Below, piece after piece: positions 1 to 64,000 of a stretch of 64,000 nt of DNA. Below the pieces are notes generated by a model. That model was not told where the DNA came from. It did not search any database and saw nothing but the letters and a program-made list of their open reading frames with translations. Both the position numbers and the translations under genes were made by a program. Numbering within the stretch: position 1 is the stretch's first letter; every line of letters begins with the position of its first letter. Where the stretch lies: assembly GCA_023701285.1 (NCBI GenBank), contig JAMPXH010000005.1, positions 2,240 to 66,239 of the forward strand, written 5' to 3'. The stretch comes from Candidatus Didemnitutus sp. GTDB taxonomy: Bacteria > Verrucomicrobiota > Verrucomicrobiia > Opitutales > Opitutaceae.

Positions 1-399
1 TTGCACCTTCGTTTGCGTGACGGTGCGCAAGTCGAGTGTCGCCGAGTCGCCGAGGAACGCGACGAAGTCAGCAATCACCTTGCTATAGCGCTCGCCGGTT
101 TTCACGGCCTTCTGTGTGCCTTGCGTTTCGGCCCAGCGCGTGAGCCAGGCGCCGGCCGGGTTCGGCTCCATGCGCTTTCCGGTCATCTGTTCGTAGAGCC
201 CGCGCAAAACGCGCTCGAATTGCACGCCCTGCGGGTTCTCAAGTAGGAGCATCTTGCCACCGCTCTCCCAAAGGTGCGCGATCTCAAGCGCCTTCGTGCG
301 GCTGCGTTGCTTCGTGCTCTTGGCGGTCCATTCGCCCTCGGGAGTGCGGAAGCGCGCCATCCAGTAAGGGGAATTTGGTCGTTGATAAACGCTGGCCAT
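1..399 (-). CDS. Tyrosine recombinase/integrase, N-terminal part (runs off the left edge of the window)
   Basis: Not in the ORF track. Translated by hand from ATG at 399: MASVYQRPNSPYWMARFRTPEGEWTAKSTKQRSRTKALEIAHLWE...WLTRWAETQ...TGERYSKVIADFVAFLG, typical of an arm-binding plus core-binding integrase N-terminus. It lies next to a tRNA 3' fragment. Confidence 0.75.
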   Translation of the reverse strand, partial: MASVYQRPNSPYWMARFRTPEGEWTAKSTKQRSRTKALEIAHLWESGGKMLLLENPQGVQFERVLRGLYEQMTGKRMEPNPAGAWLTRWAETQGTQKAVKTGERYSKVIADFVAFLGDSATLDLRTVTQTKVQ

Positions 400-491
400 G
401 TAGCAAACTGTAACAAGGCAATGACGTTTGCCAATGTTTATTGAAGTCCTTTTTTACTCTACGGCACGCGCTTTCACTGTGCGCTGCGGGA

Positions 492-522
492 ATCGGCGGT
501 TCGATTCCGCCCCGCACCTCCA
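492..522 (+). mobile_element. tRNA 3' fragment (probably tRNA-Cys), candidate attR/attL core
   Basis: GGCGG-TTCGATT-CCGCC is a perfect T-arm, followed by CCGCACC-T-CCA. There is no matching 5' acceptor strand (GGTGCGG) or D-arm upstream. U73 with C71/C72 favours Cys over Gly. It sits ~90 bp from the integrase start. Confidence 0.75.
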
Positions 523-583
523 GCTTTCCTGGACCCCTCTGTCAGAGGAAAACCGGCCGCCGAAGGTGCTGCGGGCGTCCCCT

Positions 584-606
584 CGTGGATAAAACTTTTA
601 TCCACG
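584..606. repeat. Perfect 23-bp palindrome CGTGGATAAAA-C-TTTTATCCACG
   Basis: 11-bp arms read directly; each arm contains TTATCCACG, an 8/9 match to the DnaA box TTATCCACA. Confidence 0.7.
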
Positions 607-752
607 CAGGCCCCGGTTGGGGCTGAAGATTCTGAAAAAAATTCTTCGAGGACTTAGACAGGGACTTCCTTTTAGTTCCAAGCAGGGGCATGGGCCGCCC
701 CCTGCAACGTCCGACGCTCAAACCGCTCAAGAGAGCGGATGGGACTGTGCGC

Positions 753-917
753 GGGTATCCCGAACGCTTCGCCCAGCTCGTCCTCGGCCACAACAGCCCG
801 GCCGTCCACCGCGCCTATGCGAGGAACGCGCGGGTTACGCTCCCGCCGCTGGAAGACTACGAAAAGGGCGCGACCGCTGCGCCGGTAGTCCCGCTCCCGA
901 TCTCAACCACCGCCTGA
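753..917 (+). pseudogene. C-terminal remnant of a tyrosine recombinase
   Basis: GYPERFAQLVLGHNSPAVHRAYARNARVTLPPLEDYEK contains the box II LGH...Y catalytic motif. The upstream catalytic domain is absent. Confidence 0.7.
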
Positions 918-937
918 CATGCACTCCTTGCCTTCAC

Positions 938-964
938 TTGACTTTGTGACCATTTTGGTCACAA
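938..964 (+). promoter_or_regulatory. higBA promoter -35 (TTGACT) with overlapping perfect inverted-repeat operator TTGTGACCA-TTT-TGGTCACAA
   Basis: 9-bp perfect inverted repeat at 944-964, directly after TTGACT and 15 bp before the higB ATG. This fits antitoxin autorepression. Confidence 0.7.
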
Positions 965-979
965 CTAAGCCCTGACCCG

Positions 980-1285
980 ATGCGAATCATCACTCGAAAG
1001 TTTCTTGAAGCATCCAAGGTCACTTATCCCAAGGCCCGGGCACCCTTGGATCACTGGCATCGCGTGATCCGCGCCGCCAAGTGGCAGGATCTCGCCCAGA
1101 CCCGTCAGTCCTTCCCTCATGCCGACCAAATCACGGTTAGAAGCGGTAGGGCGGTCACGGTTTTCAACATCACCAACGATTTTCGTCTCATCACCGCCAT
1201 TCACTACAATCGCCAGGAGGTCTTCACGCTGCGGTTTCTGACCCACGCGGACTACGACAAAGACACCTGGAAAAACACGCTATGA
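980..1285 (+). CDS. higB: HigB/RelE-family mRNA interferase toxin
   Basis: 101 aa, MRIITRK...VFNITNDFRLITAIHYNRQEVFTLRFLTHADYDK. Toxin-first order with ATGA overlap into the antitoxin. Confidence 0.88.
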   Translation: MRIITRKFLEASKVTYPKARAPLDHWHRVIRAAKWQDLAQTRQSFPHADQITVRSGRAVTVFNITNDFRLITAIHYNRQEVFTLRFLTHADYDKDTWKNTL

Positions 1286-1701
1286 AAGCCACCGCACTCG
1301 CCTTCGCCCGCCTGCCCAAGACCTACTCCGGTCTCGTCGCCCTGCACATGCCGCGCCCGATCCACGACAAGGTGGCCTACGACAACGCCGTGGAGGTCGT
1401 GCATGCCTTGGCCGGCCACAAGCTAAACCATGACCAGGACGACTACCTTGCCATCATGGCCAAGCTCGTGGAGGACTACGAAAGCGAGAGCGTCCCGGAG
1501 CCGAAGCCGGTCAAGGGCATCGAGGCCCTGAAATTCCTGCTGGAGGAAAATGACCTCACCGCTGACGACTTGGGCGAGATCATCGGCGTCAACCGCTCCA
1601 TCGCTTATCGCATCCTCAAGGGAGCCCGGAATCTCACCGCCGATCATGTCAAAAAACTCGCTGCCCGTTTCGCCGTGAGCGCCGACCTGTTCCTCGCCTA
1701 A
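1282..1701 (+). CDS. higA: HigA-family HTH antitoxin
   Basis: 139 aa with PRPIHD...Y, LVEDYE and a C-terminal XRE HTH (LTADDLGEIIGVNRSIAYRILKGARNLT). Confidence 0.88.
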   Translation: MKATALAFARLPKTYSGLVALHMPRPIHDKVAYDNAVEVVHALAGHKLNHDQDDYLAIMAKLVEDYESESVPEPKPVKGIEALKFLLEENDLTADDLGEIIGVNRSIAYRILKGARNLTADHVKKLAARFAVSADLFLA

Positions 1702-1755
1702 ACGATCTCGGTGCTCGGGACAGGTAGAGCGCTTGTCCTCAGGGCGCTTTCCGGC

Positions 1756-2030
1756 TCATGCCGGCAGGCTGAACTCCATCGGTTGACCGACGTCCACGCT
1801 ACGACGCACCTGAGCAGCCTTGTGCTGGTTCTTTGTCCGCCAGTGCTGGCTCACTGCGTTGGTCATCTTCGCCAGCCAACTCCGGTCCTTGGTGAACTCG
1901 ATGACATTCACCGCGGCGAAATACTTCACGCTATTCGGCTGTGGCGTCCCCAGCGGCTTGAGCAACCGCGCCGCCACCAGCACCGGCACATCATGCGGCT
2001 GGCAGTTCAGCACCCACGCCGTCTGCTCTG
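1756..2030 (-). pseudogene. Decayed small mobile-element protein (excisionase/HTH-like)
   Basis: EQTAWVLNCQPHDVPVLVAARLLKPLG...KYFAAV...KDRSWLAKMTNAVSQHW resembles small DNA-binding proteins recalled from Verrucomicrobia integrative elements. The 5' end looks scrambled. Family assignment is from memory. Confidence 0.45.
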
Positions 2031-2143
2031 GCCGATGGCAGCGGGCACCCCAACGCATCCAGCTTTCCCGCTTCGGGCAATGGGTCGTAGCAGGAATTAA
2101 TCCGCCTGCTGTCCGCTGGCTTGGCACTCGCCAACCGCGCGCG

Positions 2144-3319
2144 TCACTGAGGAGAATCGGGCACCGTCACGACCGTCGCACTTTCCTGTTCCCCGTCGGC
2201 CGCGTTCAATACAGTGACGTAGCTCATGGCGTCGCCCGTTTCGGAAATCTGGGCGACGGCATCGGCAATCGCGAGGGAGGCGATGGTGGCGGGGAACTGC
2301 GAGGGCACGTCCGGATCGAAGCTCGCGCTCTCCATCATGGCTTTGGTCAGCAGTCCGTCGCGGTTGAGTGCGAGCCGGGTGAGGGCGGCGGCGTTGAGGT
2401 GCAGGTTGCTCGGTGCGGCGCGGTAATCCTTGGCGTTGGCAGGCATGCTGAAGCTCACTCCTTCGGCGCTGAGGTGCTGGGCATAACGCGGAGAGAGCTG
2501 GTAGCGCCGGCCGGCGTAGGTGATCATCAGGTCCTGCGGGGCGATGTTGTCGCCCTGACTGTCCGGCAGCGGCCCGGGACCCACTTCGATGAACATCGGG
2601 TCGGCGCTCTTGTAGAACTCGTCCGCGGCGGCGGCATTGGCGTAGCGGCGCAGGGCGAGCTTGCCGTTGAAGTTCTCCTTCACGTTGGACACGTAGCTGC
2701 CGCTGGAGCTGAAAAAAACCGGGAAACTGGCGTTCGCCTGCGTGTCGACGAGCTGATGGCGGAAGAGCAGGGCGGGAGCCATGATCATCTTGCTGAAGAT
2801 GATGAAGCGCCGTGCCGCGTGCAGCTGTCCGGCAACTTGGGCGAGCATCAGGTCGTAAGGATTCACCTTGATGGCCAGATTGTAGGCGGCATCGGCCTGC
2901 GTGTGGTCGATCTCGAGCAGGTATTCGTATTTTGCCTTGGCGCTGATCTCGAAGAAGTAATTCAGCCCGCCGCCGGCGGTGGTCGAGAGGTAGCGGCGCG
3001 ACGAGAACATCGGGGTGCTGTTTCGCGCCACGGTGATTTCCTTGAACTTGTTGAAGAAGTTCACGCGCGCGGTCTCGGTCACCTTGCCGTTGGCGACGAC
3101 CCGCGTTTGCAGGAAGTCGAGCGTCTTGTAGTTGGCGCGGATCAGCCGAGTGACTTCTGCGTCGTCGAAGTTTCCGTCGGCGGTCGGCGTGAGGGTCTGG
3201 GTCTCGAACCCGCCGGGGAAGATGAAATAGCCGCCGGAAACCTTGGTGGCTTCGTCGGCGGCGAGCAGGGAAAGTGCGCCGAGGGCGCAGGTTCCTACGA
3301 GGACAAGGAGTCGCTTCAT
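2144..3319 (-). CDS. Hypothetical exported protein (~391 aa)
   Basis: Signal peptide MKRLLVLVGTCALGALSLLAA, long ORF with coding-like composition, no recognised family motif. Confidence 0.75.
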   Translation of the reverse strand: MKRLLVLVGTCALGALSLLAADEATKVSGGYFIFPGGFETQTLTPTADGNFDDAEVTRLIRANYKTLDFLQTRVVANGKVTETARVNFFNKFKEITVARNSTPMFSSRRYLSTTAGGGLNYFFEISAKAKYEYLLEIDHTQADAAYNLAIKVNPYDLMLAQVAGQLHAARRFIIFSKMIMAPALLFRHQLVDTQANASFPVFFSSSGSYVSNVKENFNGKLALRRYANAAAADEFYKSADPMFIEVGPGPLPDSQGDNIAPQDLMITYAGRRYQLSPRYAQHLSAEGVSFSMPANAKDYRAAPSNLHLNAAALTRLALNRDGLLTKAMMESASFDPDVPSQFPATIASLAIADAVAQISETGDAMSYVTVLNAADGEQESATVVTVPDSPQ

Positions 3320-3526
3320 AAGGAGGGGCGTGGAGGGTGGCGTGGCACGTCGCTGGCCCGGCGACGAAGCTGTGGATGTCATGCCCTCGTGGCATGGGCA
3401 AACCCATTATCGGACGGGCCGACGCCGAGACTCGGCGTTCAAGGCGCCGTGCCGAAACGATCCTGCCGAGTCTGAGAACTCGACGCGCGGAGGCGCGCAA
3501 GCAGAGCGGTCTCGGCGGGCTCAGGC

Positions 3527-4963
3527 TTACGCCACCGTGCTCGGCGTGACTTGGCCGACGCGGATGGCGAAGGAGAACTTCGAGCCTTGGCCGGGCGTGC
3601 TCTCGACCCAGATGTTGCCGCCCATCAGCTCGGTGAGGCGCTTGCAGATGATCAGGCCGAGGCCCGTGCCGCCGTATTTGCGCGAGGTGGCGGCGTCGGC
3701 TTGGGCGAAGGGGCGGAACAGCTTGGCGATCTGCTCGGGAGTGAGCCCGACGCCGGTGTCCTCGATGGTGAACCGGAGCAGCAGCTCGTCGCGTGCGTGG
3801 TCGGAGGCGAGGGCGTCGAGGTGCACGGTCACGCCGCCGCGGCGGGTGAATTTCACCGCGTTGCCGACGAGGTTGATGAGGATCTGGCGCAGGCGGTAGA
3901 CGTCGCCGGAGACGACGGCGGGCACGTCGATGGCGATCTTGCTGTCGAGGGCGAGCTGGGCGGCGTCGGCCTTGGGGGCGAAGAATGCGACGACATCCTG
4001 CACGCAGTTGCGCGGGGAGAAGGGGGCGTGCTCGAGCTCGATCTTGCCCGCCTCGATCTTGGAGAAGTCGAGGATGTCGTTGATGAGGAAAAGGAGCGAA
4101 TCGCCGCTGCTGCGGATCAGGTTCACGTATTCGCTCTGCTCGGCCGTGAGTTCGGTGTCGCCGAGGATGTCGGCGAAGCCGATCACACCGCTGATGGGGT
4201 TGCGGATCTCGTGGCTGACGATGGCGAGGAACTCGCCCTTGGCGCGGTTGGCGGCCTCGGCGGCCTCCTTGGCGCGGAGCAGCGCGGCCTCGGCGAGCTT
4301 GCGTGCGGTGATGTCGTGGCCGACGGCCTGATATTCGTGGATGCGGCCCTCGTTGTCGTGGATCTCGCGGACGATCCACTGCAGCCAGACCGTGCCGGCG
4401 GGGGTCGGGATTTCCTGCTCGAAGGTCTGCACCGCCGGGTCGCTGTTCCACGGCAGGCGGCTGCGGCTGGTGAGCCCGGCGAAGGGCGTGCCGAGCAGGT
4501 CGGCGCGCTTCTTCGCATAAAAGCGGCAGTAGGCGCCGTTCACAAACGTCAGCGTGCCGTCCTGCTTGTAGCGGCAGATCAGGTCGAACTGGTCCTCGAC
4601 GATGCCGCGGTAGCTGGCCTCCACGCGTTGCAACGAGCGCGCCATGCGCTCGATCTGCCGCGCGAGCCCGATGATCTCGTCGTGCCCAACCTCGTCGTCC
4701 TTGGCGGGTGCGGGCGGCTCGTCGAGGTCGGTCTGGATCGAGCGGGCTTGGCTGCCGAGCGCGCGCAGGCGCGTGATCATGGCGCGGTCCCAGAGGTAGC
4801 CGCTCAGGACCAGCAGCACGCAGCCGATGATCGAGAGGGACACGACGTAGTAGGCCGTGCCCATGCGCTCGCGCAGGTCGTCCTGCAAGATGATGGCGGC
4901 CAGGCCGGCCATCAGGCTCAGCGCGAGCGCGTAAATCATCGAGGTCTTGCGGGAACTGCTCAT
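3527..4963 (-). CDS. Membrane PAS-domain sensor histidine kinase (no receiver domain)
   Basis: Two TM helices, PAS (YRGIVEDQFDLICR), H-box FLAIVSHEIRNP, N-box QILINLVGNAVKFT, G-boxes DTGVG and GGTGLGL. Confidence 0.92.
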   Translation of the reverse strand: MSSSRKTSMIYALALSLMAGLAAIILQDDLRERMGTAYYVVSLSIIGCVLLVLSGYLWDRAMITRLRALGSQARSIQTDLDEPPAPAKDDEVGHDEIIGLARQIERMARSLQRVEASYRGIVEDQFDLICRYKQDGTLTFVNGAYCRFYAKKRADLLGTPFAGLTSRSRLPWNSDPAVQTFEQEIPTPAGTVWLQWIVREIHDNEGRIHEYQAVGHDITARKLAEAALLRAKEAAEAANRAKGEFLAIVSHEIRNPISGVIGFADILGDTELTAEQSEYVNLIRSSGDSLLFLINDILDFSKIEAGKIELEHAPFSPRNCVQDVVAFFAPKADAAQLALDSKIAIDVPAVVSGDVYRLRQILINLVGNAVKFTRRGGVTVHLDALASDHARDELLLRFTIEDTGVGLTPEQIAKLFRPFAQADAATSRKYGGTGLGLIICKRLTELMGGNIWVESTPGQGSKFSFAIRVGQVTPSTVA

Positions 4964-5023
4964 GCGGGGGTGTCTGCGACGCAGCGTGCGTCAATCTCAG
5001 GGATGTGTCTAACCGTTTTTAAC

Positions 5024-6388
5024 CTAGGGCTTTTCGGCCCCCTCAGAATCGAGTTGATGAAGCGGAGGCAGCGTCTTGAGTCCGGGCCAGACCAGAGCCA
5101 CCGCGGCCGCGACCGCGATGGAGCCGAGGCCGCCGAGCGTGGCAGCCAGCACCGGCCCGAGCAGCGCCGCGATCAGACCGGCGCGCAGGGCGGAGATCTC
5201 GTTCGAGGAGCCGATGAAGAGCTGGTTCACCGACGTGACGCGTCCGCGCAGGAAGTCGGGCGTCAGCAGTTGCACGACCGAGTGGCGCACGACCACGCTG
5301 ACGTTGTCGCAGGCGCCGCTGAGGAACAGCGCCAGCAGCGACAACCACAGCGACGAGGAGAGCCCGAAAACGATCATCGCGGCGCCGAAGCCGACGACGG
5401 ACCAGAGCATGACCAGCCCGGGCCGCCGCCACGGTGCCGAGTGCGCGACGACGAACGCCATCGTGATGGCGCCGAGCGCGGGCGCGGCACGCAGCCAGCC
5501 GAGCCCGGCCGGTCCGACGTGCAGGATCTGGTCGGCGTAGATCGGGAGGAGGATCACCGCGCCGCCGAAGATCACGGCGAACATGTCGAGCGTCATCGCC
5601 GCCAGCAGCGGCTGGCGCCGCCAGATGAAGCGGGCGCCGGCGAGCGTGCCCGTGTTCTGCCCGGAAGGCGCTGCCGCCGCCGGCGCGCTCCGCAGGGAGA
5701 CGCCGCGCAACGCCCAAGCGAGCGAGAGCGCGCAGACGACATCGAGCGCATAGACGAGCGAGTAGCCCGAGGCGGCGACGATCAGGCCGCCGAGCGCGGG
5801 GCCGACGACCGTGGAGAGTTCGAAGGTGCTCGAACTCCAGGTGACGGCGTTGCTCAGCGAGCGCGTCGGCACCAGCAGCGGCACGATCGAGCCGCGCGCC
5901 GGCGAGGCGATGACACGCACCACGGCGTGCAGCAACAGCAGCAGATAGACGAGGGGCAGAGCGGGCTTGTCGAAGGTCAGCGCGGACGGATCGACTTGTT
6001 GTTCGAAGACGAGGGCGATGGACCGCAGGCCGGCGTTGGCGGCGTCGAGCAGGGCGAGGCGCGGGATCGCCGCCTCGTAATGGCTGACAGCGGCGAGCGC
6101 GAGCGAGAGCAGGCTGGTGGCGGCCATGCCGCGCACGATGATCGTGCGGCGATCCACGCGATCCGCGAGCGCGCCGGCTGGCAGCACGAAGAGCAGCAGC
6201 GGGATGACGTTCACCAAGCCCACGAGGCCGAGCGCGGTGGCGGAGTGCGTCCACTGGTAGATCTGCCAGGTGGCCGCGATGCTGACGGCTTGGCGGCCGA
6301 TGTTCGTGAGGAAGTTGCCGATCAGGTAACGGCGATAACCGACCTCGCGCAGTGCGGCGTAAGGATCGCGGGCGCCGTCACTCGTCAT
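5024..6388 (-). CDS. MFS transporter (EntS/DHA3-like)
   Basis: About 12 hydrophobic segments, MFS motif A GALADRVDRR, and LRGRVTSVN in the second half. Confidence 0.88.
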   Translation of the reverse strand: MTSDGARDPYAALREVGYRRYLIGNFLTNIGRQAVSIAATWQIYQWTHSATALGLVGLVNVIPLLLFVLPAGALADRVDRRTIIVRGMAATSLLSLALAAVSHYEAAIPRLALLDAANAGLRSIALVFEQQVDPSALTFDKPALPLVYLLLLLHAVVRVIASPARGSIVPLLVPTRSLSNAVTWSSSTFELSTVVGPALGGLIVAASGYSLVYALDVVCALSLAWALRGVSLRSAPAAAAPSGQNTGTLAGARFIWRRQPLLAAMTLDMFAVIFGGAVILLPIYADQILHVGPAGLGWLRAAPALGAITMAFVVAHSAPWRRPGLVMLWSVVGFGAAMIVFGLSSSLWLSLLALFLSGACDNVSVVVRHSVVQLLTPDFLRGRVTSVNQLFIGSSNEISALRAGLIAALLGPVLAATLGGLGSIAVAAAVALVWPGLKTLPPLHQLDSEGAEKP

Positions 6389-6439
6389 GGCAGGCGGCCG
6401 CGAGGGCCGGGCCGGCGGCGGGGCGTGCTGGCCGGGGCT

Positions 6440-7264
6440 TCAACGCGCGAAGAACGGATTGTAGCGCCGTTCCTGGTTCAGGGTCGTCAACGGGCCGTGG
6501 CCCGGAGCGAGCACGGTGTCGGCGGGCAGGCGGAAGATTTTTTCCCGGTTGTTGGTCCACTGGTCGGCGTAGTGCTCGCGGCTGCCGCCCATCGAGGCGG
6601 CGAAGAGCGAGTCGCCCACGATGGCGAGCGGCCAGGAAAGCCCGGTGACGTAGAACGTGGTCTGGCCGGGCGAATGGCCCCAGGTGAGGAGCGTCTTGAT
6701 GGCCAGCTCGCCGAGGTGGAAGTGTGCGTTCTCGGCGAAGGTCTGCGCGCCCGGGAAGGGCGCCGGCTCGCGCTCGCTGGACCACACGGGCGCGCCCGTC
6801 GCGGTGGCGAGGCGGGTGAGATCGGCGACGTGATCCTCGTGCGTGTGGGTGAGGAAGATCATGCGCAGCGTGAGTTTCTCCGCGGCGATGGTGTCGAGCA
6901 GGGCGGTGGCGTCGGTGCCGGTGTCGAACGCGGCGGCGAGGCGCGTCTTGGCGTCCCACACGAGGTAGCTGTTCACCGTCATGTCGTCGTGGGCGGTGTT
7001 GAACATCGCGAAGCCGCGCGGGAAGAGCGGTTGCTCGGGATACCATTCCTTGCGCGCCAGCGAGAGCAGGGCGGCCGGGTTGAGCTGGAGGGCGCGGGCG
7101 ACGGCGCGCAGCGGGCGGTCGCGGATCTCGCCTTGCTGCAGGGCGGCGAACTCGGCGGCGCTGATGCCGGCCTTGGTTGTCAGGTCCGCATCGCTGAGGC
7201 GCAGGCCGCGCTGGGCCTTGCCGATGACGTCGGTGAAATTGTCCTCCAGGGGAATCCGTGGCAT
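6440..7264 (-). CDS. Metallo-beta-lactamase-fold hydrolase (glyoxalase II-like) with N-terminal XRE-like HTH
   Basis: THTHEDH metal motif, GHSPG, GDSLF, PGHGP and NPFF. The first ~70 aa are helical and HTH-like (LSDADLTTKAGIS). Confidence 0.85.
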   Translation of the reverse strand: MPRIPLEDNFTDVIGKAQRGLRLSDADLTTKAGISAAEFAALQQGEIRDRPLRAVARALQLNPAALLSLARKEWYPEQPLFPRGFAMFNTAHDDMTVNSYLVWDAKTRLAAAFDTGTDATALLDTIAAEKLTLRMIFLTHTHEDHVADLTRLATATGAPVWSSEREPAPFPGAQTFAENAHFHLGELAIKTLLTWGHSPGQTTFYVTGLSWPLAIVGDSLFAASMGGSREHYADQWTNNREKIFRLPADTVLAPGHGPLTTLNQERRYNPFFAR

Positions 7265-7357
7265 GGGCCGAGCATTCGCCGTCGCGCCCGCGCCGCAAGT
7301 GCGAAGCCGACGGCGCGGCTGTTGACCTGCCGCGGGCGGGACCGCATGCTGGCGGCG

Positions 7358-8005
7358 ATGAATCTACGAATCCTGGCCCTCCTGGCCTTGGTGGGGTGCG
7401 CGGGCGCGGTGGCGGCCGAAGCACCGAAACTGACCGCTTACGAGCGCTCGCAGGGATGGAAACTCCTCTTTGACGGCCGTGACACCTCGGACTGGCGCGC
7501 CTTCGGCGGCAACAAGCTGCCGGCCAACTGGCAGGTGCGGGACGGCTCGCTGGCCGGGGCGGCGGGCGGCGCGATCGCCAGTGCGGAGGAGTTCGGGGAT
7601 TTCGAGTTGCAGTTCGACTGGCGCGTGGCGCCCGGCGGCCGCGGCGCCGTGCACATCCGCGCTGACGAAGAGGCCGCCACGCCGGAAGCGAGCGGTCCGG
7701 TGATGCTGCTGGCCGGCCACGGCGACGCGCTGGGCGGCAACGGTCTCCGCGCCCCCGATCGCGCGATCCCGCCGCAATTCGATGTCTGGTATCGCGCCAA
7801 GATCGTCGTGTTCGGCAACCAAGTGGAGTATTTCATCAACGGCGACCGGGTCGCGAGCTACATGCTCGACACGGCGGAGTGGCGCGCGGCGGTCGCGGGC
7901 AGCCCGCAGGCCGGCGTGAAGGATTTCGGCCGGTTGCGCGCGGGGCGCATCGTGTTCACCGGCGAGGGTGTCGAGCTCCGCAACGTGAAGGTGCGCAACC
8001 TCTGA
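7358..8005 (+). CDS. DUF1080 / 3-keto-disaccharide hydrolase family exported protein
   Basis: C-terminal part of the 1484-aa track ORF. Signal peptide, GWKLLFDG, FGDFELQFDW, WYRAKI and FRNV-like (LRNVKVR) motifs. Confidence 0.85.
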   Translation: MNLRILALLALVGCAGAVAAEAPKLTAYERSQGWKLLFDGRDTSDWRAFGGNKLPANWQVRDGSLAGAAGGAIASAEEFGDFELQFDWRVAPGGRGAVHIRADEEAATPEASGPVMLLAGHGDALGGNGLRAPDRAIPPQFDVWYRAKIVVFGNQVEYFINGDRVASYMLDTAEWRAAVAGSPQAGVKDFGRLRAGRIVFTGEGVELRNVKVRNL

Positions 8006-8013
8006 GCCGGACC

Positions 8014-8123
8014 CATGCAGTTGGACGCGATTCCCGACTGATGAGCTCCTGACAATGGGGTGGTCGCCGCTGTCCCAGCGGCGACAGGCGTCGGTAGGGA
8101 CACCGACGCCCGCCACCTGCATG
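8014..8123. ncRNA. Candidate structured RNA or repeat element (multi-stem, complementary hairpin loops); family unassigned
   Basis: Closing stem 8014-8024/8113-8123, perfect hairpins at 8063-8085 and 8087-8110, and loop-region sequences TGTCCC and GGGACA that are complementary. Confidence 0.4.
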
Positions 8124-8192
8124 ATCCCGGCTGAGGCGGCGCGGCGGCGCGATCGCGCCACGGTTTCGCGGCGGACTGAAGCCGCGGGCCGG

Positions 8193-8226
8193 AAACCAAA
8201 CAGGCGGCGCCTCGCGGCGCCGCCTG
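8193..8226 (-). terminator. Intrinsic terminator of tolC
   Basis: 11-bp GC stem CAGGCGGCGCC/GGCGCCGCCTG followed on the minus strand by TTTGGTTT, 27 bp after the tolC stop. Confidence 0.6.
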
Positions 8227-8252
8227 CTGGACACACACACACTGACTGAAAT

Positions 8253-9728
8253 TCACTTCGGCAGCGCGACCTCGATGTTGAGCTTCTCGAGCGTGACGCC
8301 GAGTTGCCGGTCGTATTCCGCGACGGCGCGACGGTAGTCGGACTCGGCGCGGAGTTCCGCGACCTCGAGGGCGGCGAGGATTTCCTGCTGCTGGACGACG
8401 AAGAACGTGCTGCCCGTGCCGGCGCGGAGGCGCTTCTGCTCGGCGTCGAGCGCCTGCTGGCCGAGCTCGCGGGCGATGCGCGCGGCTTCGACACGCTTCC
8501 GCGTGGTCTCGATGTTGGCGGCGGCGTTGCCCACGGCGACGACGATGGATTGCTCCAGCTGCTGGAGATCGACCTCGGCCTGGCGGAGCTGATTCTTCGC
8601 GACGCGGTAGCGGCCGCGCTCGGAGGTGAAGGTGAGCGGCACGGTGACCTGCACGCCGTAGCTGTAGGAGCGGTAATCCTCGTTGCGCACCATGCGGCGG
8701 GCGACGCGGTCGTTGCCGTCGAGGCCGCTGTAGCCGTAGCTGCCGACGAGGTCGACGCGCGGGAGGATCTGGTTGCGCTGGTAGCGGAAGTTGATGTCGC
8801 TGCGCTTCACGCCGAGCTGCGCCTGTTGGTAGTCGGGGCGCTTCTGCAGGGCCTCCTTGAAGTCCAGCGCGGCGTCGGCGACGGTGACGGGCAGCGTGGT
8901 CATGGGCTCGATGTCGAGATGCCAGTCGAGCAGGCGCGGCGAGCGCTCGTCGGAGATGAGGGCCTTGAGGGTGTTCTCAGCTTCGCGGACGAGGCGCTCG
9001 GCGTTGAGGATGGACTCCTCGCGGTTGGCAAGACGGGAGCGTGCGGAGGTGACGTCGAATTCGGACATGGCACCGACGCGGAAGCGTTTTTCGTTCTCGC
9101 TCAGCAGCTGGGCGGCGAGTTCACGGGAACGCAGCGCGCTGCGCAGGTTGGCGTGCGCGAAATTGAGCTCGTAGTAGGCGAAGGTGACGCGCGTGACCGT
9201 ATCGATGATCGACTGGCGGAAGGCCCACTCGGAGATCGCGCGGTTCGTCTGCGCGATGCGGATCTGCGCCGTCGTGGCGCCGAAGCCGAAGCCGCGCAGC
9301 AGCGGCTGGCGCGCGGACAGGCCCGCAAAGGTGTCGTAGCTCTCGGCGAACGCCGTGCCGCGTGACTTCGCCTGCTCGGCGCCGAGCGAGTAGGTGAGGC
9401 CCCACGGCATCGTGCCGCCGAGCGCGAGTTCGAAGCTTTCCGCCTCGGAGCGGTTCGTCGTCGGGGCAATCTCGTCCTCGCCGTAAGAATAGGTGCCGGT
9501 CAGCTGCGGGTCGAACAGGCCCAGCTCCTCGAGCACCCGGCCGCGGGCGATCGAGACTTCGAAGGCATCCGATTGGATGGTGAAATTCTTCGCGACGGCG
9601 CGGCGAATGGCCTCATCGAGCGTCAGCTTTTCGCGGGCTGCCGGCATGGCCTCCGTTTGCGCGTGCGCGCCGAGGGCGAGCAGGCCGAGGGCCGTGAAAA
9701 ATGCGAAAAGGCGCCGGAAATGCAGCAT
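8253..9728 (-). CDS. TolC-family outer membrane efflux protein
   Basis: Signal peptide, LTLDEAIRRAVAKN, repeated helical outer-membrane-efflux-protein halves and LPRVDLVGSYG. An alternative start lies at 9761. Confidence 0.88.
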   Translation of the reverse strand: MLHFRRLFAFFTALGLLALGAHAQTEAMPAAREKLTLDEAIRRAVAKNFTIQSDAFEVSIARGRVLEELGLFDPQLTGTYSYGEDEIAPTTNRSEAESFELALGGTMPWGLTYSLGAEQAKSRGTAFAESYDTFAGLSARQPLLRGFGFGATTAQIRIAQTNRAISEWAFRQSIIDTVTRVTFAYYELNFAHANLRSALRSRELAAQLLSENEKRFRVGAMSEFDVTSARSRLANREESILNAERLVREAENTLKALISDERSPRLLDWHLDIEPMTTLPVTVADAALDFKEALQKRPDYQQAQLGVKRSDINFRYQRNQILPRVDLVGSYGYSGLDGNDRVARRMVRNEDYRSYSYGVQVTVPLTFTSERGRYRVAKNQLRQAEVDLQQLEQSIVVAVGNAAANIETTRKRVEAARIARELGQQALDAEQKRLRAGTGSTFFVVQQQEILAALEVAELRAESDYRRAVAEYDRQLGVTLEKLNIEVALPK

Positions 9729-9784
9729 GGGGAAGGTGCGAGTGTGGCCGCTCATTTGCAACCGCTGTGCCAGCGCGCAGCCTT

Positions 9785-9813
9785 GTTGTAAGCCAATGCA
9801 AAATAGCGGTTAA
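9785..9813 (-). promoter_or_regulatory. Putative sigma70-type promoter of tolC
   Basis: Minus strand TTAACC - 17 nt - TACAAC in an AT-rich patch upstream of tolC. Confidence 0.4.
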
Positions 9814-9951
9814 CGTATTTCCTGGCCACGTGCCACCCAAGGGGCGCGTTCAGCAACGGGATTAAGTCTTCCCAAAAATGGGAACGCTGGCGCGGCCAAA
9901 TTGGAGGCCGGGCCAGCGTGGCAGACGCGCGTTGCGGGCGATGACGGGCGC

Positions 9952-11367
9952 TCAGTCGGCGCCGCTCTGCTCGCGCCAGCCGCCGCCGAGGGCCTTGTAG
10001 AGCGCCACTTGGTTGCTCTGCTCGGCGGTCTGGCTGCGGATGAGGGATTGCTGCGCGGCGAAGAGCGCGCGCTGTGCGTCGAGCAGGGCGAGGTAGCCGA
10101 TCTGGCCGGCGTCGTAGCGGGCCTGCGAGAGCTCGACCGTGCGCGCCGTGGCGGCGACGAGCGCGTCGAGCGCGGCACGCTGGCGCTGCAGGCTGGAGGT
10201 GAGGGCGAGCGCGTCGGAGACTTCACGGAACGCGGCCTGGATCGCCTGTTCGTAGCGGGCCAGCGCGATGTCGCGGTCGGCCTTGGCCGTGCCGAGGTTG
10301 GCGCGGAGACGGCCGCCCTGGAAGATCGGCACCGTCACCCGCGGCACGAAGCTCCAGACGCCGGTGCCGCTGTGGAACAGGTTCGAAAGGTCGTCGCTGG
10401 CCGTGCCGACGCCCGCCGTGAGCGTGATCGAAGGGAAGAATGCCGCGCGCGCGGCGCCGATGTTGGCGTTGGCCGCGCGCAGCTGGTGCTCGGCGGCGAG
10501 CACGTCGGGCCGGCGCAGCAACAGCTCGGAGCCGAGGCCGGCGGCGACGGGCAGCAGCGCGAGTTTCTCCGCCTTGAAATCGGCGGGCAGCAGGTCGGCC
10601 GGCACCGGTTGGCCGATGAGCAGAGCGAGGGCGGAGGTGTCGGCCGCGACGATGCCGGCGTAGTTGGCGGCGCTGGCGCGGGCGGATTCGACGAGGGTGC
10701 GGGCCTGGCTCACGTCGAGCGAGGAGACGGCGCCGAGCTGGTGCCGGCGCTCGATCAGGCGCAACGAGGCCTCCTGGCTGGCGAGGGTTGCTTCGGAGAG
10801 GCGCAGGAGTTCGCGGTCGGCACCGAGCGTCAGGTAGAGCTGGGCGACCTCGGCGACGAGTGTCAGGTGGACGCTGCGCTGGGTTTCCTCGCTGGCGAGG
10901 TAGCCTTGCAGCGCAGCGGCGTTGAGCTGGTGCACGCGGCCGAACAGATCGAGTTCGAAGTTCGTCGTGCCGATCTCGGCGCGATACGCGTCGGTCGTGG
11001 GCAGCGACTCGCCGCCGGAGCGCGTGAGGCTGCCGGAGGCGGCGAGCGACGGCAGGCGGTCGGCGCGTTGGATGCGGTAGAGGGAGCGTGCGCGTTCGAC
11101 ATTGAGGACGGCGACCCGCAGGTCGCGGTTCTGATCGAGCGCGAGCGTGACGAGTTGTTGCAGCGCCGGATCGCGGAAGAAATCGCGCCAGCCGAGGTCC
11201 TCCGCGGGGTTGGGAGCGGCCGCAACCGCAGGGGACGAAGCTGCGGTTTGCGGCCACTCTTTTGGCACGGAGGCGCGGGCCTCCGGCAAGGCGGGCTCGA
11301 GGGTGGAGCAGGCGCTGGTGAGCAGCGCCGCGCCGAGGGCGAGCGGGAGAAGCAGGTGACGGTTCAT
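9952..11367 (-). CDS. RND efflux outer membrane lipoprotein (OprM/NodT family)
   Basis: Lipobox [45 protein letters not shown] and LYKALGGGW. Confidence 0.93.
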
Positions 11368-14300
11368 GAGTTTTGCGAACGCTGGCCGAAGAGACGCAGG
11401 ATGATGACGAAGAACAGCGGCACGAAGAACAGGCCGAGGAAGGTGCCGACGAGCATGCCGCCGAGCACGCCGGTGCCGATGGCGCGCTGGGCGCCGGCGC
11501 CGGCGCCGCTGGCAATGGCGAGCGGCAGCACGCCGAGGCCGAAGGCGAGCGAGGTCATGAGGATCGGGCGCAAGCGGTCGCGCACGGCGGCCATGATCGC
11601 ATCCATCATGGCGACGCCCTTGGCCATGTTGTCGCGGGCGAACTCGACGATGAGGATGGCGTTCTTGCTCGTGAGGCCGACGGTGGTGAGCATCGCGACC
11701 TGGAAGTAGACGTCGCGCTCCATGCCGCGCACGAAGTTGGCGAGCACGGCGCCGAGGATGCCGAGCGGGGCGGCGAGGAGCACGGCGGTGGGGATGGTCC
11801 AGCTCTCGTAGAGGGCGGCGAGGCAGAGGAACACGATGACGAGCGACAGCGAGTAGAGCAGGGGCGTCTGGGCGCCGGCGGCGCGTTCCTGATACGAGGT
11901 GCCGGTCCAGGCGATGGTCATGCCGGCGGGCAGGGTGGAGGCGATGCGTTCGATCTCGGCCATGGCGTCGCCGGAGCTCACACCGGGGGCACCTTCGCCG
12001 TTGATGAGGAGCGAAGGCACGCCGTTGTAGCGTTCGAGGCGCGGCGAGCCGTAGGCCCAGCGCGCATTGGCGAAGGTGGAGAAGGGCACCATCTCGCCGC
12101 GCGAGTTGCGCACGGACCAGCGGTGAAGGTCCTCGGGCACCATGCGGTAGGGCGCGTCGGCCTGCACGTAGACGCGCTTCACGCGACCGCGGTCGATGAA
12201 GTCGTCGATGTAGCGGCCGCCCCAGGCGGCGCCGAGAGTGGTGTTGATCTCCGCGGGCGGGACGCCGACGGCGGCGGCCTTCTCGTTGTCGATGTCGATG
12301 CGCAGCTCCGGCGTGTCCTCGAGTCCGCCGGGGCGGACGTTGACGAGGAGTTTGCTCTGGCGGGCGGCGCCGAGGAGCTGGTTGCGCGCGGCCATCAGCG
12401 CATCGTGCCCGGCGCCGAGGGTGTCCTGCAGGTAGAAGACGAAACCGGCGGAGGTGCCGAGCTCGGTGACCGGCGGGGGCGAGAAGGTGTAGACGAAGGC
12501 GTCCTTGATCTGGCTGAAGTGCCGCATGGCGCGGCCGGCGATGGCCGTGGGCTGGAGCTCGGCCTTCTTGCGCAGGTCCCAGTCCTTCAGCCGGACGAAG
12601 GCGAGACCGGTGTTCTGGCCCGAGCCGGCGAAGCTGAATCCCTGCACGGTCATGAGTGCCTCGACCGAGTCCTTTTCGTTTTCGAGGAAGTGTTTCTCGA
12701 CTTCCTGGATGACCTTCATCGTGCGCTCCTGCGTGGCGCCGACGGGAGCCTGGATGAGGGTGAAGAGCACGCCCTGGTCCTCGGCGGGGAGGAACGCGGT
12801 GGGCAGGCGCAGGAAGAGCACGACGAGCATGACCAGCGCGGCGAGGAACGACGCGAGGTAGCGCTTGCGGCGACCGAGCATGTGGCGCACGGCGCCCTGG
12901 TAGTTGGTGTTGCCGCGGTCGAAGAGGCGGTTGAACCACGCGAAGAAGCCGCGGTCATGGTAGTGGTGGCCCTTCTCGATGGGCTTGAGCATCGTGGCGC
13001 AGAGCGCGGGCGTGAGGATGATCGCCACGAGCACCGAGAGTGCCATGGCGGCGACGATCGTGCCGGAGAACTGGCGGTAGATGACGCCGGTGGAGCCGGT
13101 CATGAACGCCATCGGCACGAAAACGGCGGAGAGCACGAGGCCGATGCCGACGAGCGCGCCGGTGATCTGGTCCATCGATTTGCGCGTGGCTTCGAGCGGG
13201 GAGAGGCCCTCCTCGGTCATGAGGCGCTCCACGTTCTCGACGACCACGATGGCATCGTCGACCAGCAGGCCGATCGCGAGCACCATGGCGAACATCGTGA
13301 GCATGTTGATGGAGAACCCGAGCACCGAGAGCACGGCGAAGGTGCCGAGCAACACCACCGGCACGGCGATGGTGGGAATCAGCGTGGCGCGGAAATTCTG
13401 CAGGAATAGATACATGACCAGGAACACGAGCACGATCGCCTCGATGAGCGTCTTCACGACTTCCTGGATGGCCACGGAGACGAACGGCGTGGTGTCGAAG
13501 GGGATGACGACCTTCAGGCCGGCGGGGAAGGACGGTTCCAGCTGCTTCATCAGGTTGCTGACGTTGCGCGTGGTCTGGAGGGCGTTGGCGCCGGTGGCCA
13601 GCGAGACGGCGACGCCGCTCGCGGGCTGGCCGTTGTAGCGGCTGACGACGCTGTAATCCTCGCCGCCGATCTCGACGCGCGCGACATCGCCGAGCCGGAG
13701 CGCCGAGCCGCCGGTGTTGCTTCGCAGCACCAGAGCGCGGAATTGTTCCGGCGTCTGCAGGCGGCCGCGCGCGCTGATGGTGGCGTTGAGCTGCTGGCCG
13801 GGCGAGGCGGGCGTGCCGCCGAGCTGGCCGACGGCCACCTGCGTGTTCTGCGCCTGGATGGCGGCGATGACTTCCGCCGTGGAGAGTTGGTAGGCGTCGA
13901 GTTTGTTCGGATCGAGCCAGATGCGCATGGCGTAGCGCGAGCCGAAGAGCTGGGTGCCACCGACGCCCGGCACGCGCGAGAGCGGGTCCATGATGTTGGT
14001 GGCGATGAAATCCGAGATGTCCTCGCGGGTCATGCTGCCGTCCTCGGAGACGAAACCGAGCACCTGCAGGAAGCCTTCGCCGGTCTTGGTGACGCTGATG
14101 CCCTGCTGCTGCACGATCTGCGGCAGCATCGGCACGGCGAGCTGGAGCTTGTTCTGCACCTGCACCTGCGCGATGTCGGAATTGGTGCCGCTGGCGAAGG
14201 TGAGCGTGATGGACGCCGCGCCATTCGAGGAACTCGTGGCGGACATGTAGAGCAGGCCGTCGAGGCCCTTCATGTTCTGCTCGATGATTTGCGTGACGGA

Positions 14301-14477
14301 TTCCTCCACCACCTGCGCGGAGGCGCCGGGATAGCTGGCGTTGATCGAGACCGTCGGCGGCGCGATGGTCGGGTAACGGGAAATGGGCAGGCGCGAGATG
14401 GACAGCGCGCCGGCGATCATGATGACGATGGCGATGACCCACGCGAAGATGGGACGATCGATGAAGAAGCGGGCCAT
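11364..14477 (-). CDS. acrB: RND efflux permease (AcrB/MexB family)
   Basis: 1037 aa, [45 protein letters not shown] and [12 protein letters not shown]. Confidence 0.96.
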
Positions 14478-14489
14478 GGTGGTGACTCC

Positions 14490-15671
14490 TTAGTGACGGG
14501 CGGGCTGGGCGCTCGCGGCGGGTGCTTCCACGACTTTCACGGGCATGCCGGGGCCGATTTTTTGGAGACCTTGGACGATGACGCGGTCGCCGGCGGCGAG
14601 GCCGCTTTCGACAAGCCACTTGTCGCCGATGGTGCGCGAGACGTGCACGGGGCGGAGCTCGACCGTGCCTTCCGGGGAGACGATCATCGCGGTGGTGTTG
14701 CCCCGGGGGTCGCGGGCGATGCCCTGTTGCGGGACCAACACCGCCTGCTCGCGCACGGCGGTGCCGATGATCGCGCGGACATACATGCCGGGCAGCAACA
14801 GATGATCGGGGTTGGGCACGGTGATGCGGAGGGCGATCACGCCCGTCGCGGGGTCGACGGCCACCTCGGTGAACTCGAGCTTGCCGGGATGGGCGTAGCG
14901 GGTGCCGTCCTCAAGCATGATGGTCACCGGCGTCTCGGTGCGGGCGAGGGTGCCGGCGTCGAGCTCGCGGCGGAGCTCCAGCCACTCGCGGCTGGATTGG
15001 GTGACGTCGACGTAGATGGGGGCGAGTTGCTGCACGGTCGCCAAGGCGCCGGCTTGGTTCGCGGTGACAAGCGCGCCCTCGGTGACGGAGGATTTGCCGA
15101 TGCGCCCGGCGATGGGCGAGGTCACGCGGGTGTAGCCGAGGGTGACTTCGGCGCGGGCGACCGCGGCTTCGGCGGCGAGAATCTCGGCTTGTGCCTGCTG
15201 ATGGGTGGCGACGGCGCTTTCGTAATCCTGACGGCTGACCGCATCGGTCTCGGCGAGGGCGGCGGCGCGGGCGGCGTTGAGGCGGGCGAGTTCCGCCGCG
15301 GCGCGGGCGCGGGCGAGCGTCGCTTTGGCGCTGCCGAGGTCGGCGCGTGGCGTGGAATCATCGATCTCGTAAAGCACCTGGCCGGCGGTGACGTTGGCGC
15401 CTTCGGTGAAGAGCCGGCGTTTCACGATGCCGCTGACTTGCGGACGGACTTCCGCGATCACGTAGGCGGCGGTGCGCCCGGGCAGCTCGCGCGTGAGGGT
15501 GACAGTCTCCGGATGCAGCGTGGCGGCGATGACCTCGGCGGCGGGAGCGGCCGCCGGGGCGGTAGCCGGCTTGCCGCAACCGGCGAGCAGCAAGCCGGCC
15601 GCGAGAAGCGCGGCGGCGGGCGGGAGCAGGAAGGAAGCGCCGCGAACGCGGCGTGAGGGCATCGAGTGCAT
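14490..15671 (-). CDS. acrA: RND periplasmic adaptor (AcrA/MexA family) lipoprotein
   Basis: Lipobox LLAGC, ELPGRT...AEVRPQVSGI, SPIAGRIGKS and LLPGMYVRA. The start could be 15671 or 15662. Confidence 0.93.
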   Translation of the reverse strand: MHSMPSRRVRGASFLLPPAAALLAAGLLLAGCGKPATAPAAAPAAEVIAATLHPETVTLTRELPGRTAAYVIAEVRPQVSGIVKRRLFTEGANVTAGQVLYEIDDSTPRADLGSAKATLARARAAAELARLNAARAAALAETDAVSRQDYESAVATHQQAQAEILAAEAAVARAEVTLGYTRVTSPIAGRIGKSSVTEGALVTANQAGALATVQQLAPIYVDVTQSSREWLELRRELDAGTLARTETPVTIMLEDGTRYAHPGKLEFTEVAVDPATGVIALRITVPNPDHLLLPGMYVRAIIGTAVREQAVLVPQQGIARDPRGNTTAMIVSPEGTVELRPVHVSRTIGDKWLVESGLAAGDRVIVQGLQKIGPGMPVKVVEAPAASAQPARH

Positions 15672-15700
15672 GGGAAGTGAAGGGCGGACGGGATGAATCA

Positions 15701-16204
15701 TCAGGAGAGGGCGGCGTCGCGCGCGGCGGCGTCGAGTTTGGTGCAGGCGTTGAGAAATTGGATGAGTTCCTCCCCTGCGAGCGGCGAGGTCAGCTGGTCG
15801 AAGCAGTCGTGGCAGGCGGTCCACCCGCGCTCGATCGTGCTGCGGCCCAGCGCGGAGAGGCGGATCCACACCACGCGCCGGTCGGTGGCGTCCCGCTCGC
15901 GCACGATGAGGCCGGAGAGTTCCAGCCGGGTGAGCGTGTGATTGAGCAGGGTGCGCGGGGTCTCGGTCTTTTCGGCCAGGACAGTGGCCGAGGCGGGCGC
16001 CGGATCGATGTGGCGCAGCGCCGCCAGCGTTTGGAATCCCTCGAGCGTCAGGCCCTGTCCGGCGAGGCGGTGGCGGAGGGCGCCGTGGATTTTCTCGCCC
16101 AGCAGGAGCAGCCGCAGGACCGCCCGGTAGCGCAGTTCATGCGGACCGCCCGGTTGAGGGGCGATCAGCTGGAGGGTTTCGCGGATGGAGGAGTGCGGAT
16201 GCAT
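15701..16204 (-). CDS. MarR-family transcriptional regulator
   Basis: Winged-helix motif LTRLELSGLIVRERDATDRRVVWIRLSALG; first gene of the efflux operon. Confidence 0.88.
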   Translation of the reverse strand: MHPHSSIRETLQLIAPQPGGPHELRYRAVLRLLLLGEKIHGALRHRLAGQGLTLEGFQTLAALRHIDPAPASATVLAEKTETPRTLLNHTLTRLELSGLIVRERDATDRRVVWIRLSALGRSTIERGWTACHDCFDQLTSPLAGEELIQFLNACTKLDAAARDAALS

Positions 16205-16279
16205 GACGGAGGCCGTCGGGAGGCTGGTGGAAACTATCACCCGCGTCCCGGCGGCGGAATGACTTTGTTGTTTGCTCTC

Positions 16280-16298
16280 TGATAACCTCCGGTTAACA
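16280..16298. promoter_or_regulatory. LysR-type T-N11-A dyad TGATAAC-N5-GTTAACA
   Basis: Near-perfect dyad between the divergent marR and lysR starts. Confidence 0.5.
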
Positions 16299-16305
16299 GT
16301 CGGGC

Positions 16306-17259
16306 GTGGAACTGAGACACCTGCGTTATTTTGCCGCCGTGGCGGACACGCTGAATTTCCGCGCGGCCGCGGAACGGCTGCATCTTTCGACGCCGGCGCT
16401 GAGCAAGCAGATCAAGAATCTGGAGGAGGAACTCGGTGTCGGCCTGCTCGAACGCACGACCACCCACGTGCGGATGACCCCGGCGGGTGCGGTGTTCCTC
16501 GGCGAGGCGCGACACATCCTCGAACAGGCGGAGCGGGCGATGCAACTGGCCCGCGCGGCGGCCAAGGGCGAGCGCGGCCGGTTGTCCGTCGGCAACATGG
16601 GCCCGCTCACCGCGAGTTTCATGGCCGCGTGCCTCACCGCGTATTGCACGCGCTACCCGGATGTGGAGGTGAACCTCATCGACCTGGACCTGCCGTCGCA
16701 GCTCCAAGCGCTGCAACGGCGCGAGATCGATGTCGGTTTCGTGCCCGCCCGGTTGGTGCCGGATCTGCCGGAGGGCTTCAACCACCTCGCCGTGCTCACG
16801 ACGCCGCTGGCGGCGGTCGTCTCCGCCCAGCATCCGCTGGCCGCCGAGCGGGTCATCAGTTTCACCCAGCTGGCGCGCGAACGTCTGCTGTGCATCAGCG
16901 GCGGCGCCACGCCGATCACGCATCGCGGCTACATCACCGAGCTCATGCGCAGCCGCGGACTGAAGCCCGCGCGCATCGTCGAGGTGCAAGGCTATGAATC
17001 CCTCCTGGCCATGGTGGCGGGCGGGCAGGGCGTCTCCATCATCGGCGGTCGCTCCGGCCTGCTCCACGTCGAGGGCATCGCCATCCGCCCGCTCAAGGAG
17101 ACCGGCGAGGACACGCTGCTGGAATTGCACGCCGTGTGGCGGCCGGACACGGGCGGGCGCATGGCAGAGAACTTCATCACCGAATTCCGCCGCGTGTCGC
17201 ACGCCCGGCAGGAAGCCGCTCCGACCGCTTCTGCCGCGCGCCGGCGCACGAAAGGCTGA
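16306..17259 (+). CDS. LysR-family transcriptional regulator
   Basis: MELRHLRYFAAVADTLNFRAAAERLHLSTPALSKQIKNLEEELG HTH followed by a substrate-binding domain. Confidence 0.95.
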   Translation: MELRHLRYFAAVADTLNFRAAAERLHLSTPALSKQIKNLEEELGVGLLERTTTHVRMTPAGAVFLGEARHILEQAERAMQLARAAAKGERGRLSVGNMGPLTASFMAACLTAYCTRYPDVEVNLIDLDLPSQLQALQRREIDVGFVPARLVPDLPEGFNHLAVLTTPLAAVVSAQHPLAAERVISFTQLARERLLCISGGATPITHRGYITELMRSRGLKPARIVEVQGYESLLAMVAGGQGVSIIGGRSGLLHVEGIAIRPLKETGEDTLLELHAVWRPDTGGRMAENFITEFRRVSHARQEAAPTASAARRRTKG

Positions 17260-17262
17260 CTG

Positions 17263-18651
17263 ATGGAGCCCTCGCATTCCGACCTTGGCCGCCGGCGCCA
17301 GCGCGAAATCTATGTCGCGGGGGTGGGCGGACGCCGTCCGGCGGTGCCGGTGGCCGCCGCTGAGTTGGAGGCCGCGGCCCGGCAGGCGATGGCGCCCGAA
17401 GCCTTCGCTTACGTGGCCGGCGGCGCCGGACGCGAGACGACGATGGAGGCCAACCGCGCGGCGTTCGATCGCTGGAAGATCGTCCCGCGCGTCCTGCGCG
17501 ATGTCGAACAGCGGGACCTGACGATCGAGCTGTTCGGCCAGTCCCTGCCGTCGCCGCTGTTGCTTGCGCCGATCGGCGTGCTGGAGATGGCGCATCGCGA
17601 TGCCGATCTCGCGGTCGCCCGGGCGGCGGTGGCTCTGCGCGTGCCGTTCATCTTTTCCAACCAGGCTTCGGTGCCGATGGAGGCTTGCGCTGCTGCGATG
17701 GGTGAGGCGCCGCGCTGGTTCCAACTCTACTGGAGCCGCTCCGACGAAGTCGTCGCGAGTTTCGCGCGCCGTGCGGAGGCCTGCGGTTGCGGCGCGATCG
17801 TGCTGACGCTCGACACGACGATGCTCGGCTGGCGTCCGCGCGACCTGGATCTGGGTTACCTGCCGTTCCTGCGCGGGCTGGGCATCGCGCAATACACCAG
17901 CGATCCGGTGTTCATGCGCGAGGTGCGCGCGCTGTGTGCGGCGGAGTCGGGTAGGGCGAGTTCTCCGAACGAGCCGGCATCCGGTTCGCAGCGAGGGACG
18001 GCTCGTTCGGAGAACTCGCCCTACCCAGGGAACTCGCCTTACCCGGAGAACTCGCCGCACCCGGAGGCTCGGCCGCCTCTTTCATGGCAGACGATCGCGG
18101 CCGCACTGGCGCAAAAGGCGAATTTTCCCGGCGGGCTGTGGCGCAACCTCGGCTCAGGCGAGCCGCGTGCGGCCGTGCAGCGGTTCGTCGGCACGTATTC
18201 GCGTCCGTCGCTGCGTTGGGAGGATGTGAAATTTCTCCGCCGGCACACGAAGCTGCCGATCTTGCTCAAGGGCGTGTTGCACCCTGACGACGCGCGTCTC
18301 GCGGCCCAACTCGGGCTCGACGGTCTCATCGTCTCGAATCACGGCGGCCGGCAGATCGATGGCGGGATCGCGGCGCTGGACGCGTTGCCCGCCATCGTCG
18401 ACGCCGTGGGCGGGCGCATGCCGGTGCTGTTCGACAGCGGTGTGCGCGGCGGCGCGGATGTGTTCAAGGCGCTCGCGCTCGGCGCGACGGCGGTGTGCTT
18501 GGGGCGCCCCTACGTTTACGGCCTCGCGCTCGCCGGCGAAGTGGGCGTGCGCGAAGTGATGTCGAACGTGCTGGCGGAATTCGACCTCACGATGGGCCTG
18601 GCGGGCTGCACGAGCATGGCAGAAGTTAAGCGCGAGGCGCTCGCCGGTTAG
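17263..18651 (+). CDS. FMN-dependent alpha-hydroxy acid oxidase (lactate 2-monooxygenase-like) with in-frame repeat insertion
   Basis: APIGV, WFQLY, LTLDT, LLKG, SNHGGRQ (catalytic His/Arg), DSGVRGG and GRPY motifs. Confidence 0.9.
17949..18062. repeat. REP-like palindrome (28-bp perfect arms, 22-bp spacer) plus two degenerate 18-bp tandem copies, inside the CDS
   Basis: GGGTAGGGCGAGTTCTCCGAACGAGCCG (17949-17976) and its exact reverse complement (17999-18026). Then AGGGAACTCGCCTTACCC and GGAGAACTCGCCGCACCC. Total 114 bp = 38 codons. Confidence 0.88.
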
Positions 18652-21600
18652 CGGCGGCGCGTCCGGCGCCAGCCAGCCAGGGCGAGAGCGGCGAGGCCGA
18701 GCAGCGCGGCGTAGGTGGACGGTTCGGGAATCGCGGTGAACACGAGATCGACGTTCTGGCCGTTTTGCGCAACGGACCATGTGCCGCCGTTGAGCGCGTT
18801 GGTGAAGCCGCTCGCGTTGATCGCGAAATAACTGGAGTTGAAGCCCGTGATGCCGCCGCTGGCACTGGCGATGGTGAAACTGTAGTTTTCCGCGGGGTTA
18901 AAGTTCGCGGCGAAGCCGGCGGTGTTGGCGAGGGTCAGCGACACGAGTTGGAGCGTGAATTTGCTTTCGGCGGTGGCCGTGAGCGACAGGACTCCGTTGA
19001 TGTTGGCGAAATCCCAACCGGGATCACTGCCGGCGCTGCCGGTGGCGTCGTTGATTTCCCAAAGATAATTGCCGCCGCCGGCCCAGGTCGTGTTGCCGGA
19101 GTGGAGCGTGCCCGGCGAGTTGCCCGGCGCAAACGTGCCGCCGTTCGCGATGGTGAGCGCGCCGGTGGTGCCCGTGCCGCTGAGCGTGCCGCCGGCGACG
19201 GTGAACGCGCTGTTGGCCACGGTGCCCGTGAGCTTGAGTTCGCCGCCAGTGACCTCGGTTTCGCCGGAGTAGGTGTGGGTGCCGCCGAGGGCGAGAACGC
19301 CGGTGCCCGTTTTCACGAGGCCGCCGTCGCCGGCGATCGAACCGGTGAAGTTGGAGTCGGTGTTCTGCGCGACGGTGAGGCTGGCTTGGTTGAGGGCGAC
19401 GTTGCCTGAGCCTTCCAAGCGGCCGACAGTGGCGGAGTGCTCGGCGACTTCGAGCGTGGCATCCGCCGCGATGTTCACAGGTGCGCTGTGGGGAAGGGCG
19501 CCGGCCGCGGCGAGGCGGAGCGTGCCTTGCGAGAGTGTGACTCCGCCGGAAAACGTATTCGCATTGCCCAGGATGAGCATGCCCGGACCGTCGAGCACGA
19601 GGCCGCCGGCGCCGGAGAGTTGTCCGGTGAATGTGTTTGTGCCCGTGGGCGCGACGGCGAGTCCGGCCGAGCCGGTGTCGAGGGCGCCGTCGCCGCTGAG
19701 GCCGCCGAGCGCGAGCGCGAAGCCGTTGGCGTCGAAATTCGCGCCGGACGCAACGTGCAGCGTGGTGTGCGGGCTGAGCGCGTCGGCGATGCCAAGTCGC
19801 AGCGTGCCGGCGTTGACGAAGGTGTCGCCGGCGTAGGTGTTCGTGCCGCCGAGAATGAGCGTGCCGGCGCCGAGTTTGGTGAGGTGGTTGCCGGCGGCGC
19901 CGGATATGTTCCCGCTCCACGCCAGCGTGACATCGGCCGCTGTCTCGAACGCGCCGCCACCGGCGTTGAGCGTGACGTTGCGCGCCGAGGTGAAGTCCGC
20001 CGTCGCGCGCAGTGCGCCGCCGCCGAATGTGATCGCGCCGCTGGCGTTGCCGAGTGCCGTGTCAGCGGCAATCGCGAGCGTGCCGGCGTTGACGTGGATG
20101 CCGCCGGAAAACGTATTCGCGCCGCCGAGGGCGAGGACGCCGTCGCCGGATTTCGTGAGCGCGCCGACGCCGGCGATGATGCCGTCGTAAGTGAGCGCCT
20201 TGTCCTCGAACGTGCGCAACTCGCCGTGATTGGCGCCGAGCGTGATGCCGCGACGCGCATCGAGGGCGAAGCTCTCGAACGCGGCGAGGGCACCGCCGTT
20301 GAGCACGAGGCGACCCGCGGTGGCGTTGGTCGGCGCGGTGCCGAGCGCGGCGTCGGCGCCGATCGCCAACATGCCTGCTTCCACCGTGGTGACGCCGGTG
20401 AAGGTGTTCGCACCGGTCAGGGTCAACGTGCCGGCGCCGCGCTTCGACAGGTTGCCGGTTTGGGGGATGAATTCGCCGGTGCTGATGTTGGTGGCGCCGC
20501 CGGGGCTGCTGATCACACCGGCGTAGGTGAGATCGTCGCTGCGGTTGAAACGCAGGGTGGGATTGGGACCGGTGAAAATCACGTTGCCGACGATCGAGCC
20601 GGTGGTGCCGCCGTTGCCGATTTGCAGAATCCCGCCTTGGATCGTCGTCGTGCCGGTGTAGGTGTTGGTGCCGGTGAGGCTGATATTGCCCGCGCCTTTG
20701 AAGAAGGCGCCGGTGCCGCTGATGTGGTTGGCCAGAACAAGATTGTTGCCCGACGTCGTCAGCAGGCCGTGATTCACGATGTCGCCGACCACGGTCGCGA
20801 GTGACAGTGTGAGCGTGCCGGACGAGATGAGCGTGCCGCCGGTGTAGGTTTGCGTGCCCGTCAGCGTGAGGGTGCCGCTACCGGTCTTGGTGAGTGAACC
20901 TGCGCCACTGAGCACGCCGGCATTGAGCGTCTTGGCCGCATCAATGGCGAAGGTGGCGCCATCGGCGCCCAGTTCGACCGGGCGCCCCGACAAACTGAAC
21001 GATTCGCTCGCGTGCAACGTGCCGCCGTTCACCAGCAGCGTGGCGGTCGTGTCCAATCCCAGCGCGGACGCCGCGGAGAGGGAAAGCGTGCCGTCCGTAA
21101 TCGCGGTGTTGCCGTAGAATTGCTGGTTCGCCGCCAAGGTGAGCGTGCTTTGGCCGGATTTCGTGAGGTGGCCGTAGCCGTAAATCGTGCCCGTGAATGC
21201 GGTGTCGGCGGCTTGATTGATCGTCAGCGAGGTGACGCGTTCCGTCGTGAAGGTGTTCAGATCGATGCGTCCATCACCGCTCAAGGTGCCGATGGAATTG
21301 ACGGTCTTGCGCAGGTCGAGTCGGGCGCCGGCGTTGATCGTCACGGCATGGGCGGCGGACATCACACCGTCGGCCTGAACCACCACGGTCGCCTGCGGTG
21401 ACGTGTTGTCGCCGGAATCGCTGTTGATCACGACGGGAGCCTGGATCGCGCCGGCGCTCATGAGGCTGGTGGAACCCTCGCCGCCGAACGAAATCGTGCC
21501 GCTGCCACGAAGTTGTCCGAAGAAGCTCTGGTAGCCGTAAACGAAGCCGAAACCTGAGCTGCCGAAATCGAGTGTGCCGGCGCCGGTGAAGCCATTGTAG

Positions 21601-24600
21601 AGATTCAACCGCTCGTGCGGCGTCTCGAGCGTGGCGCCTTGTTCGATGCTCAGCACGCCGAGGCCGCTGAGCGCATCGGCCGAATCAGCGCGCAGCACGC
21701 CGCCCTGCACCGTCAGGACGTTAATCGCATTGTCGGCGTCGATGACGAGCGTGCCCGCGCCGCGTTTGAGAAAATAGCCGGCCGAATCGCCGGGCCCAGC
21801 GGTAATCCGACCGCTCCAAGTCGCGGTGACGCCCTCGACCACGTCGACGCCGCCGTTCCACGTGTAGAGCGGACGCGTGGTGGCGAAGGCTTCCGTCATG
21901 CGCACGAAGGCGCCGTTGGTGAGGTCCACCGCGGCGCCGGTCTCGCCGAGTGCAGCGTCGTGTCCGACCGCGACAGTGGAATTGCTGACGATCGTCTGCG
22001 CGTGGGTGTTGCTGCCGAGCAAGGTCAGCACTCCGCCACCGCTGACGAACAGTCGCCCGTGATCGGTGGTCGCGGGATTCGCGCGGGTGATGGCGGACGC
22101 GAAGGTGATTTCGTTGCCGTTCAGATCGAGGCTGGTATAGCCGCTGGCCAGCGGGGCGAGTCGCGCGGAAATGTCACCCGTGTTGCCCTCGCCCCACCGC
22201 AGGATTCCGTTCACCACGATGTCGCCGGTGCCCAGACTCGCGGCGTCGCCGAATTCAACGGTGCCGTTCACCACGGTGCCGCCGCTGTAGGTGTTGGTGC
22301 CGTTGAGCGTGAACAACCCGTGGTTGAGCGTGAGGCCGCCGGTGCCGGTGATCGGGCCATTGAGGATGACTTCGTTGAACTGGCCGCGCGTGGCGAACGT
22401 GGCGTCGGACGTCAACTCGATCGCCCGGCTCGAGGTGATTCCGTAGGTGATCAAGTTGCCGCCGGCGAACACGAGGTTGGCCGCGCTCGCGCCGAGGGCG
22501 CGATCATCGGAGACGTCGAGCAAGCCGCCCGCGATGCGCCAGGTGCCGGCGAAGGTGTTGCTGATGTTTTCCAGGCTAAGTTCGCCGTCGCCCGTTTTCG
22601 TGATCTCACCGCTGCCGCTCGTGACGCCCCACAATTGCAGGTCGTGGCCCGCTGTCGCGACGTGCAGCGTGCCGCCGTTCGCCGTGACGGCGAGGTTACC
22701 CCAGCGGGAGAACGATGCGTTGGCCTGCAGCGTGCCGCCCGCCAGCGTGAGTCCTGCGCTGGAGCCGCCGATGGCTGCTTCGTTCGCAATCGCGAGGGTG
22801 CCGCCGGCAATCGTCGTGCCGCCACTGTAGGAGTTGCTGCCCGAGAGCGTCAGCACGCCCGCGCCGATCTTGGTCAAACCGCCGTTGCCGCCGACATTTG
22901 TCAGACTGATGTTGTTGCCGTTGCTGTCGATCGAGCCACCGGCCGCCCCGAGCGAGAGGTTGCGCGACGAGAGATCGGCGGTCGAACCGCTCGCCCAGCG
23001 CAGGCCGCCACCGTTGAGCGTGAGGTCGCCGCTGCCGAGATTTGCCAGCGACCCGAACTCGACCAAGCCGCCGGTGACGTGCGTGCCGCCGGCGTAGGTG
23101 TTCGTGCCGGTGAGCGCGAGGATGCCGTCGCCCGCTTTCGTCAGTGCGCCGGTGCCACTGATGGCGCCGGCGAGCGTGACGTCGTTGCCGTTGGTGTGAA
23201 ACGCGCCGCCGCTGGCGCCCAGCGCGTTCAGGCGCGGCGAGACGTCGACGTTCGTGTCCGCGGCCCACTGCACGCCGCCGCCGTTCAGCGTGAGGCTGCC
23301 GGTGCCGAAGTTCGACAGGCTTGCGAACTGAATGAAGCCGCCGGTGGCGGTCGTGCCGCCAGTGAAGGTGTTGACGCCGCTCAACGCGAGAACGCCCGCG
23401 CCGCTCTTCGCCAGCCCGCCGCCGGCGGCGGTGCCGTCGCTGATGACTCCGCTGATGAGCACGGTGCCGGAATTCGCGAGCGCCAGCGTGCCGGCTTGTG
23501 CGGTGTTCGAAAGCAGGACGTTACCGGCCAGCGCCGTCATGCTGGAGTTCGTGACGGTCAACGTGCGCGATGTGGCGCCATCCGTGTCGTGCGTGAAGTT
23601 GCCCGAGAGCGTAAGCGCGGTGTCGCCGCCGATCACGGCTGAGTTCCTCAGCAGCACGGAATTTGCGACACTGACCGGCGAACCGGTGGCGCGGAGCTCG
23701 CCGCCTTCGATGCGCAGGCCGCCCGTGCCGAGCGCGTGCGCGTGGCCGAGCGCGAGGATGCCGGCCTGCAGCGTCGTGCCGCCGGAGTAGGTGTTGTTGC
23801 CCGAGAGCGCGAGCGTGCCGGCGCCGGTTTTCACCAGTGCGCCGTTCGTGCTCGTGCCGCCGTTTTCGACGACGCCGGTGAATGCGATCTGGCCGCTGCC
23901 GGCGATGGTGAACGTGCGTGACGTGGCGGAGTCGGACAACTGCGCGCCGCCGAAGCTGAGCGAGGCGATGTTGGCGAAGTTCAGCGTCACGTCGCTGCCG
24001 GACTGGTTGAGCAACTGGCCGGTGAACGTCAGGTCCGACGTGCCGCCGAAACCGATGGAGGGCGAACTGATCGCGACGGCGTTGGTCAGCGTGCGCGCCG
24101 AGCCGTTGCCCTGCAGCGTGCCGCCCGCGAGGTGCAGCGTGCCGGTGCCGAACGCGCCGTCGCTGCCGGCCACGAGCGTGCCGGATTCGAGTCGCGTGTC
24201 GCCGGCGTAGGTGTTGTTGCCCGAGAGCGTCAGCGTGTGCGTGCCGGTCTTGGTCAGGGTGGCGTTGGCGTTCGTGCCGGAGATGTCGCCGATGAAGTTC
24301 AGGTCTTTCGTGCCGCCGATGGCGGCATTGCCGGAGAGCGTCACGCGATTGTAGACGGTGTTCAACGTGCCGGCGCCGCGCAGCTCGCCGCCGGCGAGGT
24401 CGATGAACGTGTTGCCGAACGCGTAGACGTTCGTGCCGATCAGCACGCCGTCCTCGAGCCGCATGCCGTAGTGGAAATTTTCGCCGCTCAGCGTGAGCGT
24501 GCCGCTGCCGACCTTGATCAGACCGAATCCGCGTTGGCCGTCCGCGACGACGCCGGAAAGCGTGAGATTCTCCGCGCCGCCGACGCGCAGATTGCCGTCG

Positions 24601-27600
24601 AGCCAGATGTTGCCGGCGTGACTGCGCGCCGCGCCGGCGGCGAGCAACGCGCCGCCCGCGGCGACGAGGCGGTTGTCGTTGAGCGCGCGATCGCTGGCGA
24701 GGGCCAGCGTGCCGTCGAGCAAGCGGACGTCGCCGGTGAAGGTGTTGGTGCCGGTGAGCGTCAGCGTGCCGGCGCCGGCTTTCGTGAACGCTGCGCCGTT
24801 GGCGAGCGTGCCGGTGAAGTTGGTCGAGAGCTGCACGTCGTTGCCGTTCGTGTCGAACGTCGCGCCGGCGGCGATTTCTCCGCCGAGCCGCGAAGAGACA
24901 TCGGTGGTGGTCCCGCTGGCCCAGCGCAGCCCGCCACCTTGCAGGCCGATGTTGCCCGAGCCGAGATTGGCGAGGGAGCCGAACTCCACCAAGCCGCCGT
25001 AGGCCAGCAGGCCATTGAAGGAGTTGTTGCCGGTCAACACGAGCGTGTTCGCGTCGCGTTTCAGCAGGATGCCGGCGCCGGCGATGTCGCCCGAGAGCGT
25101 GAGCTGAGTCGTGCCGCCGATGTCGGTGTGGTTGGTGAACGTGAGGTCGTTGGCGATGGTGCGGCCACCGGTGCCGCCCGCGTGCAAGTCGCCGCCGTTG
25201 AAGTTCACGGCGCCGGTGCCGAAGGCGCTGTCGTGCGCGACGGTCACGACGCCCAACGACACGGCGGTGCCGCCGGAGTAGGTGTTAGCGCCGGAGAGCG
25301 TGAGATCGCCTTCGCCGTTTTTCGTGAGCGCACCGGTGCCGGAAATTTCTCCGCTGAGCGCGAGATCGGTCGTCGTCGTGAGCGTGGTGCTGGCGTTGAG
25401 TTCGACGTTGTTCGCCACGGCGTGGCTGCCGTGGTTGGAGCGCAAGGTGCCGCCGTCGACCACGAGCGTGCCGGTGCCGAGCGCGTCGCTGTGGCCGATG
25501 ACGAGTTGGCCGCCGCTGACGGTGGTGTTGCCGGTGTAGGTGTTGGCACCGGAGAGCGTGAGCGCGCCTGAGCCGGTTTTGACGATGCCGGCCGCAGTGG
25601 CTTCGATCGGCGCGATGTTGCCGGCGAGCGTGACGTTGGAAGAGCCGGAAACGGCGAGGTTCGTGCCGAGTCCGATCGCGTTTTGCAAGGTGCGGTCGCC
25701 GCTGGTTTGGAACGTGCCGCCCTCGATGCGCAGCGTGCCGGTGCCGAGTGCGTTGTCGTGCGCGGCAACGAGCGTGCCGTCCGTGAGCGTGACTCCGCCG
25801 TCGAAGGCGTTGTCGCCGCTCAAAGTGAGGGAGCCCGCGCCGCTCTTGGTCAGACCGTAACTGGCGCCGAAACCGTCGGTGATCGCGCCGGAGAGCACGG
25901 CGCCGCTCGCGCCTACGCTCAGCGTGGAATTGCTCGACAGCGCGGTGGCGCCCGAGAGGGTCAATAAATGCGAGCCGGCGAGCGTGACGTCGCCATCGAG
26001 CGCGACCGTGTTCGCCAGCGTGCGCGGCGCGATGCTCGTGGCGAGCGTGCCGTTGCGCAAAGTGAGTTGTCCGCTGCCGAGTGCGGAATCATGCGCGAGC
26101 ACGAGGGTGCCGCTGCTCAGCGTAGTGCCGCCGGTGTAGGTGTTGTTCGCCGTGAGCGTGAGCGAGCCGCTGCCGGATTTCTCGAGTCGGCCCGCGACGC
26201 CGGTGATCGTGCCGCTGTAAGTGGTGGTGGCGTTGCCGCTGATTTCGAGTTCGCCGCTGGAGAGCGCGATCGTGCCGCCGCCGGTGAGGGAATGGATGTT
26301 CTGCGTCGTGCCGATGAGTTTAAGCGTCGCGTTTTGCCCGAGGGAAACGGCGGAGGCTTCGGGCAAAACGTAGTTCGTGCCGAGTTCCAGGGTGCCATTG
26401 GCCAGGGAGGTCGCGCCGGTGTAAGTGTGCTGATTTCCCAGACGAAGCTCAGCGGAGCCGGTTTTCGTGAAGCCGCCGGTGCCGGAGATGACGCCGTTGA
26501 AAATGTTGTTGGTGAAATCCTCGAGCGTGAGCGTCGCATCGCCGAGGAGGATGCGCGTCGTGCTGAAGTCGCTGGCGAGCTGCGCGAAGGTGGTCGAGTG
26601 GCCGTTGAGATCAAGAGCACCATCGTAGTTTAATGTCAGCGACGATTGGGGCAAAATGTTCGCGGCGCCGAGGCGCAGCGTGCCGCCGCTCACGATGGTC
26701 GACGTGAAGCTGCTGGTGGCGTTCGTGAGCGTGAGCGTGCCATCGCCGACTTTGGTGAAACTGGAGTTCGTCAGGATGCGTCCGTCGAACGTGCTGCTCG
26801 CGCCGCCCGCGCCGACCGAAACGGGTGCATCGATCACGCTGAAAATGCCGCTGCCGCTGAGCGCGCCGATGGTCGCGGAGGTCATGAAGACGTCGAACGT
26901 CGCGCCACTCGCGAGGTGCACGCCGCCGGCGGTCACGAGCGGTGCGCCGTAAACGGTCAAGGTGCCTTGCTGGACGTCGAAGCTGCCGCTGTGGGCGTTG
27001 GCGGCATTGAGCGAGAGTTGGCCGGAGCCGGTCTTCGTCATCGTGCTCGTGCCGCTGATGCCGTTGCTCAGGAGGACGGTGTGGCCGTTGGTGTCGAACG
27101 TGCCGCCGTTGGCGCCGAGCGCGATGCGCGTGCCGGGCGTGCCGTTGCCTCCGCTCCAGCGCAGGCCGCCGCCGTCGAGCGTGAGTAGACCGCTGCCGAG
27201 ATTGGCGGCGGTGGCGATCTGAAGAAAACCTTCCGTGATGGTGGTGCTGCCGAGGAACGCGTTCGTGCCGCTGAGCGTGAGCGTGCCACTGCCGCTCTTG
27301 AGCAGCGTGCTGCTGGTGCTGTTGCCGGTGAGGTTGCCGAGTGTCACCGCGCCGCTGTTCACGAGGCTGAGCGAGCGGTTGAGTTCGTGCGGCAACAGGA
27401 CGTGGCTGAAGGTGGTCGAGCCCGCGTTGCTGACGGTCAACGTGGGGTTGTCGGCATCGACGCGCAGGTGCGCGATCGTGAGGGCCGCGTTGCCGGTGAT
27501 CGCGGTGTCTCCGGCGAGCGAGACCGTGCCGGAGGCGTTTTGCGCCGTGCGCGCTTCGAGCGTGCCGGCGTGCATCGTCAGCGTCCCGGAGCCGAGGGCG

Positions 27601-30600
27601 GTATCGCTCGCGAGTGTGACGCTGCCTGCATGGACGTGCGTGCCGGCGTGCGCGCCGGTGCCCGCCAGCGTGAGCGTGCCGCTGCCGAGTTTGATCAACT
27701 CTCCATTTGAAGACGCCGTGCCGCCGACGGTAACGTTGTGGGTGTGGTTCAGCGTGACGCTGCGTTGGGTGTTCGTCGGATCGACTTGGAGCAACGCGAA
27801 AGTGGTGTTGCCGGTGTTTGCGATGGTGAGCACGGCGTCGCCGCCGGTGTGGTTCGTCACTGTGCCGCCGAACGTGAGCGCGGAGTTGCCGCCGATGGTT
27901 GTGTTGGTCGTCACCGAAACGGCATTGGCCAGCGTGCGCTCATTGCCGTCGCCGCGAAGTTCGGCGCCAGCGAGCGTGAGCGTGCCGGTGCCGAAGGCGG
28001 CATTGTGTCCGGCGATGACGGTGCCACCTGCGAGCGTGGCGCCGCCGGAAAAAGTGTTGTTGCCGGAGAAGGTCTGCGTGGCGCCGCCGGATTTGAGGAG
28101 CGTGCCGCTGCCGCTGATGTTGCCCGTGTAGGTGGCGTTGCCGGTGTCTCCGTTCAGGGTCAGCTGCGTGTTCGGTCCGTGGAGGGCGATGATGCCGTTG
28201 CCCGTCAAGCGGCCCGCGGTGAGGCTGCTGGTGTTGGTGGCGTCGGCTTCCCCCAGTTCAAGCGTGCCGTGATTGGTGAAAAGATCCGCGGTGGAGAACG
28301 TGCCGGTGCTGACGCGCAGGACGCCGGTGGCGGCATTCGTGACGAGATTGGCGAGCGCGTTGGCGCCGTTGGTCGCGTTCACGAATTGCCCGCCGGAGTA
28401 GAGCGTGATCTCCGCGGCGTTCGTGTGGAGGTCCGCTCCGGTGAACGCGAGTGTGCCGGCGACTTCATAGCGGCCGCCGGTCAGCGTGTGGTTCGCGTAG
28501 TTGGTGAACGCGCCTTCGCTCGTGTCGATTTCGAGGCGGGCGCTGGCCTCGGCGCGCAGCAGGCCTTGGTTGGTGAAGCCGCCGGAGTCTGGTTTGATGA
28601 GCAACGTGGAGCCGGGCGCGGTCGCGCGGATCGTGCCGCCGGAGGCGTTGACGAAACTGACGTCCTCGATCGCGCCGGCGCCGCTGATCGTGTTGTCCGT
28701 GTTCGTAAGGGCAACGGTTGCGCCGTTCGCGGCGGTGAGGCGGCCGCTCGCGGCCCAGGTGTGCGTGGTCTCGTCGCCGACGGTCGTGCTCACGCGCCCG
28801 CCGAGTTGGATTTCGCCGCCGCCGGTCAGCGTGGAATTTCCGGTGAACGCGATCGTGCCCGCGTTCGTCGTGCCGGAGGTGCCGACGAAAATATCGCCGG
28901 CGTTCGCGACGTCGCCGCCGACGCGCAGGGTGGCGGCGTTGTCGATCTCGATCACGCCCGCGGCGGCGTTCTGCACGTTGGTGCCGAGCGTGGCGGTGGC
29001 GTTGGCGTCGGTGTGGCGAATGGCGCCTTCGTTCGCGAGCGTGCCGGTGCCGTCGATGATGGCGCCATTCGTGAGCACGATCGAGCCGCCGTTGGTGAAG
29101 ACGGTGCCGCCGCCGAGTTCGAGGCGGGTGGGCACGTTGACGTTGCCGCTGTTGACGAGCGTGAGCGTGGAGCCGAAGCCGGTGGAGGCGGACGTCGTCG
29201 CCGAAAGCGTGGTGTGGCCCGCGGCGATGTTCAACTGGGCGAGCGGGGCGACATCGAACTCGGCGAGCGCGAGCGTGGCATCGTCGAGCGTGAGAGTGCC
29301 GCCGGTGGCGACTTCGACGCGGCCGCCGTTGATGGTGGCGTTGGCGATGAGCATGGCGCCGTGCGACGCGATGCGTCCGGCGGTGGTGCCTTCGAAGTTC
29401 GTCACGGTCACGTCGCGAATCGTGAGCAGGCTCGGCGTGAAGGTGGGCTGCGACAGATCGGGTTCGCCGTTGACGAGCGGGTAGGTGAACGAGCCGTTCG
29501 CGCGAATGACGCCGCTGTTGGTAAGGTTGGCGCCGGAACTGTGGGTGAGGAGCAGGCCGGACGCGCCGAACGATTCGATCAGGCCGCGGTTGATGAGTTT
29601 CGCGCGAAACTCACCGGCGCCGAGCAGCATGTGCGTGGCGGAGTTGATGATCGTGCCGCCGCTGTCGACGAGCTGGTTTGCGGTTGAGTCGGTGAATTGG
29701 ATGCTCCCGGAGCCCGCGAGCGTGAGCGTGCCTTCGGCGCCGAGCTGCGCGCCGGTCGCGCCGCTGTGCTGCAGGAGAATGATGCCGTCGTTGTTGATCG
29801 TGGCGCCGCTTTTCGCGAGCAGCGTCGCGCCGGATTCAACCATCAATCCCGAGTCGTCCGTGAGCGTGAGATTGCCGGTGGATTGGAGCGTGAACGCCTG
29901 GTCGGGCGCGGTCGAAAAGAGCGCGCCGTCGGCGAGAATCAGCGATCCTGCGACGGAGTTCAGCGTGAGGCCGTCGATGCTCGTGTTCGTGCCGGTGCGG
30001 CGGGAGAAGCGCCAGTCGTCGCCGGCGAGCGTGAGCGTGTTGTTCGCGGCGAGCGCGGTGATCGGGGTGCCCTTGTATTCGAGGGTGCCGGCGAGGATAA
30101 GGTTGCCGATGCCGGAGAGCGTGCCGTCGGCGGCGACGTTGGACCAGTTGGAGGCGTCGGCATAGGTGAGCGTGCCGAGCGAACTCAACGTGGCGCCGGG
30201 CCCGATGAGAATGGTGCCGGTGTTGGTGAGCGTGTTGCGGAAGCCCAGCCAGCCGCTCGCGCCGGTGACGGTGATGAGACCGGTGCTGTGATTGGTGAGC
30301 GCTTCGACGCTCTTGAGCACCTGGCTCTGGAGGAAGAGCGAACCACGGTTGATGGCGAGGTAGGTGAGCGCGTCCTGGTTGTGGAACTGATTGTAGAAGG
30401 AGCCGCCAAGCACGTTGAGCGTGGTGCCGGCGCCGATCTCGCGGATGTTCGGGGCGGCGGTTTCACCCGTGCCATAGGCGACGGTGCCGCCGAGATTCCA
30501 CGTGCCGCCGGTGAGCGTGGCGGTGCGCGCGTCGAGGTCGACATTGGAAAAATTGCCGAGCATGCCGTCGACTTCGATGCGGCCGTCGGTCGTGAGATTG

Positions 30601-33008
30601 AGCGTGCCGTGGTTGGTGAACTGGTAGTCGAAGGTCTCGCCCGCGACGGCGAGCGTGCCGGCATCGACGTTGAGCGTGCGGCCCGCAGCGTTGGTGAAGT
30701 TGCCCTGCACGGTGAGTTCCGTCTGTTCACCGTCGATCCACATCGCGCCGTGATTTTGGAAATCTTGTGCGAGCGTCTGACGCGCTCCGCCGGCGAGCGC
30801 GAAGTTGCCGTGATTGCTCGCGAGCGTGGCGAGTGCGTCGGACTGACTGCCGCCGTCGGGCTGCCAATGGCTGATGCGCGGGTTCGAGGAAAAGCCGTCG
30901 AGCACGAGCGTGGTGCCCGCGCCAAGGCTCGTGATGCTGCGGCCGGCGGCGCCGTCCGCGCCTTGGTAAAAAATACTGCCGGAAAGCAGGTAGGTGCCGC
31001 CGAGCAATTCGCCCGTGGTGGAGTTGACGTTGAGGAAACCGTTCGCGGCGGTGAGTTGCAGCACGCCGTTGCCGTTCACGTCGAGCGTGGCGGCGGCGCC
31101 GTTCTGAAACGTCGTGGTCGTCAGCGTGCTGTCGAGCGCGACGGTGCCCTGGTTGGTGAAGGCGCGACCTGTGTTTAGATCGGTGCCGAGGCGCAGGGAG
31201 GCTCCGGCGGCGTTGGCCTCGAGCGTCGCAAGCGCATTGCCGTAAGCGGCGTTGCTGCTCGTGCGATTCTGCAGCGAGCCGGTGACGGTGAGGTTGCCGG
31301 CGTTGGTGACGATGCTGCCGCCGGTGTATTTCATTGTGCCGTGGACTTCGAGCGTGCCGCCGGTGAGTTGGCCGTTGGCGTCGACGTTGGTGAAAGTGCC
31401 GGTCTGCAACAGCGCGCCGGTGCCGACCTGGATGTAGCCGTCGTTGGTGAGGCCGGGCGTGCTGAGCTGGTTGGCGTTCTGACCGGTGCCGTTGGCGAGA
31501 ACGAGGGCGCCGCTCGGCGTGACGGTGAGGTGAACTTCGTTGTTGTAGAGACCGCCGTCGGAGAGCCGCAGTTGCCCGGCGAGCGAGGAGGTCGCGAACT
31601 GTCCGACGAGTCCCGGCAAATCGAGAACTTGGTTGGCCTCCAGGTTGCCGACGGTGGGGGCGACGTTCGTCACGCTGCGGCCGATGTAGGTCTGGTTCAG
31701 CGTGGTGTCGGTGATCGTGTGGTTGTTGGAATGAAGAATATTGTAGATCGAGGGCGTGGTGTTCGTCTCTTCGAAGAGCGGGCCGAACGTCACGCTGCCG
31801 AGTCCGCGCAGGGCGAACGCGGCCTTCAGCGCCTCGACCGTGGCGAAGCCGTTCACGAGGAGGCCGAGCTGGTTCTCGAGCTGGGTGGTGAGGAAGAACT
31901 CCGGATAGATCGCGACGTCGCCTTCGGGCTTCGTGAAGGAGATCGGCTGCGAGAGGTCGGTGACGACGAGGCGATTCGTTTCGACGGTGGTGCCGTTGGG
32001 CAAATGGTAGGTCAGCGGGATGCTCGAGCGCAGGATGACGCCGAGGGTGGGGTCGAGTTCGAGTTCCTGCCTGAGCCCGAAGTTCACGCCGATGGCGGTG
32101 CGCAGGAGCATCAGCTCGACGTTGGCGATGCCGGCGACGCTCAGGCGGAGATCGAGCGGGTTGGCGGGCAAGTTGGCTTTCGCCGCGGCGAGACCCGCGA
32201 GGTCGATGCCGAGTCCGAGCAGGCGTTCCTGCTCGGCGGTGATCGCGAGCGAGGAGCCCGAGGTGCCGGCGAGATGCGGCGCCTCGACGGTGATGGTGCC
32301 CACGCGTTTCTGCCACGGATAGACGACGCCGAGAGGACTCGACGGCGTGCGCAGGGAGTGGGTGAAGCCGTTCGTGAAGTCGGCCACCGGCGAGCCGAAG
32401 ATCGAGAGGGTGTTTGCGGCAAACGAGGCGATCGGGATCGTTGTGTCGGTGTTGATGATCTCGAGGCTGCCGCCGAAGCGCTTGAAGATCGCGGCCTCGA
32501 CGCCGACCGTTGCCTGCACGCGCAGCTTGGCGTTGATGTCGAAACCGCCGGAGGCAAAGGTCGACTCCATGTAGGACGAGCCGGGCGTCGGCGCGAGCAA
32601 CTGGTGTTGGATGTTGAGCGAATGCTGGCCCGCCGCGCTGATATTGTCCGGAGCCGTAATGGTCACCTGGTAGGGCAGCGAAACATTCACGTGTCCGGTG
32701 TCGCCAAAGACGTTGATGTTGATGCCGACCTCGCCGCTGGTGGAGCCGTAGACGCGCGCGCCCCAATCGCCGGTCCACGTCGTGTCGATGCTGCCGCTCG
32801 AGCCGCTCTCATTCCACGTGGCGCTGTAGGAATACGTGCTGCTGCCGAAGCTGCCGCCGTTGCCCCACATGTTCACGCCGGTGGCGCTGAAGGTTGGCGT
32901 ATAGGTCACTGCGGTTTGCGCGCGCGCCCATGGCGCTGAACAAAGTGCGAGCACCAAAACGCACGCGAGGAGGCGGGAGGGCGGGAGCTCCCGAGGGGTC
33001 GTGTCCAT
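18648..33008 (-). CDS. Giant (~4,786 aa) PEP-CTERM surface protein with ~30 autotransporter-associated beta-strand repeats
   Basis: Start [10 protein letters not shown] with a signal peptide ending ...WARAQ, repeated LTKxGxGTLTLxGxNTYxGxT units (about 30 counted by eye), and C-terminal [27 protein letters not shown]. There is no autotransporter beta-barrel. Confidence 0.93.
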
Positions 33009-33050
33009 GCCGCTAGTTTGCGATAGGAGTATCCGCCGCACGACGGAGCG

Positions 33051-33080
33051 GTGACGAGCTACGCACGCTTTGTGACGAGC
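33051..33080 (-). promoter_or_regulatory. Candidate LytTR operator: 9-bp perfect direct repeat with 12-bp spacer
   Basis: GTGACGAGC at 33051-33059 and 33072-33080 (GCTCGTCAC on the minus strand), 43-72 bp upstream of the giant gene ATG and just downstream of the LytTR gene. Confidence 0.7.
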
Positions 33081-33126
33081 GACGCCGTCATGCTGTAAAA
33101 TCCGAGGATTTCGGCCAAACTTCGGC

Positions 33127-33870
33127 TCAGTTCGGCAGGGGCGGGCCGAGATGCGCGCGCAACTCAGGCAAGTGATTGCGACTGACCGGCACGGGCTCGC
33201 GGACGCCGGCGACGCGCAATTCGGCGGTCTCGCGTGTGTCGCGGCGATGGCTTTCGATCGCCGCCAGGTTGACGAGCGCCTGTCGATGCGCGCGCTTGAA
33301 ATGCTCGGGCGGCAGGGCGTCTTCCCAACTCTTGAGCGTGCGGCGCGTGAGCAATCGCTCGCCATTGCGCAGCAGCACGTCGGAATAATTTTCGTTGGAA
33401 AAAATCGCGCTGATCTGTGCGAGCGGCACGAAGCGGTCGCCGGCGTCGGTGCGCACGAGCACGGTGTCGTCGCCGCACCACGCGGGCGGAGGAGCGCTCG
33501 CCGCGCTCAGTGCACCCGGCGCGGCGGTGAGCTTTGCCAGCGCGGCCGCGAAACGAGCGGTTGCGACCGGCTTCAACAGGTAATCGAGCGCGTTGACCTC
33601 AAAGGCGCGCAGCGCGAAGCGATCGTAGGCGGTGACAAAAATGATCCGCGCGCCCGGAGCGACGTGAGGCACCAATTCGAAGCCATTGCCGCCGACGAGC
33701 TGCACGTCGAGGAACACGAGATCGTAATCCGCGGTGGCGAGCCGCGCGCGGGCCCGGGCGAAAGTGGCGGCCTCGCCGACGACCGTGTAGCCCGCGTGAG
33801 CAGACAGGAGCCAGCGCAGCTCGTCGCGGGCGGCGGATTCATCGTCGATGAGAAGCGTGCGCGTCGTCAT
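33127..33870 (-). CDS. LytTR-family response regulator
   Basis: REC domain (IDDE, FLDVQ, TAYD, YLLKP) plus a LytTR domain (LLTRRTLKSWE...FKRAHRQALVN). Confidence 0.95.
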   Translation of the reverse strand: MTTRTLLIDDESAARDELRWLLSAHAGYTVVGEAATFARARARLATADYDLVFLDVQLVGGNGFELVPHVAPGARIIFVTAYDRFALRAFEVNALDYLLKPVATARFAAALAKLTAAPGALSAASAPPPAWCGDDTVLVRTDAGDRFVPLAQISAIFSNENYSDVLLRNGERLLTRRTLKSWEDALPPEHFKRAHRQALVNLAAIESHRRDTRETAELRVAGVREPVPVSRNHLPELRAHLGPPLPN

Positions 33871-36800
33871 GGGAGGCGCTGCGGGATGCGGAGGTGGATG
33901 CGCACCCAGCCGTCGTCATGGGTGACGCGAAATTCGTGTTTTCCCGGATAGTAGCGTCCCAAGCGCTGGCGCAAATTTTCCAGGCCGATGCCGTGCGAAG
34001 GCGCTGAATGCGCGCCCGGTTCCAGCCACTCGCCCGTGTTTGCGACCTCGATTTCGACCGTGTCGTCGGTGCCGCCGCGCACGGTGAGGCGAACGCCGAG
34101 TCGCTCGGCGCTCGTGGCCGTGCCGTATTTCACGGCGTTCTCGACCAGCGGCAGGAGGAGAAACGGCGGGATGCGCACGTCGCGCACGGTGTCGTCGGAG
34201 ACGATTTCGACGCTCATCAATTCGCCGAGACGGGCCTGTTCGATCTCGAGGTAGGCTGCGAGCTGCTTCAGTTCCTGCCCGACCGTCATCTCCGTTTCCT
34301 CGTGGCCGGGACGATGCAACGTGAGCCGGCAAAAGTCCGCGAGGCGCACGACCATCTCGCGCGCGGCGGACGGTTCGCGCATGATCTGCGCGCAGACGGA
34401 GTTGAGCGCGTTGAAGAGAAAATGCGGATTCAGCTGATAGCGGAGCACCTCGAGGCGCGCCTTTTCCTCGGCGAGGCGGGCGGATGTTTTCTCATCGAGT
34501 TCGAGTTGGTGAAGCCGGGCGAGTTCCTGGTTTTGGCGGTGCAACTCCTGCGTGCGCGCGGCGACCGCGGCTTCGAGTTGTTCGTTGCGGCGGCGCAGCG
34601 CCCGCAAACGGATGCGGATATAGAGCGCCACAAGCAGCGCGAAGAGCGCGACGTAGCCGGCGAGCGCGAGCGGCGAGAGCCACCACGGCGGCGAGATCGC
34701 AAACTGCAACTGCGCCTCCTCGCTCAGCCGGCCGGACAAATCCCGCGCTTGCACGCGAAACACGAAGCTGCGGTAGGGCAGGTTGGTGAAGTCGCGGTGC
34801 GTGGCCGGCGACCAGTCGCTCCATTGTTGGTCGAGACCATCGAGCCGCGTGCGGTAGAGCGTCGCGGTCCGCCCCCGATAATCGGGGCGGTAGGTCGGTG
34901 CGGCGAAGCGCACGTGGAGCGCGCTGTGTTCTGCGGGCAGCGTCGCACGCCCGCTTGACGCCGGATCGAGCAACGCCGGGCCTTCCGGCGCGTGCACGCC
35001 GCGGATGGTCACGTGCAACGGCGGCGCTTCGCGCGCAGGGCGCCACTCCAGGCCGACGGAAACCAGCGCGCCCTGACCGGCGAGCCACAAGGTGTGCGTG
35101 GCGGAATCGGCGTAGAGGCCGTTGCTCACCAGCGTCGCCAGCGGCGCAGTCGGAATCACCTCGGCGCGCCAGCGATCCGGCGCGATTGGCACCAAGCGCA
35201 CGAGTTCGCGCGCGGGCGGGCCAAGCCGCAGCCAGAGCTGCCCGGCGGCATCGTGGCTCGCCTCCGTGGCGCCGAGCACGCGCGCATCGATGCCCTCCAC
35301 GCGATCTTCCGGCACAAAGCGATCGCTCGCGGAGTCGTAACGCAGCAACCCCTGGGCCGAACTCACGATGAGCGAGTCGCCCAAGGTGAACAGCAGCGGC
35401 TCGTCGCGCCGCCGGGTGAGTCTGAGCCCGTCGGTTTCGCCATAGGCGCGCACGGGTGCATCGAGGCGGGCGCCGCGGCGGAAATCGATGCGCCAGACCG
35501 CTCCGGACGGGTTGACGGCCCACACAAAACCGTCGGCCGTTTCCAGCAGATGCACGATTGGTCCGGGCACATCGGCGAACCGGCCGATCACTCGCACCGA
35601 GTCGCCGTTCCACATGTCGAGCCACACGCCGCTGGTGTTGCCGCCGACGAGCAAGGCGGGGTCGTTGCGCAGGGTGATTATCGGCTGCAGCGCTTGGCGG
35701 ACGAGGGGGCGCAGCGAGTCATCGGGCAGCACTTCGCGCAAGGCGCCGGAAGTGACGAGCAGGCGGCCGCGAGCCTCGATGAGCCGGTTGGTGCCGAGCC
35801 GCATGCCCGGAATTTCGCGAAACGTCCCCTCGGGAGTCGAGACGGCGAGACCTTCGTTGTGTCCGACGTAGAGCTTTCCGGCGTGACGCAGGAGCGAGCG
35901 AGGTCCGCCTTCGAGACCCTGGGCTGCGCCATGCAAGGCGAACGGGCTGTCGAGTTGCACGCGTGCGAGGCCGGTGCGCGATGCCAGCCAGAGTCCGCCC
36001 TCGGCATCTTCCGTCAGCCAATCAATCCGGTTGCCGGGCAAACCGTGGCGCCGATCGATGCGCCGGACGAGGCGGCCGGCCCCGTCGAAGACCAGCAGGC
36101 CGTCCCGAACGGTGGCGCATGCATAGCCGCCATTCGCAAGCGCCGCCGCCGCGGTGATCTGGCTGTTGCTGATTTCCGGCGGCAGCGGCACGGTGAGTGT
36201 CGCTTGGGCTGCGCCGCGCTTCGTGGCGAGCAGGCCGCGGTTGGTGGCGAGGAGCAGTTCGTCCGGGGTGAGGGCGGCATGTCCGTAGACAATGCGATTG
36301 GCGCCGACTTCCGGATCCGGCACCGCGAGCGGGAACTCCGGCGGCGCGAGTTCGCTCCCGGCGATGCGATGCACCGAACCGTTGTTCAAGGCCACGTGCA
36401 GCGAGCCGTCCATCGTCCACAGGCTCGTGACGGTGGCGTCGTTGATCGGGAGCACGAATGGTGCGCCGTCCCGGGGGAAAACGAACAGGGTGCGCGCATT
36501 GGCGAATGCGACGGCGTCATTGGTCGCGGCCGCGAAGGCGACACTGCCGACAGCGCGTCCCGCAGCGGGCAGGCGCTCGCGCTGCGAGTGCGCGCGGAGC
36601 ATGCCGTGCGCGTCGGGTTCGAGCCGTGCGATATCGTCGCCCGCCGCCCAGACCGTGCCAGTCGTGTCGACGATCACGGTGCGCACGCGACCCTCGTTGG
36701 CCGTTTCGATCAGCCTCCACGCTGCACCGTCGTATTCGAGGACGCCGAAGTTGTTCGCCGCATAAATGAAGTGCGACGCCGGGTGCTGCACGATCTGCCA

Positions 36801-36995
36801 ATTCACAGGCGCGCCGCCGTATTCCTCGGCCGCCCACACGCGCAGAAACGGCGTGCCCGTGAGCTGCGGGTCGCGGACTTCGGCGGCGGTCAGCGCCGCC
36901 GCGAGCCCGAGCAGGCCGGCGACCCACCGCAACACGGGGCAAATTCGAAGCAGGGGCACGGAGTTCGAGTCAGGCGAACCGCATCGCAGCCGCAA
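33867..36995 (-). CDS. LytS-type sensor kinase with extracytoplasmic beta-propeller and Y_Y_Y domain
   Basis: Propeller repeats (EDAEGGLWLAS), Y_Y_Y region (YRTRLDGLDQQWS...FTNLPYRSFVFRVQA), a TM helix, LRYQLNPHFLFNALNS, LVENAVKYG and GIGLENL. The start is uncertain (36995 TTG or 36959 GTG). Confidence 0.92.
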   Translation of the reverse strand: MRLRCGSPDSNSVPLLRICPVLRWVAGLLGLAAALTAAEVRDPQLTGTPFLRVWAAEEYGGAPVNWQIVQHPASHFIYAANNFGVLEYDGAAWRLIETANEGRVRTVIVDTTGTVWAAGDDIARLEPDAHGMLRAHSQRERLPAAGRAVGSVAFAAATNDAVAFANARTLFVFPRDGAPFVLPINDATVTSLWTMDGSLHVALNNGSVHRIAGSELAPPEFPLAVPDPEVGANRIVYGHAALTPDELLLATNRGLLATKRGAAQATLTVPLPPEISNSQITAAAALANGGYACATVRDGLLVFDGAGRLVRRIDRRHGLPGNRIDWLTEDAEGGLWLASRTGLARVQLDSPFALHGAAQGLEGGPRSLLRHAGKLYVGHNEGLAVSTPEGTFREIPGMRLGTNRLIEARGRLLVTSGALREVLPDDSLRPLVRQALQPIITLRNDPALLVGGNTSGVWLDMWNGDSVRVIGRFADVPGPIVHLLETADGFVWAVNPSGAVWRIDFRRGARLDAPVRAYGETDGLRLTRRRDEPLLFTLGDSLIVSSAQGLLRYDSASDRFVPEDRVEGIDARVLGATEASHDAAGQLWLRLGPPARELVRLVPIAPDRWRAEVIPTAPLATLVSNGLYADSATHTLWLAGQGALVSVGLEWRPAREAPPLHVTIRGVHAPEGPALLDPASSGRATLPAEHSALHVRFAAPTYRPDYRGRTATLYRTRLDGLDQQWSDWSPATHRDFTNLPYRSFVFRVQARDLSGRLSEEAQLQFAISPPWWLSPLALAGYVALFALLVALYIRIRLRALRRRNEQLEAAVAARTQELHRQNQELARLHQLELDEKTSARLAEEKARLEVLRYQLNPHFLFNALNSVCAQIMREPSAAREMVVRLADFCRLTLHRPGHEETEMTVGQELKQLAAYLEIEQARLGELMSVEIVSDDTVRDVRIPPFLLLPLVENAVKYGTATSAERLGVRLTVRGGTDDTVEIEVANTGEWLEPGAHSAPSHGIGLENLRQRLGRYYPGKHEFRVTHDDGWVRIHLRIPQRLP

Positions 36996-37017
36996 GAGCG
37001 TTTCCGGCCTGTCCGCG

Positions 37018-37677
37018 TCAGATCACGGGGTAGCGGGGTGATTCGAGCGCGGCGATGCGGGCGAAGATGCGGTCGCTCGCAATCTGGTAGCGCTCCTTGC
37101 CGGCGCTCGGGTCGTCGTATTCCGCGGCCGTGATCGGCCGGCCGAAGACGACGTCGACGCGCGTGCCGAAACGCGGGAACTTCGCGCCCTTGCCGAAGGC
37201 TTCGAACGAGCCGTAAATGCGCGCCGGCACGACGGGCGCGCCGGTCTTGCAGGCCATCAGGCCCACGCCCGCCTTCGGCTTTTGCAGGTGGCCGTCGGGC
37301 GACCGCGTGCCTTCGGGGAAGAGAATGATCCCGCGGTTGTCGTGCAGCGCTTGCAGGACCTTGCGGATGGCTCCGACGTCGCCGCTGTCGCGGTCGACCG
37401 GAATGCATTCCACCCGGTCGAGCCACCAGCTGAAGACCTTGCCGTTCCACAGCGTCTTGCGCGCGAAGGGGCGCATCTGGCGCGGCACCTGGCAGCCGAC
37501 GAACGGCGGATCGAGGTGGCTGGCGTGGTTCGCCGCGACGAGGAACGGTCCGTTGGTGGGGATGTGTTCCAGCCCGGCCACTTCGCCGCGGAACCAGGCG
37601 TCGTGGCAGCCCTTCACCACATAATGGAAGAAGCCGTAGAACGGAGTCATCCGCGGTCGCTCGGGAGTGCAGGCCAT
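37018..37677 (-). CDS. plsC: 1-acyl-sn-glycerol-3-phosphate acyltransferase
   Basis: NHASHLD and FPEGTRS motifs; start at 37677 or 37650. Confidence 0.92.
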   Translation of the reverse strand: MACTPERPRMTPFYGFFHYVVKGCHDAWFRGEVAGLEHIPTNGPFLVAANHASHLDPPFVGCQVPRQMRPFARKTLWNGKVFSWWLDRVECIPVDRDSGDVGAIRKVLQALHDNRGIILFPEGTRSPDGHLQKPKAGVGLMACKTGAPVVPARIYGSFEAFGKGAKFPRFGTRVDVVFGRPITAAEYDDPSAGKERYQIASDRIFARIAALESPRYPVI

Positions 37678-37688
37678 GGCGGGGTGGC

Positions 37689-38354
37689 TCAGGACAATTT
37701 TCCCTGGATCAGGGCGGACATCTTCTCGACCACCTGATCGAGCGTCAGGTGGGTGCTGTCGATGTCGATGGCGCCGGGCGGGCAATGCAGCGGCGCGGTT
37801 TTGCGCGAGGAGTCGAGCTGGTCGCGGGTCGCGATCGAGTCCTGCCGGCCCTCGGCGGCGCGGCGCTTGGCGCGCTCGGCCGGATCGGCGTGGAGGAAGA
37901 AGCGCAGCGTCGCGTCCGGGAAGATGACGGAGCCGATGTCGCGGCCCTCCATCACCAGCCCGCGGAAACCCTGGGCGCGCGCGACGTCGACCTGGCCGCG
38001 CTGGTAGCCGAGCAGCGCGTGGCGCACCTCGGGGATGGCGGCGTAGTGGGAGACGTGGGCGTTGATGTGCTCGCCGCGGATCTCGTCGCCGGCCGGCTGG
38101 CCGTCGATGAGCATGCGCGCAGACCGGCCTTCGAGCCGGGTGGAGAAGCGCAGCGCGCCGAGCGCGTGCTGCAACGCGGGCAGATCGGTGTGCAGCACGC
38201 CGCGGCGCAGGAGCTCCGCCGTGATGTGCCGGTAGAACGAACCCGTGTCGACGTGCAGCAGGTTGAACCGGTCGGCAAGGATGCGCGAACTCGAGGACTT
38301 GCCCGAGGCGGCGCCTCCGTCGATGGCGATGATGAGGAACGGCGATTGGCCCAT
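37689..38354 (-). CDS. cmk: Cytidylate kinase
   Basis: IAIDGGAASGKSS, VDTGSFYR and VMEGRDIGSVIFPDA. Confidence 0.93.
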   Translation of the reverse strand: MGQSPFLIIAIDGGAASGKSSSSRILADRFNLLHVDTGSFYRHITAELLRRGVLHTDLPALQHALGALRFSTRLEGRSARMLIDGQPAGDEIRGEHINAHVSHYAAIPEVRHALLGYQRGQVDVARAQGFRGLVMEGRDIGSVIFPDATLRFFLHADPAERAKRRAAEGRQDSIATRDQLDSSRKTAPLHCPPGAIDIDSTHLTLDQVVEKMSALIQGKLS

Positions 38355-38361
38355 GCGTGGC

Positions 38362-39702
38362 TCAATGTGAGCCAGCGTGCAGGCGGGCCAGCAAGTCAAA
38401 GAATGCGGGGAATGTCTTGGCGCACACGCCGGGGTCCTTGATCGCGAGCCAGGGCCGGCCGTCGCGGTGCAGGTCGTGGCAGCCGAGGATGCCGAAACTC
38501 ATCGCGAACCGGTGATCGCCATACGTCTCGATCTCGACGTCCGGGCGCAGCGGTTGCGGATGCACCTCGAGGCTGTCCTCCGTCTCGATCACCTGCTGGC
38601 CGAGGCGGCGCAGCTCGGCGGCGGCGCCTGCGACGCGGTCCGTCTCCTGCTTGCGCGTGTGGGCGATGCCGGTGATGCGCGTCGGGCCGCTGAGGAGAGG
38701 CGTCAGTGCCGCCAGCGTAAGAAAGGTGTCGGAGAACGGACCGAAATCGGCCGTCACACCCGCGCGGCCTGATTCGCGGTCCCATTGCGCGACGAGGCCC
38801 TCGGGCGTGCGCGTGAACTTCACGCCGACCGCGCGCAGCACCTCGGTGAACCGGATATCGCCCTGCAGGCTTTCCCCGGCCGGGCGCAGGCCGGCGAGCG
38901 TCAGCCTGCCGCCCGTGACCAGCGGCAGGGCCAGCAGGTAGCTGGCGGCGCTGGCATCGGGCTCGACCGCGTAAGTGTCGCCCGCGAGCCGGTAGGGGTG
39001 CGGCGCCTGCACTCGGAAACGGCCGGGCTCGGGCTGGTCCACCGCGGGCTGGCCGAATTGCTCCATCATGCGTGCCGTGAGTTGCACGAAGGGCAGGCGC
39101 ACGGAGCCGACCGTCGCCAATTCGAGCGGGGCGCGCGCCAGCGGCGCGGCCATCAGCACGGCGGAAAGGAACTGGCTGCTCTCCTGCGCATCCACCGCGA
39201 CGCGGCCGCCGCGCAGGCCGCGCGCGTGGATCTCGACCGGCAGATGGCCTTCCGCGCCGAGGCAGCGCACCTCCGCACCGAGTTCGTGCAGCGCCGCGAG
39301 CACGCCGCGCATCGGGCGCTCGCGCATGCGCGCGGTGCCGTCGACGACATAGACGCCCTGGGGCGCGGCGGCGCAGAGCGCGGTGAGGAAGCGCGCCGCG
39401 GTGCCGGCAAGTCCGGTGAAAATCTCCGTGCGCGCGGCGCGCAGGCCGTTTTCCTGGCCGCTCACGCGGAGCGTGCGCGCGCCGCTGTTCGCCTCGACCG
39501 TGAAACCGAGCGCGCGCAGCGCGTCGACCATGATCCGCGAGTCGTCGCTGAACAGCGCGTCGGTGAGCGTGACCGGGTGCGGGCAGAGCGCCGCGAGCAG
39601 CAGCGCGCGGTTGGTGATGCTCTTCGAGCCCGGCGGCATGACTTCGCCGCGAACCGGTCGCGTGAAGGGACGGATGGGAAGCAGGGGAGGCAGGGAAGTC
39701 AC
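38362..39702 (-). CDS. aroA: 3-phosphoshikimate 1-carboxyvinyltransferase (EPSP synthase)
   Basis: PGSKSITNRALL, RPM, SSQFLS, KQETDR, DHRFAMSF and KTFP; GTG start inferred. Confidence 0.95.
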   Translation of the reverse strand: MTSLPPLLPIRPFTRPVRGEVMPPGSKSITNRALLLAALCPHPVTLTDALFSDDSRIMVDALRALGFTVEANSGARTLRVSGQENGLRAARTEIFTGLAGTAARFLTALCAAAPQGVYVVDGTARMRERPMRGVLAALHELGAEVRCLGAEGHLPVEIHARGLRGGRVAVDAQESSQFLSAVLMAAPLARAPLELATVGSVRLPFVQLTARMMEQFGQPAVDQPEPGRFRVQAPHPYRLAGDTYAVEPDASAASYLLALPLVTGGRLTLAGLRPAGESLQGDIRFTEVLRAVGVKFTRTPEGLVAQWDRESGRAGVTADFGPFSDTFLTLAALTPLLSGPTRITGIAHTRKQETDRVAGAAAELRRLGQQVIETEDSLEVHPQPLRPDVEIETYGDHRFAMSFGILGCHDLHRDGRPWLAIKDPGVCAKTFPAFFDLLARLHAGSH

Positions 39703-39727
39703 GAAAGAGGGCAGGGGCCGGGCGCGC

Positions 39728-40585
39728 TCACGGCGCCGGGCGGAATTGGTCGCGGTAGGCGCGGCCGCGCTCGAGGATCGCCTGCACCTCGAACCAATCG
39801 CGGTTGGCCAGCGCGCGTTCCATGCCGTGCAACTCCTCCTGGTAGGCGCGCAGGGCCCGCAGCACTTCATCGCGGTTCTGTTCGAGGATGGTTTTCCAGA
39901 GCTGCGCGTCGCTGCCGGCGATGCGGGTCGTGTCGCGCAGACCGCCGCCGGCGAAGTTGCGCCAGCCGGCGTGGCGCCTGGCCAGGGCGGCGCAGAGCGT
40001 CGAAGCCAGCACCTGCGGCAGGTGGCTGATGTGCGCCACGATCTCGTCGTGCACATCCGGCGCCACGCTGGCGACCTCGGCCCCGAGCGCTTGCCAGAAA
40101 GCGGCGACCGCCGTGGCGGCGGCGGGATCGGTCTCGTCCGGCCGCGGCGTGACGAACACCGTGCGGCGGGCGAACAAATCGGCCCGGCCGTGCTCCCAGC
40201 CGGTCTTCTCGGAACCGGCCATCGGATGCGAGCCGACGAAGCGCGCGCGCGCGCCCAGCGCGGCGGCGGCGAGCCGGCAAATCTCGGCCTTGACGCTGCC
40301 GACGTCCGTGACGATCGCGCCCGGAGGCAGCGCCGGCGCGATTTCCTGCACGAGCGGCACGATGCGGTCCACCGGCGGGCAGACGACGACGAGCGCGGCC
40401 TCGCGCACGGCCTCGCCGGGCGTGTCCGCGACCGCGTCGAGCCAGGTCTCGCGCTGCAGCGCGAGGCGGACTTCCGGCCGGCGGGCCCACACCGTGATGT
40501 GCTGCGCCGCGCCGAAATGCCGTGCCGCCCGGGCGACGGAGGCACCGAGCAGACCGGGGGCGAGGATGGCGAGCCGGACGGGCAT
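39728..40585 (-). CDS. tyrA: Prephenate/arogenate dehydrogenase
   Basis: Rossmann-like GLLGAS, TDVGSVK, FVGSHPMAGSE, HDEIVAHISHLPQ and RDTTRIA. Confidence 0.92.
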   Translation of the reverse strand: MPVRLAILAPGLLGASVARAARHFGAAQHITVWARRPEVRLALQRETWLDAVADTPGEAVREAALVVVCPPVDRIVPLVQEIAPALPPGAIVTDVGSVKAEICRLAAAALGARARFVGSHPMAGSEKTGWEHGRADLFARRTVFVTPRPDETDPAAATAVAAFWQALGAEVASVAPDVHDEIVAHISHLPQVLASTLCAALARRHAGWRNFAGGGLRDTTRIAGSDAQLWKTILEQNRDEVLRALRAYQEELHGMERALANRDWFEVQAILERGRAYRDQFRPAP

Positions 40586-40681
40586 GAGGCCACGAAAACG
40601 CCTCGTCATCGCATGTCGAGCCCGGGACCATGCAAACGCATTGCCATGACACGCAATCCCCGTTGCACTATGCCAATACCC

Positions 40682-42307
40682 ATGAATTTCGACAAGGTGC
40701 CCGAGCATCGTCGCAGTGTCACCGTCGCGCGCGCCCGTCGCGTGCGGTGGATCGTGTTTGGCGTGCTGGTGATCGTGGCGGGGATCGCGGCGTTCCTGCA
40801 TCGCGAGGCCCGCAAGACCGAGCTGCGCGAGCAGCAGCGCGCCACCATCGCCGCGCTGCAGGAGCAGCGGGTCGCGGCGGCCGCCGCGGTCGCCGAGGCG
40901 AACCAATCCGAACTTCCCCTGACCGAGCGCATCGCGCGCACCGAGCGGTTGCTCATCATCCAGCGCCACATCGCGCAGGAGTCCGGCCGCGCCATCACCT
41001 CCTACGTCGAGGATCTCCAGCGCACCGAGGCGGAGCTCGACCGCCTGCACGTGCAGCAAAAGCTGCAGTTGAGCCTGGAGCGCGAGAACGCCGCCATCGC
41101 CGCGGGCAACGCCGGCGACATCACCGCGGCCACCGCGCTCTGGCGCGAGGCGTGGCAGTTGCAGCGCGACGTCAACCGCACCGGCGGCGGCGTGCGCAAC
41201 ATCGAGCGCGAGCAACGGCTCGAGCAGGAGGTCGCGCGACTGGCCGCCGAGCCCATCCAGAAGGTTTTGCAGGAAAAACTCGCCGCAGCGCAGCGCGGGG
41301 TGGCGGAGAAGCAGTGGGACGCCGCGCTGGGACTTTACCGCGAGGCGCGCGAACTGCAGGAGCGGCTCAATCGCGAGTTCCCGCGTTCCCGCTATTCCGA
41401 CCTGGCGGCCCTGAGCCGCATCGACGCCGAGATCGCCTCTCTCAGCGCCGACGGTCTCGATGTCGCGATCAACGCCAAGCTGACCGAGGCCCGCCAGCTC
41501 GCGCTCAGCGGCCGCCAATCCGAGGCCGCCGCCGGTCTGGCCGAGGCCGCCGAGGCCCAGCGCACGCTGAACGAGCGTTTCGGCCGCAGCCGCTTTGTCT
41601 CGATGGAGCGGTTGGAGGAGATCGAATCCGAGCGCCAGACCACGTTGGCGGCCGACGCGTTGAAGATCGCGGTCACGCTGCGCGACCAAGCCGAGCAGCA
41701 TCTGCGTCGGCGCGAGGTTTTCCAGGCCCAGCAATCCATCCGCGAAGCGCTGGCCCAGCTCGAGGAGATCGCCGCGCGGCTGCCGAAGGCCAAGGGGCTG
41801 GACGAGGCGATGCGCATGCAGCTGGCATTCCTGAACGTGCGCTCGGGCGACCTCGCGAATCTCCAGGACCGGCTCTACGAACAGCTCGCGCCGCTGCCCG
41901 GCCAGCAGGGAATCGCCCTGCAGAAGGCCGAGGTGCTGCAGTCCGAGTTCACGCGCTTGATGAGCTCCAACCCGAGCCGCAATCCGGGCCGCACGCAGCC
42001 CGTGGACTCCGTCACGCTCGCGGAGGCCGCCGAGTTTTGCCGTCGCGCCGGATGGGTCCTCGGTTGGAAGGTGCGGCTGCCCACGCTGGAGGAGGTGCGC
42101 CTCGCCGGGAGCGAGGGCGCGGGCGTGTTTCAAAATCTCAAGGGCGGTCTCGCCGAGTGGCTGGCCAGCGAAGCCGAGGGCGCCAACGGCCCCGTGTTGA
42201 ACGCGGAGGGCGTGGTGGAGCAAGCGGCGCGGAGCGAGCGGTCGCGCGTGCGCGGCTTCCGCATCGCCGTCGAGGTCGACCTCGTGAACCCGGCGCCCGC
42301 GCGCTGA
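40682..42307 (+). CDS. Single-pass membrane protein with long helical region and degenerate C-terminal FGE-sulfatase (SUMF1)-like domain
   Basis: TM segment WIVFGVLVIVAGIAAFL, repeated helical blocks, and a tail NPS...PVDSVTLAEAAEFC...RLPT.EE...GGLAEW...GFR. Confidence 0.7.
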   Translation: MNFDKVPEHRRSVTVARARRVRWIVFGVLVIVAGIAAFLHREARKTELREQQRATIAALQEQRVAAAAAVAEANQSELPLTERIARTERLLIIQRHIAQESGRAITSYVEDLQRTEAELDRLHVQQKLQLSLERENAAIAAGNAGDITAATALWREAWQLQRDVNRTGGGVRNIEREQRLEQEVARLAAEPIQKVLQEKLAAAQRGVAEKQWDAALGLYREARELQERLNREFPRSRYSDLAALSRIDAEIASLSADGLDVAINAKLTEARQLALSGRQSEAAAGLAEAAEAQRTLNERFGRSRFVSMERLEEIESERQTTLAADALKIAVTLRDQAEQHLRRREVFQAQQSIREALAQLEEIAARLPKAKGLDEAMRMQLAFLNVRSGDLANLQDRLYEQLAPLPGQQGIALQKAEVLQSEFTRLMSSNPSRNPGRTQPVDSVTLAEAAEFCRRAGWVLGWKVRLPTLEEVRLAGSEGAGVFQNLKGGLAEWLASEAEGANGPVLNAEGVVEQAARSERSRVRGFRIAVEVDLVNPAPAR

Positions 42308-42313
42308 GCGCGC

Positions 42314-42727
42314 TCAGGCCCGCGCGAGCCGCCGGATGCGGGCGAACTCCGCCGCGCGCAGCGGCATCACGGACAACCGGCTCTGGCGCACGAGCGCGAT
42401 CTGTTGCAACGCGGCGTCGGCCTTGACCTGCGCGAGCGTCACCGGCGCCGGCAACGCCTCGACCGGCGCGAGATCGACCGCCACCCAGCCGTCTTCGTCC
42501 GCCGTCGGATCGGGATAGGCGGTGCGCACGACGCGGGCGAGCCCCACGACGGCCTTGGCGTCGCCGCTGTGGTAGAAGAGCACCTCGTCGCCGGCGCGCA
42601 TGGCCTTGAGGTGAATGCGCGCGGCGTAATTGCGCACGCCGGTCCAGGCTGTCCGGCCATCGCGGACGAAGTCGGTCCACGCGTAGTCCTCGGGTTCCTG
42701 TTTCACGAGCCAGTATTGCGTTGTCAT
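42314..42727 (-). CDS. EVE-domain (PUA-like) protein
   Basis: YWLVKQEP, WTGVRNYAAR, MRAGDEVLFYHSG, WVAVDL and RLSVMP. Confidence 0.93.
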   Translation of the reverse strand: MTTQYWLVKQEPEDYAWTDFVRDGRTAWTGVRNYAARIHLKAMRAGDEVLFYHSGDAKAVVGLARVVRTAYPDPTADEDGWVAVDLAPVEALPAPVTLAQVKADAALQQIALVRQSRLSVMPLRAAEFARIRRLARA

Positions 42728-42756
42728 GGGCGTCAAAGCGGTGGATTTTCGCGGTC

Positions 42757-42891
42757 ATGGATGAGCCGCAGGATCCCGAGTTGATGAAGAAGGCGCAGCG
42801 GGCGCAATGGATCCTTTACGGGGTCATGCTCCTTTTCCTCATCATCCCGTTCGTGCTGCTGTGGCTGATCCGGCGCGGGACCTTCGAGTAA
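42757..42891 (+). CDS. Small single-TM protein (44 aa; 35 aa if the start is 42784)
   Basis: Not in the ORF track. MDEPQDPELMKKAQRAQWILYGVMLLFLIIPFVLLWLIRRGTFE*, ending 6 bp before the PIN/TRAM start. Confidence 0.6.
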   Translation: MDEPQDPELMKKAQRAQWILYGVMLLFLIIPFVLLWLIRRGTFE

Positions 42892-42897
42892 ACCGTC

Positions 42898-43911
42898 ATG
42901 AACAGAACGCTGCTCGTCATCCGGCTGGCTTTCTGGGTCCTCTGCGTCGTGGGCGGCTGGCTCGTGGCCTACACCATCAAGGAATGGGATGATTACCGCT
43001 GGCTGGCGATGATCGTGGGCGCGCTCATCGGCGCGCTCGTCGTGCTGGTGGATGTGCTCCTGAAGGGCTTCTCGCTGCGCGGGCTCTCGGCGATGACGTT
43101 CGGCCTCGGGGTCGGGGCGCTCATTGCCTGGCTCATCAGCACGTCGCCGCTGTTGGAGGAAGGCGACCCGCAGGTGATCTACCTCGTGCGTCTGACGCTG
43201 TTCCTCGTCTGCACCTACCTCGGCACCGTCATCGCGTTGCGCGGGCGCGACGAGTTCAACCTCGTCATCCCCTACGTGCGCTTCGTGCCGCACGAGGTCG
43301 ACGTGCCGCTCATCGTCGTCGATACGAGCGCCCTGATCGACGGACGTATCGCACGCGTGTGCGAGACGCAGTTCCTCGGGGCGGCGCTGGTCATCCCGAC
43401 ATTCGTGTTGAACGAGCTCCAGCAGGTTGCCGATTCCCCTGACCCGCTGAAGCAGGCGCGCGGCCGGCGTGGGTTGGAGGTGTTGAACGAGCTGCGCCGC
43501 ATCAAGCACCTCGACATCCGCATCCACCAAAGCGAGATCACCCGCCGGCAGGATCTGGAGGCGAAACTCGTGTTCCTCGCCCAGTCGATGCGCGCCAAGC
43601 TGCTGACCACCGACCAGAATCTCGCCAAGATGGCCCAGTTCCACGGCGTCTCCTGGCTCAATTTGCATTCCCTCGAAAAAGCGCTGCGTCCGGAAATCGT
43701 GATCGGCGAAAGCATCGAGGTCGATCTGGCCAAGCCGGGCAAGGATGAGGGCCAGGCGGTCGGCTACCTCCCGGACGGTTCGATGGTGGTGGTCAATCAC
43801 GCCCGCGCCATGATCGGTCGCCGCGTCACGGCCGAGATCACGGGCGTGTTGCCGACGGCCGGGGGCAAGATGATCTTCGCCAACCTGCTCGGTGAGTCCG
43901 GCGTCAGCTAG
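42898..43911 (+). CDS. PIN/TRAM-domain membrane protein (YacL family)
   Basis: Four N-terminal TMs, PIN VVDTSALIDGRI...RGRRGLEVLN, and TRAM GQAVGYLPDGSMVVV. Confidence 0.9.
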   Translation: MNRTLLVIRLAFWVLCVVGGWLVAYTIKEWDDYRWLAMIVGALIGALVVLVDVLLKGFSLRGLSAMTFGLGVGALIAWLISTSPLLEEGDPQVIYLVRLTLFLVCTYLGTVIALRGRDEFNLVIPYVRFVPHEVDVPLIVVDTSALIDGRIARVCETQFLGAALVIPTFVLNELQQVADSPDPLKQARGRRGLEVLNELRRIKHLDIRIHQSEITRRQDLEAKLVFLAQSMRAKLLTTDQNLAKMAQFHGVSWLNLHSLEKALRPEIVIGESIEVDLAKPGKDEGQAVGYLPDGSMVVVNHARAMIGRRVTAEITGVLPTAGGKMIFANLLGESGVS

Positions 43912-46285
43912 GCAAGCCCAGCCACTCGCGCAGGTCCGCGCCGCTGCCGAGCTCGCGGTAGAATTGGCACTCCGGATCGAGCAACCGCGCGTAGGCGGGC
44001 TCCGCGAAACGGCGGCAATGCAGCAGCACCTTCGCGCGCTGCCCTGGGCCGCGCACAAGGCGGCCGAGGGATTGGTTCACCTTTTGCAGCCCGGGGATCT
44101 GATAGACGCGCTGGAACGCCGTCTCGCGTCCGAGCGCGCCCAGCGCATCGAGGCGCGCGCGTTGCACGGCGTTGACCTCGGGCAACGCCGGGCCGACGAC
44201 CATCGCGTGCGAGACGCGTCCGCCGAGCAGGTCGATGCTCTCGGCGAAGCTGCTCCCGAGCACGAGGAAGAGCGCGTCGGTGAACGCCAGCGTCTCCTCG
44301 ACCCAGGCGGCCTGCGCCGCGAGGTCCGGCAGCCGCGGTTGCAACGCGGCGCGCAACACCGATCCGCCGCGCTCCAGTGCGGCGAGGACCGATTCCGCGT
44401 AGGCGTAGGAAGGGAAGAACACCGCGACCGCCTGCCGCGATGCGGCGTGCAGCGCCTCGATCGTCTCGGCCGTCGTGCCGTAATGCTGGGATCGCTCGCG
44501 CAGCGCCGTCGAGAGGCGCAGGTCCACCGCGACGTCGTAGGCGCCGGCGCGCCACGGCGCCACGGCGCGCAGAGAAGTGAAGGGCGCCGCCGATGCGGCG
44601 GCTGCGGCGGTCGGCGGCTCCAAGCCGCATGACGCCGCGAACGGCGCAAAGGGCGCGAGCGTGGCGGACATCAGAATCGCGCCGCCGAAGGTGCGCAACG
44701 TCGCGCCGATGGCGTCGGCGGCGTCCACGCAGGTGAATTCGAGAGTGCCTTCGCGGCGCGACCACAGCAGGCGGTGCAGCTGCCGATCCTGGAGGAAATC
44801 GTGGAGGCGCACGAACTGCCACAGCGTCTCGCTGTGCCGCGGACCGAGCGCGGCATGGTCGAGCGGCAGCGTCGTGACCAGCTCCGCCAGACGCTCCAGC
44901 GCGTCGCGCGCATCGGCCTCGTGCAACGGATCGAGCACCTCGCAGGGATCGACCGAACCGAGCACGCGCGCCCAGGCCTCGACGGCCAGCACGAGGGCGG
45001 CCGGAGCACGTTGGTGATCGAGCTCGGCGAGCAGGGCGCTGACGTCCGCGGCGTCCGTGCGGTGCGAATACGCGTCGGCCACGCGCGCGGGCAGGTTGTG
45101 CGCCTCGTCGGCGACGAGCAGCGTGCGCGCGGCGGAGAAGCCCGGCTGGTCGAGGAACAGGCCGCGGTTGTCCGGCGCGAAGACGTAGTTGTAGTCGCCG
45201 ATCCACACGTCGTTGAACGCGAGTGCGGCGCGGGTGATCTCGTAGGGGCAGACGCCCGCTTCGCGCCCGGCGGCGCGGAGCGTGTCGAGGTCGCGGGGCT
45301 GGGCCGGGTCGAGATGGAAGCGCGCCAGTCCGCTCTGCGGCCAGCGCTCCACCGCCTCGGCGAGGAACCGGCAGCCGTCGCGCACGCAGTGGAAGACGTC
45401 GTTCACGCAATGCTCGCCCTTGTTGCGCACCTGCCAGAAGGCGAGGGAGGCGCCGCCGCCGGCGGGGCGCGCCGTCATGCGGCGGAGCGTTTCGACGACT
45501 TGGAGCTGACCGGTGGATTTGCTCGTCAGCCAGAGCAGGCGGTCGAAGCGGCCCGTTTGCAGCTGCCGGAGCGCGAACTCGAGCACGCAGCCCGTCTTGC
45601 CGTAACCAGTCGGCGCCTCGAAGAGCACGACGGGTGCGCGGTCGAGCGCGGCGGCGAGATCGGCTTGGATCGTCTCCTGCCCGGCCCGCAATTCCTGGAA
45701 CGGCGGGGCGAAGACGAGCGCGCGGCGCCGTTGCGCGGCTTGGAGTTGCTGCTGCAGGAAGCCGACGACGGCGTCGAGCTGGTGGTGCACCAGCGCTTCA
45801 TCGAACGGGGTGAGTGTCAGGGGCTGCGCGAGTCCCGAGGAGGCTTCGACGAAGACCAGTTCGGCGCGCGTATCCGGCGCGCCCTGCAGGCGGCGCAGCA
45901 CGACGTAGGTGGCGAGCTGGAGAAAATAAGCCGGGTAATCGGCGCGCAATTCCGGCTCGGCGGCGGGCAGCGGTCGCAGCACCGTCTTAATCTCGCGCAG
46001 CGTCGTGCCGACGATCTGGTCGATCCGTCCGCCGAGTGTCAGCGTCCAGCCGCGATGCATCAGGCGGCCCTCGATCGGCACCTCGAAGGCGAGGGCGGGG
46101 GCGGCGTCGCCGGCGGTGGATTTTTCGCGCTCGGCTTGGGCGCGGAGTTCCTGGTGCCAGTGCTGCCCGAGCTGCGCGCGCCACAGGCCCGGCGAACCGC
46201 CGCCGCCGTCGCGCGGGCCGAGGGCGAAATCCGCGAACTCGCCCACGCTCAGGCTGGCGGTCTTGGCGGCGAGGGAGAATTGCAT
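43904..46285 (-). CDS. DinG/XPD-family Fe-S helicase with N-terminal PD-(D/E)XK (Cas4/RecB-like) nuclease domain
   Basis: GRID...EIKT...QLATY, Walker A APTGYGKT, four Cys (HC-x6-C-x4-C...CPY), DEAHN and QSLGRLVR. Confidence 0.87.
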   Translation of the reverse strand: MQFSLAAKTASLSVGEFADFALGPRDGGGGSPGLWRAQLGQHWHQELRAQAEREKSTAGDAAPALAFEVPIEGRLMHRGWTLTLGGRIDQIVGTTLREIKTVLRPLPAAEPELRADYPAYFLQLATYVVLRRLQGAPDTRAELVFVEASSGLAQPLTLTPFDEALVHHQLDAVVGFLQQQLQAAQRRRALVFAPPFQELRAGQETIQADLAAALDRAPVVLFEAPTGYGKTGCVLEFALRQLQTGRFDRLLWLTSKSTGQLQVVETLRRMTARPAGGGASLAFWQVRNKGEHCVNDVFHCVRDGCRFLAEAVERWPQSGLARFHLDPAQPRDLDTLRAAGREAGVCPYEITRAALAFNDVWIGDYNYVFAPDNRGLFLDQPGFSAARTLLVADEAHNLPARVADAYSHRTDAADVSALLAELDHQRAPAALVLAVEAWARVLGSVDPCEVLDPLHEADARDALERLAELVTTLPLDHAALGPRHSETLWQFVRLHDFLQDRQLHRLLWSRREGTLEFTCVDAADAIGATLRTFGGAILMSATLAPFAPFAASCGLEPPTAAAAASAAPFTSLRAVAPWRAGAYDVAVDLRLSTALRERSQHYGTTAETIEALHAASRQAVAVFFPSYAYAESVLAALERGGSVLRAALQPRLPDLAAQAAWVEETLAFTDALFLVLGSSFAESIDLLGGRVSHAMVVGPALPEVNAVQRARLDALGALGRETAFQRVYQIPGLQKVNQSLGRLVRGPGQRAKVLLHCRRFAEPAYARLLDPECQFYRELGSGADLREWLGLPS

Positions 46286-46313
46286 GACGACGCGGCGGGC
46301 GGGACGGAGCGGC

Positions 46314-46934
46314 TCAAGTGAGCCGGATCTCCGTGTCGCTCGCGACCCAGGCCGCGAGGCGGCGTGTGAGACGGTCGAGCAGGTCGGGCGCGGGCTCCTG
46401 CTGCGCGATGGGCTGGTTGAGGATGAACGCGGCGGCGGCGCGGTCGTCGTCGCCGAGGTGCTGCCACCAATCCTGTTTTACGGGATAACCTTCGTCGCGC
46501 AGGAAACAGTAGAGCGCCTTGAACCAGACGAGATCGGGCCGGGCGCCGCCGTCGAGCGCCGCGAGCGACAGGCGCAACAGGCCCGCGAGGGCCGGGCGGG
46601 ATTCGTCCGGCAGAGGGTTGCGCAGGAGCAGGCCGGAGAGCGAGGCGGCGGCCTGCAGCGCGGCGTAGGAGCGGCCGATGCCCGGATGACGGCGAAGGTG
46701 GCGGTGCTCCTTCACGAACCAGGTGCGGCCTTGGTTCGTCGACTCGAGCGCGAGTTCGGCTTCGTCGAAGAGATCGAGCGGGGAGTTTTGCGGGGCGGTC
46801 TTGGTGGACACGCGCCGGAGCGCCACGAGCACGCCGTGCGACTCGCTGAAGAGCTGCAATGACTCGAAGGCATCGGAGCCCGAGAGCGGGCGTCCGAGCA
46901 CCCAGCCGTTGGTCTGGAGTTGCTGGCCCGGCAT
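46314..46934 (-). CDS. recO: DNA repair protein RecO-like
   Basis: N-terminal OB-like GWVLGRP...LQLFSESHGVL, PLDLFDEAEL, then a helical domain and GYP. No Cys zinc finger. Confidence 0.6.
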   Translation of the reverse strand: MPGQQLQTNGWVLGRPLSGSDAFESLQLFSESHGVLVALRRVSTKTAPQNSPLDLFDEAELALESTNQGRTWFVKEHRHLRRHPGIGRSYAALQAAASLSGLLLRNPLPDESRPALAGLLRLSLAALDGGARPDLVWFKALYCFLRDEGYPVKQDWWQHLGDDDRAAAAFILNQPIAQQEPAPDLLDRLTRRLAAWVASDTEIRLT

Positions 46935-46940
46935 GCCGCG

Positions 46941-47615
46941 CTAGGCGCCTGCGTTGTCGCCAACCAACGCCGTCCTGGCCGTCGCCGGATCGGACCACGA
47001 GGGCAGCACGGCGCCGCAGGAGATGACGACTTTCATCCCGTCGCCCACGGAGAGGTCGAGTTCGATGAGCTCGGCGGCGGGCAGATACATGAAGAAGCCG
47101 TTCACCGGACTCGGGCAGGTCGGCACGAAGACCGCCCAATGCGTGCCGGGGAGATGCTGATGCGGGCCGCCTTGGGCCGTGTTGGTAACGAAGCCGATGG
47201 TGTAGGCGCCGGGGCGGGGAAATTGCACGAGCACGACCTTGCTGAACTGCGCGCGGTCCTTCGCCCCGAAGGTGTCGATGAACTGTTTGACGCTGTTGTA
47301 GAAGCCGCCGATGCCCGGGATGCTGTGGATGAAGCGCTCCGTCATCGCGCCGACGAACTGGCCGAGCAGCAGGCGCGAGAGATAGCCGAGCGCCGCGATG
47401 AGACCCAGGACGATGAGCGTCGTCGTGACGTCCCAGACGAGGTTGGGCAAGTGGCTGAGCGCGTCGGGCAGGTAGGGCAGGAACAGCGGCGTGATGGAGC
47501 CGCCGACGAAGCCGATCACCAAGCGCAGGGCCCAGACCGTGACGACGAACGGCGCCACCAGCAGGAGACCGGTGAGGAAGGCGTTGCGAAGCGAGGCGAG
47601 ACGGGTTTCGGCCAT
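46941..47615 (-). CDS. DUF502-family membrane protein
   Basis: FLTGLLLVAPFVVT, IPGIGGFYNSVKQ, VFVPTCPSPVNGF and GMKVVISCG. Confidence 0.88.
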   Translation of the reverse strand: MAETRLASLRNAFLTGLLLVAPFVVTVWALRLVIGFVGGSITPLFLPYLPDALSHLPNLVWDVTTTLIVLGLIAALGYLSRLLLGQFVGAMTERFIHSIPGIGGFYNSVKQFIDTFGAKDRAQFSKVVLVQFPRPGAYTIGFVTNTAQGGPHQHLPGTHWAVFVPTCPSPVNGFFMYLPAAELIELDLSVGDGMKVVISCGAVLPSWSDPATARTALVGDNAGA

Positions 47616-47697
47616 GGTCGAACCGCAGTGAAGCATGCCGCCGTGCAGTTGCACGGGAAAAGTTTGCCCGCCCGCCCGACCGGCTGGGGCGGCCCGG

Positions 47698-48003
47698 TCA
47701 GCGCGGGAGCTCGCCCAGCCGGCGCAGCAGCGTGTAGGGGTAGAGGCCGGTGCGGTGGCCGTCGCTGAAATCGAAGCGCAGCGCGTAGTTGCCGACCTGT
47801 TCCCAGCCGAGCACCTCGACGCCGACGTGACTCTTCGGCGCCTCGCCGCCGTATTGGTTGCCGAAGATGTCCTGCTCGCCCTTCACCTCGGCGCTGGGCG
47901 AGGCCGCGCGCAACGTGGCGAACGTGATGTAGCTCTCCGTGCCATCATTCCAGCGGATGGCGACCTCCGGGCCGATGAGTTGGACGTCGAGGGGTGACAA
48001 CAT
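47698..48003 (-). CDS. DUF971 / gamma-butyrobetaine hydroxylase N-terminal-like protein
   Basis: IRWNDG, LRAASPSA, VGNYALRFDFSDGHRTGLY. Confidence 0.88.
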   Translation of the reverse strand: MLSPLDVQLIGPEVAIRWNDGTESYITFATLRAASPSAEVKGEQDIFGNQYGGEAPKSHVGVEVLGWEQVGNYALRFDFSDGHRTGLYPYTLLRRLGELPR

Positions 48004-48066
48004 GGTGTGCGGACGATGCGTCCGCTCCCAAGGAAGTCCCTTACCGCCGTGGCCCGCAACTGCTTT

Positions 48067-49188
48067 TCAACGCGAGCGACTGGGAGCGGGCGGAGAGGGC
48101 GCTTCCATGCCGAGCTCGCGCAGGAGAAACTCGCGCAGCGTGCGTGCGTCTCCCGCCGCTGGCTCCAAACCGAGCGATGGCACCACCGCGATGGAACGCA
48201 CGCCGACTTCGCGGGCGCGATCGACCAGCGCTTTCGCATGCAGCGGATGATGGAGGAATTCAGAGACAGTGCGGGCCGGGACGGCGTCGGCGTCGGACTG
48301 CAAGAAGAACGGCGGGGCGCCCGCCTGCATCAGGCCGTGCATGTCGCAATCGGCCCTCACGCGTCGGCCGGCCGGTCCAATGACTTCCTCATGCGAGGTG
48401 AAGCCGTAGAAAGCCGGCGAGTTGTAGCGCCCGCCGAACCGGGCGACCATGTCCTCGCCGAACAATTCCGCCCAGCGCGGGAAATCATACGTGAATTGCG
48501 TGCTGAGCGCGCCGACGCAGGCGGGGCGGCTCGATTCCCGCGCGACCGGGTCCGCGCTGCTCGGGTCCGCGAGATCGGCGTGGAATGCCAGCCAGAGCGA
48601 CGCGCCGGCGCCAGCGGAGCTGCCAAACGTGGCGAGGCGATCCTTGTCGAGGTTCCACTCGGTCGCATGGGCGCGGATGAACTGCACGGCGCGCGCGCAA
48701 TCGCGGAGGATGTCGGGCAGCGCCGTGTCCGTCGACAGAAAGCGGTAGTTGATCGCAGCGAAGGAGACGCCGGCGGCGAGGCACTCACGCAATAACTCGC
48801 TCTCGCGGGCGCGGCTCTTGTCCCCTTGCACGAAGCCGCCGCCGTGGATGTAAACGACCACCGGCGCCGGGGCGGCCGAGTCGGCGCGCCAGAAGTCGAG
48901 CACTTGCCTGGGGTGAGTGCCGTAGGCGAGATCGGCGAACGTCGGGCTCGGCGTGGCCGGCCCGGCGCGAACGGTCTCTGTCGCACGGGGATTCGCACCG
49001 GCGCGTGTGGCGCGCACTTTTTCCCGATAGCTGCGCGCCTCCTCCAGCGTGAGCACGCCGTCGTGGTTGGCGTCGGCGTCGGGATAGCGACGGAGCCAGT
49101 CGGCCAGTTGCGTGGCGTCGGGCGTTTGGGCGCTCGTGGCGAGGAATCCGCACGCGAGGAGGATCAGGGTGGGCAGAGTTCTGAGCAT
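48067..49188 (-). CDS. Exported alpha/beta-hydrolase (carboxylesterase) with N-terminal EF-hand-like loop
   Basis: Signal peptide, DANHDGVLTLEE, HGGGF oxyanion motif and GSSAG nucleophile motif. Confidence 0.88.
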   Translation of the reverse strand: MLRTLPTLILLACGFLATSAQTPDATQLADWLRRYPDADANHDGVLTLEEARSYREKVRATRAGANPRATETVRAGPATPSPTFADLAYGTHPRQVLDFWRADSAAPAPVVVYIHGGGFVQGDKSRARESELLRECLAAGVSFAAINYRFLSTDTALPDILRDCARAVQFIRAHATEWNLDKDRLATFGSSAGAGASLWLAFHADLADPSSADPVARESSRPACVGALSTQFTYDFPRWAELFGEDMVARFGGRYNSPAFYGFTSHEEVIGPAGRRVRADCDMHGLMQAGAPPFFLQSDADAVPARTVSEFLHHPLHAKALVDRAREVGVRSIAVVPSLGLEPAAGDARTLREFLLRELGMEAPSPPAPSRSR

Positions 49189-49192
49189 AGAG

Positions 49193-50809
49193 TCAGCTGG
49201 GTTGGGGGACGGCCGCCGCTTCGCGACGCAGTTCTCGCCGCAGGTATTTGCCGACGCCGGATTTGGGCAGTGAATCACGGATTTCGACGATTCTGGGCGT
49301 CTTGTAGGCGGCGAGGCGCTCGCGGCAAAACGCGATCACACTTTCCGGCGAGAGGATTGCTCCGGCGTGCGGGACGATGCAGGCCTTGACCGTCTCGCCT
49401 CGGTAGGAATCGGGCACGCCGATCACGAGGGCTTCGCGGATATGCGGATGGGTGAAGAGCACTTCCTCGATCTCGCGGGGATAGATGTTGAATCCGCCGG
49501 CGAGGATGAGGTCCTTCTTGCGATCGACGATGGTGTAGAATCCGTCGGCGTCGCGCACTGCGATGTCGCCGGTGTGCAGCCAGCCGCCGCGCAAGACGAG
49601 GGCGGTCTCGTCCGCCTTTTCCCAGTAACCGCGCATGACCTGCGGGCCGCGCAGGATGAGTTCGCCGGGCTCGCCGACCGGCAGTTCGCGTGTGCCGGTC
49701 TCCGCGTCGACGATCCGGCATTCCGTGTCGCGCACGGGCCGGCCGATCGTGCCGGGACGGTTTTCCGGGCCGGAGTTGAAGTGGCTCACCGGGGAACATT
49801 CGCTCAGGCCGTAGCCTTCGATCAGGCGCGCACCATCGGATAACAGTTCCTCGAAGCGCCGGTGCACCTCCTGCGCGATGGGCGCTCCTCCGGTGACACA
49901 GCAGCGGAGCGAGCGGAAATCTTCCGCGCCGACGCCGGGCACGTTGAGGAAACCGACATACATCGTCGGCACGCCGTGAAAGAAGGCGGGACGGTGACGA
50001 CGGATGGCCGCAAGCGTGAGTGCGGCGTCGAAGCGGGGCAGGATCAGCAGGGTGCCACCGCTTTCCAGCGCCGAGAGCATGACGCAAGTCAACGCGAAGA
50101 TATGGAACAGCGGCAGGACGGCCACGGAGAATTCGGGCCCGGCGTCGCCGCCGCTGAGGCGTTCGCGCGTCTGATGGATGTTCACCCAAAAATTGGCGTG
50201 GGTGAGCATCGCCCCCTTGGAGGTGCCGGTGGTGCCGCCGGTGTATTGCAGGCATGCGATGTCATCGGGCACTTGCTGGGGCAGTTCGCCTGGTCGGCAG
50301 CGGAGCAGATCGCTCCAGCGCACGGGGCCGTCCGGGAGCCGGTCGAGCGGTGCGCCGTGCAACGCCGCGGCGAGGCGCGGAAATCCGTTCGGGGCATACT
50401 CCGTGTCCTCGGTGAGGATCACGCGTCCGAGCGCGGGGCATTCCGCTTGCGCCGTTGTGACCAGCGCGACCAGCCGTGCGTCGGCCACCACGACCTTGGC
50501 ACCGGCGTCGCGCCATTGGTGGACGGCCTCGCGCAGGGTGTAGAGCGGACTCGTGGTGGTGACGATCGCGCCGGCGGAGAGCGCGCCGAAGAAGGCGATG
50601 ACGAATTGCGGGCAGTTCGGGAGCAGCAGCGCCACGCGATCGCCAGGACCCACGCCAGCGGCTTGGAATCCCGCCGCGGCACGGCGCACATGGTCCAGCA
50701 GGGCAGCGTAGGTGAAGTGCTGATCGAGGTAGATCAAGGCGTCGCGTTCGGGCGCGCGCCGGGCGGATCGCTCCAGGAGGAGCGGCAGGGTGGATGGCGT
50801 GGATGTCAT
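49193..50809 (-). CDS. fadD: Long-chain acyl-CoA synthetase (FadD-like)
   Basis: YTGGTTGTSKG, EGYGLSE, GWLHTGD, DRKKDLI, YPREIEE and PKSGVGK. Confidence 0.85.
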   Translation of the reverse strand: MTSTPSTLPLLLERSARRAPERDALIYLDQHFTYAALLDHVRRAAAGFQAAGVGPGDRVALLLPNCPQFVIAFFGALSAGAIVTTTSPLYTLREAVHQWRDAGAKVVVADARLVALVTTAQAECPALGRVILTEDTEYAPNGFPRLAAALHGAPLDRLPDGPVRWSDLLRCRPGELPQQVPDDIACLQYTGGTTGTSKGAMLTHANFWVNIHQTRERLSGGDAGPEFSVAVLPLFHIFALTCVMLSALESGGTLLILPRFDAALTLAAIRRHRPAFFHGVPTMYVGFLNVPGVGAEDFRSLRCCVTGGAPIAQEVHRRFEELLSDGARLIEGYGLSECSPVSHFNSGPENRPGTIGRPVRDTECRIVDAETGTRELPVGEPGELILRGPQVMRGYWEKADETALVLRGGWLHTGDIAVRDADGFYTIVDRKKDLILAGGFNIYPREIEEVLFTHPHIREALVIGVPDSYRGETVKACIVPHAGAILSPESVIAFCRERLAAYKTPRIVEIRDSLPKSGVGKYLRRELRREAAAVPQPS

Positions 50810-50819
50810 GGGGTAACAT

Positions 50820-50833
50820 ATGATAAATATCAC
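50820..50833. promoter_or_regulatory. Operator copy 1: ATGATAAATATCAC (TGATA-N2-TATCA)
   Basis: Dyad 11 bp upstream of the fadD ATG in an AT-rich intergenic region. Confidence 0.55.
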
Positions 50834-50934
50834 AATAATGTGGGCGATGTCAAACAGGACTCCAGTTTCAATCTGGTTGGCTCATTCAAATAGGCCGAGA
50901 AGCTTGCGCGCGGATTCGCCACAAGCGAATTAAT

Positions 50935-50948
50935 ATGATAATTATCAT
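50935..50948. promoter_or_regulatory. Operator copy 2: perfect palindrome ATGATAATTATCAT (Fur-box-like)
   Basis: Perfect 14-bp palindrome upstream of the TonB receptor, with the same core as copy 1. Confidence 0.6.
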
Positions 50949-51036
50949 TTTATCTTGCCATGGCGTGGATCGCCCGGGCAGGTTGCCGTCACCCCCACGG
51001 AGGCGAGCTGCTGTCCGCCTCATATCCCCGAAGATC

Positions 51037-53484
51037 ATGAATCACCCCGTCACCCACCCATGCCGCTTCCTTTTCCGGGGAGCGTTTTTCGCCTTCGTCG
51101 GCGCGGCCGGCGTCGCTTTCGGCCAGGAGCCCGCGCGGCCTGCCGTCGCTCCCGAATCGGAGACCGTTGCGCTGCCCGAGTTCACCGTCACTTCGCGAGC
51201 CGCCAGCGAATACGCGGCCACGGAGTCGACCACCGGCACGCGCGTCGCGAGCAAGATCCTCGACCTGCCGTTCGTGGTGAACACGGTGACGTCGCAGTTC
51301 ATGGAGGAGTTCAGCCTGCTCGAGTTCGCCGAGCAGTTCGCCTACACGAGCAACTTCGTGGCGTCCGAAAACCTCTGGGGCGGCTACAACCTCCGCGGCT
51401 TCGCGGCGCAGCTGCAGCTGCGGAATGGATTTCGCCGGAACGGGCTTTCCGATCGCGTGAACGTCGATCGAGCCGAGGTTATCAAAGGGCCGACCGCCGC
51501 CATTTACGGCATTACGACCCCTTCGGGCGCGATCAACCTCGTCACGCGCCGTCCGCAGACGAAGGAGGCCTATCGTGTCTCCGTCTCGGGCGGTTCGCAC
51601 GAGTTCTGGCGCGGGGAATTCTCGGCGACGGGGCCGATCAGCCCGCATCTGTTTTACCGCGTGGATGCCACGCAGTGGACGCGCGATCCCGATCCCGTGC
51701 ACAAGCGCGCGGAGCTCGGCACGGTGTCCGGCGTGCTGCTGTTCAAACCGAGCGAGAGCACGAGCCTCAGCTTGGAATACGAATTCCTCGAGCGCCGCGA
51801 GCAGGGCATCTCCGGCGCCGTGATGCCGAGCACGCAGGTGCCGAACGTGCAGGACCCGTATCGCGCCACCGGCGGCCTCTACACCGCCAACACCCGTCTC
51901 GCGACCGAGCTGTGGGACTACAATTTCCAGGGCCCGCGCAACTACTCCCACCGCAACATCCACAACATCATCGCGTCGTTCGAGCATCGCTTCAACCAGA
52001 ACGTCTCACTGCGCAGCTCTGCGAACTGGTGGCGCCGCCTCACCGAGCGCAACGAGGTCGCCTCGCGCAACGTGTATCGCCCCGATCTCAGCCCGGCGAA
52101 CGGCGGCTCGATCTCCCGCGGCACGCCGCAATACCGCGCGATCACCGAGGGCGTCGGCGGCTGGCAGACGGATCTGCTGTCCCACTTCGAGACGGGCCCG
52201 GTGAAACACAAACTGCTCCTGACTCTCGATTACGGCCGCCATACCCAGACCGATTCGAAGGCCTACCAGATGACCAACCTGGCGGCGGGCATGCCGGGCC
52301 TCGGCGCCGCCGTGCCGATCAACGATCCGCGGCTCGAGTATTTTTCCAACTACCACGAGAACCCCGCGCTCTATAACAACGACGTCCCATCGCTGCACAC
52401 CGACCTCTTCATCGACGTCGTTGGGCTCTTCGTGAGTGAGCGCGCGTTCCTGCTGGACGAGCGCCTGATCCTGCTCGCCGGCATGCGCTACGACTGGGTG
52501 CGCAACGAACTGGAGGATCACCTTGCGACCAACCCCGCCAGTCGCGTCACCGAACAGGTCGAGCGCAAGCTCACTTACCAGGCCGGCCTGAACTATGCCG
52601 TCCGCCCGTGGCTGCGGGTTTACGCGAATGCGAGCACGTCGTTCTTCCCGCAGATCCAGGCGGGCAACGCCGTGGGCATCAGTCCGGTCGACGGCAGCAC
52701 CTTCGCCCTGCCCAACGAAGAGGGCCACGGCGTCGATGCGGGCATCAAGGTCAGTGCGTTTGACGGCAATCTCTCCTTCACCGCCGGCTGGTTCGACATC
52801 ACTCGCGAGAAGGTGGCGGATCGGGTCAACGCCGACACCAGTGCGGGCGCGCTCTCCGTGACCTATGTCTCCGGCGAGCAGTCGTCGCGCGGTTTCGAGA
52901 GCGATTTCAACTGGGTGGCGACGCCTGAGCTGCAATTCTTCGGTGGCTACGGCTACACCGAGGCGACTTACGACAGTCACCCGCTGCGCTGGCTCATCGG
53001 CTTGCCGCTGCGGAACGCACCGAAGCAAACGGTCAGCCTCGGCACGCGCTACGAGTTCAAGGAAGGGGCGCTGCGCGGCCTCTACTTCACCGCCGGCTAC
53101 CGCTACAACAGCGCCAATCCCACCAATCCCGCCGGCAGCGGACGCACGCTGACTTCCGCGCAGGTTGCCGCCGCCGCGGGCACGGCCGCGCCGTTTCTGA
53201 ACAACCCGTTCCCCAACGGCGAACTGCCCCGGCCCGATCTTGCCCCGGGCGCGATCATCCCCAGCGGCACGCTCAATCTGCCCAACGGCATCGAGAACTA
53301 CATCACACCGCCGTATCACACCGTCGATGTGGGTCTCGGCTACCGTTGGCGGTCGGCCGATCGCCGTTTCCGTCACCGCGTCCAGCTGAACGGCAAAAAC
53401 ATCCTCGATGAACGCTATTTCCTCGGGTCCGGCCTCGCCGCCGACGGCATGAGCTGGACGCTGAGCTACGACCTCGCGTTTTGA
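51037..53484 (+). CDS. TonB-dependent outer membrane receptor
   Basis: Signal peptide, TonB-box-like [10 protein letters not shown], plug TGTRVA...[14 protein letters not shown]...SGAINLV, and terminal aromatic residue (YDLAF). Confidence 0.93.
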
Positions 53485-53663
53485 GCCCCGCCAACCAGGG
53501 GGTGGCTGGGCTCGGCGCGGGACGCGGGCGACAGCAACCGTGCCCCGCGCCACGTCCGGCCACCCCCGGCGCAAGGACCGTCTTTCCCGCCCCCTCGCGT
53601 GTGCGCCGTCCGGCATCGCCGTCGCCGCGCGATCCCTCCGATGCCGTTGTTATCCGGAATCAC

Positions 53664-55418
53664 ATGAAGCTACGCTCCATGCCCGTGCGTCTCACGCGCG
53701 CACTCCTCCTCGGGACGCTCCTCGGCGTCGCGAGTTCCCCGGCCATCGCCCTCGACCCCAGCCTGCCGCCGTCGGGCAACTTCGACCTCACGAAGTGGAA
53801 CATCACGTTGCCAGTCGACGGCTCGGGCGGGTTCAGCGGCACGCCGCTCACCATCCTGCCTTCGCAGCTCTCCGCCGGCTACGCCTACGCACCGTATTTT
53901 TATACCGGTGCGGACGGAGCGATGGTCTTCGGCGTGCCCTACAACGGCGCCGCCGGCGGCACGTCGTCGCACCCGCGCAGCGAACTGCGCGAGTCCAATC
54001 CCGACGACACGCTGCGCAATTGGAAACCGGGCGACTACAGCGGCACGCACATCATGGATGCGATCTGCGTCGTGGAGGACGTGGGCGACGGGAAAGTCTC
54101 CCTCGGCCAGATCCACGGCAAGGAGCCGAACGTTCCCGCCATCATCCTGCGCTTCGACAACACCGTGTCGCCCGCGCGCGTCTATTGCACCGTGAAGCGC
54201 AACCCCAGCTCGCTCTCGTCGCAGGACACGCTCTATTTCACCAACAACATCGCCGTCGGCGAACCGATCACGTATCGTCTCCGCATCGACGGCTCGGCCA
54301 CCAGCTGCCTCTTCTCTGTCACCGTCAACGGCGTCACTCAGACGATCGACATGTATGCCAACAACTCCGATTGGGCCGACGTGACGTTCTACTACAAGGC
54401 CGGCGCCTACTACACCAATCCCGATGACGGCGAGACGGCGGTCGTGAGTTTCTATCATCTGAACGTCAGCCACGACGGCGACGGCCCCGCGATCACCACG
54501 GCCACACTGCCCAACGCCCAGCTCGGCGTTGCCTACAGCCAGTCGCTCGCGGCCAGTGGCGGCACGACGCCCTACACTTGGTCGCTGGTGGGCGGGGCTC
54601 TGCCTTCCGGCGTGAGCCTGAACAGCGCGGGCCTTATCAGCGGCACGCCGTCGGCCACGGGCACATTCAACTTCACCGCGCAAGTCAGCGACGCGGCGAG
54701 CGCCACCGCCACCCGCGCGCTTTCGCTCACGGTCGAGGCGGCGGCGACGCAGGTGGCCACGCCGGTGTTCTCCCCGGCGGGCGGCACCTACACCGCACCG
54801 CAGAGCGTGGCCCTCAGCACCGCGACGAGCGGTGCGCAAATCCGCTACACGATCGACGGCACGACGCCGAGTCCGACTTACGGCACGCTCTACACCGGGC
54901 CGGGCACGGTCGGTGCGTCGATGACGATCAAGGCCATCGCCTACAAGAGCGGCCTGCTGGATTCCGCCATCGCCACGGCGACCTACACGATCACCTCCGG
55001 CAACGTCGTGCCGGCGATTGTCGAAGCCGAGGCGGCGACGGTCGACTCCGGTTACTGGAGCTTGGTGACGGACAGCGGGGCGTCGGGCGGCCAGGCGTTG
55101 CGTGCGCTGGTCAGCAGCACCGGATCTCCGCCGGCGGGGGGCGGGGCGGTCTACACATTCACGCTGTCGAGTGCCGCCACGGTTTACTTCCACGCCAAAG
55201 GGCTCGCCGGCAACGCGAGCGCCAACGAGGTGTGGGTGCGGGTGAACAATGGATCGTGGACGAACCTGAACTTCACCTGGCTCGGCAGCGGCTACAAATG
55301 GAAGCGCACCTCCGCCAGCCTGGCGGCGGGCACGCATACGTTCGAGATCCGCTGCTGCGAGGCGAACACGCAGATCGATCAGGTCGCCGCGACCCTGTCC
55401 TCCAGCGATCCGAATTGA
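53664..55418 (+). CDS. Secreted modular PL7 (alginate lyase-type) polysaccharide lyase: PL7 + Ig-like (He_PIG) + chitobiase/Fn3-associated + CBM-like domain
   Basis: [28 protein letters not shown]; [25 protein letters not shown]; [12 protein letters not shown]; VEAEAA CBM6/35-like tail. Confidence 0.88.
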
Positions 55419-55521
55419 GCGCGGACTGATGCGTGGCGGACGTCCGATACGTCCGCCACTTTGCGGAAAGGCAAGGAAGGCAGGATCCGCGACGATCCCG
55501 TCTCTCTGCTGCCGCGGCCCG

Positions 55522-56601
55522 TTAGCGGGCCTTCTTCGTCCGCGGCGCCGGGCCGGTGGTCTCGCCGGGGAAAAACTGCGCGGCGAGCACCGTCTGGGTG
55601 AGATTCTCCGCGGCTTCTCCGCGATGATCGATCAATAGCATGGCCGCGGTCGTGCCGAGTTTTTCCGGATCGGCCGAGGCGCAGCTGATGCGCGGATGCT
55701 CGACGCGGCAGACCCGCGAGGCATCCACGGCCGCCACACTGAAATCGCGCGGCACCGCGTGTCCGGCCAGGCTGAGTGCGCGGTGCACATGGCGCGCGAT
55801 GACGCCGTTGAAGCACAGGATGGCCGTGGGGGGATTGCGGCGGCGGATGAATTCCCCGAAACGACGGGCAAAATCGTCGGAGGCGCCCGGATCGGGCGGC
55901 AACGTGAGGTGGTCGGCTTCGTCGAGGGCCAAGTCGCGTCGGGTCAGGGCCCGGCGGAGCGCTTCGAGACGCTCGGTGTAGCGGCCGGAACCCTTGAAGG
56001 AATCGATCCACGCGAATCGTGTGTGCCCCTGCTCGGCGAGGTGCGCGACGAGTTGCTCGACGGCTTGGTCTTCGTTCGACAACACCGCGTGGCAGAGACC
56101 GGGATAAAGCGCGCTGACGGTGACGACGCGCGGCGTGCAAAGGCGGATCTCGTCGAGGAAGCGCGGGCTGATCTCGCCGATGACGGCCACGCCGCGCGGT
56201 GCATCCGCGCCGCCGAGATGCTGGCGCAACGTTTCGCGATCAAGCTGGTCCTCGGCGCCGAGGAGCACGGTGGAGTGCCGGTGCTGCGCCAGCGTGCTTT
56301 GCAAGCCGTGCAGCACATGGCTCGTGTGCGGGAAATTCGCCATCTCCACGAAGTTCAGTCCGGCGCGCAGCACGACGCAGATCTGCCGCACGGCGACGCT
56401 CTCCGCGACCGCGCTGCTGTGCATGCCCTTGGGGTGGTAGCCGCTCTTGCGGGCGTGCTCCCAGATGAGCTCGTAGGTGGCGGGATCGACGCCGCGCCGG
56501 CCGCCGTTCAGGACTTTCGAGACCAGCGCTTGGGAGAGATCGAGGTCGCGGGCGATGCTGGTCTGGGTGACTTTGTGCGGGCGGCGAGGCACAGCTGGCA
56601 T
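55522..56601 (-). CDS. LacI-family transcriptional regulator
   Basis: VTQTSIARDLDLSQALVSKVLNG HTH plus a sugar-binding-like domain (VPRDFSVAAVD). Confidence 0.92.
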   Translation of the reverse strand: MPAVPRRPHKVTQTSIARDLDLSQALVSKVLNGGRRGVDPATYELIWEHARKSGYHPKGMHSSAVAESVAVRQICVVLRAGLNFVEMANFPHTSHVLHGLQSTLAQHRHSTVLLGAEDQLDRETLRQHLGGADAPRGVAVIGEISPRFLDEIRLCTPRVVTVSALYPGLCHAVLSNEDQAVEQLVAHLAEQGHTRFAWIDSFKGSGRYTERLEALRRALTRRDLALDEADHLTLPPDPGASDDFARRFGEFIRRRNPPTAILCFNGVIARHVHRALSLAGHAVPRDFSVAAVDASRVCRVEHPRISCASADPEKLGTTAAMLLIDHRGEAAENLTQTVLAAQFFPGETTGPAPRTKKAR

Positions 56602-56730
56602 GGTGCTGCGCTCCTCAGGGCCTGCAAGCTGCGAGATGCGGAGACGCGGACTGGAGCGCAGTGGAGGCAGTGCGCTGCATCGCGCCGCCTGAGTGCAGAG
56701 CCTGAAGGAATGCCGCTGCGGCCGGGCCGT

Positions 56731-56743
56731 TAACCGCCGGTTA
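56731..56743. promoter_or_regulatory. Palindrome TAACCG-C-CGGTTA between divergent lacI and pldA
   Basis: Perfect 6-bp arms; 12/13 identical to the dyad core at 16283-16295. Confidence 0.4.
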
Positions 56744-56801
56744 CTGCGCCGCGAGATTCAAAGTCATTCCCGCGGCGCGCAGGTGTTGCTAGATTCGCGG
56801 C

Positions 56802-58028
56802 ATGAAATTTTTCCTGCGTCATTCCCGCGCGATCCATGTCGCCGGTGCACTTGTGGGGGCGCTGCTGCTCGTGTCCGGTCCGTTGGCGCGGGCGGCGACG
56901 GAGCTCGCGCCGGGCTTCACGGGCGCGCTGATTGCGCCGACGGAGGAGTCGGTGCCGGGTGCGCCGGTGGTGGTCGAGTGGCTGGCGCTCAATGCCGGTC
57001 CGGCCCCGGTGTCGTTCGCGCCGCCGCCGCGCATTGAGGCGCGCCTGACGCGCGGCGACCAGAGCTGGCTCGTGACGTTGCGTGCGCTCGAACCGGCGGC
57101 GGTGGAGCTCGCGCCCGGCGGGTTTCACCGTTTCCGCTACGAACTCGTCGTGCCGCACGATTGCAGCGGGTTGATCGTCTTGGAAACGCTCCTGCCCGGG
57201 CAGCCGGTGGCTCGCGCGGCGTGGCCGGTGGCGCCGCACGCGGTGGCGGAGGAGAAGGAGCCGTTCCGCAAGATGGCCGGGTTGAAGGCGGCGGCGGACG
57301 AGATCGAGCGCACCTTCCAGGGACGGCTCGCGGCGCACGAGTCGATCTACTTCGTCTACGGCGCGGACGCTCCGGCGGCGAAGTTCCAGTTCAGTTTCAA
57401 ATACCGTCTGATGAATCTCACGGACGGCGACGCCACGCGCCTGCCACTCACGTTGCAGGCCGGCTACACGCAGCGTTCGCTGTGGGATATCAGCGCGGAC
57501 TCGAGCCCGTTCTACGACACGAGCTACATGCCGGAGCTGATCTTCGAGTCGCTCGCGCCGCTGCATGAGCAGCAGGCGGTGCGCTGGCTCGGCTACCAAG
57601 TCGCGTTCAAGCACGAGTCGAACGGGCGCGCGGGCGACATTTCCCGCAGCCTGAACACGGTGTATCTGCGCTCGGGGTTCACGCTCGGGCGGATGGACGA
57701 CTGGCATCTGATCGTCGCGCCGGAAATCTTCCTCTACGTCGGTTCTCGCGAAAACAATCCCGACATCGCCGACTACCGTGGCTACGGTCAGTTGCGCGTG
57801 GCGCTCGGCCGTTACCAGAACGGGCCGGCGCTGATCTATACGGGGCATGTCGGCCGCGGCTGGGAGCGTTTCTCGCACCAACTCGACCTCACGGTGCCGT
57901 TCAAGACCTCGCTCCTCGATTTCGAGACCTACGTGCTCGTGCAGTATTTCAACGGCTACGGCGAAAGCCTGCTTTCGTATCGCGACAAGTTCGAGACCGT
58001 CCGCGCCGGCATCTCCTTCGTGCGCTGA
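56802..58028 (+). CDS. pldA: Outer membrane phospholipase A (OMPLA) with N-terminal extension
   Basis: KFQFSFKY, YTQRSLW, SSPFYDTSYMPE, HESNG, SRSLN, NPDIADYRG and YFNGYGESLLSY. Confidence 0.9.
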   Translation: MKFFLRHSRAIHVAGALVGALLLVSGPLARAATELAPGFTGALIAPTEESVPGAPVVVEWLALNAGPAPVSFAPPPRIEARLTRGDQSWLVTLRALEPAAVELAPGGFHRFRYELVVPHDCSGLIVLETLLPGQPVARAAWPVAPHAVAEEKEPFRKMAGLKAAADEIERTFQGRLAAHESIYFVYGADAPAAKFQFSFKYRLMNLTDGDATRLPLTLQAGYTQRSLWDISADSSPFYDTSYMPELIFESLAPLHEQQAVRWLGYQVAFKHESNGRAGDISRSLNTVYLRSGFTLGRMDDWHLIVAPEIFLYVGSRENNPDIADYRGYGQLRVALGRYQNGPALIYTGHVGRGWERFSHQLDLTVPFKTSLLDFETYVLVQYFNGYGESLLSYRDKFETVRAGISFVR

Positions 58029-58254
58029 GCCGGCGCAAAGCGTCCTGCGCGCGCCGGCGCCGGGTCGGAAGCGAGGATTGCCCCGCGTTGCGTCAGGCGG
58101 GGTGGGGCGGGGGCGGCGGTCGTCCGTTGCTGCCGTGAAAAAGAGGCCACCGGCCCGCGGCGCCGGTCCTTTGGGACGGTCTTTCCGGCCGACCCGGCTT
58201 GTCGGCATTTTGTGAATAAGAATCAGCGTTTTGCGCCGGCTTTTTACTTGCGTG

Positions 58255-58291
58255 TGGGGTGTAAAATGGGGAAAAAGGGGGCGTTCTGGGG
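58255..58291 (+). promoter_or_regulatory. MraZ-binding direct repeats of the dcw promoter
   Basis: TGGGG at 58267, GGGGG at 58277 and TGGGG at 58287 (10-bp period), plus TGGGG at 58255. Matches the known TGGGN repeat operator of MraZ. Confidence 0.75.
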
Positions 58292-58327
58292 AAGAGAGCA
58301 ACACGAGCCCTGGAGCACACCCGTTTC

Positions 58328-58777
58328 ATGGCTTCCGCAGGCACAGTCTATTCCGGCCGTTTCGAGCACACGCTCGACGACAAGAATCGTCTCACGATTC
58401 CGTCGGCTTGGCGCTGGACGCACTCGGACACCGAGACCTTCCTCGCGATGCCGCATCCGGACGGCTACGTCGCGGTGCTGCCGCCGGCGCGCGTCGAGAA
58501 GCTCCTCGCGCAGATCTCGGAGATGAAGCTCTCGGACCGCGACGCGCAGGCCGTGAAGGCGCGCATCTTCTCCTCGGCCCTGTCGTTCACGTTCGACAAG
58601 CAAGGCCGCTTCGGCGCGAGCGCCGATCTCCTCACCCACGCCGGCATCGCGAAGGACGCGGTGCTCGTCGGCATGGGCGACACTTTCAACATCATGAGCC
58701 CGTCGCGCTGGCAGGACATGCAGCGCGCCACCGCGGGCGAGAACTTCGGCGACATGATGCGCCGCATCGGCCTCTAA
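58328..58777 (+). CDS. mraZ: Division/cell wall cluster transcriptional repressor MraZ
   Basis: HTLDDKNRLTIPS and FDKQGRF duplicated SpoVT/AbrB motifs; first gene of dcw. Confidence 0.95.
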   Translation: MASAGTVYSGRFEHTLDDKNRLTIPSAWRWTHSDTETFLAMPHPDGYVAVLPPARVEKLLAQISEMKLSDRDAQAVKARIFSSALSFTFDKQGRFGASADLLTHAGIAKDAVLVGMGDTFNIMSPSRWQDMQRATAGENFGDMMRRIGL

Positions 58778-58920
58778 GCGAAGCGCGATGAGCACCACGA
58801 ACCAACCGGCCCCGACCATGATCATCCGCACCCAGCCTTTGCCCAAGCTTTCCATGGTCGCCTGCGCGCAGAAGCGCGCCTTGCGGGGAGTCACGCCAAT
58901 CCTCCGCCGCAAGAAAAACC

Positions 58921-59871
58921 ATGCCCGCCGCGCCGCTTGATCTTCATCCGGCCCAAATGATCCCGGGGCACCAGCCGGTTCTCCTGTCCGAGGTCCTTGC
59001 CCACCTCGCGCCGGAGCCCGGCCGGTCGTATCTCGATTGCACGTTCGGCGGCGGCGGTCATACGCGCGCCATCCTGCAGACCGGCGCCAGCGTCGTCGCG
59101 CTCGACCGCGATCCTTCCGCGCAACCCCGGGCGGCGGCGGTGCAGGCGGAGTTTCCCGGCACCTTCCGCTTCGTCGACCAGAACTTCGGCGACGTCGCCG
59201 CGCTGCCCGACACGGGCTTCGCCGGCATCCTCTTCGACCTCGGTGTCTCGTCGTTCCAACTCGATGAGGCCGGGCGCGGCTTCGCGTTCCGCCACGATGC
59301 ACCGGCCGACATGCGCATGAACCCGCGCGAAGGCCAGCCGGCCGCGCGCTGGCTCGAGGTCGCCAGCCACGATGCGCTCGTCCGTGCCATCCGCGATTTT
59401 GGCGAGGAGCAAAATTGGCGTCGCGTCGTGCAGGCCATCGAGGCCGCCCGCGGCACCGGCCGGCTCGCGCGCACCGCTTCGCTCGCCGAGGTCATCGCCG
59501 ATGCGATCCCCAACGCCGTGAAGCGCGAGAGCAAGATCCACCCGGCCACGCGCTCGTTCCAAGGCATCCGCATCGCCGTGAACGACGAGATCGGCGCCAT
59601 CGAGCGCGCGCTGCCCGCCGCCTTCGACCGTCTCGCGCCCGGCGGCGTGCTCGCCGTCATCAGCTTCCACTCGCTGGAGGATCGCCCGGTGAAGCAGTTC
59701 TACCGCCGCGCCTGCGGCCTGCCGGTCGACGCCAACGATAGCATGCCGCAGCAGCTCCGCCCGAAGCACGCCGAGCTCCTCACGCGCAAGCCGGTCGTCC
59801 CGACCGCCGCCGAGATTTCCACCAATCCCCGCAGCCGCTCCGCCAAGCTGCGCGCCCTCCGCAAACTCTGA
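58921..59871 (+). CDS. rsmH: 16S rRNA m4C1402 methyltransferase
   Basis: [34 protein letters not shown] and [10 protein letters not shown]. An alternative start lies at 58957. Confidence 0.96.
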
Positions 59872-59894
59872 TTCCCGTCCATACCCCCGCTGAC

Positions 59895-60314
59895 ATGAAG
59901 CCGCCTCCGCCCAACGCCAACACGAACAAGATCGTCGTCCTGTTGCTCGCCTGGTTCGTCTTTTTCGGCACCGCCGGCCTCGCCGCCGTCGCCATGCGCC
60001 AGGAGATTTTCCGCACCGCCAACCAGAACCGCGTCATCGAGGGCGAGCTGGCCGACGTCACCCGCAAGCTCGACGAGATCCGCGCGCAGATCGCCGCGGC
60101 CGAGAGCGTGCAGGCTCTCCTCGACCGGAACCAGACCATGCGCCTCGCGCTCGCGACCCCGCAGGAGCGCCAGGTCGTGCGCGTCGGCAGCGATCCGTCC
60201 ATCGAGCTCGCGCGCAAGCGCAATGCCGAGTCCCTCCTCCTTTCCAGCGCCGCGGGGGAAAACCTGGGCAACACCTTCGCGGTCCGCTTCGAGCGCGCCT
60301 CCTACCGCCGCTGA
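59895..60314 (+). CDS. ftsL: FtsL-like cell division protein
   Basis: Short cytoplasmic tail, one TM, then a coiled coil; occupies the canonical slot between rsmH and ftsI. Confidence 0.65.
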   Translation: MKPPPPNANTNKIVVLLLAWFVFFGTAGLAAVAMRQEIFRTANQNRVIEGELADVTRKLDEIRAQIAAAESVQALLDRNQTMRLALATPQERQVVRVGSDPSIELARKRNAESLLLSSAAGENLGNTFAVRFERASYRR

Positions 60315-60317
60315 TCC

Positions 60318-62120
60318 ATGTCGAAGGGCTTCGCCTCCAATCTTCGGATGACGCTGCTGGCCGCGGGCGTGCTCGTGGCTTTCTGCGCCGTTGGCGTGCG
60401 CCTGGTCTACCTCCACGTGCTCGACCGGGAGGAGTTGCTCAAATTCGTCGACAAGGCCCGCCGCCAGATCGTCGTCGAGCATGCCCGCCGCGGCGCGCTG
60501 CTCGATACCAAGGGCAACGTGCTCGCGACCTCGCGGTCCTACATCGTGCTCGGCGCCGACCCAGAGATGCTCCGCGAGGAGGACACCGCCAAGTGGGGTG
60601 ATCTCGCGCGCCTCACCGGGATCAATTTCCTCGAACTCGACCGCACGCTCCGCACCAGCATGGCCGCGGCCAAGCTCGCGCGCGCCGCCACCGATCCGGC
60701 GACGAAGGCCAAGCGCGTCCGCTACGTGAAGCTCGCCGACGAAGTCGATGAGCGCATCTACGACGCCATCGCCGATCTCGGCATCCGCGGCGTCTATGGC
60801 ACGCGCGGCTACAAACGCGTCTACCCCGGCGGCCAGCTCGCCGCCCACGTGCTCGGTTACATCAACAAGGAGAACACGCCTGTCACCGGCGCCGAGAAGC
60901 ACTTCGACCTTTTCCTCAAGGGGCAGGACGGCTGGATCGAGTCCGAGCGCGACGGCCATCGCCGCGAGTTGGCGCAGTTCCGCACCCGCGAGGTCCAGCC
61001 CGTCGACGGCTACGACGTCGTCCTCACCATCGACTCCGTCGTCCAGAACATCATCGAGCGCGAACTCGCCACCATCGCCGCGAAATACGGCCCGAAGTTC
61101 GCCACCATCATCGTCAGTGATCCGCAGACCGGCGCGATTCTCGGCATGGCGAACTACCCGAGCTACGACCTGAACAACTTCGCCAAGGCGCCCCTCGACC
61201 ATCAGCGCAACAACGCCGTCACCGACGTCATCGAGCCCGGTTCCACCTTCAAGATCGTCGCCGCTGGCGGCGCGTTGAACGAGGGCGTCGTCACGCCGTT
61301 CAGCACCTTCGACTGCGACCAGCAGACCGTCTTCGTCAACGGCAAGGAGCGCAAGCTGCCCAAGGAGGACCACCCGATGGGCGTCCTCAACGTCGCGCAG
61401 ATCGTCGGCAAATCCAGCAACCGCGGCGCGGCCCACCTCGCCATGAAGCTCGGCGACCAGCGCTACTACGAATACGTGAAGGCCTTCGGCTTCGGCGAGC
61501 CGACCCGCTTCGGCCTCGGCGGCGAAGTGCGCGGCCTCCTCGAGGAGCCGAAACGCTGGGACGGCCTCACCATCACCCGCATGCCCATGGGCCACGCGGT
61601 CGCCGCCACTCCCCTGCAGATCCATATGGCCATGAGCGCCGTCGCCAACGGCGGCGCTCTTCTGCGCCCCCAGATCATCCGCGAAGTCCGCGACCAGCAG
61701 GGCAACCTGGTCCGCGCCATCGCGCCCGAGAAGCGCGCCCAAGTCCTCAAGCCCAGCGTCGCCGCCGAGCTCGCGCACATGCTGCACGGCGTCATGCAGG
61801 AAGGCGGCACCGGCGCCGGCTTCGACGTCGAGGGCTTCGAGATCGCGGGCAAGACCGGCACGACGCAGAAGATCGTCGACGGCCGCTATGTGAACAACCG
61901 CCACGTCGCTTCCTTCGTCGGCTTCTTCCCGGCCAGCCGCCCGCAGGTCGTCCTCTCCGTCATCGTCGACGATGCCCGCGTCCCCGGCGGCACCGCCTAC
62001 GGCCGCGCCGTCTCCGCGCCCGCCTTCAAGAGCGTGGCCGAACAACTCATCCAGTATCTCGAAATCAAGCCCGTCGCTCCCACGCGCAACATGCTCGCCC
62101 TGACTGGAGGTGTCCGATGA
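60318..62120 (+). CDS. ftsI: Class B penicillin-binding protein (FtsI/PBP3)
   Basis: RRGALLD, EPGSTFK (SxxK), SSN (SxN) and KTGT. Confidence 0.93.
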   Translation: MSKGFASNLRMTLLAAGVLVAFCAVGVRLVYLHVLDREELLKFVDKARRQIVVEHARRGALLDTKGNVLATSRSYIVLGADPEMLREEDTAKWGDLARLTGINFLELDRTLRTSMAAAKLARAATDPATKAKRVRYVKLADEVDERIYDAIADLGIRGVYGTRGYKRVYPGGQLAAHVLGYINKENTPVTGAEKHFDLFLKGQDGWIESERDGHRRELAQFRTREVQPVDGYDVVLTIDSVVQNIIERELATIAAKYGPKFATIIVSDPQTGAILGMANYPSYDLNNFAKAPLDHQRNNAVTDVIEPGSTFKIVAAGGALNEGVVTPFSTFDCDQQTVFVNGKERKLPKEDHPMGVLNVAQIVGKSSNRGAAHLAMKLGDQRYYEYVKAFGFGEPTRFGLGGEVRGLLEEPKRWDGLTITRMPMGHAVAATPLQIHMAMSAVANGGALLRPQIIREVRDQQGNLVRAIAPEKRAQVLKPSVAAELAHMLHGVMQEGGTGAGFDVEGFEIAGKTGTTQKIVDGRYVNNRHVASFVGFFPASRPQVVLSVIVDDARVPGGTAYGRAVSAPAFKSVAEQLIQYLEIKPVAPTRNMLALTGGVR

Positions 62121-63706
62121 TCGGCTACCTCACGCCCAACTATCCTCTCGTCGCCGCGTTCCGCTCCCTGCCGGCCACCCGCCGGCGCCCCGCCGACCGC
62201 GTCAGCCAGAAAATCTTCAAAATGGCTCCCAAGCTCACCGATTACTTCAACGACGACGAAATCGTCGCGAGCAAGGGCGACCTCGATCGCCCCATCTCCG
62301 GACTCGCCATGGACAGCCGGCGCGTCATGCACGGCAACCTCTTCTTCGCCCTCCCGGGCCGCCGCGCCGACGGCAACCTCTTCATCGACGAGGCCATCGC
62401 CCGCGGCGCCGTCGCCATCGTGGCGGAGAAGATCCCCGCCGTCACCTCCGCGCGCGTCACCTACATCCAGGTGACCGACGCCCGCCGCGCGCTCGGCCGC
62501 GTTTCGCAGCGCTTCTTCAAGTTCCCCGACAAGTCGCTCGAGCTGATCGGTGTCACTGGCACCAACGGCAAGACCACCGTCACCAATCTCGCCAAGCACC
62601 TCCTCGCCACCTCGCAGCAGCGCGTCGGCCTCATCGGCACCGTGAACTACGACCTCGGTGCGCGCATCGTGCCCTCGTATCGCACCACGCCCGAGTCGCT
62701 GGAACTCTTCGGTATGCTCGCGCAGATGCGCGACGCCGGCTGCCGCCAGGCCGTGATGGAAGTCAGCTCCCACGGCATCGACCAATACCGCGTGCTCGGC
62801 ATGCAGTTTGCCGTCGCCGTGTTCACCAACCTCACGCGCGACCACCTCGACTACCACGGCACGATGGAGGCCTATTTCGAGGTGAAGTCCCGTCTCTTCA
62901 ACGGCGGCGTCGGCACCGCGCCCCGTGCGGCCGCGATCAACGTCGACGACGCCTACGGCCGCCGTCTCGTCGCCGAGGCGCCGCAGGGCCTGAAGATCGT
63001 CACCTTCGGCGAAGCACCCGACGCCTTGGTGCGCGCCGAGAACGTGAAGCTCAATTTCAAGAGCACCTCGCTCACGCTCGTCTGGCCCGAGGGCCGGCTC
63101 GATATCGAAAGCCCGCTCATCGGCCGCTACAATCTCAGCAACCTCCTCGCGGCCTTCGCCGCGTGTTATGCGCTCGGTCGTCTGCCGGACGTCATCGCTC
63201 CGCGCCTGAAGAGCTTCGGCGGCGTGCCCGGCCGCATGGAGCGCATCGAGGAAGGCCAGCCTTACAACGTGCTCGTCGACTACGCGCACACCGACGACGC
63301 GCTCCGCAACGCGCTCGCCATGCTCCGCGCCATCACGCCCGGCCGCCTCTTCGTCGTCTTCGGGTGCGGCGGCAACCGCGACCGCACCAAGCGCCCGCTC
63401 ATGACCGCCGCCGTGCAGGAGTTCGCCGATTTCGCGTGGGCCACCGCCGACAACCCGCGCTCGGAGCAGCTCGTGCAGATCTTCGGCGACATGAAGACCG
63501 GCGTGAAGGACGAGGCGAAGATCGCCTTCGTCGACGACCGCCGCCGCGCCCTCAGCCTCGCGCTCGACGCGGCCCGCGAAGGCGACTGCGTGCTCGTCGC
63601 CGGCAAGGGCCACGAGACCTACCAGGAATTCGCCGACACCATCGTTCCCTTCGACGACCGTCAGGTCGTGCGCGAACTCATCGGCATCAAATCCCTCAAA
63701 TCGTAA
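62117..63706 (+). CDS. murE: UDP-MurNAc-dipeptide:meso-DAP ligase
   Basis: GVTGTNGKTT, TTPES, MEVSSH, NLTRDHLDYH, VDYAHT, DNPR (DAP specificity) and GKGHE. Confidence 0.96.
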   Translation: MIGYLTPNYPLVAAFRSLPATRRRPADRVSQKIFKMAPKLTDYFNDDEIVASKGDLDRPISGLAMDSRRVMHGNLFFALPGRRADGNLFIDEAIARGAVAIVAEKIPAVTSARVTYIQVTDARRALGRVSQRFFKFPDKSLELIGVTGTNGKTTVTNLAKHLLATSQQRVGLIGTVNYDLGARIVPSYRTTPESLELFGMLAQMRDAGCRQAVMEVSSHGIDQYRVLGMQFAVAVFTNLTRDHLDYHGTMEAYFEVKSRLFNGGVGTAPRAAAINVDDAYGRRLVAEAPQGLKIVTFGEAPDALVRAENVKLNFKSTSLTLVWPEGRLDIESPLIGRYNLSNLLAAFAACYALGRLPDVIAPRLKSFGGVPGRMERIEEGQPYNVLVDYAHTDDALRNALAMLRAITPGRLFVVFGCGGNRDRTKRPLMTAAVQEFADFAWATADNPRSEQLVQIFGDMKTGVKDEAKIAFVDDRRRALSLALDAAREGDCVLVAGKGHETYQEFADTIVPFDDRQVVRELIGIKSLKS

Positions 63707-63747
63707 ACGCGCCCGGCGCCATCGCGCGCCTCGCCGCCCCGTGCTCC

Positions 63748-64000
63748 ATGCCACGCTTCAACCCGGACGCTCTCGCGCGCTGGACCGCCGGCCGGTGGTC
63801 CCGTCCGCCGGTGCAACCGCTCGCCGGCTTCAACCAGGACACCCGCACGCTCACCGCGGGCCAGGTGTTCGTGGCGTTGAAGACGGAGAAGCGCGACGGA
63901 CACGATTTTCTCGCCGAGGCTCAGGCGAAGGGCGCCGCCGCCGCGCTCGTCAGCCGTGAAGTCGCCGGCACAGACCTGCCGCAACTCGTCACGGCCGATG
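63748..64000 (+). CDS. murF: UDP-MurNAc-tripeptide:D-Ala-D-Ala ligase, 5' part (truncated by the window edge)
   Basis: Translated by hand: MPRFNPDALARWTAGRW...DTRTLTAGQVFVALKTEKRDGHDFLAEAQAKGAAAALV; follows murE. Confidence 0.88.
   Translation, partial: MPRFNPDALARWTAGRWSRPPVQPLAGFNQDTRTLTAGQVFVALKTEKRDGHDFLAEAQAKGAAAALVSREVAGTDLPQLVTAD

Follow-up and report, generated by a model that had tools for sequence, protein, structure and literature searches.

A 124-bp MITE with a REPIN-like core, likely mobilised by an IS1380-type transposase, at the stop codon of a DUF1080 gene in Candidatus Didemnitutus

The gap between the DUF1080 and tolC genes

The DNA analysed (the window) is a stretch of 64,000 nucleotides from the genome referred to here as G000 (4.02 Mb in 220 contigs, 95% complete). 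Two convergent genes, for a DUF1080/3-keto-disaccharide hydrolase and for a TolC/OEP outer-membrane efflux protein, leave between the TGA stop codon of the former (8003-8005) and the stop codon of the latter at 8253 a gap of 247 bp (8006-8252). The first-pass annotation had placed a multi-stem element in this gap, beyond a terminator-like hairpin of tolC at 8203-8228, and the flanking genes, the gap and the hairpin were all borne out. The DUF1080 gene was identified by Pfam PF06439 (E = 3e-23) over the final 181 residues of the frame ending at 8005, and a signal-peptide-like start is found at 7346/7358. The complete plus-strand open frame of 1,484 aa (3551-8005) is mostly spurious and real only from about 7346; it runs antisense to genes for a histidine kinase (3527-4963), an MFS transporter (5024-6388) and a metallo-beta-lactamase-fold protein (6440-7264), and its GC3 of 0.87 is restricted to the 7346-8005 part. 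A short (CA)6 run is present at 8231-8243, between the tolC stop codon and the tolC terminator-like hairpin. The features of the locus, with other genome assemblies designated like G000, are:

7346-8005, plus strand: DUF1080/3-keto-disaccharide hydrolase gene, predicted secreted; the upstream gene, whose own stop codon is the insertion target
8002-8006, no strand: left target-site duplication CTGAG, which takes in the stop codon of the upstream gene (TGA, 8003-8005)
8007-8024, plus strand: left terminal inverted repeat (TIR) CCGGACCCATGCAGTTGG (consensus CCGGACTCATGCAGTTGG), the conserved end of the family, identical to the ends of IS1380-family insertion sequences (IS) in G021 and G009
8025-8058, plus strand: left arm, specific to the MITE, holding CTGATGAG-CTC-CTGA (8038-8052) and conserved among the G000 copies
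8059-8085, plus strand: REP unit 1, a GGTGG head followed by hairpin 1 (stem TCGCCGCTG, loop TCC)
8087-8117, minus strand: REP unit 2, inverted, hairpin 2 followed by CCACC; its minus-strand reading is GGTGG-(CG)-GCGTCGGTG-TCCC-TACCGACGCC
8113-8130, minus strand: right TIR CCACCTGCATGATCCCGG (minus strand CCGGGATCATGCAGGTGG), overlapping the head of REP unit 2
8131-8135, no strand: right target-site duplication CTGAG
8203-8228: terminator-like hairpin of tolC, followed by TTTGGTTT, outside the MITE
8253-9761, minus strand: TolC/OEP outer-membrane efflux protein gene, convergent (Pfam PF02321, E = 8e-47)

The multi-stem element belongs to a family of non-coding MITEs of 124 bp and occupies window positions 8007-8130, with its core at 8059-8117. 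It had originally been delimited as 8014-8123; the features described within that span lie at the coordinates given for them, but the natural unit is larger, comprising 8007-8130 and the 5-bp duplications at 8002-8006 and 8131-8135. Its outer stem, CATGCAGTTGG (8014-8024) with CCACCTGCATG (8113-8123), has 10 of 11 positions paired as claimed and is formed by the terminal repeats pairing with each other. The two hairpins, GTCGCCGCTG-TCC-CAGCGGCGAC (8063-8085) and GGCGTCGGT-AGGGAC-ACCGACGCC (8087-8110), proved to be perfect as described, and the segment CTGATGAGCTCCTGA was found at 8038-8052. The reported complementarity of the hairpin loops was confirmed, TGTCCC and GGGACA being exact complements, with the correction that the hexamer takes in stem-closing pairs, the loop of hairpin 1 being 3 nt long (TCC).

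Copies, target sites and terminal repeats

All 40 scored candidates in G000 were near-identical copies of the element, and BLAST of this genome recovered 81 full-length copies and about 24 partial ones, which mostly lie at contig ends. Many scattered copies had been named beforehand as the sign of a REP/MITE, so the count of about 100 dispersed copies with terminal inverted repeats and target-site duplications, and the empty site of a relative, show that the palindromic-repeat reading offered by the first-pass annotation was the right one. The full copies were on average 94.8% identical to the consensus and 90.8% identical to each other. The consensus is CTNAG-CCGGACTCATGCAGTTGG...CCTGCATGATCCCGG-CTNAG, in which the terminal inverted repeats are CCGGACTCATGCAGTTGG and CCGGGATCATGCAGGAGG. 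One copy (G000:C103:483-632) has a solo extra terminal repeat (CCGGACTCATGCGG) immediately after its right duplication, which could be the remnant of a tandem or nested insertion.

The CTNAG pentamers at the two ends were identical in 56 of the 81 full copies. When the copies were strictly defined, the middle base was matched in 31 of 34, as compared with a chance expectation of 0.47 (p = 9e-8). About 94% of the MITE sites in G000 are CTGAG or CTCAG, and the scarcity of A or T as the middle base mirrors the availability of sites (286 CTWAG against about 3,900 CTSAG).

An empty site was found in G023, a genome of the same genus whose flanking sequences are 95-96% identical to those of the window. 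It contains a single uninterrupted CTGAG and reads ...GCGCAGCCT-CTGAG-GGGGCGCGG..., that is, the window without 8007-8135; given as ...GTGCGCAGCCT-CTGAG-GGGGCGCGGCGG..., it joins window positions 8002-8006 directly to 8136. The insertion therefore consisted of the 124-bp element (8007-8130) and one duplicated CTGAG. For 14 further MITE loci the two flanks were joined and then searched against G023 (86% complete): six gave contiguous empty sites, at three the junction was rearranged or diverged, five had no match, and no locus carried a MITE. Since no match to the MITE or to its TIR was detected in the G023 assembly, the approximately 100 copies of G000 arose after the split of the two lineages. 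The element thus has the properties by which MITEs are recognised, namely a length below about 300 bp (124 bp), absence of coding sequence, many copies, terminal inverted repeats, a target duplication and an empty site.

The same ends occur widely in the genus. Of 27 further genomes of the genus, 18 contain a 19-nt end pattern (CTNAG followed by CCGGRHYCATGCAG); the reversed pattern, run as a control in G000, gave no match. MITEs bounded by the same TIR but with unrelated interiors were seen in G009, G012 and G041 (133-303 bp) and in G042 and G019 (135-225 bp); the CCGGGATCATGCAG variant of the right end is found on the G012 MITEs too. A complete IS with the TIRs of the MITE (CCGGACTCATGCAG) was located in G021:C10. 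It is 1,493 bp long, is flanked by CTNAG and encodes a 473-aa transposase that matched the IS1380-family model NCBIfam NF033539 with 241.8 bits (cut-off 180 bits, E = 1e-71) and Pfam DDE_Tnp_1_4 (PF13701) with E = 1e-41. At least 16 contig ends of G009 break about 140 bp inside the same IS, and one end of this IS contains the start of a transposase gene. The IS copies of G009 are mostly at CTAAG/CTTAG (16 of the 22 ends listed); the G000 MITE is at CTSAG, a difference that counts against the link between the two. The only G009 IS end lying away from a contig end (G009:C46) was taken as a candidate full IS and turned out to be a truncated end; loci in G097 and G062 were likewise rejected as full copies, having no TIR pair.

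No IS1380-family transposase was found in the G000 assembly, a 95%-complete draft whose contigs break at repeats, which gave neither a PF01609 match nor a tblastn match with the G021 transposase, and the TIRs were not detected there outside MITE copies, nor was any IS end. The MITE and the G021-type IS share only their terminal 14-18 bp, and the left arm (8025-8058) is absent from that IS and from the other MITEs with the same TIR. The MITE is thus not an internal-deletion derivative of the IS, and the terminal match alone does not establish its descent from it. Ends starting with CC and a target duplication of 4-5 bp are typical of IS1380-family elements in the ISfinder classification, and the transposase that moves the MITE is, as judged from its ends and target, likely to belong to this family. 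Members of the family, among them ISEcp1 and ISPme1, mobilise neighbouring DNA through IR-like sequences that serve as alternative ends (PMC9330008). By analogy, such use of alternative ends is a plausible route by which an unrelated segment could have gained functional ends.

The REP doublet core and a model of its insertion

The interior of the element is a REPIN-like doublet, in which two REP units face each other, both built from a GGTGG head, a stem of 9-10 bp and a GTCCC loop. On its own strand, unit 2 agrees with unit 1 in the head and in the TGTCCC loop and has a different but self-complementary stem. The arrangement GGTGG-stem-GTCCC-stem followed by the inverted unit and CCACC was seen in 25 of 25 aligned doublets. 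Most matches in related genomes cover 8059-8114 alone or hairpin 1 alone, and the copies of the core found there are bounded by GGTGG...CCACC, have unique flanks and are without IS1380-type ends. The hairpin 1 unit occurs in congeners solo or in REPIN doublets and flanks RAYT genes; the REP unit is present in Opitutaceae assemblies labelled Opitutus sp., Oleiharenicola sp. and Candidatus Didemnitutus sp. Classic REPINs were found in G014 and G003, where the unit GGTGGTCGCCGCTGTCCCAGCGGCGAC forms two identical inverted copies, 25-30 nt apart, in one long hairpin. In G013, G014 and G002 these REP units flank RAYT genes (small HUH/Y1 proteins with the motifs HxH and Y-I-R-x-N-P), and in the sister species the unit is presumably moved by the RAYT tyrosine transposase.

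In the model that we favour, an IS1380-family DDE transposase, supplied in trans, would most likely recognise the TIRs of about 14-18 bp (CCGGACTCATGCAG...) and cut the palindromic target CTNAG with a 5-bp stagger, leaving CTNAG duplications on both sides of the element. In the window, the MITE landed in the CTGAG that holds the stop codon (TGA) of the DUF1080 gene; with the stop codon regenerated by the duplication, the protein is unchanged, and the inserted MITE becomes the start of the 3' untranslated region of that gene. Its interior is not a deleted IS but a REPIN-like doublet, which was probably captured. We infer in this model both the movement by an IS1380-type transposase and the capture of the REPIN. 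That the element is a non-autonomous MITE, likely mobilised by an IS1380-type transposase and with a REPIN-like doublet as cargo, is in our judgement highly probable.

Bacterial MITEs mobilised in trans by DDE-type IS include the Correia elements of Neisseria, RUP of the pneumococcus and MITEAba12 (PMC6382973, PMC2229807). The element resembles them in its 124-bp non-coding sequence, TIRs matching those of an IS, duplication of fixed length, about 100 dispersed intergenic copies, presence or absence between close relatives, and folding into a long stem-loop. It differs from them in having IS1380-family TIRs, an interior that is a REP doublet and not IS-derived, and a CTNAG target as a result of which most copies overlap a TGA stop codon. 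Its autonomous relative in G021 passes the model of the IS1380 family (ISEcp1, ISPme1, IS1380) and shares with that family CC ends and the 5-bp duplication; unlike those elements, the MITE in the window has no transposase, and no member of the family is assembled in G000.

REPINs consist of two inverted REP units folding into a long hairpin (Bertels and Rainey 2011, PMC3116915, PMC3337134); REPs and their RAYTs are also treated by Nunvar 2010 (PMC2817692). The core agrees with these in its pair of inverted REP units, both of which have a hairpin and a conserved head that is unpaired. In contrast to REPINs, the units in the window are 1 nt apart and have different stems, which favours two separate hairpins (-39.7 kcal/mol against -22.5 kcal/mol for a single long hairpin), and the G000 copies bear DDE-type TIRs and target-site duplications while a cognate RAYT is absent. 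In the GTAG- and CGTC-tagged REP superfamilies an unpaired tetranucleotide stands at one end of the stem-loop, and such repeats have been reported for Verrucomicrobia (O. terrae) (PMC3733652). These too are short tagged stem-loops, often in inverted dimers, whereas the unpaired tag of the MITE core is GGTGG. Membership of the CGTC-tagged REPs was considered and rejected, the CGTC of hairpin 2 being paired within the stem (definition in PMC3733652).

Limited text searches of the literature found no description of an IS1380-linked MITE, or of a REP doublet between DDE-type ends. The element ties a MITE to the IS1380 family and would be a chimera in which a REP doublet, normally a substrate of a tyrosine transposase, was amplified by a DDE-type mechanism. 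Transport of foreign DNA by means of alternative ends is known in the IS1380 family from the mobilisation of resistance genes. The MITE family, with its consensus, ends and target defined, also breaks Opitutaceae assemblies, in which many contigs end inside a copy.

Position at stop codons and alternative explanations

In 54 of the 71 copies with enough flanking sequence, a long frame of high GC3 ends with the TGA of CTGAG or, where the site reads CTCAG, with the complementary TGA; no copy lies inside a coding sequence. After in silico excision of the copies, 7.0% of the stop-type CTGAG sites were occupied, as compared with 0.7% of the other sites classed as non-coding (Fisher p = 5e-13); a second gene caller gave 6.6% and 1.1%, respectively. 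Both callers under-call (coding fractions 0.74 and 0.63), by which the 'other' class is inflated, and the enrichment is therefore bracketed at approximately 2-10-fold; the true value may be only about 2-5-fold. Much of it is due to the target containing TGA, to stop codons making up about 600 of perhaps 1,000 usable CTSAG sites, and to selection against insertions in coding sequences and promoters. With a target of this kind, insertions are silent for the protein and yet rewrite the 3' UTR of dozens of genes.

The alternative that survives best is compatible with a MITE origin. It holds that the element arrived by transposition and that its REP hairpins have been co-opted in the 3' UTR, where they now act as a 3'-exonuclease barrier, a terminator or an attenuator in the upstream mRNA, the roles described for REPs in enterobacteria. 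This would explain the concentration of copies just past stop codons, where 54 of 71 begin, and the higher occupancy of stop-type sites (7.0% against 0.7-1% elsewhere in non-coding sequence). The MITEs of G042 and G019, which have the same TIR and lack the REP units, abut a stop codon in only about 6-7 of 20 cases. Orthologous core doublets have been kept about 15 nt after the stop codon in both G002 and G013, and divergence among the G000 copies is 3.3-3.5% in the hairpin units and about 6%, roughly twice as high, in the remaining parts (the arms); this lower divergence of the hairpins could reflect selection on a function for the host and is not predicted if the element is purely selfish. 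However, the orientation of the copies relative to the adjacent gene is not biased (23 against 31), no U-tract or terminator-like site accompanies the hairpins, and the TGA in the target, the availability of sites and selection may account for most of the enrichment. Co-option is for these reasons regarded as unlikely. A stronger form, in which the MITE is preferentially delivered to or retained at C-TGA-G and provides a double-hairpin 3'-UTR module on about 50 genes, appears somewhat more doubtful still. If it were true, an mRNA 3'-end stabiliser or attenuator would have spread through a genome on a transposon, and a REPIN would have escaped its RAYT by hitch-hiking between DDE-type IS ends. 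Any effect on transcripts might be read from the comparison with G023, as about 100 copies in one genome and none in a relative 95-96% identical to it amount to a natural experiment.

Movement of the whole 124-bp unit by a RAYT, as a large REPIN- or BIME-like element recognised through its single-stranded hairpins, was also considered. In its favour, REP doublets of the same kind as the core flank RAYT genes in congeners, and G000 itself has genes for a RAYT (C176) and for a Y1 transposase between TIRs (C144). However, HUH transposition makes no target duplication, and the element has a matched 5-bp CTNAG duplication, a single-CTGAG empty site and ends equal to those of an IS1380-type IS. Moreover, the RAYT of C176, the only one in G000, is 41% identical to the REP-flanked RAYT of G013 and has a different REP, with a GGGCGGTTG stem, in its own flanks; neither Y1 gene of G000 has hairpin-1 units beside it, and no cognate RAYT flanked by the REPs of the MITE was found within this genome. 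A RAYT was on these grounds, the target-site duplication and the other flanking repeats of the Y1 genes, rejected as the mover of the whole unit, an explanation that we hold to be very improbable. Of 158 GGTGG-tagged perfect hairpins in G000, 119 are the two units of the MITE; together with the different REP of its own RAYT, this indicates that in G000 the doublet was multiplied almost only as the cargo of a DDE-type MITE.

The inverted GGTGG-GGGCGGTTG-TCC REP units that flank the RAYT gene of G000:C176 (1330-1851) number about 15 in the genome; they have the head and loop of the MITE units and a different stem. The gene in G000:C144 (1410-2464) encodes a 330-aa Y1/HUH transposase (PF01797, E = 1.2e-11), unrelated to the MITE, and lies between terminal inverted repeats of 46 nt (AAAGGGGTCATGGCTTGACTCTTGACAAG...), an arrangement that Di Nocera et al. 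(2013, PMC3733652) call 'TIRtron/TIRYT'.

The remaining explanation was one of the two put forward with the discovery of the element: a dedicated RNA, either a structured small RNA or a ribozyme, having an outer stem, kissing hairpins and a hammerhead-like or kink-turn motif. The predicted folding is indeed strong: the 247-nt gap folds at -131.1 kcal/mol, as compared with -108.1 +/- 5.0 kcal/mol for shuffled sequences (z = -4.6, 0 of 200 shuffles as good), and its minus strand gives z = -5.2. The complementarity of the loops is kept in 85% of cells across relatives, with joint changes from GTCCC/GGGAC to TTCCAC/GTGGAA. However, a 6-bp loop-loop helix is sterically unlikely with the 3-nt loop of hairpin 1, the GGTGG heads are duplicated along with the loops, as predicted by inverted REP units and not by kissing, the outer stem is the TIR pair, and the approximately 100 copies are dispersed in both orientations with TIRs and target-site duplications. 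The covariation check proposed for the stems and the loop pair was informative for the stems, which are 96.5% paired with six pairs changed on both sides (0 of 500 shuffles reached the observed score); the pairing of the loops is explained by the inverted REP units. The 'kissing' complementarity arises from two REP units having the same loop on opposite strands, and the same arrangement accounts for the covariation of loops among subfamilies and for the invariant GGTGG/CCACC. Conservation of the stems is expected of REPs, both if they are recognised as DNA hairpins and if they function at the RNA level.

As to known RNA families, an Rfam scan of 7700-8600 (E <= 10) gave chance-level matches only and none at E <= 1. 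The core of a hammerhead is CUGAUGA ... GAAA with three helices, and a box C/D kink-turn has C (RUGAUGA) and D (CUGA) boxes joined by a terminal stem. The proposed hammerhead half-core was not upheld: the core is incomplete, GAAA is absent from the element and from the 124-bp consensus, CTGATGAG is replaced by CCGATGGG in the G021 homologue, and no hammerhead match was obtained in 7700-8600 up to E = 10. The kink-turn fared no better, with no hit at the motif, which is not conserved in G021; matches to C/D snoRNAs were confined to 7986-8007 and 8369-8589, at E = 1.5-9 and far below the gathering scores. An intrinsic terminator is a GC-rich hairpin followed by a U-tract; a promoter and terminator scan found no promoter-like site, no terminator-like site on either strand of 7900-8350 and no T-run after either hairpin. 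With about 100 transposon copies and no Rfam match at E <= 1, a tertiary-structured small RNA is not supported and appears scarcely credible. The element is ordinary mobile DNA, not a dedicated structured RNA, and one candidate novel RNA is thereby removed from the annotation.

Other repeats were observed in the window. A perfect 28-nt inverted repeat (GGGTAGGGCGAGTTCTCCGAACGAGCCG and its complement, 22 nt apart) at 17949-18026 is a GTAG-type REP doublet, of a family different from that of the REP units of the MITE. On the minus strand of 19100-32900, a giant repeat-protein gene contains dozens of direct repeats (families D1-D18), which are diverged and have periods of about 260-570 bp.

Follow-up and report, generated by a model that had tools for sequence, protein, structure and literature searches.

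The BtsS/BtsR and YpdA/YpdB two-component systems act through direct repeats whose period is 21 bp, and the propeller/Y_Y_Y fold of Bacteroides hybrid sensors binds glycan fragments. Published LytTR sites are direct repeats of 8-13 bp located about 12 bp apart, and the exact spacing of the repeats is said to matter (PMC4064291). AgrA-type regulators use two imperfect direct repeats, each of 8-13 bp and about 12 bp apart, that reside directly upstream of the -35 element of the activated promoter (PMC4064291). AlgR recognizes a 9-bp core, CCGTTCGTC or CCGTTTGTC, in sites that are often single, distant and in an arrangement other than 21-bp direct repeats (PMC4064291).

Few groups of surface proteins in environmental bacteria are as numerous, or as little understood, as the PEP-CTERM proteins. 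Their control has been described for PrsK/PrsR/PrsT, where the sigma-54 activator PrsR belongs to the NtrC type and the associated DNA element contains GG-N10-GC (Haft et al. 2006, PMC1569441). This system is confined to Proteobacteria and is lacking in Verrucomicrobium spinosum, and a counterpart outside Proteobacteria is said to remain to be found (Haft et al. 2006, PMC1569441). Our literature searches found nothing on the control of PEP-CTERM proteins outside Proteobacteria, and no description of the wiring of sensor, LytTR regulator, operator and PEP-CTERM gene considered here.

We examined a 64-kb stretch of DNA (hereafter 'the window') from the 4.02-Mb assembly of Candidatus Didemnitutus sp., an uncultured Opitutaceae bacterium. 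Its sequence makes it likely that a sensor, a LytTR regulator and a tandem operator form a dedicated two-component circuit that activates one surface-protein gene.

A propeller-sensor kinase, a LytTR regulator and a giant PEP-CTERM protein

The locus (Table 1) had been annotated initially as a propeller/Y_Y_Y kinase and a LytTR regulator adjoining a 4,786-aa PEP-CTERM protein, and the domain matches agree with this description except that the PEP-CTERM family model falls marginally short of its cut-off (see below). The kinase gene probably begins at a GTG codon at position 36935, yielding the N-terminus MLRWVAGLL... Its periplasmic domain of about 735 aa is composed of Reg_prop propeller repeats (PF07494, 27.5 bits) followed by Y_Y_Y (PF07495, 31 bits), both of which exceed their Pfam cut-offs, and a single transmembrane helix (about residues 775-800) leads to the His_kinase core (PF06580, 73 bits). 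Sequence matches in the PDB include the periplasmic domains of the Bacteroides hybrid sensors 3v9f (E 7e-11) and 4a2l (E 2.5e-8), as well as the kinase 6swj. An NPHFLFN His box and a GIGLENL G box are readable in the translation, and the polypeptide stops after the ATPase domain, leaving the regulator as a separate LytTR protein. Counted from residue 40 onward, the kinase is 60% identical to its orthologue in genome G013.

Table 1. Features of the locus, in window coordinates.
Feature	Position	Strand	Description
Giant cargo gene, 4,786 aa	18648..33008	-	PATR/PEP-CTERM protein; translation and Pfam/NCBIfam
Weak -10-like hexamer CAAACT	33015..33020	-	17 nt past the -35-like box, ends 6 nt before the ATG; predicted role
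-35-like hexamer TCGTGC	33038..33043	-	Starts 7 nt past the operator; predicted role
Putative LytTR operator	33051..33084	-	Half-sites CGTCGCTCGTCAC and CGTAGCTCGTCAC, centre-to-centre 21 bp; location seen in the sequence, binding predicted
Response regulator gene, REC + LytTR	33127..33870	-	Pfam; 4-bp overlap with the kinase gene
Sensor histidine kinase gene	33867..36995	-	Signal anchor, periplasmic part, TM helix and LytS-type His_kinase/ATPase core
PlsC-type acyltransferase gene	37018..37677	-	NHxxxxD motif; directly upstream of the kinase, after cmk and aroA

Both regulator domains score above their Pfam cut-offs (Response_reg PF00072, 64.7 bits; LytTR PF04397, 67.3 bits), and the translation shows the receiver residues DD9-10, D54, T82 and K100. 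Among NCBIfam models BtsR (NF008677) matches best, with 130.2 bits where the cut-off is 246, and no AlgR-specific model matches the regulator. We found no operator that the kinase and regulator genes could call their own in the source genome. The PlsC-type gene is treated as context only, although it is a possible source of basal read-through into the pair; a PF01553 acyltransferase occupies the equivalent position in the syntenic locus L155.

The giant protein begins with a signal peptide (residues 1-30, ARA/QT, as read from the sequence), continues with approximately 1,600 residues in which no Pfam family was matched, and then carries about 3,000 residues of PATR beta-strand repeats (25 PF12951 stretches in Pfam, 23 TIGR02601 stretches in NCBIfam), a conserved C-terminal module and a PEP-CTERM sorting signal. 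The last element, at residues 4759-4786, exhibits the PEP motif, a transmembrane helix and a basic cluster, and scores 20.6 bits with PF07589, 0.1 below the cut-off of 20.7. Three PF09721 exosortase matches exceed their cut-off in the source genome. No autotransporter barrel family that might supply a C-terminal beta-barrel translocator was matched by Pfam, the C-terminus being PEP-CTERM, and the ShdA model reaches 204 bits, its cut-off being 2249. The PATR beta-helix repeats are what suggests that the protein may be an adhesin.

A tandem repeat and promoter-like elements precede the giant gene

The 118 bp that separate the regulator gene from the giant gene hold, as the initial annotation had reported, a perfect 9-bp direct repeat with a 12-bp spacer, GCTCGTCAC-N12-GCTCGTCAC, at 33072-33080 and 33051-33059 on the (-) strand. 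The repeat unit is in fact longer, consisting of 13-nt half-sites that are identical at 12 of 13 positions, and the site fits the direct-repeat geometry of LytTR regulators either as a perfect 9-12-9 arrangement or as a 13-8-13 arrangement with one mismatch. Because the window contains five perfect runs of at least 9 bp at period 21, the other four of which lie within coding sequence, the repeat by itself is not beyond chance at this scale. Its significance derives from its place and from the comparison with related loci.

Promoter-like hexamers follow the repeat pair (Table 1). Over the 43 family sites described below, position +8 after the operator is T in 91%, +9 is T or C in 89% and +10 is G in 79%. 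A/T enrichment is seen at +29 to +37, and the place of the -10-like hexamer is occupied by CAGTAT in L058 and by CAAGTT in L155. On reading the 118-bp spacer, the GG-N10-GC element is absent, and the best match to PrsR (TIGR02915) in the source genome reaches 393 bits, short of the 502.6-bit cut-off.

The putative operator is retained in the regulator's own clade

A lack of conservation among orthologues would speak against a functional site, and when four orthologous loci were aligned, no other part of the spacer proved as conserved as the operator block, with both half-sites kept in all five relatives of the clade (L028, L029, L058, L155 and L156). The distance from the end of the operator to the cargo ATG is 41-42 nt in six of six loci, counting the window. 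In L155, the gene order aroA-cmk-plsC-kinase-regulator is followed by a 4,072-aa relative of the giant cargo with the same operator upstream, and the operator likewise precedes the 3,060-aa homologue in L156.

The 9-12-9 spacing originally proposed holds in the window but not beyond it, as all five relatives exhibit a period of 20 (9-11-9) rather than 21. This discrepancy counts against the operator reading. A difference of 1 bp does have a precedent, since Koenig and co-workers reportedly gave, in 2004, AgrA spacers of either 12 or 13 bp. The notion of a self-contained sensor-to-surface-protein circuit gains from the conserved operator, but the arrangement is found with other cargo as well: in two genomes the orthologous kinase/regulator pair adjoins a 604-aa cargo, and the whole of this protein in the G013 locus aligns with the C-terminal 500 aa of the giant protein at 42% identity.

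Similar sites recur across Opitutaceae

A similar repeat pair occurs in 34 of 49 paralogous kinase/regulator loci of Opitutaceae, with a half-site of approximately CGnTTCGYCAC that resembles the AlgR core and a period that is mostly 21. The module is also carried by a culturable relative, Oleiharenicola lentus (L067). The expected enrichment of such sites next to LytTR pairs was borne out. With the 9-mer pair of the window as the sole template, 11 of 47 regulator-downstream windows (23%) score at least 15/18, compared with 0.6% of 3,962 background windows. Scores from a refined position weight matrix (PWM) are bimodal (25 loci at 16.9 bits or more, the remainder at 3.0 or less), and the circularity that comes from refining the matrix on the same kind of loci as were scored is lessened, not removed, by the template-only test and by sites in places on which it was not trained. 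These places are the opposite strand upstream of the kinase in six of the loci without a downstream site, the region before convergent PEP-CTERM genes in L030 and L038, and the kinase/regulator junction in L028, L029 and L075.

The 43 sites that score at least 19 bits precede mainly genes for exported proteins: 17 complete PEP-CTERM genes, which form the largest class, nine signal-peptide genes truncated where the locus ends and eight other secreted proteins, with five kinase or regulator genes and four unclear cases making up the rest. Regulator identities among the loci are 43-74%, which rules out that they are recent copies of one another, and between paralogues the sensor domains are 32% identical versus 53% for the kinase cores. 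Mapped onto the regulator tree, the half-site subtype requires 20 changes versus a shuffled mean of 28.6, a value reached in none of 200 shuffles. The clustering of half-sites on this tree is in part the shared ancestry of whole loci.

A PWM scan of the source genome returned six matches of at least 20 bits, compared with none for the reversed matrix, and the site in the window ranks first at 29.1 bits. Only two of the approximately 47 PEP-CTERM genes in this genome carry the operator, and the circuit does not amount to a general PEP-CTERM regulon here.

Possible functions of the repeat pair

The position of the operator argues for activation rather than repression by the regulator, and the dedicated circuit would then operate as follows. 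The propeller/Y_Y_Y domain of the kinase would detect a periplasmic or extracellular signal, and the kinase would phosphorylate the adjacent regulator, two molecules of which are predicted to occupy the tandem half-sites. Bound at about -76 to -43, just upstream of the -35-like box, the regulator could recruit RNA polymerase. The geometry of the promoter-like elements suggests that transcription might start on the ATG or no more than a few bases away, possibly producing a leaderless or nearly leaderless mRNA. The beta-helical product of 4,786 aa would be exported by Sec and passed through its PEP-CTERM tail to one of the three exosortases. Basal expression of the kinase/regulator pair is probable, and read-through from cmk and plsC is one possible source of it. 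The circuit would represent one member of a paralogous Opitutaceae family in which each pair has its own half-site variant and its own secreted cargo gene.

The same repeats could instead serve the regulator for repression or negative feedback, for example as a roadblock to read-through, such that the giant gene is on by default and the signal shuts it off. We found no terminator in the 118-bp gap ahead of the giant gene, and read-through could therefore make expression constitutive. In the orthologues, moreover, the left half-site overlaps the regulator stop codon, which places the site inside any read-through transcript, and AlgR is known to repress some promoters (PMC4064291). We nevertheless regard this arrangement as unlikely, because the constant 7-nt spacing between the operator and the T-Y-G positions over 43 sites is the layout of an activator-dependent promoter rather than of a roadblock, and because the same sites precede divergent and convergent cargo genes, which read-through from the regulator operon cannot reach.

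A still less probable reading is that adjacency is incidental and that a different regulator binds the site. The source genome encodes six LytTR domains, half-sites of different regulator clades resemble one another, and in L156 no kinase/regulator pair is present within the 4.6 kb upstream of the operator, where the contig ends. However, half-site variants track the clade of the adjacent regulator, with the GCTCGTCAC variant accompanying the clade of the window's regulator in the window itself and in L028, L029, L058 and L155, and the 30-mer repeat pattern occurs only once in the source assembly at 0 mismatches. That the repeat is a functionless product of chance or slippage duplication is very improbable: the window itself shows that a perfect 9-mer repeated at period 21 is no rarity, but the block is kept in six loci whose flanks have diverged, and it recurs family-wide with bimodal scores.

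Broader implications

We offer, as a tentative generalization that is less secure than the circuit itself, that propeller-sensor LytS/LytTR pairs may have proliferated in Opitutaceae, and perhaps in other PVC bacteria too, as 'one sensor, one surface protein' switches. Each switch would have its own cue (probably a glycan), an AlgR-like tandem operator in a variant of its own, and its own exosortase cargo. If so, the family would constitute the sigma-70/LytTR equivalent of proteobacterial PrsK/PrsR/PrsT, and a conserved promoter module would be combined with cargo genes that are exchanged freely and vary in size from 240 to 4,786 aa. The locus and its approximately 40 relatives supply a concrete cis-element, a named regulator and a predicted promoter geometry for the control of PEP-CTERM proteins. 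Their divergent sensor domains offer a route to the cues behind surface remodelling in Opitutaceae, and the co-variation of regulator and half-site provides a natural data set for the rules of LytTR recognition, which are still poorly understood.

Comparison with known systems

The AgrC/AgrA system acting at P2/P3 in Staphylococcus aureus, along with ComD/ComE, PlnB/PlnC-D and VirS/VirR, shares with the present locus a regulator composed of REC and LytTR domains. The kinases of these systems are HPK10 polytopic receptors for peptide pheromones, whereas the kinase described here is of the LytS type (PF06580) with a large periplasmic propeller/Y_Y_Y sensor. No pheromone gene is present, the predicted target gene encodes an exosortase cargo, and the half-site sequences are unrelated (TTCGTCAC against ACAGTTAAG).

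In AlgZ(FimS)/AlgR of Pseudomonas aeruginosa, as here, the kinase belongs to the LytS family and its partner regulator to the LytTR family, and the AlgR core is nearly identical to family half-sites such as CCGTTCGTCAC and CCGTTTGTCAC of L065. However, AlgZ is without a large periplasmic sensor, and AlgR is a global regulator, whereas the present pair appears to serve one gene. In this last respect the pair is closer to BtsS/BtsR (YehU/YehT) and YpdA/YpdB of Escherichia coli, in which a LytS-type kinase and a LytTR regulator control essentially one target gene. BtsR is also the closest named family to the regulator by sequence, yet the match is under the equivalog cut-off, and the BtsS and YpdA sensors differ in being membrane-embedded 5TM-Lyt domains that govern pyruvate transporters.

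The periplasmic Reg_prop and Y_Y_Y sensor is held in common with the hybrid systems of Bacteroides polysaccharide utilization loci (such as BT4663, PDB 4a2l/4a2m), which follow the same logic of placing the sensor beside the locus under its control. Those hybrids fuse sensor, HisKA/HATPase, REC and AraC output in one chain and target a glycan-degrading locus, whereas the present system joins its sensor to a LytS-type core, employs a separate LytTR regulator and would control a single surface protein. With PrsK/PrsR/PrsT, finally, the locus shares the combination of a two-component system and a conserved cis-element before single-gene PEP-CTERM operons.

Gene organization and domain content

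The acyltransferase, kinase, regulator and giant genes (4/4) share the minus strand, and the downstream border of the module is formed by a convergent FMN-dependent dehydrogenase gene together with a LysR gene. The GTG codon at 36935 is the likely start of the kinase gene. The genome is a MAG of 4.0 Mb in 220 contigs, whose relatives carry the labels Opitutus, Lacunisphaera, Oleiharenicola or Opitutaceae.

Coordinates of the genes and predicted control elements of the module
Feature	Position	Strand	Remarks
PlsC-type acyltransferase	37018-37677	-	between cmk and the kinase gene, after cmk and aroA
Histidine kinase, 1,042 aa	33867-36995	-	
Response regulator, 247 aa	33127-33870	-	4-bp overlap with the kinase gene
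Direct repeat GCTCGTCAC-N12-GCTCGTCAC	33051-33080	-	
-35-like TCGTGC	33038-33043	-	predicted
-10-like CAAACT	33015-33020	-	predicted; 17-nt spacer from TCGTGC
Giant gene, 14.4 kb, 4,786 aa	18648-33008	-	118 bp after the regulator gene

Domain searches with Pfam and NCBIfam agree with the gene identities proposed in the initial annotation. The propeller sensor kinase contains Reg_prop, Y_Y_Y and LytS-type His_kinase domains, the LytTR regulator joins Response_reg to LytTR, and the giant PEP-CTERM protein carries 25 PATR repeats followed by a canonical PEP-CTERM tail. By PDB sequence match, the periplasmic part of the kinase resembles two structurally determined sensors from Bacteroides hybrid two-component systems, 3v9f and 4a2l.

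The giant ORF is by far the largest among the ~47 PEP-CTERM ORFs of the genome. The first 1,600 residues of its product have no Pfam match at E values up to 1, and across residues 30-1700 (27909-32921(-)) the sole resemblance is a sub-threshold PATR stretch near residue 1640 (21.9 bits, cut-off 27). The N-terminal region is common to two giant relatives (72% and 40% identity), and the C-terminal 500 aa are 42% identical to the whole of a 604-aa protein from G013, one of the genomes with an orthologous regulator. Tandem Repeats Finder reported zero recent tandem duplications within the gene. A type V autotransporter was ruled out because the protein has no barrel domain; judged from its sequence, it may serve as an adhesin.

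A conserved putative operator precedes the giant gene

The perfect direct repeat that had been claimed for the spacer between the regulator and giant genes is present, the GCTCGTCAC pair is unique in the assembly, and each copy is part of a longer 13-nt unit (CGTCGCTCGTCAC and CGTAGCTCGTCAC). A perfect repeat with a half-site centre-to-centre distance (period) of 21 is not rare by itself: the window contains five such runs of 9 bp or more, the other four within coding sequence. The case for an operator therefore rests on comparison.

Orthologous regulators (67-74% identity) were found in four genomes, at loci L028 (G013), L029 (G021), L058 and L155; a fifth related locus, L156, shows no regulator gene before its contig breaks off. 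Both half-sites are kept in all five loci, where the operator block is the best-conserved part of a spacer that has otherwise diverged. The proposed 9-12-9 spacing describes the window (period 21) but not its relatives, all of which have period 20 (9-11-9). The distance from the operator end to the cargo ATG is 41-42 nt in all six loci, and the cargo behind it ranges from 604 aa (G013 and G021) through at least 976 aa (L058), 3,060 aa (L156) and 4,072 aa (L155) to 4,786 aa in the window. The gene order aroA-cmk-plsC-kinase is common to the window and L155; flank synteny with G013 is not conserved.

Compared with all orthologues, the window has ~46 additional nt separating the operator from the stop codon of the regulator gene (33085-33126); in the relatives, this stop codon is adjacent to the left half-site or overlapped by it. 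The window has a single operator and L029 (G021:C11) has three, at 4066, 4867 and 6797, preceding the regulator gene, the 604-aa PEP-CTERM cargo gene and a second, 947-aa gene whose product has a coiled-coil C-terminus.

Related candidate operators across the Opitutaceae

We surveyed 49 kinase/regulator loci of the family; the genus is rich in paralogous pairs, with up to about six per genome and regulator identities of 43-57%. Using only the 9-mer pair of the window as template, at periods 20-22 in 250-bp windows downstream of regulator genes, the predicted enrichment was recovered: 11 of 47 such windows matched at 15 or more of 18 positions, as against 0.6% of 3,962 background windows. A 13-nt half-site matrix, iteratively refined on the regulator-downstream windows, gave bimodal scores (25 loci at 16.9 bits or above, all others at 3.0 or below) and a consensus of about C-G-n-(C/G)-G-(T/C)-T-C-G-(T/C)-C-(A/C)-C. 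Most pairs have period 21, some have 20 and a few have 22.

Whole loci were then scanned on both strands for sites away from the training positions. Strong sites of this kind lie on the opposite strand upstream of the kinase gene in six of the loci that lack a downstream site, facing a divergent secreted-protein gene; before convergent PEP-CTERM genes in L030 (in the window's genome) and L038; and at the kinase/regulator junction in L028, L029 and L075, which implies autoregulation. Unlike L028 and L029, the window has no autoregulatory site upstream of the kinase gene or at the kinase/regulator junction. Overall, 34 of 49 loci carry sites of at least 19 bits, and the total of 43 sites over 1.1 Mb scanned compares with a chance expectation of one or two (rate taken from the window's own genome). 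Their targets are 17 complete PEP-CTERM genes, nine signal-peptide genes cut at the locus end, eight other secreted proteins, five kinase or regulator genes and four unclear cases. Applied outside the Opitutaceae, to loci of other phyla totalling 360 kb, the same matrix gave only two weak verrucomicrobial matches.

Half-sites fall into the subtypes GCTCGTC, GTTCGTC, ATTCGCC, GCTTGTC and GGTCCC, with a sixth clade of TGGTCAA type. Mapped onto the regulator tree, these subtypes are clustered (20 changes compared with a shuffled mean of 28.6; 0 of 200 shuffles reach 20). Such clustering would be expected of a regulator that co-evolves with its own site, and shared ancestry of whole loci also contributes.

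A second class of cargo, comprising secreted proteins of ~700-990 aa without PEP-CTERM, was observed in L034, L037, L043, L047, L055 and L056. Its genes are mostly divergent from the kinase gene, behind GCTTGTCAC-type or GTTGGTCAC-type operators, and the products in L034, L043, L055 and L056 end in ...GNGR(V/I)YTITVEA(K/R)DAAGN... Directly 3' of a paralogous regulator gene in L063 (~3790-3850), the 20-nt unit GAGCATTTGCGGCCCTGTCG occurs three times in tandem and may be a divergent operator array unscored by the matrix. The regulator clade without strong sites (L040, L044 and L050) has a weaker conserved pair, GCTGGTCAA-N12-G(C/T)TGGTCAA, upstream of the kinase gene, ~5.1-5.2 kb ahead of the stop codon of the regulator gene, which suggests a further half-site variant.

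Predicted promoter geometry

Counted from the end of the operator, the 43 sites favour T at +8 (91%), T or C at +9 (89%) and G at +10 (79%), and a weak A/T rise follows at +29 to +37. This T-Y-G box could correspond to the TTG of a -35 element, succeeded by a degenerate -10. Transcription in the window would be expected to start ~6-7 nt past CAAACT, on the first base of the ATG start codon (33008). The giant gene mRNA might then be leaderless or nearly so, and the 41-42 nt distance of the clade fits such an arrangement.

Dedicated circuit or other modes of control

Read-through from the regulator operon into the giant gene may also occur: the spacer between the two genes contains no terminator-like site and folds no better than its shuffles in a terminator/attenuator check (z = -0.8). 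Rfam gives nothing meaningful for the spacer. Control by sigma-54 and PrsR was ruled out, as no PrsR match above cut-off was found in the genome and the spacer is without GG-N10-GC. The genome has six LytTR proteins and three exosortases.

A general PEP-CTERM regulon was likewise rejected for this genome. The matrix shows no enrichment upstream of the ~40-47 PEP-CTERM ORFs, and repeats of period 20-22 are not enriched there either (8/40 as against 34% of controls). Only the giant gene (contig C61) and a gene on contig C198 bear the operator among PEP-CTERM genes. This lack of enrichment points to a dedicated circuit rather than global control, in which the regulator is predicted to bind the operator of the giant gene and, in response to a putative ligand, would probably activate it.

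C198 (L030) carries the second kinase/LytTR pair of the genome, with no site after the regulator gene. Its site, CGCCGTTCGCCAC-N8-CGCGATTGGCCCC at 715-748(+), precedes a convergent 329-aa PEP-CTERM gene, an arrangement also seen in G023 (L038). Contig C34 has a candidate array of three tandem half-sites with period 22 (CCCGTTTCGTCAC, AGGGTTTCGTCAC and ACCGTTTTGTCAC; ~36005-36060(-)), 85 nt before a gene whose secreted 529-aa product lacks PEP-CTERM; no adjoining LytTR gene was identified. Another candidate site lies upstream of a further LytTR gene on C38.

Comparison with known systems

Haft et al. 2006 (PMC1569441) pointed out that regulators of PEP-CTERM genes outside the Proteobacteria were still to be found, and our literature search for LytTR together with PEP-CTERM found no paper. 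Assignment to PrsK/PrsR was rejected on the missing PrsR match, and by NCBIfam score the regulator is not a BtsR equivalog. LytTR regulators bind imperfect direct repeats of 8-13 bp, ~12 bp apart, and the AlgR core is CCGTTCGTC or CCGTTTGTC (AlgZR review, PMC4064291). Several half-sites of the family equal this core plus AC exactly. By analogy, the window system would work like the AgrA, ComE, PlnC and BtsR operators. It differs from them in its half-site sequence, in its sensor, which joins a domain like those of Bacteroides hybrid sensors to a LytS-type kinase, and in its target, an exosortase cargo gene.

Follow-up and report, generated by a model that had tools for sequence, protein, structure and literature searches.

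The locus studied here raises the question of how a palindromic repeat came to stand in frame inside the gene of a catalytic enzyme, and whether it is kept there as protein, as nucleic acid or as a passenger that the gene tolerates. The window, which is the whole stretch of 64,000 nucleotides that was analysed, corresponds to C61:2240-66239 of the studied assembly (G000; 4.02 Mb, 220 contigs, 67.7% G+C), where genes were called from ORF length, GC3 and matches to families. An inverted-repeat search recovered two arms of 28 nt each (17949-17976 and 17999-18026), which are 100% complementary and 22 nt apart, so that the doublet spans 78 nt, or 26 codons (17949-18026), as the preliminary description of this DNA had claimed. 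The 28-mer has no other occurrence within the window, and a match was obtained in 0 of 100 shuffles. The two 18-nt copies of its 3' end that had been reported were also recovered, as an 18-nt period over 18008-18066 (3.3 copies, 82% matches, TRF), and these units derive from the foot and the 5' half-stem of the right REP. With them the element reaches 114 nt and the frame is kept, since it takes up codons 230-267 of the ORF 17263..18651 (+), at 17950-18063, and codes for 38 aa. Each arm carries a GTAG foot and a hairpin, that of the left REP being GGC-GA-GTTC-TCC-GAAC-GA-GCC with a 2x2 GA/GA internal loop; each arm is thus a GTAG-type REP and the inverted pair a REPIN, which bears out the REP-like palindrome proposed earlier. 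The components are listed in Table 1, together with the other coding copies of the assembly.

Table 1. Features of the window around the repeat (window coordinates) and proteins of the studied assembly that contain REP-derived sequence
Feature	Coordinates	Strand	Remarks
Putative LysR-type regulator gene, upstream of the enzyme gene, 3-nt gap	16306..17259	+	ORF list
Host gene, FMN-dependent alpha-hydroxy acid oxidising enzyme, lactate-2-monooxygenase-like, 462 aa	17263..18651	+	PF01070
Left REP, GGTAGGGCGAGTTCTCCGAACGAGCCG	17950..17976	+	GTAG foot; encodes GRASSPNEP
REPIN spacer, 22 nt	17977..17998	+	encodes ASGSQRG(T)
Right REP, the left-REP 27-mer inverted	17999..18025	-	encodes (T)ARSENSPYP
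Two degenerate 18-nt tandem copies of the right-REP head end	18027..18062	+	12 aa encoded
LMO-like enzyme (studied)			GRASSPNEP...ENSPHP
HrpA site 1			TIGR01967, 1195 bits; 26-aa REP-derived peptide
HrpA site 2			26-aa REP-derived peptide
AlaS			TIGR00344, 715 bits; 10-aa REP-derived peptide
Rhamnulokinase-like protein			in-frame REPIN
YceH-like protein			in-frame REPIN
YyaL-like protein			in-frame single REP
Mfd N-terminus			in-frame REP at contig end

The arms belong to a repeat family that is dispersed through the genome, and the expectation that the 28-mer would be found in many copies was borne out by the genome search. The 27-mer GGTAGGGCGAGTTCTCCGAACGAGCCG gave 41 matches at five mismatches or fewer, and the generic form GGTAGGGCGA-N10-14-GAGCC, with exact head and tail, was found in 43 copies against 0 for the reversed control pattern. 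The GTTC/GAAC master, which is the same variant as in the enzyme gene, contributed 23 of the 43. We put the copy number in this 4.0-Mb MAG at about 35-43, and because contigs break at the repeat the true numbers are under-counted. At least 10 REP matches lie within ~60 nt of contig ends, and the family is a main cause of the fragmentation of this assembly. Contigs C6, C10, C66, C69, C85, C120, C140, C178, C194 and C216 end in or beside a REP, as C89 does at its start; at the end of C194 a poly-C run follows the REP directly and resembles an assembler or sequencing artefact. Six loci of the genome have arms paired at a distance of 12-23 nt. Ten other genomes of the genus hold 11-142 REP copies each, and inverted REP dimers are many in four congeners (G007, G009, G021 and G024).

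The family has a common architecture, namely a GGTAG foot followed by GGC-GA-NNNN-TCC(C)-N'N'N'N'-GA-GCC with the 2x2 GA/GA internal loop, and five variants gave an identical predicted fold. In a hand-compiled set of 33 distinct 26-nt variants, mismatched ones included, 94.8% of cells were paired and double changes were observed at all four of the four variable stem pairs, values that 0 of 500 shuffles reached. Many stem subfamilies of this one architecture co-exist in the congeners, with the tandem GA/GA internal loop invariant. An intergenic REPIN of the same family, placed directly after a TAA stop (C113:8413-8540), is continued by 3.8 tandem copies of a 16-nt unit from its head end, an array that parallels the in-gene 18-nt one; because the two arrays are comparable, tandem growth of a REP end is not peculiar to the enzyme gene. 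Again, at 8059-8114 of the window two other repeat families abut, GGTGGTCGCCGCTGTCCCAGCGGCGACAGGCGTCGG and then GGTAGGGACACCGACGCCC, whose 14-mers and 12-mers occur ~40 and ~51 times in the genome, and several REP-like families are therefore present in it.

The proposed association of the repeat with RAYT genes stands in the congeners. In G009 the REPs on the two sides of a RAYT gene (C5:84584-84961; NF047646, 89.8 bits) are exact, mutually inverted copies of the window's 27-mer, and the RAYT genes on contig C11 of G003 and contig C11 of G012 are flanked by inverted GTCG-variant copies of the studied REP family. For the studied genome itself, a RAYT flanked by the studied REP subfamily was not found in the G000 assembly. 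A single RAYT of the assembly exceeds the NCBIfam cut-off (C176:7911-8285, 91.5 bits), and it stands between inverted copies of a different REP, GGTGGGGGCGGTTGTCC[A/T]CAACCGCCC. A tblastn search of the assembly with the G009 RAYT found this gene alone, at 50% identity. Because the assembly holds no contig below ~2.5 kb and breaks at repeats, a RAYT island of ~0.6 kb could easily be missing from it. The REPs that bracket the C176 gene are GGTGGGGG-headed (L002, 1334-1360 and 1822-1848), and single REPs or remnants with this head are also seen in the enzyme loop (L044, L054 and G018) and at HrpA site 2 (G021). The congeners harbor 1-19 RAYT-like genes per genome, far above the usual one per REPIN family. 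Additionally, G000 encodes a 330-aa Y1-transposase-like protein (C144:20866-21846, L001) that matches REP_Tyr_transpos at 56-59 bits, below the cut-off; it has a long C-terminal extension and an adjoining low-G+C stretch, with no REPs within 400 nt, and matches of ~330-340 aa like it occur in most genomes of the genus.

Coding copies are not limited to the enzyme gene. GTAG REPs and REPINs had been described as normally extragenic, but the studied copy and seven other loci out of the 30 loci of the family in G000 are not, being placed in frame in long, high-GC3 ORFs. The other in-frame copies occupy at least seven sites in six unrelated proteins (Table 1). Among these, the HrpA gene (C90:43546-47859; loci L137-L148) carries two 78-nt REPINs. 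Its site 2 holds this REPIN in G023 as well, is occupied in G021 by two REPs from a different family and is empty in G007, and yet other REPs were noticed at site 1 in G021 and G002.

The host protein matches PF01070 (FMN_dh) over residues 39-460 (E 1.9e-124, 415.7 bits), and its best single-domain PDB sequence matches are 6DVH and 6DVI, the lactate 2-monooxygenase of Mycobacterium smegmatis (MsLMO). No equivalog cut-off was reached against NCBIfam, and the name of the enzyme rests on similarity. An AF2 model built from a 75-sequence alignment was used (pLDDT 89.9, pTM 0.90), an earlier model from 16 close sequences (pLDDT 59.6) having been set aside. It shares the fold of MsLMO, with a Foldseek TM of 0.94 (target-normalised) at 38% identity to 6DVI/6DVH. 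The catalytic residues are conserved between the two enzymes, and the claim that the catalytic motifs around the insert are intact is confirmed by Y156, D184, R191, K336, H360 and R363, which are invariant across the 75 aligned sequences. The gene upstream encodes a product that we take to be a LysR-type regulator, as its N-terminal HTH sequence is typical of that group. Downstream, a 4905-aa ORF at 18648-33365 (-) displays many autotransporter-type beta-strand repeats and a PEP-CTERM-like tail, and its stop overlaps that of the enzyme gene in a convergent TTAG.

The alignment to MsLMO breaks at MsLMO residues 226-232, where the window protein has ~70 residues, ~30 of them common to the whole subfamily and 38 REP-derived. 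This supports the earlier placement, and the insert lies in the beta4-alpha4 'loop 4' lid region, which in MsLMO is a long structured loop, the window enzyme being apparently LMO-like by similarity. The only long low-confidence coil of the AF2 model covers residues ~232-270 (10-residue block means of 50-61) and is flanked by the helices 215-231 and 275-287. According to the model, the insert is probably a low-complexity, disordered surface excursion between two lid helices.

The comparison of 73 homologues indicates that the loop is otherwise short. The segment from the beta4 motif to LPxxxKG measures 93-102 aa in ~60 homologues of other phyla, including Gemmatimonadota, Actinomycetota, Bacteroidota and Proteobacteria, and in several Opitutaceae, and it reaches 107-136 aa exclusively where REP heads are present. 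The 38-aa stretch is thus an insertion relative to the family baseline, which is what the preliminary description had expected an alignment of orthologues to reveal. This genome is not alone in it: REP-derived sequence occurs at the same loop in at least 10 of the 16 genus orthologues, the loop being short in 6 of the 16. The genome-wide counts match the presence of the insert: 11-142 copies of the REP family are present in each of the nine genomes whose insert is of family A, G008 holds 2 family-A copies genome-wide, its site being filled by a GGTGG-headed REP pair of a low-copy family, and G013, G017, G015, G006, G001 and G018 hold 0-1 family-A copies each.

The units found in the loop are diverse. 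The REPIN of G000 recurs at an identical codon in the independent MAG G023 (94% aa identity), there with one 18-nt unit fewer, and in both genomes it is a GTTC homodimer of 78 nt with a 22-nt spacer. Six genomes (G012, G003, G024, G007, G002 and G021) display a 66-nt heterodimer with a 13-nt spacer. The arms of these dimers fall into different stem subfamilies (GTCG, GTTC, ACCG, GGCG/GGTG), and those of G003 and G024 include wobble or mismatch intermediates. The spacers of this group differ at 1-3 of 11 positions between species, whereas those of ten genomic REPINs elsewhere with 13-14-nt spacers are unrelated; because of this near-identity, these in-gene copies are considered orthologous by descent, and the view that all in-gene REPINs are independent insertions was rejected for the group. 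G009 has three REPs in its loop, and L044, L054 and G018 a single GGTGG-type REP or remnant encoding GPLGATAPT. A single origin for all the loop REPs is unlikely, as the homodimer of G000 and G023, the pair of G008 and the single REPs of L044, L054 and G018 are different units, and the loop must therefore have been colonised or re-colonised several times. In the codon tree built from the flanks, a gene tree, the taxa with an insert do not form a single clade, and the history of gain at the loop is either one gain with losses or several gains. Conversion of the in-gene arms to the dominant variant of each genome was also considered and is unsupported, the in-gene GTTC arm of G007 being rare in that genome (2 copies).

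With reference to these observations, we consider it quite probable that a RAYT-mobilised REPIN entered a permissive lid loop, either as a new insertion or in place of an earlier REP, and that it is a tolerated passenger there. Presence, absence and replacement of the repeat among species is what was seen, and from it we infer mobilisation by a RAYT. A REPIN of this Opitutaceae family, mobilised by an HUH/Y1 RAYT, would have reached the part of the gene that encodes loop 4, and it would have survived as an element of 3n length that is stop-free in this frame; a forward frame that reads GG-TAG would terminate. The gene stays open because the length is a multiple of three and no stop falls in this frame. 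The element would then be read through as a 38-aa disordered surface excursion, presumably translated and perhaps neutral. The two 18-nt units could be later slippage duplications of the 3' head end, and since only periods of 3n would survive inside a gene, 18 nt may be the version that an ORF can tolerate. Constraint, or repeated re-seeding, would act on the nucleic-acid hairpin, and this enzyme loop, like a few loops of other proteins, would be a place at which REPs are time and again kept, exchanged and stacked in the genus.

The hairpin might itself be what is selected. The 28-bp stem would then act on the mRNA, as an RNase III or stability site or as a translational pause, or on the DNA, as a RAYT or gyrase site, with the peptide as a by-product. 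The 136-nt region as RNA has a predicted fold of -88.2 kcal/mol (z = -7.4 against shuffles), and the stem covariation also holds in the coding copies of the congeners. Between G000 and G023 the arms show 0 differences in 56 positions, although the spacer differs at 6 of 21, the flanks at 7.0% and the four-fold sites at 11.7%. Arms conserved beyond four-fold sites are not predicted for a purely neutral passenger, barring conversion or selection at the level of the REP, and their identity fits constraint or conversion on hairpins, not on peptide. However, recent insertion or conversion from other copies would explain the identity as well, and in most congeners the arms belong to different subfamilies and form no long perfect duplex. 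We therefore regard a selected role of the stem in this gene as improbable.

The preliminary description had suggested that the repeat was domesticated as protein sequence. By this account, the REP peptide was recruited to lengthen or loosen loop 4 and so tunes product release, oxidase against monooxygenase, or substrate access. In MsLMO, the length and order of loop 4 are tied to the coupled (monooxygenase) pathway (PMC7039449, discussing 6DVI), the insert is in this loop, and the in-frame retention of REP-derived sequence in at least 10 species, at a lid that matters for function, would be compatible with selection too. Nevertheless, the conservation is that of the DNA hairpin and not of the peptide, which takes several forms among the congeners, GPLGATAPT being one, while the changes compensate each other in the stem of the DNA. 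Unrelated proteins contain these peptides as well, at the seven or more sites listed above, and the insert-free congeners and all other phyla keep every catalytic residue. Since the insert is also predicted to be an unstructured coil, the suggestion was not upheld, and we give recruitment of the peptide to the lid quite a low probability. An assembly or binning artefact, with the repeat wrongly threaded into a gene of a fragmented MAG, is hardly credible and was ruled out: at least 10 of the 220 contigs end inside the studied repeat, and one of them in poly-C after the REP, but the gene continues in one frame on both sides of the repeat, and the independent MAG G023 carries the same REPIN, and eight other species a REP, at the same codon.

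Beyond the origin of this insert as a tolerated REPIN, the turnover at the same codons raises the tentative possibility that a few surface loops of conserved proteins in the genus, such as the LMO-like loop 4 and the two HrpA sites, are long-lived docking sites of REPs, at which families are inserted, stacked and swapped and the hairpins are kept by compensatory substitutions. If this is true, existing REPs or their hairpins would serve as targets of REPs even in coding sequence, and the encoded peptide would be overridden by selection or conversion acting on DNA or RNA. The locus is in any case a clean example of REPs and REPINs, 'extragenic' in the textbooks, that can lie inside essential and catalytic genes and be read through. 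It also offers a natural series of orthologues with no insert, a 22-aa insert and a 38-aa insert in a lid thought to set oxidase against monooxygenase activity. Annotators and enzyme engineers can recognize GRASSPNEP, ARSENSPY and similar low-complexity stretches of Opitutaceae proteins as repeat-derived, and the fragmentation of Opitutaceae MAGs at the studied repeats is explained.

In-frame palindromes of this kind had been ascribed to the Rickettsia palindromic elements (RPE), where coding insertions are indeed known, but they are not restricted to Rickettsia, as GTAG REPs lie in coding sequence in Opitutus terrae as well (PMC3733652). From the description by Ogata et al. 2000, as cited in PMC3733652, RPEs resemble the studied insert in being in-frame palindromes of functional genes that are translated as surface loops and are tolerated, not adaptive. 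This likeness is a functional one; RPE-1 is longer (~100-150 nt), apparently unrelated in sequence and is not known to have a GTAG foot or RAYT association, and its host is obligate intracellular, unlike the studied genome. The REPIN-RAYT systems (Bertels & Rainey 2011, PMC3116915; Nunvar et al. 2010) share with the studied family the inverted REP doublet as unit, a population headed by a master sequence, REPs on both sides of a RAYT gene and vertical persistence in the lineage. Classical REPINs, however, are extragenic, with one RAYT per family, whereas 8 of the 30 loci of the studied family are coding, and the congeners combine up to 19 RAYT-like genes per genome with many stem subfamilies.

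The closest precedent is the study of Di Nocera, De Gregorio and Rocco 2013 (BMC Genomics 14:522; PMC3733652), which reported GTAG-type REPs entirely within ORFs, with dimers encoding 20-30 aa. Such intragenic REPs were most numerous in Opitutus terrae, including an HrpA with two inserts, and different REPs were found at about the same site in Xanthomonas recB orthologues (PMC3733652). Because intragenic GTAG REPs were published in 2013, our insert is a further case of a known phenomenon. The O. terrae intragenic REPs and the studied REP are alike in being GTAG-footed short hairpins, often in inverted dimers, with flanked RAYT genes. The studied family (GGTAGGGCGA-stem-TCC-stem-GAGCC, peptide GRASSPNEP) and its enzyme host are not in the O. 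terrae list, and the supplement of that paper has no FMN, lactate or matching peptide entry, so that both the family and the host gene are absent from it. Going further than the O. terrae study, our data follow one orthologous site through more than 20 species and include turnover of subfamilies as well as an 18-nt tandem expansion. What this appears to add to the published picture, partly by inference from sequence comparison, is a cross-species turnover of REP families at fixed coding sites accompanied by hairpin-preserving substitutions.
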